A stretch of 63,453 bases of DNA, the filler included. It is 3 parts of 3 records of this genome, joined end to end, with 100 filler letters (N's around TTAATTAATTAA, not from the genome) between each part and the next. Parts side by side here need not be neighbours in the genome. Positions count along the whole stretch, not along the records: positions 31,033 to 58,095 come from SRR22947727_2446; 2 more parts are not named here. One strand, given 5' to 3'. A model generated the notes under the pieces. It searched no databases, was not told the DNA's origin, and worked only from the letters and a program-made list of their open reading frames with translations. Below, piece by piece: positions 1 to 63,453 of the stretch. Positions within the stretch are counted from its first letter, which is position 1. Each line of letters begins with the position of its first letter. Position numbers and translations under genes: made by a program.

Positions 1-30
1 CTGGCGTCCTAACCCCTAGACGAACGGACC
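1..30 (-). tRNA. tRNA-Glu, 5' part only (anticodon lies outside the window)
   Basis: Reverse complement reads GGTCCGTTCGTCTAGGGGTTAGGACGCCAG, an acceptor stem and D-arm typical of tRNA-Glu; TATTTTTG promoter element at 54-61 (-). Confidence 0.8.
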
Positions 31-108
31 ATTAGTTTGCGCAATTGCGGATGCAAAAATACAACTATTTTTCACTATTGCAAGAGTCCGCTACAATTTT
101 TTCTCTTT

Positions 109-1584
109 TTAATAGGCCTTTGCAAATAAGACCCTTTTAGAAGAGGGCTTGCCCGTAATAATACACAGGCCTTGCTCTTCTTTTGCATCGATAGGAATAC
201 ACCTAATGGAAGCCTTTGTAGCGTCTTTTATCTTCGCTTCTGTGGCTATAGTGCCATCCCAATGCGCCGCAATAAAACCACCCTTTTCATTTAAGACCTT
301 TTTAAATTCTTCAAAAGTGTCTACAGGGGTAATGTGGGTGTCTCTAAATTCAAGGGCACGTTGGTATAGATTGTCTTGAATAACGGCTAACAACTGCTCT
401 ACATGCTCCACTAAATGGTCTGAAGCGACTGTTTCCTTAGTTAGGGTGTCTCTTCTGGCTACTTCAAACGTATTGTTGTCTAAATCTCTTTGTCCAATAG
501 CCAAACGAATAGGAACCCCTTTGAGTTCGTATTCATTAAATTTAAATCCTGGCTTGTGTGTATCTCTTTGGTCAAACTTCACTGAAATTCCCTTAGACTT
601 AAGCGCCTTTACTAAAGGTGCTACTTTTTCTGCTATAGCATCTAATTGGTCTGTACCTTTATATATAGGTACAATAACTACTTGTATGGGGGCTAATTTT
701 GGGGGTAATACCAATCCGTTGTCGTCTGAATGGGTCATAATAAGTGCACCCATTAGTCGGGTAGAAACTCCCCATGAAGTGGCCCATACATGCGCTTGTT
801 TTCCTTCTTTTGTTGCGTAGGTCACATCAAAAGCCTTGGCGAAATTTTGTCCTAAAAAGTGAGACGTACCTGCCTGTAATGCTTTTCCATCTTGCATCAT
901 GGCTTCAATACAATAGGTTTCTAAGGCACCAGCAAAACGTTCAGACTCCGTTTTTAATCCTTTAATCACAGGAACCGCCATAAATTCCTGTGCAAATGTA
1001 GCGTACACCTCCATCATTTGCTCAGCCTCAGCAATAGCCTCTTCTTTGGTAGCATGAGCGGTATGTCCTTCTTGCCACAAAAACTCTGATGTTCTCAAAA
1101 ACAAACGCGTTCTCATTTCCCAGCGAACTACATTGGCCCACTGATTAATTAGCAAGGGAAGGTCTCTATATGATTGTATCCACTTTCTATAGGTATCCCA
1201 AATGATGGTTTCTGAAGTAGGTCTGACAATTAATTCTTCTTCTAATTTAGCATCAGGATCAACAATTACACCACTCCCATCTTCTGCATTTTTAAGCCTG
1301 TAATGGGTTACTACAGCACATTCTTTAGCAAAACCATCTACATGGCTTGCCTCTTTACTAAAATATGACTTGGGAATGAACAGGGGGAAATAGGCATTCT
1401 CATGGCCCGTTTCTTTAAACATATGATCTAAAGCGGCCTGCATTTTTTCCCAAATGGCATATCCGTATGGTTTTATAACCATACAACCTCTTACGCCAGA
1501 ATTCTCTGCAAGGTCTGCTTTTCCTACTAATTCGTTATACCACTTAGAGTAGTCTTCACTTCTTTTGGTTAAATTTTTACTCAT
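109..1584 (-). CDS. proS: Proline--tRNA ligase (eukaryote/archaeal-like type found in Bacteroidota)
   Basis: [41 protein letters not shown]-terminal FAKAY. Confidence 0.97.
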
Positions 1585-1594
1585 AACTTAGAGT

Positions 1595-1610
1595 TTGGCA
1601 CAAATCTTGT
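1595..1610 (+). promoter_or_regulatory. Candidate sigma54 -24/-12 promoter for the lipoprotein/FadL-like pair
   Basis: TTGGCACAAATCTTGT: GG-N10-GT, exact sigma54 spacing but GT instead of GC at -12. Confidence 0.45.
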
Positions 1611-1686
1611 AATTTAGCCTATAGTTAGTATATAATTCTCAGTACTACGCCTTTTAAAACCATTTTACTAGTCTGGCACTTTGGCA

Positions 1687-1694
1687 CAAAACTA
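1687..1694 (-). promoter_or_regulatory. Bacteroidota -7 promoter element for proS
   Basis: TAGTTTTG on the minus strand matches TAnnTTTG. Confidence 0.6.
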
Positions 1695-1732
1695 ACTATT
1701 TTTAAAGAGCATAACAATTAAATTATAGCCAT

Positions 1733-3220
1733 ATGAAAACACAAACATTTACTTCCGGTTTTAGATCTTTAGGATTACTAATAACAGTAAGCTTGTTTTT
1801 GACTTCATGTGGAAGTTTCACCCAAGCATCTTATTATGCACAAGATGGGATTTATAGCAATCCCAATGGAGTAGTAAGAACAGTGGCTGCTACTGAAACA
1901 GCTGTTCCGTTGGTGAACGAAAACCCAAATGAATTTGGGTCTTATTTTTCAGATCGCGCCAACACTTACGACTCCTTATTAGAAGAAGACAATTTCACTT
2001 CTGCAGACCAATACAATTCTGGAGAATACAATGAAAACTATGACGAAAGTCAGGGATACCAACCCCAAAACAATCAAGTGTCTTCTGGTCAAAATAATGC
2101 TCAAGCGGGTTGGGGAAGCAGCCCGTCTGCAGTGACCATTCAAATTCACAACAATACTTGGTTTGATCATTTTTATCCAGGAGATCCATTTTTTGGTAAT
2201 CCAGGGATAGTTCCTATGGGCATGCAAGGGCTTTATTTCTCCTCTTTTGCCAATATGAGTAACATAAGATTTCGCCCTTGGAGAAACTGGAGATTTAACC
2301 AATGGGGCATGAACCCTTGGGGATTTGATCAATGGGGCTGGGGCTTTAATAACTGGGGTGGAAACCCTTGGGGCTGGAGCTTTAACAATTGGAACAATAT
2401 GGGCTGGAACAGTTGGAACAGATGGGGATGGAACGGATGGGGTTTTCAAAACCCAGTGGCATTTTACGGACCTTACAACTATGCTAGAGTCAATGGATTT
2501 GGTAGAAGCAACCAATTCAACAGGAGTCCATACAGAACTAATGTTGCGGTAAATGTGACCAGAAGAGGCAAAAACAACCAGACCCAAAGAAGCAATAGCA
2601 GCTATGCCCTCAGAAAAAATACTTTAAGTGTGAGTGGGTTGAGGAATTATCTCAGAACCACTGACAACAGCAGGGTAATAGACGCTTACAAAAACAATAA
2701 TCGGTCTATTGATGGAATAGTAACTTCTAACAACGGACTTAGAAACAATATTGGAAGAACAACTTCTAATACAAGAACTGTGTCCTCTAATGGAAACACG
2801 AGAATGGTCTCTGCTAATAATTTATCTAACAACCTTAGGGACCGTACTTACAACACTTCTAACGCAATAAGAAACAACAGTATTGTAAGAACACCTCGCG
2901 CAACAAGGAACAACACTGTGAGAAGTATTCAGAGTCCTAACAACCAACTGTACAGAAATCTAGCGCCTAGAACGAGTAATTTTAATAGCAATGCTACAAG
3001 AAGCACTGGCACAAATAGTGTTAGAAATGTAAGTCCTATTAGAAGGAGCTATAATACCCAAAGTAGTCCTGTAAAAAGATCTAGCATTAATCGCTCTAGC
3101 AACACTAACAGCGCTCCTGCTGTAAGATCTTCTAATAATGTAAGGAGCAGTAGTAGTAACCGATCCAGTTCTTCTAGCAGGTCTTCTTCTAGCAGCAAAT
3201 CTAGTGGAAGGAGAAATTAA
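1733..3220 (+). CDS. Lipoprotein with W/G/N-rich repeats and a long N/R/S-rich disordered tail
   Basis: Lipobox-like LTSC after a hydrophobic stretch; repeated WGxN/WGW motifs; Ser/Arg-rich C-terminus. Confidence 0.8.
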   Translation: MKTQTFTSGFRSLGLLITVSLFLTSCGSFTQASYYAQDGIYSNPNGVVRTVAATETAVPLVNENPNEFGSYFSDRANTYDSLLEEDNFTSADQYNSGEYNENYDESQGYQPQNNQVSSGQNNAQAGWGSSPSAVTIQIHNNTWFDHFYPGDPFFGNPGIVPMGMQGLYFSSFANMSNIRFRPWRNWRFNQWGMNPWGFDQWGWGFNNWGGNPWGWSFNNWNNMGWNSWNRWGWNGWGFQNPVAFYGPYNYARVNGFGRSNQFNRSPYRTNVAVNVTRRGKNNQTQRSNSSYALRKNTLSVSGLRNYLRTTDNSRVIDAYKNNNRSIDGIVTSNNGLRNNIGRTTSNTRTVSSNGNTRMVSANNLSNNLRDRTYNTSNAIRNNSIVRTPRATRNNTVRSIQSPNNQLYRNLAPRTSNFNSNATRSTGTNSVRNVSPIRRSYNTQSSPVKRSSINRSSNTNSAPAVRSSNNVRSSSSNRSSSSSRSSSSSKSSGRRN

Positions 3221-3236
3221 ATAGCATTTACAATAA

Positions 3237-4736
3237 ATGAAAAAAGTATTATTAGGGGTCTTTTTAGCCACAGGCTTATTGACCTATGCACAACAAATTC
3301 AGGACCTTCCATTGTTTGGACTAGAGCAAAGGACAGGAACAGCAAGATTCCAAGCCATGGCTGGTGCTTTTGGGGCCCTAGGGGGAGATTTCTCTGCGCT
3401 TGCGATTAATCCTGCAGGGGCTGCCGTATTCAAGCACAGTCAAATGGGCTTTGGACTCTCTCATTTTCAGACAGAAAACAACACCCAATTAAATGCGACA
3501 AATACCCAAGCCAATAAAGGCCATTTGAGTTTTAACCAAGCAGGTATTGTTTTTGTGTACGACAACAGTAAAAACAGCCCTTGGAAAAAAATCAGTTTGG
3601 CCTTAAACTCAGACAATAGCAACCAATACAAATCAAGGGTAAATGCAAAAGGAAATACATCCAACGGTCTAGACCAATACTTTCTTCATTACGCCAACGG
3701 CACCCCTTTTGGTGACATTCTAAAGTTAGACGGTGAACTACTAGAAGAAGCCTATCTCAATATTGGTTCACAAATTGGATATGCAGCGCAACAAGCATTT
3801 TTAGGTTATTACAGTGGCGTGTTAGACCCAGCTGAACTAGACAATAACAGTATCAGCAGCTATGTATCCAATGCCCTATACCAGCAAGTACGCCAGAACC
3901 ATCATATTCAAACCAAAGGAAGAAATAGTAAATTTGTTGCTACCACAGCGGCACAATACAAAGACTTCTTATTTTTGGGAGCTGGACTTGAATTTCAAAA
4001 CTTGGTTTTCGAAAAACAAGGAAGGATAAATGAAGATGGATACAGTGCAAATAGTCCCATACAATACATAGATTTTGACAATTTTATAAGAACAGACGGA
4101 AATGGTGTTGCCCTAAGTCTAGGTGCCATAGCCAGAGTTTCTCAATTTTTGAGACTTGGAGTGAGTTATAAAACCCCAACTTGGTATACCTTATCTGAAA
4201 AAACACACCAACAAATTGGGAGCAATTTGGAAGACGTAGATATTGAATTCATTGACCAAAACCAGATCAACCTATTTGAAGATTACAGGATCACGATTCC
4301 TTCAAAAATAACGCTTAGTGGAGCCTTGGTAGTGGGCAAAACAGGTTTAATTAGTGTAGACTATAGCCAACAAGATTTCTCCACTGCAAGATTTAGACCC
4401 CTTAACGATCCTTATTTCAGTAATTTAAATAGTGCTGCCAACAATGACCTTGGCACAGTCAATAGTTTAAACATTGGAGGAGAATTTAATCTTTCAAGAT
4501 GGTCTTTTAGAGTGGGCTATAGTGCCCAAAACAGTCCTTTTGTAAACAATACCGTTAACACCATTAATACAAGTTCTGGATTGGGATGGGTTTTCAATGG
4601 AGGAAGAATTGATTTTGCTTACAGTCAATGGGAACAAAGCCAGTCAGTTTCTCCTCTAAATTTTCCTGAAGGCACGGCTTTTCAAATGGAAACACGCAGA
4701 AATATTGCTAGCATGACTTATACGCTGTTCTTCTAA
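3237..4736 (+). CDS. OmpP1/FadL-family outer-membrane beta-barrel
   Basis: Signal peptide; GTARFQAMAGAFGALGGDFSALAINPAG motif; C-terminal Phe. Confidence 0.85.
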   Translation: MKKVLLGVFLATGLLTYAQQIQDLPLFGLEQRTGTARFQAMAGAFGALGGDFSALAINPAGAAVFKHSQMGFGLSHFQTENNTQLNATNTQANKGHLSFNQAGIVFVYDNSKNSPWKKISLALNSDNSNQYKSRVNAKGNTSNGLDQYFLHYANGTPFGDILKLDGELLEEAYLNIGSQIGYAAQQAFLGYYSGVLDPAELDNNSISSYVSNALYQQVRQNHHIQTKGRNSKFVATTAAQYKDFLFLGAGLEFQNLVFEKQGRINEDGYSANSPIQYIDFDNFIRTDGNGVALSLGAIARVSQFLRLGVSYKTPTWYTLSEKTHQQIGSNLEDVDIEFIDQNQINLFEDYRITIPSKITLSGALVVGKTGLISVDYSQQDFSTARFRPLNDPYFSNLNSAANNDLGTVNSLNIGGEFNLSRWSFRVGYSAQNSPFVNNTVNTINTSSGLGWVFNGGRIDFAYSQWEQSQSVSPLNFPEGTAFQMETRRNIASMTYTLFF

Positions 4737-4770
4737 GTCAAAAAAGCTATAAATCCCGGTAGAATTGCCC

Positions 4771-4778
4771 TATATTTG
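4771..4778 (+). promoter_or_regulatory. Bacteroidota -7 promoter element for folE-cysS
   Basis: TATATTTG; it overlaps the TTG start used by the ORF track, so the real start is downstream. Confidence 0.6.
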
Positions 4779-4802
4779 CATCAGAAACGTACTAAATTTA
4801 GA

Positions 4803-5483
4803 ATGAAAATAGACCAAAACGCTATGGAGGCCCAAGAAGACCTTTCTATGGACCACCTGTCTGCAGCAGAAAATACTCCGCTAAGATCAGATGCTTTTGA
4901 CCTCTCAGATGAGGCCAAAATTGAAAATATTAAAGGCCATGTAACTGCCATATTAAACACCCTAGGTTTAGACCTAACAGACGACAGTCTAAAAGGCACA
5001 CCAAATAGGGTGGCTAAAATGTTTGTCAATGAAATATTTGGTGGCTTGCATCCAAACAAAAGACCAAAAGCCTCTACTTTTAGTAATAAATACAAGTATG
5101 GAGAAATGCTTGTTGAAAAAAATATTACCCTCTACTCTACTTGCGAGCACCATTTGCTCCCTATTGTTGGTAAAGCACATGTGGCTTATATCTCCAAAGG
5201 AACCGTAGTGGGATTGTCAAAAATGAATCGAATTGTAGATTATTTTGCCAAAAGACCCCAAGTTCAAGAGCGTTTGACCATACAAATTGTCAGGGAATTA
5301 CAAAAAGTACTCGGCACACAAGATGTGGCTTGCGTCATAGATGCAAAACACCTGTGTGTAAACTCTAGAGGGATTAGAGATATAGATTCTAGTACCGTTA
5401 CAGCAGAGTACGGAGGTGCTTTTAAAGAAGCTGCTACCAGAAAAGAATTCATAAATTTCCTAAATCTTCCGGTTAATTTCTAG
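4803..5483 (+). CDS. folE: GTP cyclohydrolase I
   Basis: TPNRVAKM, CEHH, GLSKMNR, QVQERLT, HLCVNSRG; start moved to ATG 4803. Confidence 0.96.
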   Translation: MKIDQNAMEAQEDLSMDHLSAAENTPLRSDAFDLSDEAKIENIKGHVTAILNTLGLDLTDDSLKGTPNRVAKMFVNEIFGGLHPNKRPKASTFSNKYKYGEMLVEKNITLYSTCEHHLLPIVGKAHVAYISKGTVVGLSKMNRIVDYFAKRPQVQERLTIQIVRELQKVLGTQDVACVIDAKHLCVNSRGIRDIDSSTVTAEYGGAFKEAATRKEFINFLNLPVNF

Positions 5484-5494
5484 TCTAAAAAAGC

Positions 5495-6973
5495 ATGTCT
5501 GCACCACAAAACAACACCTTAAAAATATACAATTCCCTGAGTGGAAAAAAAGAGATATTTACCCCTATTACAGTGGGTTATGTAGGTATGTATGTATGTG
5601 GACCAACCGTCTATTCTCAAGTACACCTTGGAAATTGTAGGACCTTTATGTCGTTTGACATGATTTTTAGATACCTCAAGCATTTGGGGTTTAAAGTGAG
5701 GTATGTCAGAAACATTACAGATGCTGGGCACTTAGAAAATGACGCAGAGGAAGGCGAAGACAAAATTGCAAAGAAGGCCCGATTAGAACAGATTGAACCT
5801 ATGGAAGTGGTGCAAAAATACACAGTTGACTTTCATAATATCTTGACGCAATTCAACTTATTACCACCGAGTATTGAACCCACGGCTACTGGGCACATCA
5901 TTGAACAAATACAGATTATTGATGAAATTATAGCCAAAGGCTATGCGTACCATGTCAATGGATCTGTTTACTTTGATGTTCAAAAATTTAACGAAACCAA
6001 TGATTACGGTAAACTAAGTGGCAGGAAACTAGAAGACATGTTGGCCAACACCAGAAGTCTAACAGCTCAAGACGAAAAAAAATCTCCCCAAGATTTTGCC
6101 CTTTGGAAAAAAGCAGAGCCACAACACATCATGAGATGGCCTTCTAAATGGGGCGACGGTTTCCCAGGATGGCACCTTGAATGTACTGCGATGAGCACAA
6201 AATATTTAGGAAAAACCTTTGATATTCACGGGGGAGGGATGGATTTAAAATTCCCACACCACGAATGTGAAATTGCCCAAGCAGAAGCTACCAATGGGGT
6301 ATCTCCAGTAAAATATTGGATGCATGCCAATATGCTCACTCTAAATGGCAAAAAGATGTCTAAATCTACCGATAATAATATTTTACCGGGAGAGATCTTT
6401 AGTGGGGAAAACAATATACTCTCAAAACCTTTCACTGCATCTGTATTACGATTTTTCATGATGCAAGCACATTACACCAGTATTTTAGACTTGAGTAATG
6501 AAGCTTTATTGGCCTCTGAAAAGGGACATGCTCGCTTAATGGAGGCTTTTAAGCAACTAGACAGTGTAGTCGTGGGAAACCATACAGATTTTGACTTAAA
6601 AAGCTGGGAAGACAAGTGTTATTCTGCTATGAATGATGACTTTAACACACCCATACTCATTGCCCACTTATTTGAAGGGGTCAAAGAAATTAATTTATTA
6701 AAGGAAGGTAATCACCAAATAAGCCAAGCAGATAAAGCACATTTTACTGCTTTATTAAAGGCTTTTGTATTGGATGTTTTAGGCTTAAAAGAAGGCGTGG
6801 AAATGGCTACAAACAGCCAAACCCCTGCATTAGTAGAAATGCTCATTAAACTGAGAAAAGAAGCTAGAGACAATAAAGACTTTGCTACTTCAGATGCGAT
6901 TAGAAACCAATTATTGGCTCTAGGCATTCAGTTAAAGGACGGTGCAGAGGGAACCACCTTTAGCTTGTCATAG
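5495..6973 (+). CDS. cysS: Cysteine--tRNA ligase
   Basis: [26 protein letters not shown]. Confidence 0.97.
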
Positions 6974-7056
6974 CATTTAATAAAATACGACGGGCGCACA
7001 GTAAAAAAACCAATTGCAACCATTCATGTAAACCGAATAAACGAAAACAACTGCGT

Positions 7057-7278
7057 TTGAAAAAATTTCTTATTTTACCTTTTGTGCTCCTGATTCGGTT
7101 TTACCAAAACTTCATTTCACCACTTACGCCACCCAGCTGTAGGTACACCCCTACCTGCTCTAGCTATAGTTTAGAGGCTTTCCAAAAATATGGGCTTTTT
7201 AAAGGAGCATGGCTGTCTACCAAAAGAATTTTGAGCTGCAATCCTTGGGGAGGTCATGGACATGACCCAGTGCCCTAA
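7057..7278 (+). CDS. yidD: Membrane protein insertion efficiency factor
   Basis: [28 protein letters not shown]. Confidence 0.93.
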
Positions 7279-7336
7279 AAATAAATTGAACGAATAAAGC
7301 CATCTATTTTGCTATCTTAGCATAAACTTTATAAGC

Positions 7337-8293
7337 ATGCATATTTTAGGAATTATATGGAACCCAAATGAAACCTTATTTAACCTAGGGGGATTACAGA
7401 TAAAATACTACAACTTACTTTGGATTATTGCCTTCGCATTAGGCTGGTACTTAATGAAAAAGATCTTTTTGTCTGAGAAAAAAACCTTAGAGCAATTAGA
7501 TTCCCTTTTCATTCATGCGGTCTTATCTACTATGCTTGGCGCTAGATTAGGACATGTTTTTTTCTATGATTGGGCCTATTATCAAGACCATTTATTAGAA
7601 ATATTATTACCGATCAGAGAAAGCAGCAAAGGAGCATTATTTGGTCTTATCAGAGGATATGAATTCACAGGATTTGCAGGTTTAGCGAGTCATGGAGCAG
7701 CTATTGGTATTATCCTAGGGATGATGCTCTACATAAAAAAGAATCCGGAATTCAAATTGCTTTCGCTGTTTGACAGGCTGGTGGTACCTGTATCGCTTGG
7801 TGCTTTCTGTATTAGACTAGGGAATTTTTTCAACTCTGAAATAAACGGTAAAATAGTTAGTGGCGACTTTATTTTTGCCACTAAATTCATCCGAGATTCT
7901 GAAGACATGTCTGCCTATAAAGCTATGGGGATTACAGGAGAGCGCACCCCAGAGGCTGCCTATGCTATGATTGAAACAAATCCAGACTTTGCCGCATACT
8001 TAGAAGCCATTCCATTTAGACACCCTGCTCAGCTTTATGAAGGGATTGCCTATTTAGCAATTTTTATTTTATTGTACTATATATTTTGGAATACTGCTAA
8101 AAAAGATAAAGTAGGGTACCTTTTTGGTCTATTCTTTATCCTACTATGGGCCACCAGGTTTTTTGTAGAGTACGTAAAGAAAAGTCAAGGAGGATTTGAG
8201 GAAAGTCTGGGCTTGTTAAGTACGGGACAATGGCTCAGTATTCCCTTTATACTCATAGGTGCATATTATATGCTGCGCCCAGTAAAAAAATAA
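7337..8293 (+). CDS. lgt: Prolipoprotein diacylglyceryl transferase
   Basis: GARLGHVFFY, GLASHG, RLGNFFNSEI, RHPAQLYE. Confidence 0.95.
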   Translation: MHILGIIWNPNETLFNLGGLQIKYYNLLWIIAFALGWYLMKKIFLSEKKTLEQLDSLFIHAVLSTMLGARLGHVFFYDWAYYQDHLLEILLPIRESSKGALFGLIRGYEFTGFAGLASHGAAIGIILGMMLYIKKNPEFKLLSLFDRLVVPVSLGAFCIRLGNFFNSEINGKIVSGDFIFATKFIRDSEDMSAYKAMGITGERTPEAAYAMIETNPDFAAYLEAIPFRHPAQLYEGIAYLAIFILLYYIFWNTAKKDKVGYLFGLFFILLWATRFFVEYVKKSQGGFEESLGLLSTGQWLSIPFILIGAYYMLRPVKK

Positions 8294-8299
8294 AATCAG

Positions 8300-9511
8300 A
8301 TGCCTTCGCATCTCCATCTTTTCATAGGAAATCACATTAATGAGGATCGGGTCTATAGGTATCTCAAAGAAGTCTATCCTAAAACAAAAAAAGCCTCATG
8401 GTTTTCTAAAAAAGCCATTGAAGCACTTATTTTAGAAGAACGTATCCATGATTTAAAATGGTTTACAGACTCTTATGGTCAATCGCTAGAGCGAATGTCT
8501 AGTGGCCAACAAGGCATGGCATTTTTCAAGCATATCCTGAGTCAACAAAAAGAAACCATTGTGCTAATTAACCCAATGGCTCATTTAGACGCAACCAACA
8601 GGCGCTCTATAGAAGAAGAACTAGATCGAATCTGTGGTCAAATCAATCTTGTGGTAGTCACTTCAAATGAACAATGGATCCCTAAATTCATTAGTCAAAA
8701 ATCTTATATAGAATACGATTCAGCTTTAGGCGTTCAAAATGAATTATTCTTAACAGAACTTACAAATTCTGATCAAAAGCTTTGGCGTATTTTTAAAAAA
8801 AATAATTTAAAGAAAAAAGTCCCAGAAATACTAGTTAGACTTGAGAATGTCGAGGTTTCCTATGGCAATAAAAAGGTATTACACAAAATTAACTGGACCA
8901 TTAAAAGTGGTGATTTCTGGCAGTTAAAAGGAGAAAATGGGTCGGGAAAAACAACCCTACTCTCCTTGATAACCGGAGACAATCCAAAGGGATTCGGCCA
9001 AGACTTGTGGCTGTTTGGCCACAAAAAAGGAAGTGGAGAAAGTGTTTGGGAAATTAAGAAACAACTGGGCTACTACGCTCCATCTATGGTTCAAATGTTT
9101 CCTGGCACACATAGCGCAATAGAAATGATATTAGGAGGGGTATTAGACCAAGTGGGTTTATACAGTGTGCCTTCTGAAGAAATGACTCAAAAAGCCAGAT
9201 TATGGCTAAAGGTGGTTGGACTTTCTGCTATAGATAAAATGCCTTTCCATGCATTGTCTGAAGGACAAAAAGGAATGGTAATGACTTTAAGGGCCATGAT
9301 AAAATTTCCTGCATTACTTATTTTAGATGAACCTACTAGTGGACTAGATTCCACTCAAAGTAAGCAATACATACAATTAGTAGACACTATAGCCAAGCAA
9401 ACAAACACTGCCATTGTTTTGGTGTCTCATATAGAGGAACACGAGTTTAAGAAAGCCAAACGAATAGTACTTTACAAAACACCCCAAGGAAGTGTTGCTA
9501 AGATAATCTAA
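8300..9511 (+). CDS. ModF-like ABC ATPase (degenerate N-terminal and intact C-terminal ABC domain)
   Basis: GENGSGKT, LSEGQ, LILDEPT; GSGESVWEIKK typical of ModF-like proteins; N-terminal remnant MSSGQ..INPMAHLD. Confidence 0.8.
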   Translation: MPSHLHLFIGNHINEDRVYRYLKEVYPKTKKASWFSKKAIEALILEERIHDLKWFTDSYGQSLERMSSGQQGMAFFKHILSQQKETIVLINPMAHLDATNRRSIEEELDRICGQINLVVVTSNEQWIPKFISQKSYIEYDSALGVQNELFLTELTNSDQKLWRIFKKNNLKKKVPEILVRLENVEVSYGNKKVLHKINWTIKSGDFWQLKGENGSGKTTLLSLITGDNPKGFGQDLWLFGHKKGSGESVWEIKKQLGYYAPSMVQMFPGTHSAIEMILGGVLDQVGLYSVPSEEMTQKARLWLKVVGLSAIDKMPFHALSEGQKGMVMTLRAMIKFPALLILDEPTSGLDSTQSKQYIQLVDTIAKQTNTAIVLVSHIEEHEFKKAKRIVLYKTPQGSVAKII

Positions 9512-9544
9512 AAAAAAGGCGGCCAAATGGCCGCCTTTTTTTTT
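9510..9544. terminator. Bidirectional intrinsic terminator
   Basis: A-tract GGCGGCCA AA TGGCCGCC T-tract between convergent genes. Confidence 0.9.
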
Positions 9545-9564
9545 GCATTGAACCTAAGTTCAAA

Positions 9565-12507
9565 TTATTTTCCTGATTGAACCTTCTTCTTTAAGAAGTC
9601 AAACATAATTGGTGTTGCAATAAAGAGTGATGAGTAGGTTCCCACTAACACCCCAATAATCATAGCAAACATAAACCCTCTAAGCGACTCACCTCCAAAG
9701 ATGAAGATAGACAACAATACCACTAAAGTAGTTAAAGAGGTATTTAAAGTACGGCTTAGTGTACTGTTCAAGGCCAAGTTGGTGTTTTCACCAGACTTCC
9801 ATCCTTTTTCTGCTATAATTTCACGAATACGGTCAAATACAACCACCGTGTCATTTAATGAATATCCAATTACGGTAAGAATGGCCGCAATGAATGCCTG
9901 ATCAATTTCCATATTGAATGGCATATACTTTCCTAATAAAGAGAAAATACCCAAAACGATTAACACATCGTGAAATACCGCTATAACAGCACCCAATGAG
10001 AACTGCCATTTTCTAAACCTCAATAAGATGTATAAGAATACAACCAATAAAGATCCTAAGATCGCTAAGAAAGCGTTGTTTTTAATATCATCTGCGATCG
10101 TTGGTCCAACTTTAGAAGACTGCATAATACCCACCGTTCCGCTACCATCTCCAACAATAAAATCTTCATAGCTGGTTCCAGCAGGTAAATATTTCTGAAG
10201 TGAAGTGTATAATGAATTTTGAATCTCATTGTCTACTTCAATTCCTTCAACGTCTACTTTATAAGCTGTAGTGATTTTTACTTGATTGTCTTCTCCGTAT
10301 GTCTTCACATTGGTTCCTGTTCCAAACACATCTGACAATTCAGAAGATAATTCAGAGGGGTTCACCGCTTGTTCAAAACGAACCGTATAAGAACGGCCTC
10401 CAATAAAATCTACGCCTTGTTGTAAGCCTTGTGTAAATAATGAACCTAAAGACACCAAAACAAAAGCACCAGACACAGCGTAAGCTATGGTTCTCTTTCC
10501 TAGGAAGTTTATATTAGGCTGCTTGAATAAATTCTTAGTAATGGCCGTATTGAAGTCTAAAGATGCAGACTTTTTAGCCGTGTACCCATCAATCAATAAT
10601 CTAGTGATAAAAATCGCTGTGAATAAAGAAGTGATAATACCTATTAATAAAGTAGTTGCAAATCCTTTAATAGGACCTGAACCAAATACAAATAATATGA
10701 TCGCTGTAAGTCCTGTAGTAATGTTAGCATCTAAAATCGAAGACAAGGCATTGCTGAATCCGTCTGCAATAGCAATAGCTTTTCCTTTCCCTTTAGCCAA
10801 TTCTTCTTTAATACGTTCAAAGATCAGTACGTTTGCATCTACAGACATACCAATAGTCAATACAATACCAGCAATTCCTGGAAGGGTTAATACCGCATTT
10901 AAACTCACTAATACACCAAAAATAAGTACGATATTTAACAATAGGGCAATGTCTGCAAAAAGACCTGCTCTACCGTAGTATAAAATCATCCATAGCAATA
11001 CCAATACCATGGCCAAAGAAAAAGAGTTGAACCCACTATCAATAGCTTCTTGACCTAGTGATGGACCTACAATTTCAGATTGAATAATTTCAGCAGAAGC
11101 GGGTAGTTTACCTGCACGTAAAACGTTAGATATATCTTTGGTTTCATTCACAGTAAATGACCCTGTAATTTCAGAACGACCTCCTGAGATAGGACCTGAA
11201 GAAACGCCTGGTGCAGTGTATACTTTGTTGTCTAAAACAATCGCAATACCTGTTTGGTTGTTAAATGCGTCTCCGGTTAATTTTTCCCACTCTTTGGCCC
11301 CTTTAGTATTCATAGTCATAGATACTGCAGGACGACTAAATTGGTCAAAATCATCTCTAGCATCACTCACCACATCTCCACTAATTCTAGGAGTATTGTC
11401 TCTGTTAGATTTTAAGGCGTATAAACCTACAACCTCAGAATTGGCAGAAGGACGCTCCCATACAAACTTTACATTAGCTAAAGAAGCTGGAATGAGTCTG
11501 CGAATTTCTTTCATTCTTAAATAAGCCCCTACCGTAGCAGTATCTCTTACTGAAAACTTAAACGTTTCGTATCCTTGACCTTGACCTCTAATTAAGTCAA
11601 TTAATGGATTTTGTTGGTTAGCCAATGAATCTTGTGCAACGTCTGCCAACAAAGAATCAATCTCTGAAGCAGGCTTTTGTGTTTCTTTTTCAGTCACTAC
11701 TAGTGACTTTAAGCGCTCGTTAGCAGCTACAAAGAAAGAAGCAATATCTTGGTTGTTCGGTGGGTATGTTTCCCAAAATTCCAATTGTGCGGTGCTAGAT
11801 AGTAAATCTTGTGCTCTAGCGATGTCTTTAGCTCCTGGCAATTCAACCAGAATTCTTCCTGAATTACCTTCTCTCTGAATATTTGGTTGTGTCACCCCAA
11901 AACCATCGATACGCTCTCTCAGTACTTCAAAAGCAGAAACGATAGACTCATCAATTTTTTGGCTTAGAATAGGCCTAACCTCATCATCTGACATTTGAAA
12001 ATTAATCGCGTCAGAAAGGGCTTTGTTTGCAAAAATAGAAGGATCTGCTAACTTAGTGTCTCCTTTAATGGCGTCAAATGACTCAAAGAATAAGTTTAAG
12101 TAAGTGTCGTCACTACTTTTAGACGCATTATCTGCATCTGCTAAAGCCTTATTGAAAACAGGATTCTTAGAATTGTTAGCCAATCCTTTTAATATGTCTT
12201 TTACAGAAATCTGCAAAGTCACATTAATCCCTCCTTTAAGGTCTAATCCTTTGTTTAATTCTTTTTTCTTTGCGTCTGCATAGCTGGTAAATCCAAAGAT
12301 TGGATTGTTACTTACAGAATCTAAGAAAGCGGTTTCTTCTGACCCTCTTTTTGCGAGATAATCTGCGTCAGTGTCTGCAATCTTAGCTGCAGCGAAAGCT
12401 ACTGAATCTTGTTCTACCTTACTGGTAATGAAGGTAAAAGATAGCTGGTAAATACTCACTATCCCGAATAAAAAAGCAAATAGCTTTATAAGTCCTTTAT
12501 TATGCAT
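9565..12507 (-). CDS. secDF: Fused protein translocase subunit SecDF
   Basis: GLDLKGG, VGPSLG, IGMSVDANVLIFERI, GYSLNDTVVVFDRIRE; TATATTTG element at 12546-12553 (-). Confidence 0.97.
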   Translation of the reverse strand: MHNKGLIKLFAFLFGIVSIYQLSFTFITSKVEQDSVAFAAAKIADTDADYLAKRGSEETAFLDSVSNNPIFGFTSYADAKKKELNKGLDLKGGINVTLQISVKDILKGLANNSKNPVFNKALADADNASKSSDDTYLNLFFESFDAIKGDTKLADPSIFANKALSDAINFQMSDDEVRPILSQKIDESIVSAFEVLRERIDGFGVTQPNIQREGNSGRILVELPGAKDIARAQDLLSSTAQLEFWETYPPNNQDIASFFVAANERLKSLVVTEKETQKPASEIDSLLADVAQDSLANQQNPLIDLIRGQGQGYETFKFSVRDTATVGAYLRMKEIRRLIPASLANVKFVWERPSANSEVVGLYALKSNRDNTPRISGDVVSDARDDFDQFSRPAVSMTMNTKGAKEWEKLTGDAFNNQTGIAIVLDNKVYTAPGVSSGPISGGRSEITGSFTVNETKDISNVLRAGKLPASAEIIQSEIVGPSLGQEAIDSGFNSFSLAMVLVLLWMILYYGRAGLFADIALLLNIVLIFGVLVSLNAVLTLPGIAGIVLTIGMSVDANVLIFERIKEELAKGKGKAIAIADGFSNALSSILDANITTGLTAIILFVFGSGPIKGFATTLLIGIITSLFTAIFITRLLIDGYTAKKSASLDFNTAITKNLFKQPNINFLGKRTIAYAVSGAFVLVSLGSLFTQGLQQGVDFIGGRSYTVRFEQAVNPSELSSELSDVFGTGTNVKTYGEDNQVKITTAYKVDVEGIEVDNEIQNSLYTSLQKYLPAGTSYEDFIVGDGSGTVGIMQSSKVGPTIADDIKNNAFLAILGSLLVVFLYILLRFRKWQFSLGAVIAVFHDVLIVLGIFSLLGKYMPFNMEIDQAFIAAILTVIGYSLNDTVVVFDRIREIIAEKGWKSGENTNLALNSTLSRTLNTSLTTLVVLLSIFIFGGESLRGFMFAMIIGVLVGTYSSLFIATPIMFDFLKKKVQSGK

Positions 12508-12644
12508 TAGTTCAATGAATTATTATTTGGTATATAATTTGCGTGCAAATATATCATTTCCAATAGGAACTGACAATAATTTGTTTTAAATCACAAAATT
12601 AGTAAGCGCCTCCTGCGGTGGCGCTTATATACCAGTTGTGATTA

Positions 12645-13571
12645 TTATACGTCTAAAAGACTGTTTGTTTTTCTTACCCCCTCTGCACTCTCTGCCAACT
12701 TGGCTTTTTCTTGGTCGTTTAATGGAATTGTAACAATTTCTTCAATACCATTTACACCTAAGATTACCGGTACACCAATACAGATGTCAGACAAACCGTA
12801 CTCACCTTCTAATAGGGTAGAACAAGGGAACATTTTTTTCTGATCACACACTATGGCCTGTGCCATAGCAGACACAGCAGCTCCTGGAGCATACCAAGCA
12901 GAAGTACCTAGCAATTTGGTCAAGGTTGCTCCACCAACTTTGGTATCTTCTACAACTTGATCCAAACGCGCTCCACTTACAAAATTAGACACAGGCACAG
13001 AGTTTCTTGTAGCCAATCTGCTCAATGGCACCATTCCAGTGTCTGAGTGACCTCCAATAACCATTCCATCAATATCTGATATAGGTGCTCCTACAGCCTC
13101 TGCCAAACGATACTTAAATCTGGCGCTATCTAAAGCACCACCCATACCTATTATTCTATGTTTTGGTAATCCTGTTGCTTTATGAACCAGGTAAGTCATG
13201 GTATCCATTGGATTACTCACTACCATAATAATAACCTCTGGAGAATGTGCCAAAATGCTTTGGGCCACAGTCTTCACAATCCCAGCATTAATACCAATAA
13301 GTTCTTCTCTTGTCATTCCGGGTTTTCTTGGAATACCAGAGGTAATGATCGCTAAATGACTCCCAGCTGTTTTGCTATAATCACCAGTCGTTCCTGTAAT
13401 TTTTGTGTCAAAACCATTCAAAGAAGCCGTTTGCATTAAATCCATCGCCTTCCCTTCTGCATAACCTTCCTTAATGTCTACCAACACTACTTCTGAGGCA
13501 AAATCTTTTATAGCAATATACTCTGCGCAACTTGCACCAACAGCACCTGCTCCTACCACTGTAATCTTCAT
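12645..13571 (-). CDS. mdh: Malate dehydrogenase (LDH-like)
   Basis: GAGAVG, PRKPGMTRE, LDSARF, GGH. Confidence 0.96.
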   Translation of the reverse strand: MKITVVGAGAVGASCAEYIAIKDFASEVVLVDIKEGYAEGKAMDLMQTASLNGFDTKITGTTGDYSKTAGSHLAIITSGIPRKPGMTREELIGINAGIVKTVAQSILAHSPEVIIMVVSNPMDTMTYLVHKATGLPKHRIIGMGGALDSARFKYRLAEAVGAPISDIDGMVIGGHSDTGMVPLSRLATRNSVPVSNFVSGARLDQVVEDTKVGGATLTKLLGTSAWYAPGAAVSAMAQAIVCDQKKMFPCSTLLEGEYGLSDICIGVPVILGVNGIEEIVTIPLNDQEKAKLAESAEGVRKTNSLLDV

Positions 13572-13606
13572 TCTAATTCTAATTTATATGTTTATAATTT
13601 TTCTGA

Positions 13607-15559
<1,953 letters not shown>

Positions 15560-15695
15560 TTATTTGTTTATTTATTAAGCAATCCTACAAATATAACCAA
15601 TAGCCTATCAAATGGGGGTTTAATATGGTTTAGAAGCCCCTAAGTTATTAACAATTATTGTGGAAAATGAAGGGTTTAAAACAAATATAGAGAAC

Positions 15696-15723
15696 AAAAA
15701 AGCCCTTCATTATGAAAGGCTTT
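15696..15723 (-). terminator. Intrinsic terminator after asnB
   Basis: Hairpin AAAGCCCTTCAT/ATGAAAGGCTTT with a T-tract on the minus strand. Confidence 0.7.
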
Positions 15724-15762
15724 AATATCAGAAATAACTCCCGAACCATTGTTTAAATAAAT

Positions 15763-17433
15763 TTATTTACTGTAGGCATCTGAGTGCACTTTGGCCACTG
15801 CCCTACCTGAAGGATCATTCATGTTTTTAAACGCTTCATCCCATTCCAATGCTATAGGTGTGCTACAAGCAACAGACGGAACAGATGGAACGCAAAGCGC
15901 CGCAGCATCTGAGGGGAAATGAGACTCAAATATAGACCTGTAATAAAATTCTTCTTTAGATGTAGGGGTTTGCAATGGGAACCTATAAGACGCGTTGGCC
16001 AACTGCTCGTCCGTAACAGCTTCTGCAACAACTTCTTTTAGGGTGTCTATCCAATCGTATCCAACACCATCAGAAAATTGTTCTTTTTGACGCCAGGCAA
16101 CAGATTCTGGCAAATATGCTTCAAAAGCCTTACGCAGCACCCATTTCTCCATGCGCTCCCCATTAATCATTTTGTCTTTTGGGTTAATTCTCATGGCCAC
16201 ATCCATGAATTCTTTATCCAAGAATGGCACCCTTCCTTCAATTCCCCAAGCAGCCAATGATTTATTGGCACGAAGGCAGTCATACATATGAAGTTTGTCT
16301 AATTTACGAACGGTTTCCTCGTGAAAATCTTTAGCAGACGGCGCCTTATGAAAGTAAAGGTACCCACCAAAAAGCTCGTCGGCGCCCTCGCCAGACAACA
16401 CCATTTTAATACCCATAGATTTAATCACCCTAGCCATAAGATACATAGGCGTAGAAGCTCTAATGGTGGTAATATCATAGGTTTCTAAGTTGTAAATCAC
16501 ATCCTTAATAGCATCTAAACCCTCTTGGATGGTAAACTTTATTTCATGGTGTACCGTACCAATATGATCGGCCACTTTCCTTGCTGCTGCTAAATCTGGA
16601 GAGCCTTCTAAGCCTACAGAGAAAGAGTGTAATTGAGGCCACCAAGCGTCTGTAGTATCTCCCGACTCAATCCTTTTTTGGGCGTATTTTTTGGCTATCG
16701 CAGACGTCACTGAAGAGTCTAAACCCCCAGATAAAAGCACTCCATAAGGAACGTCAGACATGAGCTGTCTGTGCACCGCCGCTTCCAAAGCATCTTTAAT
16801 CTCCTGAATACTGGTTTCATTGTCCTTTACTGCCTCATAGTCCATCCATTCTCTTTCGTACCACCTGACCATTTCACCATCACTGGAATGCATATAATGA
16901 CCTGGAGGGAATAATGCTATTTTAGAGCACACCCCTTCCAATGCTTTTAATTCAGAAGCCACATAAAAGGTGCCGTGAATATCCCATCCAATATACAATG
17001 GGATAATCCCCATATGATCCCTGGCAATAAAATATTCATCTTTTTGAACGTCGTAAATCGCAAAGCCAAAAATTCCATTCAACTCATCTAGGAAAGACAC
17101 TCCTTTTTCTTGGTAGAGTGCCAAAATAACTTCACAATCGGACTGTGTTTTAAAATCGTATTTGCCCTCAAATTGAGCCCTTAACTCGCGGTGGTTGTAT
17201 ATCTCTCCATTGGCTGCCAATACCAAAGAACCGTCTGCATTGATCAGTGGCTGCTTTCCAGAAGCTGGATCTACAATAGCCAATCGTTCATGGGCCATAA
17301 TCGCATTCTCATGGTCATAAATACCACTCCAATCCGGACCTCTGTGACGAATTTTTTTAGACATTTCTAACAACTGAGGCCTTAAATCTCCAGCAGTTTG
17401 TTTTAAATCAAAGGCACACACAATACCACACAT
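15763..17433 (-). CDS. asnB: Asparagine synthetase B (glutamine-hydrolysing)
   Basis: N-terminal MCGI, HRGPD, NGEIYNH, LLSGGLDSS, SGEGADELFGGY. Confidence 0.97.
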   Translation of the reverse strand: MCGIVCAFDLKQTAGDLRPQLLEMSKKIRHRGPDWSGIYDHENAIMAHERLAIVDPASGKQPLINADGSLVLAANGEIYNHRELRAQFEGKYDFKTQSDCEVILALYQEKGVSFLDELNGIFGFAIYDVQKDEYFIARDHMGIIPLYIGWDIHGTFYVASELKALEGVCSKIALFPPGHYMHSSDGEMVRWYEREWMDYEAVKDNETSIQEIKDALEAAVHRQLMSDVPYGVLLSGGLDSSVTSAIAKKYAQKRIESGDTTDAWWPQLHSFSVGLEGSPDLAAARKVADHIGTVHHEIKFTIQEGLDAIKDVIYNLETYDITTIRASTPMYLMARVIKSMGIKMVLSGEGADELFGGYLYFHKAPSAKDFHEETVRKLDKLHMYDCLRANKSLAAWGIEGRVPFLDKEFMDVAMRINPKDKMINGERMEKWVLRKAFEAYLPESVAWRQKEQFSDGVGYDWIDTLKEVVAEAVTDEQLANASYRFPLQTPTSKEEFYYRSIFESHFPSDAAALCVPSVPSVACSTPIALEWDEAFKNMNDPSGRAVAKVHSDAYSK

Positions 17434-17678
17434 AATTGTTATTTATTTAATGAGACAACAAAAATGAACAAAAACATTAATTTATAAAACCAAAAAGATC
17501 TATTTAATTACAATTTATTACTTTAATAGATCAATTAGCATAAAATAGATAGCAAATAAGCTTATAACAGCTTAGTGAACTTACATTTGAAAGCTGCGCT
17601 TTCAATATTCGTTTTAAATGCGGAACTTAGTGTCCTAAATTTTAATACAAAAAAGTAAACACCAATAAAACACTCATT

Positions 17679-18221
17679 ATGAAAACAAACTTATTTTACA
17701 GCCTTTGCCTTTTTAGTCTACTATGGAGCAGCAACCTAAGTGCTCAAGACTTTGGGAAATTAGACGCAAGCCCTATGGACATTGCCTGGTTTCCTGCGAA
17801 ACACATGGACGCCAACAAAAAAATGAGGGTTATTTACAACAGACCTCAACTGAAAAGTAGGTCGTTAAGTACCTTAGCACCTAATGGCGCTGTTTGGAGA
17901 ACAGGTGCCAACGAAGCCTCTGAAATTACTTTCTACCAAGATGTAGTGTTTGGTGGTGAAAACGTGAAAGCAGGTACCTATGCTTTGTTTACTATTCCTG
18001 GTGAAAATAGCTGGACCATCATTTTAAATAGCAATCTCAATCAATGGGGGTCTTACTCTTATGACGAAAAAGCAGACGTTTTAAGGGTTAAAGCCATTGT
18101 CAGTGAAGATTCAGAGGCTTTAGAGTATTTTAGCATGGTATTCCATGAGGAAAATGACAACCTACAATTGTCAATGGGCTGGAACACCACAAGGGTTCAC
18201 TTACCCATTTCAATGCAGTAG
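17679..18221 (+). CDS. Secreted DUF2911-like protein
   Basis: Signal peptide; YNRP, VWRTGANEA, AGTYALFTIP, QWG motifs; TACATTTG element at 17582-17589. Confidence 0.85.
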   Translation: MKTNLFYSLCLFSLLWSSNLSAQDFGKLDASPMDIAWFPAKHMDANKKMRVIYNRPQLKSRSLSTLAPNGAVWRTGANEASEITFYQDVVFGGENVKAGTYALFTIPGENSWTIILNSNLNQWGSYSYDEKADVLRVKAIVSEDSEALEYFSMVFHEENDNLQLSMGWNTTRVHLPISMQ

Positions 18222-18237
18222 CATCCTATCTAACAAT

Positions 18238-18269
18238 AAAAAAAAGGCGCTTTAAAAGCGCCTTTTTTT
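18238..18269. terminator. Bidirectional intrinsic terminator
   Basis: A-tract GGCGCTTT A AAAGCGCC T-tract between convergent genes. Confidence 0.9.
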
Positions 18270-18289
18270 ATAGCTATAAGTAAGCCAAT

Positions 18290-19921
18290 TTATTCGTGCA
18301 CCAATTCTCCTCCCACATAGGTCCTGTAAACTTGCGTATTAGGGACTTCGATTAAAGGCACTTCCATCATATCTTGCTGGTACAAGACAAAATCTGCCAT
18401 TTTACCTACTGAAATACTCCCGCGTTCTGCTTCTTGAAAATTCGAATAAGCCGCCCACAAGGTCATCCCTTTTAAAGTTTCTTCTCTAGTCAAGCCATCT
18501 TGAATCTGAAAGCCACCCTCAGGATAACCCGAAGTATCTTGCCTGGCTGTTGCTGCTAAAAAAGTCAAGAAAGGGCTAACCTGCTCTACAGGAAAATCTG
18601 TGCCAAGAGCTATTGTTCCAGCCTTGTCTAACAATGTCTTAAAAGCGTAAGCCCCTGCCATTCGTTTTGAACCCAGACGGTCTTCTGCCCAGTACATGTC
18701 TGAGGTTGCATGGGTGGGTTGTACTGAAGGGATAATCCCCCCATTAAAATAATCAAAATCTTGAGGACTGATAATTTGAGCGTGTTCTACTTTCCACCGC
18801 TTGTCAGTAGTTCCTACTAGTGCCTCTGCATAGGCACGAAGTACTACAATGTTTGCAGAGTCTCCAATAGCATGGGTATTCATCTGATAATCAGTGGCTG
18901 CAATTCTTTTGGCCAAAGCTTCAATCTCTTTAACACCTGTGACCATAGCACCAAAGTGGTGGTCTCTATCTGAATAAGCTTCCCTAAGGGTAGCTCCCCT
19001 AGATCCAAGCGCTCCGTCTGCATATACTTTGACACTCCCCACCCTAAGTCTTGGAGTCTCAATAACACCTTTAGGCAAGAAGTAATCTAAATTTTCTGGA
19101 CTGTTACTCACCATGGCATAAATCCTCATTTTAAGGTCTCCCGTTTGGTGTAAACTGTCTATGATTTCTATGACATCCCTATTCAAACCAGCGTCATTTA
19201 CAGTGGTTAACCCGTAAGAAAAGGCAATACGCTGGGCGTCTTTTAAGGCGGTAACTATATCTTGTACCGTTGGCTTTGGCATAACAGCGTCTACGAGTGC
19301 CATTGGATTGTCTACCAATATCCCTATAAGTGTGCCATTTTCCTTTTCTATACTCCCTCCAACTACCTCAGTATCTATAGTAATTCCAGCTAAATCCAAT
19401 GCGGCCTGGTTCACTAAATACGCATGTCCGTCTACCCGTTCTAAGGCAACTGGTGTATCTGGAAACAAGGCGTCCAATGCATCTTTAGTAGGGTATTTTT
19501 TTTCTTCCCAGTCATTCTGATCCCATCCCCTACCTCTAATAAATACTGCAGGTTTCTCGTCGTGGAATGCCACTACCCTGTCCAGTACTTCTTGGTAACT
19601 TTTTGTCCCCACCAAGTCTACCACTTGTTGGTTTTGCCCCAAACCGTAGAAATGACAATGGGCGTCAATCAATCCGGGCGTAACGGCTTTACCTTGGGCA
19701 TCTATAACATTTGAAGCTTTATACTGCTTTTGGAGCGTTTCTGTCTCACCTACAGCAACAAAACGACCCTGGTGTACGGCAAAAGCAGTAGCGGTCTTTT
19801 GAGCATCATCTACAGTATAAACTTTGGCGTTCACCACCAAAAGGTCTACAGACTCTTTAGGGCTACAGCCAACGGCTAGTGCAGTAATTGCAATAAAAAA
19901 TAAAGATTTGTACAATGTCAT
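18290..19921 (-). CDS. YtcJ-like amidohydrolase (lipoprotein)
   Basis: Lipobox AVGC; PGLIDAHCH, DGALGSRG, HAIGD, EHAQ, GTDFPVE. Confidence 0.9.
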   Translation of the reverse strand: MTLYKSLFFIAITALAVGCSPKESVDLLVVNAKVYTVDDAQKTATAFAVHQGRFVAVGETETLQKQYKASNVIDAQGKAVTPGLIDAHCHFYGLGQNQQVVDLVGTKSYQEVLDRVVAFHDEKPAVFIRGRGWDQNDWEEKKYPTKDALDALFPDTPVALERVDGHAYLVNQAALDLAGITIDTEVVGGSIEKENGTLIGILVDNPMALVDAVMPKPTVQDIVTALKDAQRIAFSYGLTTVNDAGLNRDVIEIIDSLHQTGDLKMRIYAMVSNSPENLDYFLPKGVIETPRLRVGSVKVYADGALGSRGATLREAYSDRDHHFGAMVTGVKEIEALAKRIAATDYQMNTHAIGDSANIVVLRAYAEALVGTTDKRWKVEHAQIISPQDFDYFNGGIIPSVQPTHATSDMYWAEDRLGSKRMAGAYAFKTLLDKAGTIALGTDFPVEQVSPFLTFLAATARQDTSGYPEGGFQIQDGLTREETLKGMTLWAAYSNFQEAERGSISVGKMADFVLYQQDMMEVPLIEVPNTQVYRTYVGGELVHE

Positions 19922-20000
19922 GTTATAGGGGTTTGGTTTAATAATTTAAATACACTGCTAAAAGCAACTAAAGATAGGGAACTGAGGTCAAAAAGAAAAC

Positions 20001-21746
20001 CTATAAATCAAATCGGTACTGTGCTCCTGCCATTACAATCCTCGGGGGAGCAACAAAACCAGACCAGAGTGCATAGGTACTGCCTGTGAGGTTACTGCCT
20101 TTGACAAAAACAGACAGCCTTTCATTGGCCTGATAATACAATTGAGCGTCTAATCTGTGAAATCCTGGCAATTCGAAAACTTCAGAAGGCAATGGTCCAG
20201 GAACAACAAATTGCACCATCTGACTGGACCTGGCAGTCCTCACTCCTGTATAATTCCAGGAGCCATTTAATGTAAATCGGGTTAAAAAGTCGTATTCCAA
20301 CTGAATTCTCGCGCTTTCTTTGGGTAAATGCCAAGCCTCTTGGGCTGATGCGCTAGTATAATTAAAACGGTGGTAGTGTCCAGAAAGGCTTAAGCCCTGC
20401 AATGGAGCAGCTGCTATAGAAACGCCCAAGCGCTGGGTATCTATTGCATCATAGACCACCTCAAAACTATTGCCATAATTAAATTGTTTCTCAAATGTAT
20501 TTAAATAATTCTTGGGATTCTGAACAAACAATGCCTGGTTGTTTTTGCTGTTTTCCATCCAGGACAAGGCGTAAGAAAAAGCAGACCCCCCTCCTTTTAT
20601 ACCTAATTCAAATGCATAACGCTGGTCAGAAGGAAGCACTTCTAGGGAAGGAGACACAAAGGGATTCTCCATAACAAATGAGGCGTAATCATTTAAGTTA
20701 AAATCTCCGCTAAGACTGGCAAAAGCAGTAACGAAATCTGTCAAAAGGGCGTATTGTCCATAAATATCTGGGTAAATTTTTAGCCCATTGGAGTAGATTA
20801 TTTTTGATCCTAGCTTAAACAAGGCATCGGCGCCAGCCAATTCAATAACAGGATTTAAGGCCAGTTTATGGAATTGGTAGTCCAATCCATTGCTTTGATC
20901 AAAAGAAGACAAGGGTGGGGTATTAAACTGCCCTCCCCTAAAGTTGTAACTGGCATTCCAAAACAGTGGTTTATCTCCAAGCATTAAGCGTCCATTCCCA
21001 TGAACATTAATTTTCTGGGCGTTGGATTGGGTGGCATCTCTAAAATCGCCCCCCATGATACTCAAGGACTCCAACGCGCCTTTGTCTTGACTAAAAGATC
21101 CAAAGATTTCAGAAGAGAAATAGTTTTGTTGCAAATCATATACCGGAACCGCTATGGACAGCTGCGCTATTCCACCTTGCATGCTTGGCATTCCAAACCA
21201 GGAATAAGCCATATGTTGGAGCGACGCCCCAGCCTGGTAATGTTTTTTACGTTTGGAAAAATGATAACGCCCCATTAATTGGGTGTTAAAAAAATTGCTG
21301 TCCCAATCTACAGCAGGTAGGTCTTGTAACATGCTGTTGTGCATGAGTTGCAGTCCAATATGGCTGTATCTAGATTTTTTTATCTGACTGTCTGCCCAAA
21401 GTTCTGCCGTACTCCTACTCCCTAAACCTAAATGGACTAAGGTATTATATGTCTTTGGCGCTTTCTCAGAGGGCAAAGCATCTGGGGCTGCAAGCTGTGG
21501 GGTAAAATTAGACGCCACAGGAAATTCTTTAATGGGGTACACTAGGGTTCTTTTTTTGTCCCAAGAAAGCTGTTTCAGGATTGGTGCTATAAGGGGCTTA
21601 GCCCCTATTAAAATGACTGGCGCATAGTTCTTCACCACAGTCACAGACTCTGTGCCAATGTTTTGGTCCTGAGCCAAAAGAGGGTTTGAAGCCAATAAAA
21701 AGAACCCTAAAAAGTATATATTCTGTTTAAGCATCTGTATCATCAT
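20001..21746 (-). CDS. Outer-membrane beta-barrel, TonB-dependent-receptor-like, short
   Basis: Signal peptide, TESVTVVK TonB-box-like segment, amphipathic strands, C-terminal YRF; paired with the TPR gene. Confidence 0.7.
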   Translation of the reverse strand: MMIQMLKQNIYFLGFFLLASNPLLAQDQNIGTESVTVVKNYAPVILIGAKPLIAPILKQLSWDKKRTLVYPIKEFPVASNFTPQLAAPDALPSEKAPKTYNTLVHLGLGSRSTAELWADSQIKKSRYSHIGLQLMHNSMLQDLPAVDWDSNFFNTQLMGRYHFSKRKKHYQAGASLQHMAYSWFGMPSMQGGIAQLSIAVPVYDLQQNYFSSEIFGSFSQDKGALESLSIMGGDFRDATQSNAQKINVHGNGRLMLGDKPLFWNASYNFRGGQFNTPPLSSFDQSNGLDYQFHKLALNPVIELAGADALFKLGSKIIYSNGLKIYPDIYGQYALLTDFVTAFASLSGDFNLNDYASFVMENPFVSPSLEVLPSDQRYAFELGIKGGGSAFSYALSWMENSKNNQALFVQNPKNYLNTFEKQFNYGNSFEVVYDAIDTQRLGVSIAAAPLQGLSLSGHYHRFNYTSASAQEAWHLPKESARIQLEYDFLTRFTLNGSWNYTGVRTARSSQMVQFVVPGPLPSEVFELPGFHRLDAQLYYQANERLSVFVKGSNLTGSTYALWSGFVAPPRIVMAGAQYRFDL

Positions 21747-24700
21747 TTAATTTGGCGTCTTCTAATTGGGCTATTTTTGTTTCTGCTTCCCTAATTAATT
21801 CTGGGTATAGTGGAAAATTTTCTAATACATTCTGCCACAAATACTGGGCCTGAAATAAATCTTCTAAAGCATAAAAATTATCTCCCATAAGCAACAGCCC
21901 TTTAGCAGACCACAACTTAAAGGACCCATAATCACTGGCCAGTTCAAGCACCAATTCATTGGAAGCCTCATAATTTGCCGACGCATTTTTATAGTAGGCC
22001 AGCCAATACAAAGATTCTGCCACCAAGGCCCCTGAAGCGGAACCTCTAAGTGATTCATAAGCTGCAATGGCCGCTTGAGTATCTCCTTTATTATTTGCTC
22101 CTCTAGCCAACATAATTTGTGCGTCTTGCTTTATTTCTTCTGGCACCTCAGCAAGAGCCATAACCTCTTGGGCATAGGTTAAGGCAGCTTCTAAAGATTG
22201 GTCCTCATAACTCAAACGCATGAGATTAGACAAGGCATAGGCCTTGTTCGCTGGGTCTTGTGACCTAGACAACAATTGTTTTAAAGGGGTTTCTGGATTT
22301 TCCCCTAAGCCGTTTTCTAATTGCAGTTTTATATAAGCCACTAAAGCTGCTTCTGCGTGTATAGACTGTGCCTTGGCAACAATATCATAAAGCGGAAATG
22401 CTTTGCTATCTTGAGCTGTCTCGGTATATAAAAGCGCTAAATTATAACTGATACTTAAAGCATTTGCTCCATTGGGAAAATCTTTTAAATACTGTTCGAA
22501 TTTGCTGATTTGTTCTGCTTGACTCAGAGATCCCAAAGTCCTGTTTAATTGATCATAGGTCTGTTTTTCTAAAGAGGCTTCAGATTCTTGGGGCAAATTA
22601 AACTGGCCCACCCATTTTCTGTAATCACTTAATCGCCCCTGATCAATATAAATTCGTTTGGCTGCAGAAACAGCTTGAGAAAAAGAAGCCGATTTTGGAA
22701 AACGATTCACCAAGTCTTGGAGTGTTTTTAAAGACGCGTCTGCTTGTGATAAATTAAACTGTAACAATCCTTTTCTAAGCATGGCCTGAGGCAGTAGGTC
22801 ACTATTGGGAAATTCCTTTATAAGAAGGTCAAAATAAGTGATTGCCTCTGAGTTTCTTTCTTGTGCTGCTTCACTAAGTCCCAATTCTAAATAGACTTTT
22901 GGCAGATAACTGTGCCCTGGAAAACGGGTAGAAAAGGATACCAATAAGGCTATTTTTTTTGCTGTGTTTCCATTTAATCCTTGTGCCATAGCCTCGTTGA
23001 ATAAAGCATAAGGGACTGCTTGGGGCTGCTCCCGCGCTACGGATACATAACTAGAAATGGCTTTTGAAAATTGGCTACTGCTGTAATAGGCGTCTGCTAT
23101 TCTCAGGGCTGCTTGATTCCGCTCTGTCTCCAATTCAGTCATTGACTGGGTCTGGCTTATAAATTGCTTAAAAGCAGTAATGGACTTTGTAAATTCTTTT
23201 GTTTTAAAAAAAGCATATCCCTTTTGGTAGGGGAGTAATAAGCGCAATCGATCCGGCAATAGCGATTCATTTTTTATGGCTGCTAAATAGTCAAATGCAT
23301 TAGAATACGCATAGGTTCTTAGGGCTAGTTCGGACTGCCAAAAAAGCGCTTCTACCGCTGCTTCTGAATAGGTGTCTAGGGCAATAAGTGCCTCAAAATA
23401 GCCTTGAGCCAAAGTCATTTGCTTTTGGTCAATGGCCATGAGTCCTGCCTGTAAGCCTATCTGTTGTCTGGCCTTTATATCGTTTGGATTCCGTTGGGCC
23501 AAAAGCGCCAAAGCGCCCTTGAAGTCCCCCTCTGACAAACTGGCCTCCAGAAGTAATTCCTCTAGTGATGCTGTTCTTGAATCTTTGGGATAAGCCCTGA
23601 TAAATTGGTCAAAAACTTCCTGAAGGGATGCATAAGGGTTCCCAATTTCATAGCTGAGTTGGGCATAATTATAGCGGGCTTCTTTTTGAATTTCTATGTT
23701 AAAATTAAGGTCTGCCGCTCGCTTAAATGCATTGAGTGCCTGCGATTTTTGGCCTTCTTTTAAATAAGCTGCAGCCAACAAATAATAAGCGTTCTGAACC
23801 AAATCTGTTTCTTGGCTGAGAATCTTATTGAGCTGGGCAATGGCTTCTTTTGATTGGCCCGTTATATAATAACAATACCCTAATTGATAGTAATCCTCTG
23901 CACGCCAAACCCTTCTATTCCCCCTATAATCTAGTAAATACAGGATGGCTTTTTCATACTGCTGAAGGCTAAAATACGCCTCTCCTAATACCTTACTCAA
24001 CTGGGAGACTTCCGATCTATTGGCCTTGGGCAAGTAGCCTATTGCAGACTGAATGGCAGACTGATAGTTGCCTTCTCTAAAATAAATGTCGGCCATAAAA
24101 TAAGGAAGCCTGTCTGTTTTTAAACCTGAAAAATCACTTTGAAACAAATCCTTAGCAATTTTATAATCTCCAGAGGCATAGGCCATATAGGCTTTGTAAT
24201 AAACAACTGCTTTTGCATAATCGCTGCTAACTAATATTTTACTAAACAGATCTTCTGCGGCTTTGTAGTCTTTACTCGCGAATTTACAATAGCCATAATA
24301 AAAATAATAATCCTGTTGTTCCTTTGTGGAAAGACCTCCAATAGTGACTTTTTGAAACCAAGGCAATGCTTTTGAATATTGGCCTACCTTAAAAAAAGCC
24401 CCCCCTGCTTTAAAATAAATCTGATTGGCCCCTAAGGCATTCGGGTAGTTTTTTACAAAATCTGAGGCGAGAGATATGGCTTTAGAATCTTCCATGCCAA
24501 TGGCAGCCAACACCTCTATTTCTGCCGCTTTTTGGGCCACCACTTTATCTGGATGGTCTTTTAAATCAACCACTATCGCTGCCACCACAGAATAGCGTTT
24601 GCCTTGAAGCCATTGTTGGGCCACATTCAACTGTTGTTGGGCATGAGAATCTCCTAAATGAACTTGTGCTAAAAGGGAGATAGGTGCTAATAACAGCACT

Positions 24701-24762
24701 AATAAACAACGACTAAAAAGAGACAATCTCATGGACATAACACTATTAAAAAGGGAACTCAC
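21727..24762 (-). CDS. Large secreted tetratricopeptide-repeat protein
   Basis: Signal peptide and many TPR-like repeats (YYQLGYCYY, AYYLLAAAYL, LRIADAYY). Confidence 0.9.
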   Translation of the reverse strand: MSSLFNSVMSMRLSLFSRCLLVLLLAPISLLAQVHLGDSHAQQQLNVAQQWLQGKRYSVVAAIVVDLKDHPDKVVAQKAAEIEVLAAIGMEDSKAISLASDFVKNYPNALGANQIYFKAGGAFFKVGQYSKALPWFQKVTIGGLSTKEQQDYYFYYGYCKFASKDYKAAEDLFSKILVSSDYAKAVVYYKAYMAYASGDYKIAKDLFQSDFSGLKTDRLPYFMADIYFREGNYQSAIQSAIGYLPKANRSEVSQLSKVLGEAYFSLQQYEKAILYLLDYRGNRRVWRAEDYYQLGYCYYITGQSKEAIAQLNKILSQETDLVQNAYYLLAAAYLKEGQKSQALNAFKRAADLNFNIEIQKEARYNYAQLSYEIGNPYASLQEVFDQFIRAYPKDSRTASLEELLLEASLSEGDFKGALALLAQRNPNDIKARQQIGLQAGLMAIDQKQMTLAQGYFEALIALDTYSEAAVEALFWQSELALRTYAYSNAFDYLAAIKNESLLPDRLRLLLPYQKGYAFFKTKEFTKSITAFKQFISQTQSMTELETERNQAALRIADAYYSSSQFSKAISSYVSVAREQPQAVPYALFNEAMAQGLNGNTAKKIALLVSFSTRFPGHSYLPKVYLELGLSEAAQERNSEAITYFDLLIKEFPNSDLLPQAMLRKGLLQFNLSQADASLKTLQDLVNRFPKSASFSQAVSAAKRIYIDQGRLSDYRKWVGQFNLPQESEASLEKQTYDQLNRTLGSLSQAEQISKFEQYLKDFPNGANALSISYNLALLYTETAQDSKAFPLYDIVAKAQSIHAEAALVAYIKLQLENGLGENPETPLKQLLSRSQDPANKAYALSNLMRLSYEDQSLEAALTYAQEVMALAEVPEEIKQDAQIMLARGANNKGDTQAAIAAYESLRGSASGALVAESLYWLAYYKNASANYEASNELVLELASDYGSFKLWSAKGLLLMGDNFYALEDLFQAQYLWQNVLENFPLYPELIREAETKIAQLEDAKLNDDTDA

Positions 24763-24868
24763 AATCTAAACGCTTCATTTTTAATTAAAGTATAAAGGAA
24801 CGGAAAATTAAAAAACCTAGAGCGGGTTACAAAAGAACTTAGTACATTTATATCCACAATTTTAACAG

Positions 24869-25552
24869 ATGCCCACGCCAATTTTAGACATTCAACACGC
24901 GACAATTTTTCAGGATCAAAATATGGTCCTTCAGGATGTTTCCCTTCGCCTAGAAAAAGGGACTTTCACTTACCTGATTGGAAAAACAGGAAGCGGAAAG
25001 AGCAGCCTAATGAAAACGCTTTACGGAGAAATTCCTCTAAAGCAGGGCTCTGGCCATATTGTAGGCATTAATTTGGTTGGCCTCAAAGAGGCCGATATTC
25101 CTTTTCTAAGGCGTAAAATAGGCATTGTATTCCAAGACTTTAAACTCCTTCCAGACAGATCTGTTTTAAACAACCTGCTCTTTGTACTCAAAGCTACCGG
25201 CTGGACAGACACTTTAAGGATGGAAGAAAAAGCCAATGATGTATTGGATAAAGTAGGCATGAAAACCAAAGGCTTTAAATACCCCCATGAACTCTCCGGC
25301 GGGGAGCAACAACGAATTGCCATTGCCAGGGCGCTACTCAATGACCCTGAATTGATCTTAGCAGATGAACCTACTGGAAATCTAGACCCTCAAACAAGTG
25401 CAGAGGTCATGAAAGTCCTCACAGAGATTCACCAAAATGGCAAAACCATTTTAATGGTCACCCATGACTATGCACTGCTTTTAAAATTCCCCTTCAAAAC
25501 CCTAAAATGCGAAGACAGCAAAATCTTTGAGGTGGTTCAAAAAGCGCTGTGA
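24869..25552 (+). CDS. ftsE: FtsE-like ABC ATP-binding protein
   Basis: GKTGSGKS, LRRKIGIVFQDFKLL, LSGGEQQR, ADEPTGNLD; no adjacent ftsX. Confidence 0.8.
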   Translation: MPTPILDIQHATIFQDQNMVLQDVSLRLEKGTFTYLIGKTGSGKSSLMKTLYGEIPLKQGSGHIVGINLVGLKEADIPFLRRKIGIVFQDFKLLPDRSVLNNLLFVLKATGWTDTLRMEEKANDVLDKVGMKTKGFKYPHELSGGEQQRIAIARALLNDPELILADEPTGNLDPQTSAEVMKVLTEIHQNGKTILMVTHDYALLLKFPFKTLKCEDSKIFEVVQKAL

Positions 25553-25594
25553 TATTTTTTTTGTTTCTTTGTTTTGCTAAAGCAATACGCATAC

Positions 25595-26332
25595 ATGGAA
25601 GTACTAGGAATAGACATTGGAGGTTCGGGAATTAAAGGCGCATTGGTCAATACACAAACTGGGGCCATGCTTACAGATCGGTTTAGAATCCTTACACCTA
25701 GCTCCAGAAAGCCAGATGAAATGGCAGAGGTAGTAGCACAAATTGCCAAACACTTCGATTATTCAGGACCCATTGGCGTGGGTTTTCCCAGTATTGTAAA
25801 AAAAGGCATTTGCAAGAGCAAAGGAAACCTTCACAAATCATGGGTAGGCGTTAATATCATTGGTCTTTTTGAAAGACATACAGGCGCTAAGGTATTTGTA
25901 AACAATGATGCAGACGCTGCAGCCACTGCAGAAATGGCTTTTGGAGCCGGTAAAGACAAAAAAGGACTGGTCATGATGGTCACCATTGGAACGGGACTTG
26001 GCAGTGGCGCTTTTCTAGACGGGAAGCTCATTCCCAATTTTGAGTTGGGACAGATTCCTTATAAAAGTTACGATAAGATTGAGTTGTGGGCATCGGCGGC
26101 AGCCAAAGAAAAAGAAATGCTCTCCTTTAAAAGATGGGCCAAGCGATTCAATACTTTTCTAGAATACGTAGAGATTATATGCGCACCAGACCTCATTATT
26201 GTTGGGGGCGGAACTTCCAAGGATTGGGAACGATTTTCTGAACACATCTCTATTGAAACCCCTATTTTACCTGCTGAATTTTTAAATCAGGCGGGGATTA
26301 TTGGTGCGGCTATGGGCGCGGTACAGAAATAG
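25595..26332 (+). CDS. ppgK: Polyphosphate/ATP glucokinase (ROK family)
   Basis: GIDIGGSGIKGA, NDADAA, TIGTGLGS, PNFELG; start taken at ATG 25595. Confidence 0.85.
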   Translation: MEVLGIDIGGSGIKGALVNTQTGAMLTDRFRILTPSSRKPDEMAEVVAQIAKHFDYSGPIGVGFPSIVKKGICKSKGNLHKSWVGVNIIGLFERHTGAKVFVNNDADAAATAEMAFGAGKDKKGLVMMVTIGTGLGSGAFLDGKLIPNFELGQIPYKSYDKIELWASAAAKEKEMLSFKRWAKRFNTFLEYVEIICAPDLIIVGGGTSKDWERFSEHISIETPILPAEFLNQAGIIGAAMGAVQK

Positions 26333-26354
26333 TCATATCACTATTTTAAAAATA

Positions 26355-26381
26355 AAAAGGTCCGCTAAAAGCGGGCCTTTT
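26355..26381. terminator. Bidirectional intrinsic terminator
   Basis: AAAAGGTCCGCT AAA AGCGGGCCTTTT between convergent genes. Confidence 0.75.
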
Positions 26382-26400
26382 CTATACATTCAAATTGCGA

Positions 26401-28200
26401 TTAGGCAATTTTATTTCTCTTTCTATCTACTTCTGTAAGGTGTATTTTTCTCAACCTTAAGAACTTTGGTGTTACCTCTACGTATTCATCTTTTTGGATG
26501 TATTCTAAAGCCTCTTCTAAAGAGAATTTAATAGCAGGTACAATCTTAGCCTTATCGTCTGCTCCAGAAGAACGTACGTTAGAGAGCTTCTTTGTTTTAG
26601 TTACGTTAACCGCCATGTCGTCTCCACGAGAGTTCTCACCAATCACTTGGCCTTCATAAATATCTTCTCCTGGATCTACGAAAAACTTACCTCTATCCTG
26701 AAGTTTATCTATTGAGTAAGGGATGGCTTTTCCTAATTCCATAGAAACTAGTGATCCGTTTTGTCTCATTGGAATGTCGCCTTTCATAGGCTGATACTCC
26801 AAAAACCTGTGCGCCATAATAGCCTCACCTGCAGTAGCCGTTAATAATTGGTTTCTAAGCCCAATAATACCTCTAGAAGGGATTAAAAACTCACACACCA
26901 TTCTCTCTCCTTTGGCTTCCATAGAAGTCATTTCTCCTTTTCTCATTGAAACCATCTCTACTGCCCTTCCAGAAACTGATTCTGGTAAGTCAATAGTCAA
27001 GAACTCAATAGGTTCACATTTAACACCATCAATTTCTTTGATAATTACTTGAGGCTGACCAATCTGAAGCTCGTAGCCTTCTCTTCTCATGGTTTCAATA
27101 AGTACAGAAAGGTGCAATACCCCACGTCCAAAAACCAAAAACTTGTCTGCTGAATCTGTTTCGTTTACCCTTAGGGCTAAATTCTTCTCTAGCTCTCTGG
27201 TCAAACGCTCTTTGATGTGTCTAGACGTTACAAACTTTCCATCTTTTCCAAAGAATGGGCTGTCGTTAATAGTAAACAACATACTCATAGTGGGTTCATC
27301 TATGGCAATAGACGCCAATTTTTCTGGTGCCTCGAAATCTGCCACAGTATCTCCTATCTCAAATCCTTCAATACCTACTAGGGCACAAATATCTCCAGCT
27401 ATTACCTCTGGTACTTTTAAACGGCCCAAACCTTCAAAAGTATACAATTCCTTAATTCTTGATTTCACAATACTTCCATCTCTTTTAACCAAAGAAATGG
27501 GCTGGCCTTCTTTTAAAGTCCCTCTCTGTAAACGACCAATCGCGATTCTTCCCGTAAATGAAGAAAAATCTAAAGAGGTAATTAACATTTGCGTATTTCC
27601 TTCCTTCACTTCAAAGGTTGGAATATGCTCAATAACCATATCTAAAAGGGGCTCTATATTTTCTGTAATATTTTTAGGGTCGTCGCTCATCCAGTTGTTC
27701 TTAGCTGAACCGTAAACAGTTGGAAAATCTAACTGCCACTCTTCTGCACCCAATTCATACATGAGGTCAAAGACTTTTTCGTGTACCTCTTCTGGTGTAC
27801 AGTTTTCTTTGTCTACTTTATTGATCACCACACAAGGTTTTAATCCCAAGTTAATGGCTTTCTGTAATACAAATCTAGTTTGAGGCATTGGTCCTTCAAA
27901 GGCATCTACCAATAACAACACACCATCTGCCATGTTTAAAACACGTTCTACTTCACCACCAAAATCTGCGTGACCTGGAGTGTCAATAATATTAATCTTA
28001 GTTCCTTTGTATTGAACTGAAACGTTTTTAGAAACAATGGTAATTCCGCGTTCTCTTTCTAAATCGTTGTTGTCTAGAATGAGGTCTCCTGTTTGTTGGT
28101 TATCACGAAATAACTGACAGTGGTACATGATTTTGTCTACCAAGGTAGTTTTACCGTGGTCTACGTGGGCAATAATGGCAATGTTCTTTGTATTAGACAT
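26401..28200 (-). CDS. typA: Translational GTPase TypA/BipA
   Basis: AHVDHGKTT, DTPGHADF, GRGVLHL, C-terminal LEEALEYIQKDEYVEVTP; TATCTTTG element at 28243-28250 (-). Confidence 0.97.
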   Translation of the reverse strand: MSNTKNIAIIAHVDHGKTTLVDKIMYHCQLFRDNQQTGDLILDNNDLERERGITIVSKNVSVQYKGTKINIIDTPGHADFGGEVERVLNMADGVLLLVDAFEGPMPQTRFVLQKAINLGLKPCVVINKVDKENCTPEEVHEKVFDLMYELGAEEWQLDFPTVYGSAKNNWMSDDPKNITENIEPLLDMVIEHIPTFEVKEGNTQMLITSLDFSSFTGRIAIGRLQRGTLKEGQPISLVKRDGSIVKSRIKELYTFEGLGRLKVPEVIAGDICALVGIEGFEIGDTVADFEAPEKLASIAIDEPTMSMLFTINDSPFFGKDGKFVTSRHIKERLTRELEKNLALRVNETDSADKFLVFGRGVLHLSVLIETMRREGYELQIGQPQVIIKEIDGVKCEPIEFLTIDLPESVSGRAVEMVSMRKGEMTSMEAKGERMVCEFLIPSRGIIGLRNQLLTATAGEAIMAHRFLEYQPMKGDIPMRQNGSLVSMELGKAIPYSIDKLQDRGKFFVDPGEDIYEGQVIGENSRGDDMAVNVTKTKKLSNVRSSGADDKAKIVPAIKFSLEEALEYIQKDEYVEVTPKFLRLRKIHLTEVDRKRNKIA

Positions 28201-28395
28201 AAAGTGCTTATTTATAGATTACTTAGCTCCGCTAAGCGCGCGCAAAGATACTCCTATTTTTAATCAGGTGGGTAATTAATTTGCTTTTTTATTGTTTTAA
28301 GCCTGTTCGTTGCGGGATTAGTTTGCCTGAGTGAAAGAAACCCTTGGGTGTAAATAGATAAAAAAGGAATATCTTTGCCCTTTAAAACAGTTCTT

Positions 28396-29217
28396 ATGCA
28401 ATTAGATTTAATTCCACAGATTAAGCACACTAAAAGTGATAATTTCTTTCTTTTATCTGGTCCTTGTGCCATTGAAGGAGAAGATATGGCGCTTAGAATT
28501 GCAGAGAAAATTGTTCGTATAACAGATGCTTTAGAGATTCCTTATATCTTTAAAGGAAGTTTTAAAAAAGCCAACCGCTCTAGGGTAGATTCTTTTACCG
28601 GTATTGGAGATGAAAAGGCCTTAAAAATTTTACAAAAAGTATCTCAGACCTTTGGCGTACCCACAGTTACAGATATTCATGAAATATCAGATGCCGCTTT
28701 AGCCGCACAATACGTAGACGTATTACAGATACCTGCTTTTTTAGTAAGACAAACAGACTTAGTGGTGGCAGCTGCTAAAACAGGAAAAGTAGTGAACCTT
28801 AAAAAGGGGCAGTTCATGAGCCCAGAGAGCATGAAACATGCCGTTCAAAAAGTATTGGACAGTGGAAATAATCAAGTAGCCATTACCGACAGAGGTACCA
28901 TGTTTGGCTACCAAGATATGGTGGTAGACTTTAGGGGAATACCCACCATGAAAGCCTACGCACCTGTTGTATTAGATGTAACCCACTCTTTACAACAACC
29001 CAATCAAACTTCCGGCGTGACTGGCGGCAGACCAGACATGATTGAAACCATCGCAAGGGCCGGAATTGCTACCGGAGCCGACGGCATATTTATTGAAACC
29101 CATTTTGACCCCTCTAACGCCAAAAGCGACGGAGCGAACATGCTTCATATAGACCACCTAGAAAGACTACTGACAAATTTAGTGGCTATCAGAAAAACCG
29201 TTAAGGGCCTTAAGTAG
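28396..29217 (+). CDS. kdsA: KDO-8-phosphate synthase
   Basis: GPCAIE, KANRS, QIPAFLVRQT, KKGQF, DVTHSLQ; TATCTTTG at 28370-28377 favours ATG 28396. Confidence 0.95.
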   Translation: MQLDLIPQIKHTKSDNFFLLSGPCAIEGEDMALRIAEKIVRITDALEIPYIFKGSFKKANRSRVDSFTGIGDEKALKILQKVSQTFGVPTVTDIHEISDAALAAQYVDVLQIPAFLVRQTDLVVAAAKTGKVVNLKKGQFMSPESMKHAVQKVLDSGNNQVAITDRGTMFGYQDMVVDFRGIPTMKAYAPVVLDVTHSLQQPNQTSGVTGGRPDMIETIARAGIATGADGIFIETHFDPSNAKSDGANMLHIDHLERLLTNLVAIRKTVKGLK

Positions 29218-29219
29218 GC

Positions 29220-30425
29220 CTATTTCCCATTGACATAAGACGCTAGATAGCTGTAGCGATCTGTGAGCTTTCCGTTTTTGGTCATTTGAGCCCTTGCTAA
29301 AACACCGTCTTTATCTCCATTAAAAAATGCAGGAATTACATGGGTTAAAAAAGCAGCTCCAAAACCCTCAGAGGCATCTCTTGGCAATTCACAAGGAAGG
29401 TTGTCTACTGCCATAACAGCTATGGCATTTGGGTGCATAAAATCTATTTCTTTACCTGTCTCTCTATCTATGCCATAAATTGGATCTGCAATGGTACTCG
29501 CCCTAAGGGTTGTTGGAATTGGGTGACCAATATCGCAGCTCACATCTGCTATTACAGACACTTTAAAATGAGGACCCTGAATGTCTTTGAGTTTAAAAAA
29601 TGCCGGAGCCCCTTGACCGTAAAAATGTCCTGCAATAAAAACATCTGCTTCTTCGGTGTAGGGTAAAAAGTTCGAGACATAAGCTTCTGGATTGTCAAAA
29701 AAATCCTTTTTGTCGCCAACAAGTCCGTCACTTCGCTTGTTGTATTCTAAAACATCTATCTGCGTATAAACAGGGCCTGTAAAATGCCTTCCCATAAAAT
29801 GATCCGGGCACACTTTCAATACCCCGGCAGCGTCTAATAATTCAGCAGCACCACTGCCAACCCTTCCTACTCCTGTAAGTACTACTTTAATTGGAGGGAG
29901 TGTAACCGACTTAATAGCAGCTATAAGTGCCTCTAGATCCCTTAAATCACTGGCTTTAGGCAATTCAAACAATTCATGCTTTAAACCATAGGCTCTTAGT
30001 CCATTGTAAGCACCTACCAATCCGGCATACCTTCCAAAAGCAACGAGTCTTTGGCCTCTGGCCGACGTAATGACCTCATGGTCAAAAAGACTGATGTTTT
30101 TTTCCAGCACCGCCCTTAATAAATCCCTGTTATAAGCTTGCTTTTTAATCGTATGAGAAAAGAAAAAGTATTTTTTATTCGCAATAAGCGCCTCAATAGG
30201 AACTTCTTTAACTCCTAAAAGCACTTCACAGTCTTCCATTGAAGCGGAAACAAGCAGCCCTTTTTCTTGATATTCATGGTCTTTAAAAACCCTTATATCC
30301 GAGGGCTCTACAATTATTTGTGCATTAGAATACTCATCCTTAATGACTTGACAAAATTCAGGCGTAAGTACAACTCTTTTGTCCGGTGGATTTTTTCGCT
30401 CTTTGATAATACCAAAAGAAGTCAT
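29220..30425 (-). CDS. AlaDH/PNT-fold oxidoreductase, saccharopine dehydrogenase / lysine-ketoglutarate reductase-like
   Basis: GVKEVP, FFSHTIKKQ, FGRYAG, DVSCD, AVDNLPCELPRDAS. Confidence 0.8.
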   Translation of the reverse strand: MTSFGIIKERKNPPDKRVVLTPEFCQVIKDEYSNAQIIVEPSDIRVFKDHEYQEKGLLVSASMEDCEVLLGVKEVPIEALIANKKYFFFSHTIKKQAYNRDLLRAVLEKNISLFDHEVITSARGQRLVAFGRYAGLVGAYNGLRAYGLKHELFELPKASDLRDLEALIAAIKSVTLPPIKVVLTGVGRVGSGAAELLDAAGVLKVCPDHFMGRHFTGPVYTQIDVLEYNKRSDGLVGDKKDFFDNPEAYVSNFLPYTEEADVFIAGHFYGQGAPAFFKLKDIQGPHFKVSVIADVSCDIGHPIPTTLRASTIADPIYGIDRETGKEIDFMHPNAIAVMAVDNLPCELPRDASEGFGAAFLTHVIPAFFNGDKDGVLARAQMTKNGKLTDRYSYLASYVNGK

Positions 30426-30502
30426 AGGCTTTATTTTATTCCTCTAATTTAAGAGGATTTCGCAGGCTTGGCAAACTTTTTACTAACTTTGCCGGTTCCT
30501 AC

Positions 30503-30896
30503 GGGGCCGACCGGTTTTGACAGCGAGGCCAATTGGGATGTAAGCATGCCGAGCGCTGAATTACAGCTCGTAAATCTCATTTTTCACACTTTTAATAGGC
30601 GAGAATAACTACGCTCTAGCTGCTTAATCCGAATTATAGTAGGATTTAGCCACGTCCTTACAAGGTAGGGAGGCCAGATGTTCCTGAGAAGCCCTTGTTG
30701 TTGGCGTCTCAATCCGGAACACCATCAAAAGCAACATAGAGAGATTAAGGCTTCGGTAATCTCTTAAAACTAAAGAAGCTAAGGTTGTGTTGGGCGGTTT
30801 TCGGTCAGGCACCTCACGAAAATCAATCGAAAACTAAGCATGAAGAAAGCATTGTAATTGCTTGTTTGGACGAGGGTTCGACTCCCTCCGGCTCCA
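30503..30896 (+). ncRNA. ssrA: tmRNA; tag peptide GENNYALAA* at 30598-30627
   Basis: 5' GGGGCCGACCGGTTTTGAC, 3' T-arm GAGGGTTCGACTCCCTCCGGCTCCA, internal tag ORF; TAACTTTG promoter element at 30484-30491. Confidence 0.96.
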
Positions 30897-30906
30897 CTTA
30901 ACGCAC

Positions 30907-30932
30907 AAAAACCCACTCCTAGGAGTGGGTTT
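30907..30932 (+). terminator. Intrinsic terminator after ssrA (cut by the contig end)
   Basis: AAACCCACTCCT/AGGAGTGGGTTT perfect inverted repeat. Confidence 0.8.
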
Positions 30933-31032
30933 NNNNNNNNNNNNNNNNNNNNNNNNNNNNNNNNNNNNNNNNNNNNTTAATTAATTAANNNNNNNNNNNN
31001 NNNNNNNNNNNNNNNNNNNNNNNNNNNNNNNN
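30933..31032. other. Artificial contig spacer
   Basis: 44 N + TTAATTAATTAA (stops in six frames) + 44 N. Confidence 0.98.
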
Positions 31033-32142
31033 ATATACCGGTGCGACCGGAACTTCTCCAGTGCCTGGCAAACTAATGCCTATATTTGCCATCTTAGACT
31101 CTCCAGGGCCGTTTACTACACAACCCATGACTGCCACTGTCATGCTTTCTACATCATTATATTTCTTTTCCCATTTGGGCATAGTTTTTCTTAAATAACT
31201 TTGTATTTCACCTGCCAATTCTTGGAAATAGGTTGAAGTTGTTCTGCCACAACCTGGACATGAAATCACTAATGGCGAAAAAGAACGCATGCCCATCGTC
31301 TGCAATAGCTCTTGCGCAACAATCACCTCTTTTGTTCTAGACTCTTCTGGTTCAGGGGTTAGTGAAATTCGAATCGTATCCCCAATTCCATGCTGCAAAA
31401 GATAACCCATTGATGCTGCAGACGAAACAATACCTTTTGAACCAATACCAGCCTCCGTTAAACCTAAATGGAGAGGGTAACTACATCTTTTAGATAGGTT
31501 TGAATAAACTTCAATTAAATCTTGAACATCACTGACCTTGCAAGATACAATAATTTTATTGCTGGAAAGACCCAGTTTTTCTGCTGCTTTAGCACTATCA
31601 ATTGTAGACCTTATTAAGGTTTCTTTCATTACTGCCTGAGATGTTAATGGATTTTTTAACTTTCCATTGTCATCCATCAATTGTTTTAAAAGATCTTGGT
31701 CTAAGCTCCCCCAATTAACTCCAATACGTACTGGTTTATCATAATCTATAGCAAATTTAATCATTTCAGCAAATTGTTCATCTCTTTTACTACCCCTACC
31801 GACATTACCTGGATTGATTCGATACTTATCAAGTGCTTTTGCGCAATCAGGGTATTTTTGTAATAATTTATGCCCGTTAAAATGAAAATCGCCCACAATA
31901 GGTGCATTGCATCCATTATCAACTAGTTCTTTTTTTATATCAGAGACTGCTTTAGCTGAATCTTCGTCATTTACAGTAATCCTGACCATTTCTGAACCCG
32001 CCTGCCAAAGTTCTAATATTTGAGCGACTGTTTCTTTTTTATTAAATGTATGCGTGTTAGTCATCGATTGAACAACAATAGGCGCCCCTCCCCCTACAGC
32101 AATGTCACCAACCATAACTTGGATTGTATTTTTTTTTATCAT
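31033..32142 (-). CDS. ispG: HMBPP synthase IspG, 3'-truncated by the contig end
   Basis: [51 protein letters not shown] 32142 overlaps the rlmN stop (ATGA). Confidence 0.96.
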
Positions 32143-33230
32143 ATGAGTTGAAGTCGCTGCGTTCTTTTTGTTTTGTCTTGAACTTGTCCTGCAAGCTGAC
32201 CACAAGCTGCATCAATATCGTCACCTCGTGTTTTACGTATGGTTGTGACAATACCTGCATCCATTAAAATTTCTTGAAAAGCCTTAATGGTCGTTTTTTT
32301 AGAACATTTATAACCACTCTTAGGAAATGGGTTAAAAGGTATAAGGTTTATCTTAGATGGTACTTTTTTAATTAAATTGACCAACTCTTTAGCTTGGTCG
32401 ATGGAATCATTCACATTCTCAAGCATGACATATTCAAATGTAATAAAGTCCCTAGGGGCTTTTTCTACATAATTTAAACAAGATTTCATTAGCATATCAA
32501 GTGGATACTTTTTATTGATAGGAACAATTTCATCTCTTATTTTATTATTCGGTGCATGTAATGAAATTGCTAAAGAAACGGGACAATCAAGGCTTAACTT
32601 TTCAATTGCTGGAACTAGACCGCTAGTTGATAACGTCACCTTCCTTCTGCTTAAACCGTAAATATTATCATCGAGCATCATCTCTAGTGCGTGAACAACA
32701 TGCTTATAGTTAGCTAGAGGCTCGCCCATTCCCATCATCACCACATTAGTTATAATTCTTTCATCTTTTTTTAAGACTTTGTAATTATCTTGCTCACGAA
32801 GTTTATGATTTGCTAGCCATAATTGCCCTATGATCTCAGCCGATGTTAAGTTTCTGTTAAAACCTTGCCTTCCTGTTGAACAAAATGTACATTCTAATGC
32901 GCAACCTACCTGCGAGGAAATACAAAGTGTGCCACGACTTTTTTCTGGGATAAAAACAGTCTCAATCCCATTTTTTGTTCCCATATCCAGCAACCACTTT
33001 CTTGTTCCATCCAAAGACAAATTATCTAGCTCTATTTCTGGAATTTCAATTTCTGCTATCTCATCTAAAGAGCTTCGAAAATGCTGAGCCAAGTCTGTCA
33101 TTTTGGAAAAATCTCTTTCCCCAAAGTGATAAATCCACTTTAATAACTGTTTTGCACGATAAGGCTTATGCCCAAATTTTTGAATATATTCGGTTAATTC
33201 ATTGCAGTTAAGATCGAGCAAGTTATCCAA
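32139..33230 (-). CDS. rlmN: 23S rRNA/tRNA m2A methyltransferase (radical SAM)
   Basis: [29 protein letters not shown]. Confidence 0.97.
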
Positions 33231-33236
33231 AAAATT

Positions 33237-33656
33237 TTAACCAAAGAAATAATCTATCTCTATTTTAGCATTTTCTAATGAATCAGAACCATGAACCGCA
33301 TTTGCATCAATACTATCCGCAAAATCAGCTCTTATAGTCCCAGCATCTGCCTCTTTTGGGTTAGTTGCTCCCATTAGTTCACGGTTTTTTAAAACTGCAT
33401 TAACTCCCTCTAATGCCTGAATCATAACAGGACCAGATGTCATAAATATTACCAAGTCATTAAAAAAGGGTCTATCTTTGTGAACAGCATAAAACCCTTC
33501 AGCTTCTTCTTTTGTTAGTTGCACCATCATGGCTTTGACTATTTTTAAATTTGCTTTTTCAAAGCGCGTATAAATCTCACCAATCACATTCTTTGCGACG
33601 GCATCCGGCTTAATGATGGATAAAGTTTGTTCAATTGTCATTTTTAGATTCTCCAA
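33237..33656 (-). CDS. ndk: Nucleoside diphosphate kinase
   Basis: [27 protein letters not shown]; start may be ATG 33641. Confidence 0.97.
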
Positions 33657-33743
33657 GGCATTTTTTAAATAAAATTGATTAAAAGAGCGTTAAAATAACA
33701 CTTTTAAAGCATAAAATAAATTAAATTTAATCAATATATAATT

Positions 33744-34685
33744 ATGTACCTCACTATTGCCTTCTATCAATTTGTCAGACTTGAAAATATCAAGCAACTA
33801 CAAGAATTTATTTTAAAATTTTGTCAAAAAAATAATATTAAAGGCACTATTTTATTAGCTAGTGAAGGAATCAATGGAACCATATCTGGGCAAAAGAACG
33901 ATATTAATGAATTCCTTGAGTTTATCAAGACAGATTCTTTTCTCAAAGGTAACTTTAAAAACCTAGAACATAAAGAATCATGGGCATCTAAAAATCCTTT
34001 TTACCGAATGAAGGTTAGATTAAAAAAAGAAATTGTTGCACTTGGGGTTGAAAGAATCAGCCCAATAACAAAAGTAGGTAAATACGTAAATCCAGAAGAC
34101 TGGAACGCCCTTATTAATGATCCAAAGACAATTGTTATTGACACAAGAAATAATTATGAAGTGGATATAGGTACTTTTAAAAATTCAATTAACCCTCAGA
34201 CAGAAACATTCAAGGAGTTTCCTTCATTTGTGGAAAAAAACCTCGAAGATAAAAAGCAAAAAAAAGTTGCTATGTTTTGCACTGGAGGAATTCGTTGTGA
34301 AAAAGCAACATCATTGATGCTAGAAAAAGGTTATGAAGATGTATATCACTTAAAAGGCGGGATTTTAAAATACCTAGAAAATGTTCCTAAAGAGCAAAGT
34401 TTATGGGAAGGTGAATGTTTTGTTTTTGATCAGCGTGTAGCAGTCACTCATGGTTTAGAAGAAGGTCAATACGATCAATGCTATGCCTGTAGACACCCCT
34501 TATCGCCTGATGAATTAAAGTCAGATAAATATACCAAAGGCATTTCCTGTCCTTATTGTTACAACAAGCTAACTGATAAGAAAAAAGCTGGTTTAACCGA
34601 GAGACAAAAACAAATTATGCTGTCAAAATCAAAAGGCAGCAATCATATAGGTGATAATCAAAATTTGAATAAGGATAATTTATGA
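33744..34685 (+). CDS. trhO: Rhodanese-domain tRNA uridine(34) hydroxylase (UPF0176)
   Basis: EGINGT, DTRNNYE, FCTGGIRCEKA, LKGGILKY, GECFVFD. Confidence 0.9.
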   Translation: MYLTIAFYQFVRLENIKQLQEFILKFCQKNNIKGTILLASEGINGTISGQKNDINEFLEFIKTDSFLKGNFKNLEHKESWASKNPFYRMKVRLKKEIVALGVERISPITKVGKYVNPEDWNALINDPKTIVIDTRNNYEVDIGTFKNSINPQTETFKEFPSFVEKNLEDKKQKKVAMFCTGGIRCEKATSLMLEKGYEDVYHLKGGILKYLENVPKEQSLWEGECFVFDQRVAVTHGLEEGQYDQCYACRHPLSPDELKSDKYTKGISCPYCYNKLTDKKKAGLTERQKQIMLSKSKGSNHIGDNQNLNKDNL

Positions 34686-35686
34686 AAAAAATTGGATGGG
34701 GTATTTTAGGTGCAGCTAGGGTTAACGAACGCCTAATGCCTGCAATTGCTCAATCAGACTTTGGCGATTTGATAGCGATTGGCAGCAGACGACCTGGTGC
34801 TTCAAGAGAATGTCTTTTAAAACACCTACCAAAATATGAAGATAAAGTGTCCTGTTTTGACGGGTTAGATCAAGTAATCACTCATGAAAGCGTAGATGCA
34901 ATTTATATTCCTCTTGCAAATGAAGAACATACCGAGATCGCATTAAAGGCAATTAGAGAGAAAAAACACGTTTTAATTGAAAAGCCAATGGCAATAAAAT
35001 CCAAAGAGGTAAAAATTTTAATAGAGGAGGCAGCAAAGAATAATGTCAAAATTATGGAGGGATTTATGTATGCATTTCACCCTCAGTTTGACAGAATTAT
35101 GAATACTATTAAGTCTAATATTTTGGGAGATATTTCTTACGCTCATTCAATGTTCTCATTTCCAATTCAACCAGCAAGATTTTATCGTATTGATCGTTCG
35201 ATGGAGAATGGAGGTGGGGCACTATGGGATATTGGTCCGTATGCTATTCATACCATAAGACAATGCTTCAAAGAAAACCCCCAAAGAGTTAAGGCAATAG
35301 CGATAATTAATGAGCATGGAGCAGATATTGCAACAAGCGGTTTAATAGAATTTGGTAACTCAAAACGTGCAACATTTGATATAAGCTTTGAATGTACACG
35401 TAGATCAGAATTTGAAGCATTTGGTGCACTGGGAAGAGTTAAATGCCCGACAGTATGGCAACCAGATGATAAACAAGCAAAAATAATTATTAACACAGAA
35501 AGTTCTGGTTTAAATGAGGAAGTTGTGCCAGCAGCTAACCACTTTGTTTTAGAGATTAATCATTTTAATAAAGTTATTAGTTCGGATATAGTTCCCAAGT
35601 TATCAAGTGAGGATGCATTTTGGAACGCAAAGACACTAGAGTGTATTCAGCAAAGTATTAAGAAAGATAGTTGGATCAATCTTTGA
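34682..35686 (+). CDS. Gfo/Idh/MocA-family oxidoreductase
   Basis: WGILGAA, HVLIEKP, GGGALWDIGPY. Confidence 0.9.
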   Translation: MKKIGWGILGAARVNERLMPAIAQSDFGDLIAIGSRRPGASRECLLKHLPKYEDKVSCFDGLDQVITHESVDAIYIPLANEEHTEIALKAIREKKHVLIEKPMAIKSKEVKILIEEAAKNNVKIMEGFMYAFHPQFDRIMNTIKSNILGDISYAHSMFSFPIQPARFYRIDRSMENGGGALWDIGPYAIHTIRQCFKENPQRVKAIAIINEHGADIATSGLIEFGNSKRATFDISFECTRRSEFEAFGALGRVKCPTVWQPDDKQAKIIINTESSGLNEEVVPAANHFVLEINHFNKVISSDIVPKLSSEDAFWNAKTLECIQQSIKKDSWINL

Positions 35687-36315
35687 ATAAAGCAATTATT
35701 TTTGATTTTGATGGTACGTTGGTTGACTCTAAAATTACCATTTATCAGTGCTTCCAGAGCATAACTAATTATCTTGCACCCGAAAGAATTGATTATGCCA
35801 AAAATATTCTAATTGGCCCTCCGCTCCGTGATACTGCTTCTGAAATATTAGGCCCAAACTATCAAGGTCAATTAGATGAATTTGTAAAACTATTCATTGA
35901 GATGCATGATGAACACGCAATTAAAAATACCCAACCTTATCCTGGTGTAATTGAAACTTTAAAAGATTTAAGTTCGAAAGGCATATCAATGGCAGTTGCT
36001 ACTAATAAAAGATATGTGCCAACCATTAAACTAATTAATCATTTTGGATGGCATAAATATTTTACTTCTATCGAATGCAGCGATAGCCTCAACCAAATAA
36101 GAAATAAAGACGAAATGATTCAGGAAATTTTAAAAAATAATAACTATACTGAAGCATTTTTTGTTGGGGATACTGTTAATGACGGTTTATCTGCGAACCT
36201 TAATAAATTAACCTTTATTTTGGCACGCTATGGATATGGTCGAGATCAAGATTGGAAAAAAGTCAAAATTCATAATGAAATTCAACAATTCTCTAAAGTT
36301 TTAGAAATCATTTAA
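35671..36315 (+). CDS. HAD-superfamily hydrolase (phosphoglycolate phosphatase-like)
   Basis: FDFDGTLVDS, VATNK, VGDTVND. Confidence 0.9.
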   Translation: MDQSLNKAIIFDFDGTLVDSKITIYQCFQSITNYLAPERIDYAKNILIGPPLRDTASEILGPNYQGQLDEFVKLFIEMHDEHAIKNTQPYPGVIETLKDLSSKGISMAVATNKRYVPTIKLINHFGWHKYFTSIECSDSLNQIRNKDEMIQEILKNNNYTEAFFVGDTVNDGLSANLNKLTFILARYGYGRDQDWKKVKIHNEIQQFSKVLEII

Positions 36316-36319
36316 TTGA

Positions 36320-37495
36320 TTACAACTTATTAATGATAGTTATAATTTTTTTAAGATTAATTTTAGAAACTCCAAAAGAAAATCTTAAAAAATCTGGCTT
36401 ACCGAAAACACTTCCAGGAATTACAACTAATCCATATTCATTTAATAAATAATCAGCAAAATCTACATCACTTGAAAAGTTATACCTTAATATATATTTT
36501 TTAAAATCTACAAAGCAAAACATACCAGATTCAGGGATAATAAAATTAATACCGTAAACTTTATTTAGAGAATAAGAAATTTTTTTTACGTTCTCCTTTA
36601 ATTCACTACAAATTTGATCAGCAATTTCTGATTCGTTTTTAATTGCATGAATTGCAGCATATTGGGCAATAACTGGTATATTTGAAATAGATTGTGAGTT
36701 AATAGCTGTTAATATTTTTATTAATCCATGCGATGCGTAAATAAACCCAACTCTCCATCCAGTCATGCAACACGATTTAGATACACTATTTACAATAATA
36801 TTTCTTTTAATGGCATTAGGCCCAAGCTTTAAAAATGGAAATTTAATATTTTTAGCAGACCATGAGATATATTCGTAAACATTATCATGAATAATAAAAG
36901 CCTTAGAGTTTTTTAGGGATGACAAAACAAATGATAAGTATATTTCTTCTGGTAATATATTCCCACTTGGATTGCTTGGAGAATTAAATATAACGGCTTT
37001 AGTTTTTGATGAGAGCAACTTTTCAAATTTAAAAATAGAATTACTTTTTACATTAGAAATATCGAATAACTTAACTTTACCTCCAAAAGTTTTGATCATC
37101 TCTGGGTAGGATGGCCAATAAGGTGAAAAAATGATTACCTCATCATCAGGGTTTATTAAAGCTTGAAAAATGCAATACAAAGCATGTTTCGCACCTGCAG
37201 TAGAAATTATATTTTCATCTGTAGCACTTGATATATCGTAAAAGTTTTTAATTTTATACAAAATCTGTTCTCTGAGAGGGTCAATCCCACGAACATTTGT
37301 ATATCCGAATTCCTTTTTTTTAATACCATTTAAACCAGCCTGAATAATCTCCTCATTTGTTCTCTTATAGAATTCCCCAACACCTGCATCAATAATAGTT
37401 TTCCCATTTTTTTTTAAATACCTAGCTTTAGCAACAAGCGCCGAAATCGGCGAAATTGAAGTTTTAGATAATTGTTTATTAAATAAGTTTTTCAT
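36320..37495 (-). CDS. Class I/II PLP aminotransferase (AspC-like, divergent)
   Basis: GAKHAL, PYWPSY, NSPSNPSG, DNVY, SVSKSCCMTGWRVG (PLP lysine), LRFSF. Confidence 0.9.
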   Translation of the reverse strand: MKNLFNKQLSKTSISPISALVAKARYLKKNGKTIIDAGVGEFYKRTNEEIIQAGLNGIKKKEFGYTNVRGIDPLREQILYKIKNFYDISSATDENIISTAGAKHALYCIFQALINPDDEVIIFSPYWPSYPEMIKTFGGKVKLFDISNVKSNSIFKFEKLLSSKTKAVIFNSPSNPSGNILPEEIYLSFVLSSLKNSKAFIIHDNVYEYISWSAKNIKFPFLKLGPNAIKRNIIVNSVSKSCCMTGWRVGFIYASHGLIKILTAINSQSISNIPVIAQYAAIHAIKNESEIADQICSELKENVKKISYSLNKVYGINFIIPESGMFCFVDFKKYILRYNFSSDVDFADYLLNEYGLVVIPGSVFGKPDFLRFSFGVSKINLKKIITIINKL

Positions 37496-38379
37496 TAGAT
37501 TCTCGAGTAGAAATCATGAATTATAGAATCAATACTAAATAATTTTTTTTTGTAAAATTTCTTCTGTTGGTCGGTATTTGGGACATAAAAATCTTTATAG
37601 TCACTATTCTCTAATACTAAATTTGCAGAAGTTATCTCTGATATTTTATAACCAAGCTCTCTCATGGTTATTGGTTCAGGGGAGCCAATATTGATATATT
37701 TATTTGCTGCATCGATATTCGAAATAATACTAATTATGGCCATTCCAAGATCATATTCATGCATGTATGATCTTATCACTTTAGGATTTTTAACAACCAA
37801 AATGCCATTATTAATTGCACTGTTAAAAAGATCAATAATTGCAAATTCCTTTCTATTCATCATAAGACGCCCTGCAAAAGAAAATAATCTCAAAATAATA
37901 AAATTAATTTTATTATTTTGGCAAAATTCTCTTACTACATCCTCTTCTTTTAATTTTGCATATGCATATGTATTCTGCATTTCATCAGAGGATACGGTTA
38001 TATCTTTTTCCTTAAAAAAAGATTCTTTTTTTTTATAAACAGCTCCGCTACTGAGGTAGACAAATGTTTTAATATTTTTAGTTAAGCATACCTCTAATGA
38101 TTTTTTAAGATTAATTAAATTTAATTTATATCTAGTCTTAGAGTTCCTAGGCGCACTCATACTATGGATGTAAACATCATAAAAAGAATTAAACTTACAA
38201 TTAAAGAAATTTTGAAGATCTATAAGCTCTGGACTAATATTTAAATTATCCAATAATACTTTGCTATTTATTTTTGAAGATATTAAACCTAATTTTTTTA
38301 CAGAGTTTATATTTTTATCTAAATTACATCTAATTGAATTCGAAACAAAACCTGTAGCTCCAGATATTAATAGATTCAT
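37495..38379 (-). CDS. Extended SDR, NDP-sugar reductase/epimerase
   Basis: GATGFVS, SSGAVY, YAYAK, RSYMH. Confidence 0.85.
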   Translation of the reverse strand: MNLLISGATGFVSNSIRCNLDKNINSVKKLGLISSKINSKVLLDNLNISPELIDLQNFFNCKFNSFYDVYIHSMSAPRNSKTRYKLNLINLKKSLEVCLTKNIKTFVYLSSGAVYKKKESFFKEKDITVSSDEMQNTYAYAKLKEEDVVREFCQNNKINFIILRLFSFAGRLMMNRKEFAIIDLFNSAINNGILVVKNPKVIRSYMHEYDLGMAIISIISNIDAANKYINIGSPEPITMRELGYKISEITSANLVLENSDYKDFYVPNTDQQKKFYKKKLFSIDSIIHDFYSRI

Positions 38380-40205
38380 TAAATATCTTTTAAATAATTA
38401 ATGATGTCATCAACTTCTGCATCACTTAATGTAGGATTCATATTTATCAATGAACCACCTGCAATAGTTCCATCATCTCTCTTAGAAATTCCAACTTTAG
38501 GCTCAAAATTTTGATCATCTCTAACAATTACCTCGACAATTTTTCTACCCTCTTCAAAAATTTCTGATATTAAATTATCAGAACGATTATCAAGATCTAT
38601 ACATACATAATGAAAGCTATAGGCATTGGCTATTAGTTTTAAATCTGGAAAAGTTACACCATTATCTGGGCTAACCCCATGGAGCATAACTTCTTCACCG
38701 AAAATATTTTTTTGTGATTGTCTTATTGAATCATATCCGTCATTATTTATAACCACAAAAGAAATATCCAAATCATAACCTTTGACTGTTTGTAATTCTT
38801 GTATATTTAATTGAAAACTTCCATCACCGGTTAAACAAACAATTTTATTATTTCGGTCAGCAAGAGAAGATCCAATACTTGCAGGAATATCAAAACCCAT
38901 AGATGCACACCCAACATTTTGAAATAATAATTGGCCAAATTGAATATTTGCAGTTTGGAATGACCCTACAACAGAAATACCATTTCCAATCACTGTGTTA
39001 ATATGATTGGGTAACAATCGAAAGTAGTCAAATAAAAAATGATATGGGTTAAGTTTTTCGTGGCTAGTATAGTCGGATGGCTTGGGTCGGTATCTATTCC
39101 ATACATCTTTAGCTCTTAATACCCATCTTTCGTGTTTTAGAGGAGAAGTATAGTTAATTTTTTTTAGATTCGTAAGCATGGACTCACAAAAGCTTGCTGG
39201 ATTTGATAAAACTGGAAGATTGATTACTAAATTAGGCTTATAAAATTCATTAAAATCATTTTCAACCATAATCTTAAATGACTCAGGAGAAAATTTGTCT
39301 ATGTCAGGGCCTTTTTGTCTATTTGAGACAGTTGATCCAATAAATAAAATTAGATCAGACGTATAAACATTAAAATTACCAGACCTTTCTCCTCTAAGCC
39401 CAGGTCTTCCAACGAAAAAAGGGGAATTTGTAGAAATTAAGTCATGTGCATTCCACTCGGTTACTACTGGAATTTTTAAAAGCTGAATTAACTGCATTAA
39501 TTTAGATTCATATTCATATGATTTTAATTGAGCACCAAGGTAAAGTATTGGTCTAGATGATTTTGAAATTCTTTGAACTATTAAATCCAGTGTCATTTCA
39601 TTAACATTATTAGATCTAAGGTTTATATTGTTTGTCTCAATTAATTCAAAAGCGGCTGAGTCAAACTCGCATGGTACATACTTTCTTGCCTGAATATCCA
39701 TTGGAACATCAATCCACACTGGCCCTGGTCTTCCAGATTTTGCAATTTTTATACATTTCTCTATTTCATAAGACATATTAGTTGAATTGTCTACTCTTAA
39801 AACATATTTACATATTGGCTTTACAACTTGAGTGATCCCGTCAAACTCTTGATCGCCCAGTTGACGAAGAGGTATTGATGTTGAACCAACGCTTTGTGAT
39901 TGTTTAGGTTGACCTGAAATAATTATCACAGGTATGGAATCAACATATGCCCCATAAACACCATTTAAGGCATTCAAAGCTGCTGGTGCTGAAGTGACAT
40001 TTACGACAGCCATTTTTTTCGAAACCCTAAAATAACCTTCAGCCATCATCACTGCGGATTGTTCATTATGAAAATATACAGTTTCAATTTTTTTTGATTC
40101 AGCAAAAGCTTTATTAAGAAAAAGCGCGTGACCACCAACCATTGAAAAACAAATAGAAGCTTCTTTTTCTTCTAAAGTTTTAACTATAAATTCTGAATTA
40201 TTCAT
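38379..40205 (-). CDS. ThDP-dependent enzyme, YerE/acetolactate-synthase-like (probable NDP-sugar carboligase)
   Basis: HNEQSA, GRPGPVWIDVPMD, GDGSFQLN...NNDGY ThDP motif; located in a sugar operon with no ilvN or ilvC. Confidence 0.85.
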   Translation of the reverse strand: MNNSEFIVKTLEEKEASICFSMVGGHALFLNKAFAESKKIETVYFHNEQSAVMMAEGYFRVSKKMAVVNVTSAPAALNALNGVYGAYVDSIPVIIISGQPKQSQSVGSTSIPLRQLGDQEFDGITQVVKPICKYVLRVDNSTNMSYEIEKCIKIAKSGRPGPVWIDVPMDIQARKYVPCEFDSAAFELIETNNINLRSNNVNEMTLDLIVQRISKSSRPILYLGAQLKSYEYESKLMQLIQLLKIPVVTEWNAHDLISTNSPFFVGRPGLRGERSGNFNVYTSDLILFIGSTVSNRQKGPDIDKFSPESFKIMVENDFNEFYKPNLVINLPVLSNPASFCESMLTNLKKINYTSPLKHERWVLRAKDVWNRYRPKPSDYTSHEKLNPYHFLFDYFRLLPNHINTVIGNGISVVGSFQTANIQFGQLLFQNVGCASMGFDIPASIGSSLADRNNKIVCLTGDGSFQLNIQELQTVKGYDLDISFVVINNDGYDSIRQSQKNIFGEEVMLHGVSPDNGVTFPDLKLIANAYSFHYVCIDLDNRSDNLISEIFEEGRKIVEVIVRDDQNFEPKVGISKRDDGTIAGGSLINMNPTLSDAEVDDIINYLKDI

Positions 40206-40212
40206 TTCTTAT

Positions 40213-41418
40213 TTAAGCTAGAAGAATTTTGAGATCTTCATAAATGTATGAGAAAGGTTCGCACCCTACAGAGAAACGAATAAAATTATTGCTAAAGATC
40301 AGAGAGTGGTAATGCTTTTCATCAATCCCTCCTTTTTCTCTCTTACTCATGAAAAATGGAATTTCAATTAAGGAATCTACAGAACCAAAGCTTGGTGCCA
40401 TTTTTGTAGAACATAATTTTTCAATATTTCTCTCAAGATTTACTTCATGAATAACTTCAAATGAAATTACGCCACCATGAAAGGCATACTGTTCTCCCAT
40501 CGAGGCTTGATCATTATTTGAAAAAGAAAATGGATAAAAAATTCTTTTTATCTTTGGATGCTCCTTTAAGAAGGAAATAACATGATTAGTATTTTTCTCA
40601 ATTTGAGCAATTCTTAAATCATATGTTCTGAGACTTCTCAATAAAAGATAAGAATCAAATGACCCTAAAATACAACCGTTGGAAGATCTAAAATCCCATA
40701 CCTCCTTAACAAGATCTTTGTTTTTAGTCGATAGAATTCCAGCAAGAATATCATTGTGTCCTCCAATATATTTTGTACATGAAGAGACTATAATATCTGC
40801 ATGGTTTACCTCATCTTCATTAGTTATTAACCCTTGAAGCGTTATATCTATGATAATGAAGCTATCTGGAAATTCTCTTTTTAATTTTTTTACATCAGTA
40901 AGTCTTAAAAAGGGGTTACTAAAGTTTTCAATAAAAAATAATGTTTTCCCTTTTAATGAAGTAAGCATCGAAAATTTGTCATCAACAACATTTAAGTGGC
41001 GAATATTAAAACGTTTTGCTGCATCTGAAATAATCACTTCTGATTTACGATAAAACATTCCAAAAGTTACTATATTGTCAATCTTGTCATATAAAACATT
41101 CAATGCACAAGAAACGGCAGCCATTCCAGAATTAAACAAAAAGCAAGTACTCTTATCAAACATGTGTCCAAAATATTCCTCAGCTTGCCTTGCTAAATCA
41201 TTACCATCTCTAGCGTATCTAGTATTGTCTCTTTTGTTGTCATGATATTCATTAAGCTCATCTATAGTTTTAAAAGCATATGCTGAAGATAAATTGATGG
41301 ATGGATTTAGTGGATTTCCTATCGACTTTCCAAAATTATTGTCGCCAATAGTTGAGTTATTTGAAAGATGAAGATCATTCAAATATGAAGTGACGTATTT
41401 TTTAAATTTTTTATTCAT
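40213..41418 (-). CDS. Cys/Met-metabolism PLP enzyme, cystathionine gamma-synthase-like
   Basis: YARDGN, SGMAAV, YRKS, NPFLR, SCTKYIGGHNDILAG (PLP lysine), APSFG, IRFSVGCE. Confidence 0.88.
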   Translation of the reverse strand: MNKKFKKYVTSYLNDLHLSNNSTIGDNNFGKSIGNPLNPSINLSSAYAFKTIDELNEYHDNKRDNTRYARDGNDLARQAEEYFGHMFDKSTCFLFNSGMAAVSCALNVLYDKIDNIVTFGMFYRKSEVIISDAAKRFNIRHLNVVDDKFSMLTSLKGKTLFFIENFSNPFLRLTDVKKLKREFPDSFIIIDITLQGLITNEDEVNHADIIVSSCTKYIGGHNDILAGILSTKNKDLVKEVWDFRSSNGCILGSFDSYLLLRSLRTYDLRIAQIEKNTNHVISFLKEHPKIKRIFYPFSFSNNDQASMGEQYAFHGGVISFEVIHEVNLERNIEKLCSTKMAPSFGSVDSLIEIPFFMSKREKGGIDEKHYHSLIFSNNFIRFSVGCEPFSYIYEDLKILLA

Positions 41419-42379
41419 TATTTTTCAAATCCGTAAAATTCAACATTTCTTTGACTATGACTGGAGGTTTTCTCACTATGTGGGAAATAAGCAATATAAT
41501 ATACTCCCCAATTATTCCCAAAAAAATAAAAATCATACTAAAAAAGAATAAGTTTAAGAGTAAAAGAGGAGTTAATCCTGCTACATATGTATCCCAGTTG
41601 CTTAACTTTTGATATAAAAACCAAGATAAAAATATCATAGAAATACAACCAAGAAAAAACCCAAGTAAAATCATAAAGCGAAGAGGGAGCTTTGAAAATC
41701 GTACAATCCCAGTAATAGCTAATTCATAATTAGTGAAAAAATTTCCTTTTGATTCACCATACTTTCTATAAGGTTTGTCAAAAAAAACTTTGTCTATTTT
41801 GAATCCTAATTCAGGTATGATACCTCTAAAATATGGGAATGGATCATTCAATTTCTTTACTTCATCTATAACTTTTTTATCATATAGACCAAAACCCGTA
41901 AAGTTTTTTATCTGTTTGGTGTCAGAAATTTTTGAAATAAATGAATAAAATAGGGGCCGCACATATTTCATTAATCCAGGTTCTTCAGACTTATTTCTTA
42001 TAGCAATAACTACTTTTGAACCATTTTCCCAGTGTTTAATAAATTTAGGTATAAGTTCTGGGGGGTCTTCAAGATCAGAGGCCATTCTAATAATTACATC
42101 TCCAGAACAATGCATAAGAGAACTATAAGGAGATCTAACATGACCATAATTTGTTTGATTAAACAACACCTTAACATTTTTATTTTTTCTTGCTAAGTTG
42201 TATAAAACTTCTGGCGTTCTGTCGGTTGAATCATTATCAGATATAACTATTTCGTAATTATATTTTTTACTTGCTTTAAAGATTTCATCGATATGCTTAC
42301 ATACTTTATCAATATTTATTGATTCGTTATAGCAAGATGTTGCAATGCTAATTAGTTTTTTCTTATATGTTTTTTTCAT
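41411..42379 (-). CDS. GtrB/DPM-synthase-like GT2 polyprenyl-phosphate glycosyltransferase
   Basis: CYNE, DNDSTD, SDLEDPP, two C-terminal TM helices ending LGIIGEYI. Confidence 0.9.
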   Translation of the reverse strand: MKKTYKKKLISIATSCYNESINIDKVCKHIDEIFKASKKYNYEIVISDNDSTDRTPEVLYNLARKNKNVKVLFNQTNYGHVRSPYSSLMHCSGDVIIRMASDLEDPPELIPKFIKHWENGSKVVIAIRNKSEEPGLMKYVRPLFYSFISKISDTKQIKNFTGFGLYDKKVIDEVKKLNDPFPYFRGIIPELGFKIDKVFFDKPYRKYGESKGNFFTNYELAITGIVRFSKLPLRFMILLGFFLGCISMIFLSWFLYQKLSNWDTYVAGLTPLLLLNLFFFSMIFIFLGIIGEYIILLISHIVRKPPVIVKEMLNFTDLKNNE

Positions 42380-42758
42380 TAAAAGTAAATCTTGTGTGAG
42401 CTAAATAATTGTAACAAATTAATATGAAAAGAGATAATAATCTACTTAACCAAAATGTCCATAATAAGAAATCATAAAAAAACCAAACTAAACAAAAATT
42501 AATACAAAAAGATGATAAATAAACTAAATGAATTTTAAAATATTCATTTAGTAGAGGTTTTTTTGAATTAAAAACAAAATATCTATAATTAAAAAAGGAG
42601 AATGTCACCGTTATAAGATGCGATAAAGCTAAAATAAAAAAAAGAGATAATAAATTATTGAATAATTCGTATATGCAAATTGAAAAAAAATATCCAAAAA
42701 TAGTATTTACAAAACCAATTATTAGAAATTTTATTTTTCTTGATTTAATTCTTAACAC
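42363..42758 (-). CDS. GtrA-family flippase
   Basis: KFLIIGFVNT, YRYFVF, four hydrophobic segments, RFTF; probable GTG start at 42758 (track starts at 42788). Confidence 0.85.
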   Translation of the reverse strand: MLRIKSRKIKFLIIGFVNTIFGYFFSICIYELFNNLLSLFFILALSHLITVTFSFFNYRYFVFNSKKPLLNEYFKIHLVYLSSFCINFCLVWFFYDFLLWTFWLSRLLSLFILICYNYLAHTRFTFNEKNI

Positions 42759-42984
42759 AAAAAAACTTTTTGATTTTTTTAACAGCAAAAGTTAATATTT
42801 TCTCGTTAATACCTAAATAGATAGAAATCCAGATACTATTTTCCATCAAATTATCGGTATTTATCAAATCGTAATGAATTCTGAAATTTTATTTTTCATG
42901 AAAGACTGACTCACAAGATTGTGTCCAAAAAGAAGATGTTCTAGTTTTGAATTTATCAAAGTATTTTAAAAAGTCTAGCTTACT
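42745..42984 (-). pseudogene. Frameshifted relic of the 3' end of a second rfbH/ddhC
   Basis: Manual translation KLDFLKYFDKFKTR / HLLFGHNLVSQSFMKN / NFRIHYDLINTDNLMENSIWISIYLGINEKILTFAVKKIKKFF is colinear with the C-terminus of the adjacent RfbH. Confidence 0.85.
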
Positions 42985-42985
42985 T

Positions 42986-44311
42986 TTAATCAAAATTTAA
43001 ACCTAAAAACGTTTCAATCTTAGAGACCGTATAGTCAAGCATCTCATGAGTAAGGCCTGGATAAAGGCCAATCCAGAAGCTATGATTCATAATATAGTCA
43101 GTATTTCTTAAATCCCCCACAATTCTATATTTTTGATTGAGCATATAGGGTTGCTTTGTAAGATTTCCTGCAAATAATAATCGTGTACCAATTTTTGACT
43201 GATCCAAGTATTTTAAAAAGTCCACACGATTAAAACCACAATTCTCTTTTAACGTTAATAAAAATCCAAACCATGAAGGATCGCTGTTTTCTGTCGCTTC
43301 TGGTAGGTGAATAAATTCTTCACAGCTTTTTAATTTTTCTTTTAAATAGTTAAAATTATCTTTTCTGGCCTGGATAAAAAATTCTAATTTATCTAACTGG
43401 GCTAGGCCACATGCTGCTTGCATATCGGTTATTTTTAAATTAAACCCCATATGAGAATACGTATACTTATGATCGTATCCTTGGGGCAAATTTCCTAATT
43501 GCCAATTAAATCGTTTGTTACAAGTATTATCTTTCCCAGGTTGACAATAACAGTCCCTCCCCCAATCTCGAAAGGATTCAATGATTTTTTTTAACTGTAA
43601 GTCTTGTGTAAAGACTGCGCCGCCCTCACCCATAGTTATGTGATGCGCTGGATAAAAACTTAAAGTACCGATGTCTCCAAACGTACCTGTGAGTTGGCCA
43701 TTATATTTAGAACCTAATGCATCACAATTATCCTCAATGAGCCAAAGATTATACTTTTTACAAAAATCTAGAATAACCTTTAAATTAAAAGGATTGCCCA
43801 ATGAATGTGCTAGCATGACTGCTTTAACTTTTGGGCTATAGGCTTGCTCTAATTGATTTACATCGATATTGTGTGTTAAAAGATCTAAATCAACAAATAC
43901 CGGAGTGACGCCATACATCATCATTGGATTTACTGTAGTCGGAAAACCTCCTGCCACAGTAATCACCTCATCTCCTGGCTGAATTGCTCGATCCTCTAAT
44001 CGATCTGAAGTGAGGGCAGAAAAGGCCAGCAAATTCGCAGAAGAGCCAGAATTAGTTGTCACAAGAGACTTCACTCCAAGAAAATTAGCCAATTTTTTTT
44101 CAAAGTCGTCATTAAAACGGCCAGTGGTTAACCAACCATCTAAAGATGCATCTACCATGGACATGAGTTCATTTTCATCTAGGACCTTTCCTGATGGAGG
44201 TATGGTTGTTTCTCCTGGTAAAAAATTATTGGGTTGGTATTTTATTTGCCCGAATTCTTTAACTTTATTAAGAATTTGTTGTTTTAAATGTATCAGTCTT
44301 TCTTGTGACAT
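42986..44311 (-). CDS. rfbH: CDP-4-keto-6-deoxyglucose 3-dehydratase (E1, DdhC)
   Basis: NSGSSANL, SFYPAHHITMGEGG (His in place of Lys), GRDCYC..C Fe-S motif, YDHKY. Confidence 0.95.
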   Translation of the reverse strand: MSQERLIHLKQQILNKVKEFGQIKYQPNNFLPGETTIPPSGKVLDENELMSMVDASLDGWLTTGRFNDDFEKKLANFLGVKSLVTTNSGSSANLLAFSALTSDRLEDRAIQPGDEVITVAGGFPTTVNPMMMYGVTPVFVDLDLLTHNIDVNQLEQAYSPKVKAVMLAHSLGNPFNLKVILDFCKKYNLWLIEDNCDALGSKYNGQLTGTFGDIGTLSFYPAHHITMGEGGAVFTQDLQLKKIIESFRDWGRDCYCQPGKDNTCNKRFNWQLGNLPQGYDHKYTYSHMGFNLKITDMQAACGLAQLDKLEFFIQARKDNFNYLKEKLKSCEEFIHLPEATENSDPSWFGFLLTLKENCGFNRVDFLKYLDQSKIGTRLLFAGNLTKQPYMLNQKYRIVGDLRNTDYIMNHSFWIGLYPGLTHEMLDYTVSKIETFLGLNFD

Positions 44312-45385
44312 TTATCTTCCTATTAATTTAAAATATTTTTGCAACTGGGATTGACTATATTGATAGATATTTTTATTAGCATAATAATTTTCGTACCAAT
44401 CTAATGTAAGCTTAATAGTATCTTTGAAACTCAAAAGGCTTTTCCATTGCAATTGTTTTCTAACTTTGGACACATCAAGTTTTAATAATGATGCTTCATG
44501 CTTTATTTCATCTCTATTATAATTGACATCTACCGATTTATTTATATTTGCTTGCATCTCCTGGATCACTGATTCTACATTCATTACTCCTAAATCACTG
44601 GGTCCAAAATTCCAAGCTTCGCTATATTTCTTAGGATTTGTATACAACTTTTCACATAATAACAAATAACCAACTAAAGGCTCGATCACATGCTGCCAGG
44701 GCCTAATAGCTTTAGGATTTCTAATCTGTAAAGATTTGTCACTTTGTTGAGCGCGAATAAAATCTGGAATTAAACGATCTTGAGACCAATCGCCACCACC
44801 GATCACATTACCTGCTCTAGCTGAAGCAAGACCAATATTTGATTTTTCAAAAAAAGATTGCCGAAATGAAGCTGTAACTAACTCAGCACAAGCTTTACTG
44901 TTGCTATATGGATCATACCCTCCTAGGCGGTCAGACTCTTGATAGCCATGGTCCCGTTCATTATTTTCATAACATTTATCAGAAGTTACATTTAAGACAA
45001 CTCTTAATGATTTTAAATTTTTACTAATATCAAGCAAATTCACCAGACCTAATACATTAGTTTCGTATGTTTCAACAGGATCATCATAAGATAAGCGAAC
45101 TAAAGGCTGTGCAGCTAAATGTATAATAACTTCAGGATTGACATAATTAATTTTTTCTTGAAAATTTATGTAATCTCGAATGTCGCCAATATATGAAGTA
45201 ATGTTTAAATTTTTTTTTACAGCATCAAAGAAACTTGGGTTAGATATTGGAGCTAATGAATAACCAGAAACATTAGCTCCTAATGAATCAAGTATAATTG
45301 ATAACCATGTTCCCTTAAAACCAGTATGGCCTGTTAAAAAAACTTTTTTATTTCTCCAAAAGCTATGGTCTACCATTTTTTCCAT
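44312..45385 (-). CDS. rfbG: CDP-glucose 4,6-dehydratase (DdhB)
   Basis: TGHTGFKG, HLAAQPLV, TSDKCY, YSNSK, RAGNVIGGGDW, RPWQHV. Confidence 0.96.
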   Translation of the reverse strand: MEKMVDHSFWRNKKVFLTGHTGFKGTWLSIILDSLGANVSGYSLAPISNPSFFDAVKKNLNITSYIGDIRDYINFQEKINYVNPEVIIHLAAQPLVRLSYDDPVETYETNVLGLVNLLDISKNLKSLRVVLNVTSDKCYENNERDHGYQESDRLGGYDPYSNSKACAELVTASFRQSFFEKSNIGLASARAGNVIGGGDWSQDRLIPDFIRAQQSDKSLQIRNPKAIRPWQHVIEPLVGYLLLCEKLYTNPKKYSEAWNFGPSDLGVMNVESVIQEMQANINKSVDVNYNRDEIKHEASLLKLDVSKVRKQLQWKSLLSFKDTIKLTLDWYENYYANKNIYQYSQSQLQKYFKLIGR

Positions 45386-46134
45386 GGAGCCTTATCAGTA
45401 ATCCATAAATTATCAAGCATATTTTTTTCACGAAGAGTGTCCATGGGCTGCCAAAAGTCAAAATGTTTAAAAACATTTAATTGATTATTTTTAGCTAAAT
45501 GTTCTAAGGGCTGTCTTTCCCATATCGTTGAATCATCAGAAATTAAGTCGAGAACTTCAGGTTCTAACACAAAAAAACCTGCATTAATTATTGAATTATC
45601 ACCTTTTGGCTTTTCTTGGAAACCAAGAACATTATCATCTTGAATTTTTAGTGCTCCAAATCGTCCTGGTGGTTCGGCACCAGTTATAGTAGCTAATTTT
45701 TTTTTCTTTTTATGAAAATCTACTAAATCCGATATGTTTATATCTGACAAGCCATCCCCGTAAGTCATACAAAATGTACCATCTAAATATTTTTTAACTC
45801 TTCTTAGCCTTCCTCCAGTCATTGTATTTTCACCGGTATCAACTAAGGTGATTTTCCATGGCTCAGCAAACTTATCATGAATTTCTATTTCGTTTGAATT
45901 TATATCGATTGTAATATCTGATAAATGATAGAAGTAATTTAAAAAATATTCTTTTATTACATAGCCTTTATAACCACAGCAAATGATAAACTCATTTAGC
46001 CCATAAGCTGAATAAATTTTCATTAAATGCCATAAAAGAGGTTTACCGCCAATTTCTATCATCGGCTTAGGTTTAGATACACTCTCCTCACTTATGCGAG
46101 TTCCTAAACCTCCTGCCAAAAGAACTACTTTCAC
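45370..46134 (-). CDS. rfbF: Glucose-1-phosphate cytidylyltransferase (DdhA)
   Basis: LAGGLGTR, PKPMIEIG, TMTGGRL, TYGDG, FWQPMDTLRE. Confidence 0.96.
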   Translation of the reverse strand: MKVVLLAGGLGTRISEESVSKPKPMIEIGGKPLLWHLMKIYSAYGLNEFIICCGYKGYVIKEYFLNYFYHLSDITIDINSNEIEIHDKFAEPWKITLVDTGENTMTGGRLRRVKKYLDGTFCMTYGDGLSDINISDLVDFHKKKKKLATITGAEPPGRFGALKIQDDNVLGFQEKPKGDNSIINAGFFVLEPEVLDLISDDSTIWERQPLEHLAKNNQLNVFKHFDFWQPMDTLREKNMLDNLWITDKAPWKKW

Positions 46135-46212
46135 AATTTAACCATCGAACATACCTAAAATAACTGCCTAAACTTCAGATTATATATTAAAAAAAAATAA
46201 TGTAATAAAAAG

Positions 46213-48090
46213 TTATATTCTTTTATGTAAGATGTCTGCAATCTCGCTCTGAGGTTTAAAGCTAGGTACAAGTTGAATTAATAACTTACGGATTTTTTCA
46301 TTATTTCCACTTTCAACTTCCGCTTTAAGGTTTTCTAAAATTGGCTTTAACTTTTCCCAAGGCAACATATCCTCTTTAGCACGCATGATAAGTGGATTTT
46401 CAGTATCAATAGAATTATCTCCAATAAGAAGCTCCTCATAGAGTTTTTCGCCAGGTCTTAAGCCTGTATATTTGATTTCAATATCGCCATCAGGGTTAGA
46501 TTTGTCTTTTACCTCTAAACCACTTAATTGAATCATTTTTTTTGCCAAAAAATTTATTTCTACAGGCTTACCCATATCAAGAACAAAAACATCGCCACCC
46601 TCTCCCATTGCTCCTGCTTGGATTACTAATTCCACCGCCTCAGATATCATCATAAAGTAACGAGTGATACTTTTTTCTGTAACTGTGACAGGACCACCAT
46701 CTTTAATCTGTTTTTTAAATAAAGGGATTACTGATCCACTTGAGTTAAGAACATTTCCAAATCTTACCATCGTGAATCTTGTATCTTTTTGTTTCATTGA
46801 AAGTGCCTGCAAAATCAACTCAGCACATCTCTTCGTAGCTCCCATAGTATTGGTAGGTCGAACTGCTTTATCTGTAGAAATTAATACAAAGATTTCTACG
46901 CCGCTATCAATAGCTGCTTGTGCACAGCTCAACGTTCCAAAAACGTTATTGTTTACTCCTTCGGTATTATTAAATTCAACCATAGGAACGTGTTTGTATG
47001 CTGCCGCATGGTAAACAGTATCCACCTTAAAATGTTTAAATATTTTAATAAGCCGGACTTCATTATTAACACTGCCAAGCACTGGATATATATCTATTTT
47101 CAATGAGTTAATGCTGGAAAGCTCTTTTTCAATAGAAAAGAGTGCTAATTCATTCATCTCATACAAGACTAACCTTTTTGGACTCAAATTTATAATTTGT
47201 CTGCAAATCTCTGATCCAATTGAACCTCCTGCGCCAGTAACTAAAACTACCTTACCTGTGACAGCCTTACGTAATAATTGTTGATTAGGTATCACAGCGT
47301 CACGACCAAGCAAGTCTTCTATGCTCACTTCCTGCAAATCATCTGCATTAACCCTACCCCTAGCTAAATCTGTAACACTTGGAAGCATCCGAACATGTAC
47401 GGCAAAGTTTTCTAATGAAGCAATAATTTCAAATCGTTTAGCGCGAGAAGATGATGGAATGGCAAGTAATACATCTTCAATCTTAAGTTTATTTATCACA
47501 TCGCCAATATCCATTGCGGAAAAAACAGTTAATCCTAAAATATTAACACCTTGCAACCCTTTTGCTTGATCTACAAACCCAACAACTTTGTATTCCTGAG
47601 AATAATTTAAGGCACCAGCAAGCTGTACGCCGGCACTCCCCGCCCCATATATTAATGCTCTTTTTCTTTTTTTAGTGTTTTTCTTCCTTTCAGATAATAC
47701 CCATTTAGCAAAAAATCGTGAAGCAACTATCGTTAATATCGTTAAAATCCAATTTATCAAAACAACTGAACGAGGCCAGCCTTGTAATCCTAAAAAAAGA
47801 AAACCCCACATTAAAGAATATAAAGACACAGCTTGGAAGGTAATCCATAAGGCGTAAAAACCAACATAGCGAGTAACTGATCGATATAAGCCATAGTAAT
47901 TGAAAATAATAATACCTATAAATGGGGCGGAAAGTAATAACCAAAAAATTAAACCACTATAGGGAACAAACCATTCTCCTAATCTTATTGAAAAAGACAA
48001 CCACAGCACTAATAAAATAGAGCAAAAATCAACAGACAAGATGATAAGTTTTTTATATGAACGTGGGAGACTAATGAGCTTATTTAGCAA
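46213..48090 (-). CDS. WbpM/CapD/PglF-type membrane-bound UDP-GlcNAc 4,6-dehydratase
   Basis: Four N-terminal TM helices; GAGGSIGSE, HAAAYKHVP, STDKAVRP, MGATK, RFGNV, RPGEKLYEE. Confidence 0.93.
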   Translation of the reverse strand: MLNKLISLPRSYKKLIILSVDFCSILLVLWLSFSIRLGEWFVPYSGLIFWLLLSAPFIGIIIFNYYGLYRSVTRYVGFYALWITFQAVSLYSLMWGFLFLGLQGWPRSVVLINWILTILTIVASRFFAKWVLSERKKNTKKRKRALIYGAGSAGVQLAGALNYSQEYKVVGFVDQAKGLQGVNILGLTVFSAMDIGDVINKLKIEDVLLAIPSSSRAKRFEIIASLENFAVHVRMLPSVTDLARGRVNADDLQEVSIEDLLGRDAVIPNQQLLRKAVTGKVVLVTGAGGSIGSEICRQIINLSPKRLVLYEMNELALFSIEKELSSINSLKIDIYPVLGSVNNEVRLIKIFKHFKVDTVYHAAAYKHVPMVEFNNTEGVNNNVFGTLSCAQAAIDSGVEIFVLISTDKAVRPTNTMGATKRCAELILQALSMKQKDTRFTMVRFGNVLNSSGSVIPLFKKQIKDGGPVTVTEKSITRYFMMISEAVELVIQAGAMGEGGDVFVLDMGKPVEINFLAKKMIQLSGLEVKDKSNPDGDIEIKYTGLRPGEKLYEELLIGDNSIDTENPLIMRAKEDMLPWEKLKPILENLKAEVESGNNEKIRKLLIQLVPSFKPQSEIADILHKRI

Positions 48091-48321
48091 AGTGATATTT
48101 ATTATTTTAATTAATTAGATACTGAATTATAAATCTTTTTTAACTTGATAAGATTATTTATCAAAGGAAATAATGTAAAAATAAAGGATTCTTTTCGTCA
48201 CTTTTTTATACAAAACGAGTGGCCTTAGAAAGACAAGCAATGCCCTAAACTTATCAATATTCTTATCTAACTTAAGATGTCTGCTCTAACAATATAGCAG
48301 CCACGAGGAATAAGCTTTTTG

Positions 48322-48882
48322 TTAATGACTCACACCACTTCTACTTATTACCCTTAAGAAAGTCATCCACAATATTTTCATTTCAAACAAAAACGATTGG
48401 CGGTTTAAATATTCTACGTCTAATTCAACTTTATCAGGAATTGATAATGCATCCCTCCCGTTAATCTGCGCCCACCCTGTAATGCCAGGTAATAATTTAT
48501 CCACACCTTTTTTTGTTCGTAGATCTATTAAATCATCTTGATTAAATAATGCAGGACGCGGACCAACAAAACTCATATCACCCTTCAAAACGGAAAATAA
48601 TTGTGGAAGCTCATCTAAGCTTGAACGTCGCAAAAAATCTCCAATAGGTGATAAATGCTCTTCCGGATTGTTCAGAAGATGCGTTGCTACATTGGGAGTG
48701 TCTACAAGCATTGATCTAAACTTTGGCATTTCAAATATTTTATTATTTTTTCCAACTCTATCAGTCCAATATAGGGACGGGCCTTTAGATGTGCAACGAA
48801 CAGCAATAGAAATTAACAGCATTGGGGCCATTAATAGCAACAAAAGTATAATACTTGTAAATATATCAAAAAATCTTTTCAT
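48322..48882 (-). CDS. Initiating phosphoglycosyl transferase (small PglC/WcaJ-C-terminal type)
   Basis: MKRFFD, KFRSM, SLDELPQL, GDMSFVGPRP, PGITGWAQ. Confidence 0.93.
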   Translation of the reverse strand: MKRFFDIFTSIILLLLLMAPMLLISIAVRCTSKGPSLYWTDRVGKNNKIFEMPKFRSMLVDTPNVATHLLNNPEEHLSPIGDFLRRSSLDELPQLFSVLKGDMSFVGPRPALFNQDDLIDLRTKKGVDKLLPGITGWAQINGRDALSIPDKVELDVEYLNRQSFLFEMKILWMTFLRVISRSGVSH

Positions 48883-50100
48883 TTAGCCTCTTTCTGCAAC
48901 AAGCTTTAACAACTTGTCGATCGTTTTTTCTTTATTGAAAATTGTAGCTAATATTCGATCGTTTTCACCAGTAAATTTTTTTCTTTTTTTCTTACTTATT
49001 TCTATACACCTCTGAAACAGCGTAGATATAGCATCAACTTTTGATGGATTGGCACATAAACCAAGATTATTATCTTGAATGATATTAGCTGTATCGCCAT
49101 TAATAATTGCAAGTATAGGTTTCTTAGCTGCAATATAAGTTTGTAGTTTAGCAGGCACAGTTACTGAAAAAATTGGCTTATCTATAAGAGAGATAATCAA
49201 AAAATCACTGGCTTTGTAATAACTAGCCATATTTAACCTTGGTTTTTTTCCATAAAAAACAATGTTTGGATTATTATTTGCAATCATCTTAAGATTATCA
49301 AGATTAGATCCATCTCCGATAATATTAAGTTGAGACTTTTCTTGATAATCGTGATTAAGAAAGCAAAAAGCTTTTATAATATTTTCTAGATTCTGCACTT
49401 TACCGATGTTCCCAGCAAATGTGAAGTGAACCTTACAATCGTTACTGAGAACAGCAGGCTCTAGACTCATGTCTAGATCATCTGCCCATTGAGGTAAATA
49501 ATCAAAAGTTTGATCACTTTTAACATAAGGTTTTAACTTTAATGCAAACCCTTTGCTTGAAATGGCGAATTTATCAACATTTTGATATATGAACTTAACA
49601 AATTTATCCAATAAATAAGATAAAGCTTTAGTTTTTCTAAAGCCATAAGCATAAATACTATCAGGCCAAATATCTAAAACCCAAAAAGTCACAGGTTTTT
49701 TGTAAAGTTTTCGCATTAGTACCGCCGGTAACATACTTGTCAAGGCGCTCATATTAAAACCTAATACATAATCATATTTTTTACCAATAAAAATAGACAC
49801 AATGCTAGCAAGAATCATGAAATTCACATACTTTAAAACCTTCTTAAATATGCTATCTTTATATCCCAATGTTGCATGCACTCGATAAATATTTATTCCT
49901 TGCCACTCACTTTTTGAATAAAGTTTGTTTTTAAAGCCTGGATAGATCTTTCCAGATGGATAACTTGGCGCTAAAGTCAAAATATCAACATCAAAACCCT
50001 TATCTTTCCAAGTCAAAGCAACGTCATTAATCTTAAAATCTTCAGGATAAAAACACTCTGTAACAATGAGTATTTTTTTTGACATTAATATTTCTTCCAA
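48883..50100 (-). CDS. GT4 glycosyltransferase, WbuB/WbjE-like (probable L-FucNAc/FucNAm transferase)
   Basis: FYPE, WVLDIWPDS, FAGNIGKVQ, PAKLQTY; directly after fnlC. Confidence 0.85.
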   Translation of the reverse strand: MEEILMSKKILIVTECFYPEDFKINDVALTWKDKGFDVDILTLAPSYPSGKIYPGFKNKLYSKSEWQGINIYRVHATLGYKDSIFKKVLKYVNFMILASIVSIFIGKKYDYVLGFNMSALTSMLPAVLMRKLYKKPVTFWVLDIWPDSIYAYGFRKTKALSYLLDKFVKFIYQNVDKFAISSKGFALKLKPYVKSDQTFDYLPQWADDLDMSLEPAVLSNDCKVHFTFAGNIGKVQNLENIIKAFCFLNHDYQEKSQLNIIGDGSNLDNLKMIANNNPNIVFYGKKPRLNMASYYKASDFLIISLIDKPIFSVTVPAKLQTYIAAKKPILAIINGDTANIIQDNNLGLCANPSKVDAISTLFQRCIEISKKKRKKFTGENDRILATIFNKEKTIDKLLKLVAERG

Positions 50101-51215
50101 ACCTTTCTATTCACATAGTCAGTATAACTATGAACGATACGGACAATCTTATCAGATACATTTGGCATAGAATAATCAGAAACTTGCCTCATGAGCCTCT
50201 GCTTTCCTCTTGGTTGGTTATCAATAATAGCGAGTGACTGCATAATTCTTTTTTTCTCTAGCCCCGTCATCGTAACAACAGCCTCTTCCATGCCTTCTGG
50301 TCGTTCATGTGCTTCACGCAGGTTAAGTGCAGGGAAATTCATAATAGAGGCCTCTTCATTGATAGTACCGCTATCTGATAACACTGCCTTAGCGCATATT
50401 TGAAGCTTATTATAATCCATGAACCCTAAAGGTTTTAACAATTGAATCATTGAATTTAATTCTACTTTCATTTCATCGAGACGCTTTTGCGTTCTTGGAT
50501 GCGTAGAAACAATAATTGGCAATTGATAAGAGTCTGCAATCGTGTTTAGAGTATCCATTAAATTTAAAAAGTGCTTATCAGAATCGACATTCTCTTCACG
50601 ATGAGCACTTACAACAAAAAACTCATATTCTTTAATCCCCAAATGCGTCAACACATCGGAACTGTCAATACCATCACGATAAGTATTAAGTACTTCAAAC
50701 ATTGGGCTACCTGTTTTGATAACCATATCCGCCGGTAAACCTTCACTTAAAAGATAGTCTCGCGCAATACTACTGTAAGTTAAATTAATATCAGCCATGT
50801 GGTCAACTAAACGACGATTAATTTCCTCTGGGACACGCTGATCAAAGCAGCGATTACCTGCCTCCATATGAAATGTTGGTATTTTTCTGCGCTTGCCAGC
50901 TAATAGGGCCATACAGCTATTTGTATCACCCAAAACAAGCATAGCTTCCGGTTGAATCTCATCTAAAACTTTATCGGTTTCAATGATAACGTTTCCAATA
51001 GTTTCAGCCACGGTTGCGCCAGCAGCACCTAAAAAATAATCTGGCTTTCTAATTCCTAGATCATCGAAGAAAATTTCGTTTAATTCATAATCATAGTTTT
51101 GCTCTGTATGAATCAGAATATGTTCACAATACTTATCAAGCTTCTTAATGACGCATGCAAGTCGTATGATTTCTGGACGTGTTCCAACTACTGTTACAAT
51201 TTTTAATTTTTTCAT
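50085..51215 (-). CDS. fnlC: UDP-L-FucNAc pathway 2-epimerase (WbjD/Cap5G)
   Basis: VGTRPEIIRL, LGDTNS, HMEAGNRCFD, PEEINR, SDSGT. Confidence 0.92.
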   Translation of the reverse strand: MKKLKIVTVVGTRPEIIRLACVIKKLDKYCEHILIHTEQNYDYELNEIFFDDLGIRKPDYFLGAAGATVAETIGNVIIETDKVLDEIQPEAMLVLGDTNSCMALLAGKRRKIPTFHMEAGNRCFDQRVPEEINRRLVDHMADINLTYSSIARDYLLSEGLPADMVIKTGSPMFEVLNTYRDGIDSSDVLTHLGIKEYEFFVVSAHREENVDSDKHFLNLMDTLNTIADSYQLPIIVSTHPRTQKRLDEMKVELNSMIQLLKPLGFMDYNKLQICAKAVLSDSGTINEEASIMNFPALNLREAHERPEGMEEAVVTMTGLEKKRIMQSLAIIDNQPRGKQRLMRQVSDYSMPNVSDKIVRIVHSYTDYVNRKVWKKY

Positions 51216-51218
51216 AGA

Positions 51219-52349
51219 TTATTTAGCCCTCACTTCATGTGCAATAGTATCAGGATTGTCAGGATTAAAAATTTCATTAGCCCAAAGCATGACTATTATC
51301 TCTTCCTTACCAATATTGGTAATATCATGTGACCATCCTGGTACTGTTTCAACGATTTTCAGTTCGTCACTGGAGGTAATAATTTCATAACTTTTATCAG
51401 AAATAATGTGCCTAAAACCAAACTTTGCCTTGCCCTTAACAACTAAAAACTTTTCAGTTTTAGAATGGTGATAATGTCCACCCCTTGTTACACCTGAACC
51501 TGCAGTAAAAAATGAAAACTGACCACTATCCTTTGTTTTTAACATTTCTGCAAACATTCCACGCTCATCACCATATGTTGGTATTGAATAGGCAAATTGC
51601 TCAGGAGGAATATAGCTGAGATATGTTGAATAGAGTTTACTAACAAGTCCACTGCCAACCCTTTCAGTGATAAGCGAATCTCGACTCTGTTTAAATATTT
51701 TAATCTGATCGACTAAATCGCATAATTTAATTTTATATTCAGGTTGAACTGACAGCTTATTTTTAACATCTTTCTCCATTTGTATTATCCTTACAAATTC
51801 TTTAACAACGTCATCTATATAAACTAAATTCAACTCCAAAGACGGGTCGTTAACTTGTATAGGAAGATCATGACTTATGTTATGACAAAATGTAGCAACG
51901 ACAGAGTTGTAATTAGGCTTACACCATTTACCAAACACCCCAGGCAATCGATACACATACACAGGACAATCTGTATCAATCTCAAGTGCTTTTGCAAAAA
52001 GCTCAGCATCTAACTTACTTTTACCATATGCATTGTTAAGATCAGCTTGAGAAGACGATGCCAAGATAATTGATATCTTATTGCCTGAAGACCTCACAGC
52101 TTCACAAATAGATTCAGTCAATCCAGCATTAACGATATCAAAATCTTTTTCGGCTTTAGGTCTATTCTCCCCCGCCAAGTGAACAATACAATCAATGTCT
52201 TTAATAAGACCATCTAAATCTTGAATTGAGTTCTTGCGTGTATAGGTTGCAACATTGATATCCAATTCATTCAAACGAACAATCAAATTTTTACCAATAA
52301 AGCCATGTGCGCCTGTAACTAATACATTCATATTACTCCTCAGGATCAA
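51219..52349 (-). CDS. fnlB: UDP-L-FucNAc pathway reductase/epimerase with a cupin domain (WbjC/Cap5F)
   Basis: HLAGENRP, YGKSK, FGKWCKPNYNSVVATFC, TRGGHYHHSKTEKF. Confidence 0.92.
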   Translation of the reverse strand: MILRSNMNVLVTGAHGFIGKNLIVRLNELDINVATYTRKNSIQDLDGLIKDIDCIVHLAGENRPKAEKDFDIVNAGLTESICEAVRSSGNKISIILASSSQADLNNAYGKSKLDAELFAKALEIDTDCPVYVYRLPGVFGKWCKPNYNSVVATFCHNISHDLPIQVNDPSLELNLVYIDDVVKEFVRIIQMEKDVKNKLSVQPEYKIKLCDLVDQIKIFKQSRDSLITERVGSGLVSKLYSTYLSYIPPEQFAYSIPTYGDERGMFAEMLKTKDSGQFSFFTAGSGVTRGGHYHHSKTEKFLVVKGKAKFGFRHIISDKSYEIITSSDELKIVETVPGWSHDITNIGKEEIIVMLWANEIFNPDNPDTIAHEVRAK

Positions 52350-53373
52350 TAATCTCGCCTTTAGAGGCGGCCTGGATAAACTTTAATTTATTAAGTAGTA
52401 TCCTCATGCCTTCAATATCCAATCGTACAGTATTATCTGAATTATACTCATCTGAATTAGTAATACTTTTCTCACCCAGATCTATATATTTAGCATAATT
52501 TAAATCTCTTAGGTCAGGAGGGATTCTGTAGTAATCACCCATATCATCAGCACATGACATTTCTTCTCTTGACAATAAAGACTCATATCGTTTTTCACCA
52601 TGCCTTGTTCCAATAACCCGAGTTGGGTAATTAGGCTTACCCATTAATTCACATAATGCTTGGGTCATTACACTAACTGTCGCTGCAGGTGCTTTTTGCA
52701 CAAAAATATCTCCAGGATTGGCATTATTAAAAGCGAATAAAACAAGATCAACTGCATCATCCAAAGTCATCATAAAACGTGTCATATTTGGATCCGTAAT
52801 TGTTAACTTTTTATTTTTATTAATAAGCTCTACAAACAAAGGAATAACTGAGCCTCTTGATGCCATTACATTGCCGTATCGGGTGCAACAGATTACGGTA
52901 GAATCACCACCCAGCCTAGATTTTGCAACAATGACTTTTTCCATCAATGCCTTGGAAATACCCATGGCGTTGATTGGGTATACTGCTTTATCAGTACTTA
53001 AACAGATCACACTCTTCACACTCGCATTTATAGCAGCAGTTAAAACATTTTCGGTGCCTATAATATTTGTCTTTACAGCTTCAATTGGGTGAAATTCACA
53101 CGACGGGACCTGTTTTAATGCAGCAGAATGAAATATATAATTCACACCTCTAACGGCATTCATAATTGAATCATAATCTCTAACATCTCCAATATAAAAC
53201 TTAATGCGATCGTCAGAATATTTTCGTCTCATATCGTCTTGTTTTTTTTCGTCTCGACTAAAAATCCTGATTTCTTTAATATCTAAGTTTAAGAATCTTC
53301 GCAAAACTGCGTTACCAAAAGATCCAGTGCCACCTGTTATCAGTAAAGTATTATCTTTAAAATTATTTTCCAT
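52333..53373 (-). CDS. fnlA: UDP-GlcNAc 4,6-dehydratase/5-epimerase (WbjB/Cap5E)
   Basis: TGGTGSFG, SRDEKKQDDMR, AALKQVPSCEF, STDKAVYP, RYGNVMASRGS. Confidence 0.94.
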   Translation of the reverse strand: MENNFKDNTLLITGGTGSFGNAVLRRFLNLDIKEIRIFSRDEKKQDDMRRKYSDDRIKFYIGDVRDYDSIMNAVRGVNYIFHSAALKQVPSCEFHPIEAVKTNIIGTENVLTAAINASVKSVICLSTDKAVYPINAMGISKALMEKVIVAKSRLGGDSTVICCTRYGNVMASRGSVIPLFVELINKNKKLTITDPNMTRFMMTLDDAVDLVLFAFNNANPGDIFVQKAPAATVSVMTQALCELMGKPNYPTRVIGTRHGEKRYESLLSREEMSCADDMGDYYRIPPDLRDLNYAKYIDLGEKSITNSDEYNSDNTVRLDIEGMRILLNKLKFIQAASKGEIIDPEE

Positions 53374-54133
53374 ATATAAATTCCTCCTTTTGTTGTCGCT
53401 CAGGATAGTTAATTAATACTGCACGATATTTACCTTTAAAAACAAAAAAGCTACCTGCAGCAACGCCCATCAATCCACAATGTTCAACAGCGTCACCCAT
53501 ATCTTTAAGTGATTTTGCGCCACCCATTATAGTTAGAGGCACTCTAATATCATTCTTTAACTGATAAATTATCTTAATAGGATATCCAGCTTCAGTACCA
53601 TCAAAATCAATAAAATTTAAGACAATTTCACCAACGCCTAAATTTTGGATTTGGTGTATAACATCAACCACATTTCTCTTCGTATTATTTAATCCATTAT
53701 GTGTCCATACATTGTAGTTGCTAGATAAAGTTTTTTTCTTCACATCTAAAACTACAACAACACTTTGACGTCCTATTTTATTAGCAATATCTACAATGAG
53801 GCTCGGTTGGTCAAAAACAACAGAACTTAAAGCGACTTTCTCCACACCTAAAGTGATAATTTTTTCAGCATGAGCTAGTGTTTTTATGCCGCCTCCATAG
53901 CACAATGGCATAAGACATTCATTGGCAAGGTGTTCAATCATTTTATAATCTGGTTCTAAGTTATTTACGCTGGCGTCTATGTCTAAAACAATTAATTCGT
54001 CTGCTTCTTTCTCATTAAAAATTCTTACCGCATTAATCGGATCACCAATATATTTAGGATCTTTAAATTTAACAGTCTTTACAAGACCTCCATCTTGAAC
54101 CAATAAACAAGGAGTCACTCTTGACCTTATCAT
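53363..54133 (-). CDS. HisF-like acetamidino modification protein (WbuZ/HisF2)
   Basis: LVKTVKF, GDPINAVRIFNEKE, YGGGI, AAGSFFVFKG. Confidence 0.9.
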   Translation of the reverse strand: MIRSRVTPCLLVQDGGLVKTVKFKDPKYIGDPINAVRIFNEKEADELIVLDIDASVNNLEPDYKMIEHLANECLMPLCYGGGIKTLAHAEKIITLGVEKVALSSVVFDQPSLIVDIANKIGRQSVVVVLDVKKKTLSSNYNVWTHNGLNNTKRNVVDVIHQIQNLGVGEIVLNFIDFDGTEAGYPIKIIYQLKNDIRVPLTIMGGAKSLKDMGDAVEHCGLMGVAAGSFFVFKGKYRAVLINYPERQQKEEFIYGK

Positions 54134-54753
54134 ATCTCTAACTCTGCAAAATTCTTAAGCAAGTTAACACCAAAGTGATGGCTTTTTTCTGGATGGAATT
54201 GCACACCAAAAATATTTCCATTATTTATAGCACAACAAAAGTTTGAACTGTAGTTAGTGCTTGCAATACAATTTTCTTGAGTCATAAAGTCAAAATAATA
54301 AGAATGTAAAAAATAGAATTCTAAACCATCAGAATCAATATTTTTAAATAACACATTATGATTCGGAATCACGCTATTCCATCCCATGTGTGGGAGTGGC
54401 AAATTATTATCTAACTTAACAATTGATTCAAGACTCTTGATAGTGCCACTAATCCAACCAAGCCCGGGTTCAACGCCTTCTTCACTTGAATTTGCCATTA
54501 TTTGCATACCAACACAAATACCAAGTATGGGAACATTATCCTGCAACACAAGACTCTCGACTTTTTCTCTCATGCCTGAGCCATTAAAGCTTTGCATTGC
54601 ATAATCAAAATGACCAACACCTGGCAAAATTAGTTTACTCGCACCCCTTAAATCATCCTCGCTATTTGCAACTTTAACTTCTATATGTAATTTCTTATAG
54701 ATATTTAAGAATGCTTGGATATTGCCTAGACCATAATCGATTATCGTAATCAC
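54130..54753 (-). CDS. HisH-like glutaminase (WbuY/HisH2)
   Basis: DYGLGN, PGVG, GICVGMQ, PHMGW, QFHPEKS. Confidence 0.9.
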   Translation of the reverse strand: MITIIDYGLGNIQAFLNIYKKLHIEVKVANSEDDLRGASKLILPGVGHFDYAMQSFNGSGMREKVESLVLQDNVPILGICVGMQIMANSSEEGVEPGLGWISGTIKSLESIVKLDNNLPLPHMGWNSVIPNHNVLFKNIDSDGLEFYFLHSYYFDFMTQENCIASTNYSSNFCCAINNGNIFGVQFHPEKSHHFGVNLLKNFAELEI

Positions 54754-55895
54754 CTGTATTGTCTACGCTCTAAACCTAAGAGATTCAGGAGCTTTCCGCC
54801 CAAATTGAAAATTTTATATTTATTTTTGTAATCATGGAAACTCTTATTCTCTCCATCAAAAATTTCTTGAAGTCCAGCAACTGATAGGTCGAGTTTATTT
54901 GCAACAAATTCAAATTCTGACTTCATAAATTTATCGCTCATTTCTGGCATCTTTAATCGTTCCATCGCCTCTTCTCTTGTCATTTGACCGGTCATAATTA
55001 AACTTGAGAAATGAGCACGGCGTTTTTCATACCCAAACTTTCTTGGCATCCAGTAATCTTCATAGAAACGAGTAAATCTAGATTCATGATGCTTGTGCTG
55101 AAATGGCTTCCAGCCATATTTTTCAATCAACAAAATCTCGGCATCTTTCTTAACAAAGCGAACAAGGTCTAAAGGCTTAAATACTTTCATTCCTAGAATC
55201 TTATGATAAAAAATCTTATAAATAAAAGCATCTATTATTGGAAAAGTCTTCAACTCTCTTAAACCGAATTGTTTGTGTATGCTGCCAATTAATTTTTTAT
55301 CAATCCCAGGGAACGCACCCCACTCATCCGGCTCTCGACAGCATTCAGTAGAGTAGTTACCACCAGTTAAAACGTATTTAATTTTATTCTGCCTAGCAAA
55401 CTTATAAAGCGCTGAGAAAAATGCAGTATCTTGGGGGATATCTTGGTCAGATATTTGTGACTTTAAAAATGCTACTTGCAAGTCTTGCATCTCCTTCCAG
55501 TTTATTACTTCTGTATAAAGCTCTAGGCCCAAACCATCAACCAGCTTCTCAATATTCCCTACTGCTTGATCGGTATTCCATCCCGCATCAACATGGAATA
55601 GCAAAGGTCTAAGCCCCATTACTTCTTTTGCAATATAAGCGGTATACGAACTATCTAAACCACCACTTAAACCAATAATACAATCAAAATCTTTACCCTT
55701 TCCCTCATGCATTATTTTTTTTGCTACTCTATCTAATTTATAGAGTCCTTTCTTGCCAGAATGCCAATTAGGTTTAATATTGTCTTCAAAATTTTTACAA
55801 TGATCGCAAATACCATCTTTATCAAAGATAATCTTTGAATCACTAGAATCCATGACACATTTTTTACAAATTTTATAACCACCTAGCCTATCCAT
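54750..55895 (-). CDS. N-acetyl sugar amidotransferase (WbuX/WbpG-like)
   Basis: CxxC..CxxC N-terminus, PP-loop SGGLDSS, HVDAGWN, KHHESRFT. Confidence 0.92.
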   Translation of the reverse strand: MDRLGGYKICKKCVMDSSDSKIIFDKDGICDHCKNFEDNIKPNWHSGKKGLYKLDRVAKKIMHEGKGKDFDCIIGLSGGLDSSYTAYIAKEVMGLRPLLFHVDAGWNTDQAVGNIEKLVDGLGLELYTEVINWKEMQDLQVAFLKSQISDQDIPQDTAFFSALYKFARQNKIKYVLTGGNYSTECCREPDEWGAFPGIDKKLIGSIHKQFGLRELKTFPIIDAFIYKIFYHKILGMKVFKPLDLVRFVKKDAEILLIEKYGWKPFQHKHHESRFTRFYEDYWMPRKFGYEKRRAHFSSLIMTGQMTREEAMERLKMPEMSDKFMKSEFEFVANKLDLSVAGLQEIFDGENKSFHDYKNKYKIFNLGGKLLNLLGLERRQYR

Positions 55896-57144
55896 TTTTT
55901 ACTAATCCTTGTAATTTAATCTCTCTTAAAATTTTAGATTTATACTTTTTATACTCAGTTTTATTTATAGCTAAAGGGTGAACAAAAGAACTGATCCCAT
56001 GTTTTTTATATTCCATAACCAAAGTTGATGGGTACGAGACAAGAAAGTCAACCTCGGGGAAAAAGTCTGCTTTAGAAATTAAATGCCACTTTGGGTTGTA
56101 AAATGATATATTTTTTTTCATCGCTGGGTGTGGCTTATAGAAGACTTCAATGTTTTTTTTATGCAAATCAAAGAAAATTTTTTTGTGAAAATCAAGAGAT
56201 AATGGATGTCCTATTATAAGAACGCTTTTATTTGAACACGCTACCCTTTCTAAATTAATTTCAGGTGTAAAAAAAAAATTCTTCAAATTGAAAAATGCAC
56301 TTGAATGAATTACATTTTTTTCAAAAAAATCAAGCGAATTAGTATCATAAACATACAAATAAGAAATGTTTTTTATCATATAGGGCAATTTAAGCTTAGA
56401 AATTGAATTTAGATTATTAACATTTAAACCTAAAATGGCTCCATGTTGGACAATTGTTAGATGGTTTGATGAGTTATATTTTTTATTTCCTTGAGCAACA
56501 CATATATCTGATAAAACTGCCCAACGATCATAATGCTCAGCAATGACCAAATTTGTATTAAACTTTTGAATAACTCTTTTATATAAAAACCATTTAAAAA
56601 CAGTATAAGATTCAAATCCTTCTAAAATTTTACATTCTTGTTGGAAAAATAAATTGGCTTTTAAACTAGCATAAAGAGCAATAAATAAATCCATAAATGT
56701 ATACAACTCACTTGCTTTGTAAATATTTTCATTGGAATTATCTTTTGTTTCGTCATCTAAAAAATTAATAATAACATCTACCTGAAACCCGATAGACTTG
56801 CATGATGCTAAACTTAATGATTTGTCGCAAAAAGCTAGAAATATAGAATTTACTCCTTTAAAGCTTGTACTTCTATTTTTCTCAAAGAAAAATTTTCGTA
56901 ATGTTAAAAACCAACTCAAAATTATAAAAATATAGCTTGCAAAATATCTCCACAATACAGCTAGTATAAGAAATAAAGCTTTAAATCTATAAGGTTTTTT
57001 TATTTTACTTAACCATACATTAGGTCTTGGCGCCCAATACGTATCCACAGAATCAAAACCGATTTCCTTTACAAATCTAGTATCAATTTCAATCTGATTT
57101 TTACACGCGAAGTTAAAAGCTTCAAAGTCAGTATTTTTTTTCAT
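55888..57144 (-). CDS. Unassigned protein, probable GT-B glycosyltransferase
   Basis: EHYDRW, VQHG, YKPHP, SYPST motifs; sits between wzy and wbuX; probable start MKKNTDF at 57144. Confidence 0.6.
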   Translation of the reverse strand: MKKNTDFEAFNFACKNQIEIDTRFVKEIGFDSVDTYWAPRPNVWLSKIKKPYRFKALFLILAVLWRYFASYIFIILSWFLTLRKFFFEKNRSTSFKGVNSIFLAFCDKSLSLASCKSIGFQVDVIINFLDDETKDNSNENIYKASELYTFMDLFIALYASLKANLFFQQECKILEGFESYTVFKWFLYKRVIQKFNTNLVIAEHYDRWAVLSDICVAQGNKKYNSSNHLTIVQHGAILGLNVNNLNSISKLKLPYMIKNISYLYVYDTNSLDFFEKNVIHSSAFFNLKNFFFTPEINLERVACSNKSVLIIGHPLSLDFHKKIFFDLHKKNIEVFYKPHPAMKKNISFYNPKWHLISKADFFPEVDFLVSYPSTLVMEYKKHGISSFVHPLAINKTEYKKYKSKILREIKLQGLVKNG

Positions 57145-58095
57145 TTTTATCCATAAAATTAAAACCTCTTGTAAGATAAAAAAGTACAACCATCATAGGG
57201 TAAAAGTAAAAATCAACGTGATTATATAGACTTCCTCTAAGGTGTGTAATTATAAAAACCATAAATAAAACTGCTATTAACCAATTACCAAGTCCATCAG
57301 ATTTAATCGCCTTTGAATAAAAAAAACCTATTACTGAAAAATATAAAAAAATTAATGGTAGGCCACCAAAAAAACCAAAATTAAGATATAGGTCGGTTTC
57401 TACAGGCCATTGTTCAGTTGCCCTTATTGCCCACGCAGATGGTAAATAAATATCTGTCAAATAATGATTCATATCATAATAGATCATATCTGGATTACCA
57501 AATATCGTTGAAAATTTGTTAAATGGAAGGAAAAAGGTAGTTAGAAAACCAGGTTCAAAATCTCTTAATGAAATAACCAAATTTTCCAATGTTGAGAAAT
57601 AATTTAAAGAATACGGAATAAGTGTATCAAATTCAATCCAAGAAATATTTCTAAAGTAGAGCCCCAAGAAAAAAATAGCTATTATAAAGCTACTTATTAT
57701 TATTGACATGATTGATAAGGGCTTTACGTTTCTAATCCATGGTAATAATGCAATTATCAAAAAAATTGTAATTTGAACCTTACTTCCATGAACAGGAGAA
57801 GTGATTATTAACCAAAATAAAAATAAGAATAAGAGATATAAATTTTTATTTTTAAATGCATAATAACCAGAAAAAATTGCCAGCAAATATGAAAAAAAAT
57901 GTGACAGCACTACATAAATTCCCGTTCCAGATCTATTTAAAAAAGCATCTCCAGGTTTATTTATCCAGAAATCAAATCCGCCACTATTTAAGACTATTAG
58001 AATAATTAGGAAGGTTGATGCCATATATAAAAAAATAAGGTTGCCAGACTTATGATTATTTTTTACTTCATTAAGTCGAGTATTCTTAAAATAAC
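57128..58095 (-). CDS. Probable O-antigen polymerase Wzy, 5'-truncated by the contig end
   Basis: Many TM segments plus a large loop, DLYLNFG motif; the frame stays open from 58024 to the contig edge. Confidence 0.7.
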
Positions 58096-58195
58096 NNNNN
58101 NNNNNNNNNNNNNNNNNNNNNNNNNNNNNNNNNNNNNNNTTAATTAATTAANNNNNNNNNNNNNNNNNNNNNNNNNNNNNNNNNNNNNNNNNNNN
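58096..58195. other. Artificial contig spacer
   Basis: Identical 44 N + TTAATTAATTAA + 44 N. Confidence 0.98.
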
Positions 58196-58223
58196 ATATT
58201 TACTATGCATGCATAGTAAATAT
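58196..58223. repeat. Perfect 28-bp palindrome
   Basis: ATATTTACTATGCATGCATAGTAAATAT equals its own reverse complement. Confidence 0.9.
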
Positions 58224-58408
58224 GAAAACAATGATTTTTGAAATCAATTGATTTTTAGACCTTCAAGTATAAGCGCATTAATTATTTTTAAAGCAATCTG
58301 ATAATTAATGATTTTTACTTGCTCATTTTTTTATATTTGTTAGCGTAGATCTTGGGATTCCTTTTGAGTCTCAGTTAAGTTGAAAAATTCAAAAACACCG
58401 TATATTTT

Positions 58409-59743
58409 ATGGAAACTATTATCCTAATTGTATTTATTGTAGGTTACTTGGCCATTACCTTAGAGCACAACCTTAAAATTGACAAACTAATTCCTGCCTT
58501 GGCCATGATGGCTATTTTATGGGCGATTATAGCTTTAACTCATATGGATGTTTTTGAGGTAGACTCGGCACTCCGCCAATTGGTTCCTACCCATATAGAG
58601 GAGATTTTATTACACCATCTTGGTAAAACTGCAGAGATTTTAGTATTCCTTTTAGGGGCAATGACTATTGTGGAAATTATAGATTATTTTGATGGTTTTG
58701 CTACCATTAAAGGTTTTATAAAATATAAGAAAAAATCTAAATTGCTTTGGTTGTTTTCCATTTTGGCATTTATTTTATCTGCGATTATTGACAACTTAAC
58801 GGCTACAATAGTACTGATCACGATCCTTCAAAAAGTAATTAAGGAAAAGGAAACGCGTATGTGGTTTGCTGGTATGGTGATTATTGCTGCAAATGCTGGA
58901 GGGGCTTGGTCTCCTATTGGAGATGTTACTACAACTATGTTGTGGATTGCCAACAAGGTGTCTGCCTTACAACTGGTGGAACATGTATTATTACCTTCAA
59001 TCGTATGTATGGTAATCCCTACTTTAATCGCTACCCGTTTTAAAGCTTTTCAAGGAAACCTAGATATAGATCCCACAGAAGAAGATGGCCCTAAATCAAG
59101 ACATGGTGCTACCATGCTTTACCTGGGTTTAACAGCCATTGTTTTCGTACCTTTCTTTAAGACCATTACACACTTGCCACCTTATGTGGGTATGATGTTA
59201 TCTTTGGCTGTAGTAGCCACTTTTGCTGAGATATATTCTAGCTCAAAATTCTCTTTATCTGACGTAGATGGTAAGAGTGAGGCGGCTGGTCACCACAGTC
59301 CAGTGCACCACTCATTGTCTAAAATTGAGTTGCCAAGTATTTTATTCTTTTTAGGGATATTGTTGGCTGTTGCAGCTTTAGAATCTCTTGGAATGTTATT
59401 TCATTTCGCAGAGGGTTTAAACGCAGCCATTCCCAATTCAGATGTTGTGGTGCTGTTATTAGGTGCAGGCTCTGCAGTGATTGACAATGTGCCTCTAGTT
59501 GCCGCTAGTATTGGTATGTTCTCTGAAGGATTAGACAATCCTTTGTGGCATTTCATTGCTTATTCTGCAGGAACAGGGGGCAGTATGCTTATTATTGGTT
59601 CCGCTGCTGGTGTTGTAGCTATGGGGATGGAGAAAATAGATTTCTTCTGGTACTTTAAAAATATTGCTTGGTTGGCATTAATTGGCTTCTTAAGTGGTGG
59701 TTTAACATTCATTTTATTACGTGATTTTGTGTTGAACGCATAA
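58409..59743 (+). CDS. nhaD: NhaD-family Na+/H+ antiporter
   Basis: DNLTAT, AANAGGAWSPIGDVTT, DNVPLV, GGSMLIIGSAAGV; TATATTTG element at 58332-58339. Confidence 0.9.
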   Translation: METIILIVFIVGYLAITLEHNLKIDKLIPALAMMAILWAIIALTHMDVFEVDSALRQLVPTHIEEILLHHLGKTAEILVFLLGAMTIVEIIDYFDGFATIKGFIKYKKKSKLLWLFSILAFILSAIIDNLTATIVLITILQKVIKEKETRMWFAGMVIIAANAGGAWSPIGDVTTTMLWIANKVSALQLVEHVLLPSIVCMVIPTLIATRFKAFQGNLDIDPTEEDGPKSRHGATMLYLGLTAIVFVPFFKTITHLPPYVGMMLSLAVVATFAEIYSSSKFSLSDVDGKSEAAGHHSPVHHSLSKIELPSILFFLGILLAVAALESLGMLFHFAEGLNAAIPNSDVVVLLLGAGSAVIDNVPLVAASIGMFSEGLDNPLWHFIAYSAGTGGSMLIIGSAAGVVAMGMEKIDFFWYFKNIAWLALIGFLSGGLTFILLRDFVLNA

Positions 59744-59792
59744 TTTTTTGCATTTTCTTACGTTAGCTTATAAATTAATTTGATTCTATTTT

Positions 59793-60476
59793 ATGCAAGA
59801 TAACTTGGCTAAAAATACCCTAGAGCTTGCAGCTTCTAGTGAGAAAACCCTATCCATTATAGACCTTATTTTTAATGGAGGTGCAGGGAGCGTATTTATT
59901 ATGGGCTTACTTTTTGTCCTCTTGGCGGTAGCACTTTACATCTATTTTGAACGACTTTTTGCTATAAAAGCAGCAGCTAAAATAGACGCTAACTTCATGA
60001 ACCAGATAAAGGATTATATCAGTAATGGTAAAATAGATGCAGCAAAATCACTTTGTTCTCAAACAGACTCACCTGTTGCTAGACTTACTTTAAAAGGGGT
60101 GTCTAGAATAGGAAAGCCTTTGGACGACATTAATACAGCCATTGAGAATGCAGGTACTTTAGAGGTGTATAAATTAGAAAAGAATGTTAGCGTGCTTGCT
60201 ACAGTAGCAGGTGCCGCTCCAATGATTGGATTTTTAGGCACGGTGATTGGAATGATATTGGCCTTTCATGAAATGGCTACCTCTGGTGGTCAGGCAGAAA
60301 TGGGGGCGTTGGCTTCAGGTATATATACCGCAATGACTACTACTGTTGGTGGTTTAGTGGTGGGTATTATAGCCTATATTGGCTACAACCATTTGGTTAA
60401 TATGACCAATAAAGTGGTGCATAGTATGGAAGCTAACGCAGTAGACTTCTTAGACTTATTGAACGAACCTGTCTAG
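59793..60476 (+). CDS. exbB: MotA/TolQ/ExbB proton channel
   Basis: APMIGFLGTVIGMI, GIYTAMTTTVGGL. Confidence 0.9.
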   Translation: MQDNLAKNTLELAASSEKTLSIIDLIFNGGAGSVFIMGLLFVLLAVALYIYFERLFAIKAAAKIDANFMNQIKDYISNGKIDAAKSLCSQTDSPVARLTLKGVSRIGKPLDDINTAIENAGTLEVYKLEKNVSVLATVAGAAPMIGFLGTVIGMILAFHEMATSGGQAEMGALASGIYTAMTTTVGGLVVGIIAYIGYNHLVNMTNKVVHSMEANAVDFLDLLNEPV

Positions 60477-60481
60477 TTTTT

Positions 60482-60868
60482 ATGAAATTAAAAGGTAGAA
60501 ATAAGATCAGTCCAGAATTTAGTATGTCTTCTATGACGGACATTGTGTTTCTGTTGCTTATATTTTTTTTACTTACCTCCAACAGTCCTAATGCGTTAGA
60601 CTTAATACTGCCAAAAGCCAAAGGTAAGACCACTAATACCCAACAGGTTTCAGTGAGTATAGACGCAGATTTAAGGTATTTTTTAAATGAAAAGTTAGTG
60701 GAAAAGAGCCAGTTAGAGGCTGTTTTAATTCAAGAGCTGTCTGCACAAGATGCCCCTACAATTATACTTAGGGCGGCAGAATCCATTGCGATAAAAGAGG
60801 CTGTATTTGTCATGGATGTAGCCAACAGAAACCAATTCAAGGTAATCCTTGCAGTAAGGCCAAATTAA
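60482..60868 (+). CDS. exbD: ExbD/TolR
   Basis: MSSMTDIVFLLLIFF, LP. Confidence 0.9.
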   Translation: MKLKGRNKISPEFSMSSMTDIVFLLLIFFLLTSNSPNALDLILPKAKGKTTNTQQVSVSIDADLRYFLNEKLVEKSQLEAVLIQELSAQDAPTIILRAAESIAIKEAVFVMDVANRNQFKVILAVRPN

Positions 60869-61719
60869 TGGCATTTTTACAAACCACATACGAGAAAAAA
60901 TCTTTTTGGACCACTGCTTTTATTCTATTAGCGGTGTTGTTACTCCTTTTTTTTGCAGGTCTTAGGTACCTAGATCCGCCGCCAGAAAATGGCATACTCA
61001 TTGCTTTTGGAAATACAGATCCCGGTAATAGTTTAACGCTATCACCTCCAATACAAGCCACTACAGAAGAAACAATTGTACCTGAGATGAATGCAGCTAC
61101 AGAAGTAAAAGAAGTAATGGTAGAGGAAGTGGTTTCAGAAGCACTAGAAGAAGTTTTAACTACAGCAGATTCCGAGCTAGTTCTTCCCAAAGAGCTCGCT
61201 GAAAAAGCGGCCGAATCAGTGCCAGAAAAAGTGCCCGAAACAGTCCCAGAAAAAATACCAGAGAAAGTAATCCAACAGGCATCGGCCGCTACAAAAGCGG
61301 CCCTGGCAAATATTTTAGGCGCTAAAGAAGCCCAAGGGTCAGGTAAGGGAAATGGCGAAAAATCTGCCAATCAAGGACTTTCTGATGGATCTAAGTATGC
61401 GAATTCATTTTATGGCAGTACTACAGGAGAAGTTCAAGGCTTTGGCTTTGGATTGGCAGGTAGAAGTTTGGCTTCTAAAGGATCTGTAACACCTGATTGC
61501 AACGAAGAGGGCAGGGTGGTTGTGGCTATTACGGTGGACAGGTCAGGAAAAGTAATTGCTGCAGATCCGGGAGTGAAAGGCTCTACCAACAACGCCCCCT
61601 GCCTTTTAGCCCCTGCCAAAGCGACTGCATTTATGTATCAGTGGGCCCCAGATGTTGAGGCTCCTGAAAAGCAAATTGGTTTTGTAGTCATTAATTTTAA
61701 GCTGGGAGGGCAACAGTAA
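60868..61719 (+). CDS. TonB-like energy transducer
   Basis: N-terminal anchor, E/P/K-rich spacer, C-terminal GRVVVAITVDRSGKV domain; follows exbBD. Confidence 0.85.
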   Translation: MAFLQTTYEKKSFWTTAFILLAVLLLLFFAGLRYLDPPPENGILIAFGNTDPGNSLTLSPPIQATTEETIVPEMNAATEVKEVMVEEVVSEALEEVLTTADSELVLPKELAEKAAESVPEKVPETVPEKIPEKVIQQASAATKAALANILGAKEAQGSGKGNGEKSANQGLSDGSKYANSFYGSTTGEVQGFGFGLAGRSLASKGSVTPDCNEEGRVVVAITVDRSGKVIAADPGVKGSTNNAPCLLAPAKATAFMYQWAPDVEAPEKQIGFVVINFKLGGQQ

Positions 61720-62930
61720 TGAATTACACAGAAGCCACTCAATGGTTGTTTGACCAATTACCTATGTACCAGCAAAAAGGGGCTGTGGCCCTTAATGCTA
61801 AATTAGACGGGATTACACATTTTTGTGCTTACTTGGGAGAGCCACACCAAAAATTTAAAAGCATTCATGTGGCTGGCACTAATGGAAAGGGATCTTCTTC
61901 TCATATGTTGGCCGCTATTTTACAAGAAGCAGGTTATAAGGTAGGGCTATATACCTCACCACATTTAAAAGACTTTAGAGAGCGTATTAAAATAAATGGT
62001 CTTGAAATTTCTGAGGATGAAGTGGTCTCTTTTGTGTTGAATCACAAAGATTATATGAGCCAAAATGCCCTGTCTTTTTTTGAAATGACTGTGGCTATGG
62101 CATTTGATTTTTTTGCATCAGCTAGGGTAGACATTGCCATTATAGAAGTAGGCCTTGGAGGGCGTTTAGACGCCACCAACATTATTAAACCTGAAGTCTC
62201 GTTAATTACCAATATTGGTTTTGATCATATGGACTTGTTGGGCAATACGCTCGCTCAAATTGCCATTGAAAAAGCTGGAATTATAAAGCCTAGCGTTCCT
62301 GTGGTCATTAGTGAGTGGCATAGGGACACAGAAGCTGCTTTTAAGGCAAAATCTGCTGCTGTAGGCGCGCCCATTTATTTTGCTAGTGATCTTATTGAAA
62401 AGCAGTATTTAACGGATTTAAAAGGCGCTTATCAAGAAAAAAACACAAAAGGTGTTGTTGCTGCCTTAAGGCATTTGTCAGGATTTAATGTTACCTCTAA
62501 TCATATTAAGATGGGTTTGTCTAATGTGGTTGGTCTGACGGGATTATTAGGTAGGTGGCAGGTGTTACAACACAAACCACTTGTCATTGCAGATACGGCG
62601 CATAATGAAGCGGGTATTTCAATAGTGGTAAAGCAACTTTTAAAGACCCCCCACAAACGCCTTCACATGGTGTTGGGTTTTGTGAAAGACAAGGATTTAA
62701 ATACTATTTTACCTTTGCTGCCTGTAGATGCCTTGTATTATATTGCTGCGCCAGCCATTCAAAGGGGCTTAGATCCTTTGGTTTTTATTGAACAAGCAAA
62801 ACGGTACAATCTTTTTTGCAACCACTATGAATCTGTAAATGAAGCCTTTAAAGCGGCAAAAAAGCAAGCTAAAAAAGAAGACTTGGTTTTTATTGGAGGA
62901 AGTAATTTTGTAGTGGCTGAGGTGGTTTAA
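61719..62930 (+). CDS. folC: Folylpolyglutamate synthase/dihydrofolate synthase
   Basis: HVAGTNGKGS, YTSPHL, EVGLGGRLDATN, DTAHN. Confidence 0.96.
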   Translation: MNYTEATQWLFDQLPMYQQKGAVALNAKLDGITHFCAYLGEPHQKFKSIHVAGTNGKGSSSHMLAAILQEAGYKVGLYTSPHLKDFRERIKINGLEISEDEVVSFVLNHKDYMSQNALSFFEMTVAMAFDFFASARVDIAIIEVGLGGRLDATNIIKPEVSLITNIGFDHMDLLGNTLAQIAIEKAGIIKPSVPVVISEWHRDTEAAFKAKSAAVGAPIYFASDLIEKQYLTDLKGAYQEKNTKGVVAALRHLSGFNVTSNHIKMGLSNVVGLTGLLGRWQVLQHKPLVIADTAHNEAGISIVVKQLLKTPHKRLHMVLGFVKDKDLNTILPLLPVDALYYIAAPAIQRGLDPLVFIEQAKRYNLFCNHYESVNEAFKAAKKQAKKEDLVFIGGSNFVVAEVV

Positions 62931-63016
62931 AAAAATGCATCTTTTTTTATTTTTTTCTTTTGGGAACTAAAAAACAATCCTATATTTGCACTCGCTTCTG
63001 CAAAGGAGTAAAGTAA

Positions 63017-63091
63017 GGGCCCTTAGCTCAGCTGGTTCAGAGCACCTGCCTTACAAGCAGGGGGTCACTGGTTCGAACCCAGTAGGGCCCA
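63017..63091 (+). tRNA. tRNA-Val(TAC)
   Basis: GGGCCCT/AGGGCCC acceptor stem, CCTGC-CTTACAA-GCAGG anticodon arm, GGTTCGAACC T-loop; TATATTTG element at 62981-62988. Confidence 0.97.
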
Positions 63092-63092
63092 C

Positions 63093-63124
63093 AAAAAGCC
63101 CCTCATTTATGAGGGGCTTTTTTT
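63093..63124. terminator. Intrinsic terminator after tRNA-Val
   Basis: AAAAAGCCCCTCAT TT ATGAGGGGCTTTTTTT. Confidence 0.9.
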
Positions 63125-63333
63125 ATACCCAAAAGTCACTTAATCCCCGGTTTTGAGCAGTTGGTCTGAATTTTTGGCCTTGGAGGGGATTGGATAACTC
63201 ACAATAAATTTCACACCTAAATTTACCATTTTTTAGTTTAAAATGCAATTACTGGCAGTGGTGAGGCAGTTAATTTTGCATTAAACTCTCATACACTTCC
63301 TTAATCAGCTTATTGACCTCATCAATAGTGTCA

Positions 63334-63453
63334 TCAAACCATTGGCATATCTTCTTCAACCAACTCACTTACTTCCAGTCCTCTTAGATAGGTTAAACTA
63401 ACAGCTAAAGAGCTATGTCCTAAAGCCTTTTGTAGTTTACTTAGAGACCCTGT
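63334..63453 (-). CDS. C-terminal end of a tyrosine recombinase/integrase (runs off the window)
   Basis: Manual translation TGSLSKLQKALGHSSLAVSLTYLRGLEVSELVEEDMPMV*; LGH-x8-Y box II with the catalytic Tyr. Confidence 0.8.
   Translation of the reverse strand, partial: TGSLSKLQKALGHSSLAVSLTYLRGLEVSELVEEDMPMV

Follow-up and report, generated by a model that had tools for sequence, protein, structure and literature searches.

Which sugar is made by a run of genes that joins rfbF, rfbG and rfbH to a ThDP carboligase and two PLP enzymes, and from where is the branch of this sugar supplied? The question is raised by a locus in a stretch of 63,453 nucleotides (the window), composed of three joined records of one genome with filler between them, of which positions 31,033 to 58,095 derive from SRR22947727_2446. 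A ThDP-branched sugar pathway is very probable from the gene content. Our explanation as a whole is more tentative: the nine genes may constitute the arm of an O-antigen or capsule locus in which a nucleotide sugar is made, and their product may be a C4-branched 3,6-dideoxyhexose, built by the logic of yersiniose and erwiniose with a branch supplied in a new way.

Organization of the locus

Nine co-oriented open reading frames on the minus strand span positions 36320-46134, with coordinates identical to those of a preliminary description, whose gene run rfbF-rfbG-rfbH-gtrA-gtrB-Cys/Met PLP enzyme-ThDP enzyme-SDR-class I aminotransferase was borne out by the reading frames and the Pfam and NCBIfam scores alike. 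The first three encode glucose-1-phosphate cytidylyltransferase (rfbF/ddhA, 45370..46134; TIGR02623, 437 bits with a cut-off of 300, and PF00483), CDP-glucose 4,6-dehydratase (rfbG/ddhB, 44312..45385; TIGR02622, 474 bits, cut-off 278) and CDP-6-deoxy-4-keto-hexose 3-dehydrase, E1 (rfbH/ddhC, 42986..44311; NF011936, 749 bits, cut-off 423); rfbF and rfbG overlap by 16 bp, and rfbG and rfbH abut. RfbH displays the residues Cys196-x57-Cys254-x-Cys256-x7-Cys264 and His-His at the position of the DegT PLP lysine, which we take to be the E1 signature. No gene for the E3 (DdhD) reductase was found within the window.

Following an intergenic gap of at least 197 bp after rfbH, the six genes from gtrA to the aminotransferase are connected by overlaps of 17, 8, 1 and 1 bp and a single 7-bp gap. 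They begin with a GtrA-like small membrane protein, a putative polyprenyl-phosphate-sugar flippase (42363..42788; PF04138, 47 bits, cut-off 26), and a GtrB-like GT2, a putative polyprenyl-phosphate glycosyltransferase (41411..42379; PF00535, 82 bits, cut-off 23), whose top NCBIfam matches, PgfS and ArnC-type, both lie under cut-off. Hydropathy scans showed hydrophobic segments all along GtrA and at the C-terminus of the GT2. The remaining four are the Cys/Met-family PLP enzyme (40213..41418; PF01053, 221 bits, cut-off 27), the YerE-like carboligase with the three ThDP domains PF02776, PF00205 and PF02775 (38379..40205), an extended SDR (37495..38379; PF01370, 65 bits, cut-off 21) and a class I, AspAT-Ib-like aminotransferase (36320..37495; PF00155, 194 bits, cut-off 20).

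The other genes of the same polysaccharide locus, likewise on the minus strand (46213..58024), were named from Pfam assignments and Atlas leads. They comprise a PglF/WbpM-like dehydratase (46213-48090), Bac_transf (48322-48882), GT1 (48883-50100), FnlC/B/A-like genes (50085-53373), HisF/HisH-like genes (53363-54753), an amidotransferase-like gene (54750-55895), an unnamed polysaccharide-biosynthesis protein (55888-57189) and an O-antigen-polymerase-like membrane protein (57128-58024).

The ThDP enzyme and its gene neighbourhood

By its sequence the ThDP enzyme is YerE-like and not a housekeeping IlvB, as had been anticipated. Among solved structures JanthE (8rph) is its top match, with 258 bits (E 1.3e-75, residues 4-593 aligned), whereas the highest-scoring acetolactate-synthase entry reaches 166 bits; the AHAS model TIGR00118 yields 263 bits, under its cut-off of 538, and a tree sets the window enzyme apart from IlvB-like rows with a support of 100. 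JanthE of Janthinobacterium sp. HH01 (PDB 8rph, 8rpi, 8rpj; PMC12188165, PMC12247030) accepts 2-oxobutanoate, and 8rph is described as carrying a 2-ketobutyrate-ThDP adduct (PMC12188165). JanthE differs from the window enzyme in its cofactor motif, which is CDG rather than the standard GDG (here GDGS-x25-NN at residue 460), and in having Gly in place of His26.

The preliminary description had also placed this gene in a CDP-3,6-dideoxyhexose context, and indeed rfbF, rfbG and rfbH adjoin in the window and in many relatives. Within 10 kb of the ThDP gene in 80 genome loci (34-40% ThDP identity), RfbF was counted in 47, RfbG in 43, RfbH-like in 44 and GtrB-like proteins in 53. These loci and six metagenome loci (34-37%) form a distant set of 86, which was compared with a close set of nine metagenome loci of at least 43% ThDP identity. 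In 9/9 close loci the ThDP gene has a Cys/Met PLP gene immediately upstream, and 0/86 distant YerE-like loci, searched down to E 1e-3, have such a gene at all; the PLP gene is thus tied exclusively to one ThDP clade, which fits the proposed role in supplying a donor other than pyruvate. PLP identity tracks ThDP identity (73% at 80-82%, 45% at 54%, 39-44% at 43-44%). The core gene order is more than chance, since gtrB/Cys-Met PLP/ThDP/SDR or rfbFGH/Cys-Met PLP/ThDP/SDR/aminotransferase recurs in nine other metagenome loci. The ten ThDP enzymes with an adjoining PLP gene form a single clade (SH-aLRT 100, stem length 0.8) and have 13 clade-specific residues in common, including His26 and Asn47, beside the catalytic Glu48.

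Supply of the branch donor

Feeding of longer donors to YerE-like enzymes by neighbouring genes is already published for aldolases: the erwiniose (ErwE/ErwF/ErwI/ErwJ), caryophyllose (MMAR_2331-2333) and gastriose (MyGE/MygI/MygF) systems have been described, and neighbouring aldolases making 4-hydroxy-2-oxo acids supply ErwE and MMAR_2332 (Steitz et al., 2022, PMC9306805). The locus studied here resembles these systems in a YerE-like enzyme that would receive a longer donor from a neighbour gene and in a subsequent reductase; it departs from them in that the donor slot is occupied not by an aldolase but by a member of the cystathionine gamma-synthase/lyase family, a PLP enzyme, so that a different branch, non-hydroxylated or heteroatom-bearing, is predicted. 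When candidate donor genes were counted in the 6 kb around the ThDP gene in 96 YerE-like loci, where most of the counted genes directly adjoin it, HMGL-like aldolases were present in 32 and HpcH aldolases in 14 (46/96 for both), NeuB-like proteins in 10 and the Cys/Met PLP enzyme in nine, plus one truncated, with none in 30. Two donor-candidate families in one locus were found in 0/96. As no locus combines two such families, the PLP enzyme is the likeliest 2-oxo acid supplier, a role that it probably fulfils.

This enzyme seems fit for catalysis: it keeps the PLP lysine, the Tyr-Arg motif and the carboxylate Arg motif at the C-terminus. Its nearest solved relatives, of the same fold family, are cystathionine gamma-lyase/homocysteine desulfhydrases (7d7o, 7md1) and the O-phosphohomoserine-dependent cystathionine gamma-synthase (CGS) of tobacco (1i41/1qgn), with phmmer matches of only 146-169 bits, and no NCBIfam equivalog reaches its cut-off (best 192 bits vs 477). 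Unlike the CGS and lyases of methionine metabolism, its gene sits in a sugar operon. Gamma-lyase and gamma-synthase are not separable by sequence alone, and the plant-CGS-like motifs are of the synthase type: YRK[ST], APSFG and GHND are common to the window enzyme and tobacco CGS, and YGG stands at the YRK[ST] position in 12/12 housekeeping homologues from relatives. CGS-type synthases also eliminate without a thiol. ThrB is encoded in 5/5 same-genus genomes, so O-phosphohomoserine would be available. We favour, as the more economical route, a gamma-elimination, with O-phosphohomoserine or another activated homoserine, homocysteine or methionine as the substrate, by which the PLP enzyme would turn a common amino acid into 2-oxobutyrate and give a C3 branch; that 2-oxobutyrate is the donor we propose with some hesitation. 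A dedicated supplier would not be strictly needed, because 2-oxobutyrate is an ordinary metabolite.

Instead, the PLP enzyme might perform a gamma-replacement on activated homoserine, after which the aminotransferase would yield a 4-substituted 2-oxobutanoate and the ThDP enzyme would install a heteroatom-bearing branch, for example with sulfur. We consider this unlikely, even though a class I aminotransferase stands in the operon, the motifs are common to a true gamma-synthase and 4-methylthio-2-oxobutanoate is converted to 77% by MyGE and to 10% by ErwE (PMC9306805, Table 1). His26 and further polar substitutions in the active site of the ThDP enzyme may likewise indicate a functionalised donor and not a plain ethyl side chain. 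Against it stands the distribution of the aminotransferase, which follows the SDR in 3/7 evaluable loci only (L098, L099 and L115, besides the window); L095 and L096 have the SDR without it, and L100 and L101 have neither after the ThDP gene. With four close cluster representatives of the aminotransferase, compared with about 110 of the PLP enzyme, most of the clade would need a housekeeping transaminase, and genes that would provide a special nucleophile or activate homoserine are not conserved in the loci. The aminotransferase is therefore an accessory of some lineages, and gamma-replacement with dedicated transamination, put forward earlier, falls as the general mechanism of the clade. Likewise, of the two PLP enzymes once seen as a joint unit, the Cys/Met partner held up as linked (9/9) and the aminotransferase did not.

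About equally unlikely is that in the aminotransferase-bearing lineages, the window included, the side-chain ketone is aminated to an amino-branched sugar and the role of the SDR has shifted. Presence of the aminotransferase differs between sister lineages, and where it is absent or uncheckable the SDR is only 57-60% identical, while ThDP enzyme (80-82%), GtrB (79-83%) and PLP enzyme (72-73%) are far more conserved in the same loci; moreover, in secondary metabolites, reductases, transaminases or oxygenases act further on acetyl branches (PMC9306805). However, the enzyme (PLP-lysine motif SKSCCMTGWR) has aspartate aminotransferases as top PDB matches and, at less than 40% identity, those of Bacillaceae as its next relatives; an alpha-carboxylate is normally required by such AspAT-Ib-like enzymes, the amination of sugar ketones usually falls to enzymes of DegT type, and an SDR and an aminotransferase acting on one ketone would be redundant. 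In our preferred reading it would be a lineage-specific tailoring or supply enzyme.

Acceptor, pathway and relation to known systems

The acceptor might be another 4-keto sugar, such as UDP-4-keto-6-deoxy-GlcNAc made by the PglF/WbpM-like dehydratase, with rfbFGH and the SDR making a plain 3,6-dideoxyhexose, an unlikely alternative. The gene for this dehydratase adjoins rfbF, the module shares an operon with glmU and glmS, without rfbFGH, in L095 and L096, and L101 has RmlA/RmlB-like genes in place of rfbFGH; the SDR also matches the abequose and paratose synthases in size. Yet the SDR (motif YAYAK from residue 138; no solved relative at E <= 1e-5) always lies directly 3' of the ThDP gene, even without rfbFGH, in seven loci (L094-L099 and L115). 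Clusters of RfbF and of RfbH, each found in 39/96 loci, rank with the most frequent neighbours of YerE-like genes, and ddhD-rfbFGH is directly joined to PLP/ThDP/SDR/aminotransferase in L098 and L099. As the gtrB/PLP/ThDP modules of L095, L096 and L100 lie away from any rfbFGH and L101 has other sugar genes, the acceptor may differ between lineages. It is highly improbable that ordinary amino-acid genes of met/ilv type, present by accident, encode the PLP enzyme, the ThDP enzyme and the aminotransferase: homologues are annotated 'acetolactate synthase' and 'cystathionine gamma-synthase' at source, but none of the three reaches an equivalog cut-off, identity to the housekeeping homologues of 61 relatives does not exceed 31%, the ThDP enzyme of the nearest genome is only 25% identical, synteny with gtrB and rfb is kept across loci, and the tree separates the ThDP enzymes from IlvB-like rows.

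With the 3,6-dideoxy acceptor as the preferred reading, RfbF, RfbG and RfbH, placed here by family, would produce CDP-4-keto-3,6-dideoxyglucose, the E3 reductase being encoded elsewhere or replaced. The YerE-like enzyme would decarboxylate the donor and transfer the acyl group onto the C4 ketone to a 4-C-propanoyl tertiary alcohol, whose side-chain ketone the YerF-like SDR would reduce to a 4-C-(1-hydroxypropyl) sugar, a 'homo-yersiniose'. Judging from gene associations, GtrB would load the sugar onto undecaprenyl phosphate, GtrA would flip it, and a GT-C enzyme encoded outside the window would attach it beyond the membrane. In 50/96 YerE-like loci the ThDP gene has a GtrB-like relative within 6 kb. 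The window yielded no GT-C partner for GtrAB; elsewhere in the family PMT_2 occurs in eight loci and GT87 in four, and L101 encodes a 639-aa protein with many hydrophobic segments and no Pfam match. O-antigen glucosylation by GtrA/GtrB/GtrC and the lipid-carrier routes of ArnC/ArnT type use UDP-glucose or UDP-Ara4FN as donors. The pairing of a small GtrA membrane protein with a GT2 bearing C-terminal membrane helices is shared with these systems, whereas the donor here, unlike in either, would be a CDP-linked branched dideoxyhexose.

The class to which this locus belongs may already have been described by Krug et al. Among the closest described counterparts is YerE/YerF in the yersiniose A pathway of Yersinia pseudotuberculosis, in which YerE uses pyruvate (Chen, Guo & Liu, 1998, via PMC9306805). 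Common to both are the ddhABC genes, a ThDP carboligase that is AHAS-like and has three domains, and a reductase next to it; compared by description, that system needs no donor gene, whereas the operon studied here includes the Cys/Met PLP gene, has an aminotransferase and GtrA/GtrB in addition, and lacks ddhD in the window. If our explanation is true, the branch donor would come from an amino-acid-cleaving PLP enzyme and not from the aldolases described so far, and the predicted carbon-branched sugar would be one so far undescribed.

The nine-gene run and its genomic setting

Nine genes on the minus strand (36320-46134) form a continuous run, the composition of which had been proposed in the preliminary description and was borne out by the ORF listing together with Pfam and NCBIfam families. 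The first three encode RfbF (DdhA; TIGR02623, 437 bits against a cut-off of 300), RfbG (DdhB; TIGR02622, 474 against 278) and RfbH (DdhC; NF011936, 749 against 423), so that equivalogs of DdhA, DdhB and DdhC are all present at NCBIfam cut-offs. They are followed by a GtrA protein (PF04138), a GT2 glycosyltransferase of the GtrB/ArnC/PgfS type (PF00535), a Cys/Met PLP enzyme (PF01053, 221 bits), a ThDP enzyme (38379-40205; PF02776, PF00205 and PF02775), an extended SDR with a YAYAK motif and a class I aminotransferase (PF00155, 194 bits) in which the PLP-lysine motif is present. By their ORF coordinates, rfbF shares 16 bp with rfbG, which in turn abuts rfbH. At least 197 bp separate rfbH from gtrA, and the six genes from gtrA onwards are joined by overlaps of 17, 8, 1 and 1 bp and one gap of 7 bp. 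Motif inspection of RfbH revealed a Cys-x57-Cys-x-Cys-x7-Cys pattern and His-His where DegT enzymes have lysine, which we take to be the signature of an E1 dehydrase. No gene for a DdhD/E3 iron-sulfur flavoprotein reductase was detected in the window when the DdhD-like protein of metagenome locus L098 served as tblastn query (E 1e-2), and the same query detected a DdhD-like gene in only four of 116 loci, L098 being one of them.

The nine genes are the 3' portion of a single minus-strand polysaccharide locus extending from 58024 to 36320. Its other genes, also on the minus strand, encode an O-antigen-polymerase-like membrane protein, an unnamed polysaccharide protein, an amidotransferase-like protein with HisH and HisF homologues, FnlA/B/C-like proteins, a GT1 glycosyltransferase, a small Bac_transf initiating transferase and a PglF/WbpM-like dehydratase. 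The FnlA/B/C-, HisH/HisF- and amidotransferase-like genes are located at 50085-55895 and suggest an acetimidoylated L-FucNAc. An Fnl set with 55-71% identity adjoins the PLP-ThDP module in the metagenome loci L098 (14501-17805) and L099 as well, hence the branched sugar may be a recurrent companion of repeat units of the L-FucNAc type.

The nearest genome, G001 (an assembly of 64% completeness), was 99-100% identical to the searched flanks (8001-30899 and 58196-63193). For the 27.3 kb between them (30900-58195) no high-identity match was found in G001, where a small number of matches, either short or at 67-69% identity, lay at other places, and its sole ThDP match was 25% identical to the window enzyme. 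The left break of this segment coincides with the 3' end of a tmRNA gene (30503-30897); the G+C content inside is lower, and ispG, rlmN and ndk are located there, too. The segment could represent a strain-variable island, recombined DNA or an assembly difference.

A clade of YerE-like enzymes coupled to a Cys/Met PLP enzyme

Among solved structures the best relative of the ThDP enzyme was 8rph (E 1.3e-75, 258 bits), and the best acetolactate-synthase entry reached 166 bits. According to PMC12188165, 8rph is the YerE-like enzyme JanthE, crystallised with its 2-ketobutyrate-ThDP intermediate. The AHAS equivalog TIGR00118 scored 263 bits against a cut-off of 538, the cofactor motif GDGS-x25-NN was recognised from residue 460 onwards and the catalytic Glu48 was invariant in alignment A1. 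That the enzyme is distinct from housekeeping IlvB, as had been anticipated, was confirmed by a tree of 100 rows (L016, L047 and L049 left out by an ORF-length filter), in which YerE-like and IlvB-like rows were separated with a support of 100. The genes rfbF, rfbG and rfbH lie 2.8-5.9 kb upstream of the ThDP gene on the same strand. Among the 80 genome loci with ThDP relatives listed (34-40% identity), RfbF was found in 47, RfbG in 43, GtrB-like proteins in 53 and RfbH-like proteins in 44 (tblastn, E <= 1e-10, coverage > 0.6), some of the RfbH-like matches being only 23-32% identical and possibly other DegT enzymes. By every feature tested the ThDP enzyme is, as judged from its sequence, a member of the YerE-like group, the characterised reference being JanthE; it is predicted to decarboxylate a 2-oxo acid and to join the product to a ketone.

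When metagenome contigs were searched with the ThDP protein, 23 loci emerged. In all nine with a ThDP enzyme at least 43% identical (L094-L102) a Cys/Met PLP homologue ends a few bases before the ThDP start, and its identity tracks that of the ThDP enzyme (72-73% at 80-82%, 45% at 54% and 39-44% at 43-44%). The gene was found in none of six metagenome loci at 34-37% ThDP identity and in none of seven ALS-like loci at 26-29%, with the same outcome at E 1e-3. Likewise, the PLP enzyme, the SDR and the aminotransferase of the window each had no match among the 80 genome loci listed (tblastn, E <= 1e-10, coverage > 0.6), and 401 sampled genomes of the same class contained three YerE-like matches (33-36% identity), none of them in the PLP clade. 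The ten PLP-adjacent ThDP enzymes constitute one clade (SH-aLRT 100, stem 0.8), the sister row of which, L015, is a long branch. In the protein database about 110 cluster representatives shared 35% identity or more with the PLP enzyme; most seem to come from environmental metagenomes, some of them marine, and a few from named Gammaproteobacteria. For at least seven of these the longest contig equals in size that of a similarly ranked ThDP match (18449, 4192, 14238, 13314, 34527, 7331 and 8451), an indirect sign of the same PLP-ThDP pairing.

In L094-L099 and L115 the SDR gene stands directly 3' of the gene for the ThDP enzyme; no solved relative of the SDR was found among known structures (E <= 1e-5). 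An aminotransferase gene after the SDR gene was detected in three of seven evaluable loci (L098, L099 and L115), of which L098 and L099 are near-identical and not independent; it is absent in L095, L096, L100 and L101, and three more loci end too early to be scored. Only four cluster representatives were at least 45% identical to the aminotransferase, each on a contig equal in size to that of a ThDP or PLP match, and the next relatives (<=39%) were mostly aspartate aminotransferases of Bacillaceae. Its best NCBIfam model was an archaeal AspAT (252 bits against a cut-off of 550). Of the two PLP genes expected to accompany the YerE-like module, only the Cys/Met gene did so throughout (9/9 close loci), and the expectation did not hold for the aminotransferase (3/7). 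Therefore the Cys/Met PLP enzyme is core to this ThDP clade and the aminotransferase is accessory; the latter might transaminate a gamma-replacement product, aminate the side-chain ketone or supply a precursor.

At thirteen positions the PLP-coupled ThDP clade is invariant, or almost so, and departs from 83 other YerE-like enzymes. These positions include residues in the stretches 23-50 and 411-431, and many of them, when mapped on JanthE, fall close to the catalytic Glu and to the loop that binds the cofactor. Examples are His26 (Gly elsewhere), Asn47 (His elsewhere) beside the catalytic Glu, and, near the cofactor motif, Ser411-Val412 and Gln429/Val431. These substitutions would be compatible with a changed substrate; they do not identify it.

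Candidate donor, acceptor and attachment

The PLP enzyme possesses the PLP lysine in ...TKYIGGHND, and the Tyr-Arg and C-terminal carboxylate-binding Arg motifs are conserved in all nine aligned clade members. At the level of specific enzymes (CGS, CGL, MGL, CBL, sulfhydrylase) all 25 NCBIfam models listed remained below cut-off, the best being NF006347 with 192 against 477. Best solved relatives were cystathionine gamma-lyases/homocysteine desulfhydrases (7d7o, 1.5e-48, and Staphylococcus-type entries), and tobacco cystathionine gamma-synthase 1i41 matched with 1.8e-41. All nine clade members display YRK[ST] after the PLP-stacking Tyr, APSFG and GHND, motifs that they share with tobacco CGS in the alignment; 12 housekeeping homologues from relatives carry YGG (12/12) and AESLGG (10/12). 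Among the best 120 database homologues Y[RK][KR][ST] occurred in 109, PSFG in 107 and YGG in none, so the signature marks a wider subfamily and not only this clade.

The substrate of plant CGS is O-phosphohomoserine. A literature search on the phosphate site of tobacco CGS returned nothing useful, and O-phosphohomoserine is only hinted at as a possible substrate of the window enzyme. ThrB was present in five of five same-genus genomes, so that this compound should be available. The threonine dehydratase model is narrow, as it passes in only two of 14 control genomes, and a search for MetX in same-genus genomes gave matches below cut-off. Open reading frames of 1131-1166 residues enclose these MetX-like homoserine acyltransferase matches (G002:C1:39457-40374 in one related genome, with three more genomes of the genus), a size that points to a fusion protein in the genus.

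Pyruvate requires no special supplier, and 2-oxobutyrate, which Cys/Met-family enzymes release together with ammonia by gamma-elimination, is to our knowledge the only other 2-oxo acid commonly released by this family. JanthE and YerE accept 2-oxobutyrate, as stated in PMC12247030. Taken together, these points favour a propanoyl branch, which would derive from 2-oxobutyrate and subsequently be reduced to 1-hydroxypropyl.

Regarding the acceptor, the gene rows of the clade differ. L098 displays ddhD-rfbFGH-PLP-ThDP-SDR-aminotransferase with an ordinary GT2 in place of GtrAB. In L095 (45-8246) and L096 (3-7725), with ThDP enzymes 81-82% identical, gtrB, PLP, ThDP and SDR genes follow glmU-glmS on the same strand with gaps of a few bases; no rfb genes were found in the 3 kb upstream, and rfbFGH and the aminotransferase gene are absent there. 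L100 contains only NAD kinase, gtrB, gtrA, PLP and ThDP genes, and L101 contains RmlA/RmlB/DegT/WbqC-like genes and a 639-aa protein, rich in hydrophobic segments and lacking a Pfam match, which could be a GT-C. Since the module occurs apart from rfbFGH in L095, L096 and L100 and with RmlA/RmlB-like genes in L101, the acceptor of the ThDP enzyme may vary between lineages, and the route to the polymer differs.

In the window a GtrA protein is combined with a GT2 bearing hydrophobic segments at residues 228-303 (C-terminal membrane anchor). No cognate GT-C transferase was recognised among the genes of the window locus; elsewhere some YerE-like loci do include one. GtrB-like genes in 50 of the 96 loci listed in the neighbourhood census, GtrA in 18 and 7 (two clusters), PMT_2-type GT-C in eight and GT87 in four suggest that many branched sugars reach the polymer via a polyprenyl-phosphate carrier. 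A link of YerE-like genes to GtrB/GtrA/GT-C was not mentioned in the literature found on YerE-like enzymes, and we know of no CDP-sugar donor for the undecaprenyl-phosphate GtrB/GtrA/GT-C route.

Donor-supply neighbours and the predicted sugar class

For the census, ORFs within 6 kb of the ThDP gene were clustered and large clusters named by Pfam; the 96 loci listed comprise the window, the genome loci L001-L080 and the metagenome loci L094-L108. Candidate donor-supply neighbours were an HMGL-like aldolase in 32 loci, an HpcH/HpaI aldolase in 14, a NeuB-like protein in ten and a Cys/Met PLP enzyme in nine plus L101, where the gene is cut by the contig end; 30 loci had none of the four families, and two of them in one locus were found in none of the 96. 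Further neighbours among these loci were RfbH (39), RfbF (39) and classical SDR (16). The NeuB-like loci (L003, L012, L014, L034, L039, L041, L043, L046, L052 and L070) lack an aldolase, the cluster median being about 50 bp from the ThDP gene, and a 3-dehydroquinate-synthase-like gene was present in 20 of the 96 loci; both are possible further donor-supply types, of which no description was encountered in the literature. HAD genes, often directly beside the ThDP gene, were recorded in 31, mostly aldolase-type loci. On that account the HAD-family hydrolase gene of the window (35671-36315, plus strand), which converges on the aminotransferase gene with a gap of 4 bp, was considered as a member of the system and rejected for its convergent orientation and for being only 22-33% identical to HAD neighbours elsewhere.

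ErwE, MMAR_2332 and MyGE accept longer 2-oxo acids, and neighbouring BphI-like or citrate-lyase-like aldolases were proposed to make these donors, according to PMC9306805. By analogy with these published aldolase neighbours, the PLP enzyme would fill the donor-supply slot. The window system is thus like the scheme of yersiniose, erwiniose and caryophyllose, with a ThDP enzyme that agrees with YerE-like enzymes wherever this could be tested; it differs in the obligate pairing of one ThDP clade with a Cys/Met PLP enzyme. No paper linking a cystathionine-type enzyme to branched sugars was found in the literature search; Krug et al. (2024) may cover the class.

A more far-reaching reading, with less than even odds, would be a widespread and hitherto undescribed class of acyl-branched sugars, the branch of which would originate from the aspartate/methionine pathway via a PLP gamma-lyase or gamma-synthase and a ThDP carboligase. 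The 3,6-dideoxyhexose would then bear a side chain that is either C3 or contains sulfur or nitrogen, with the CDP-sugar delivered via undecaprenyl-phosphate (GtrB/GtrA/GT-C). Chemical methods do not readily reveal branched sugars in surface polysaccharides. Their prediction from genes is allowed by the published scheme (PMC9306805). A PLP lyase or synthase replacing the aldolase would be a fourth, chemically different donor-supply type and would accordingly predict a sugar absent from the descriptions found in the literature. YerE-like enzymes are being engineered to convert 2-oxo acids into tertiary alcohols, and for biocatalysis the PLP and ThDP enzymes would represent a natural pair leading from an amino acid via a 2-oxo acid to a tertiary alcohol. 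Finally, the mutually exclusive aldolase, NeuB-like and PLP neighbours, together with the frequent GtrB and GT-C genes, would provide testable rules for how these sugars are assembled and attached.
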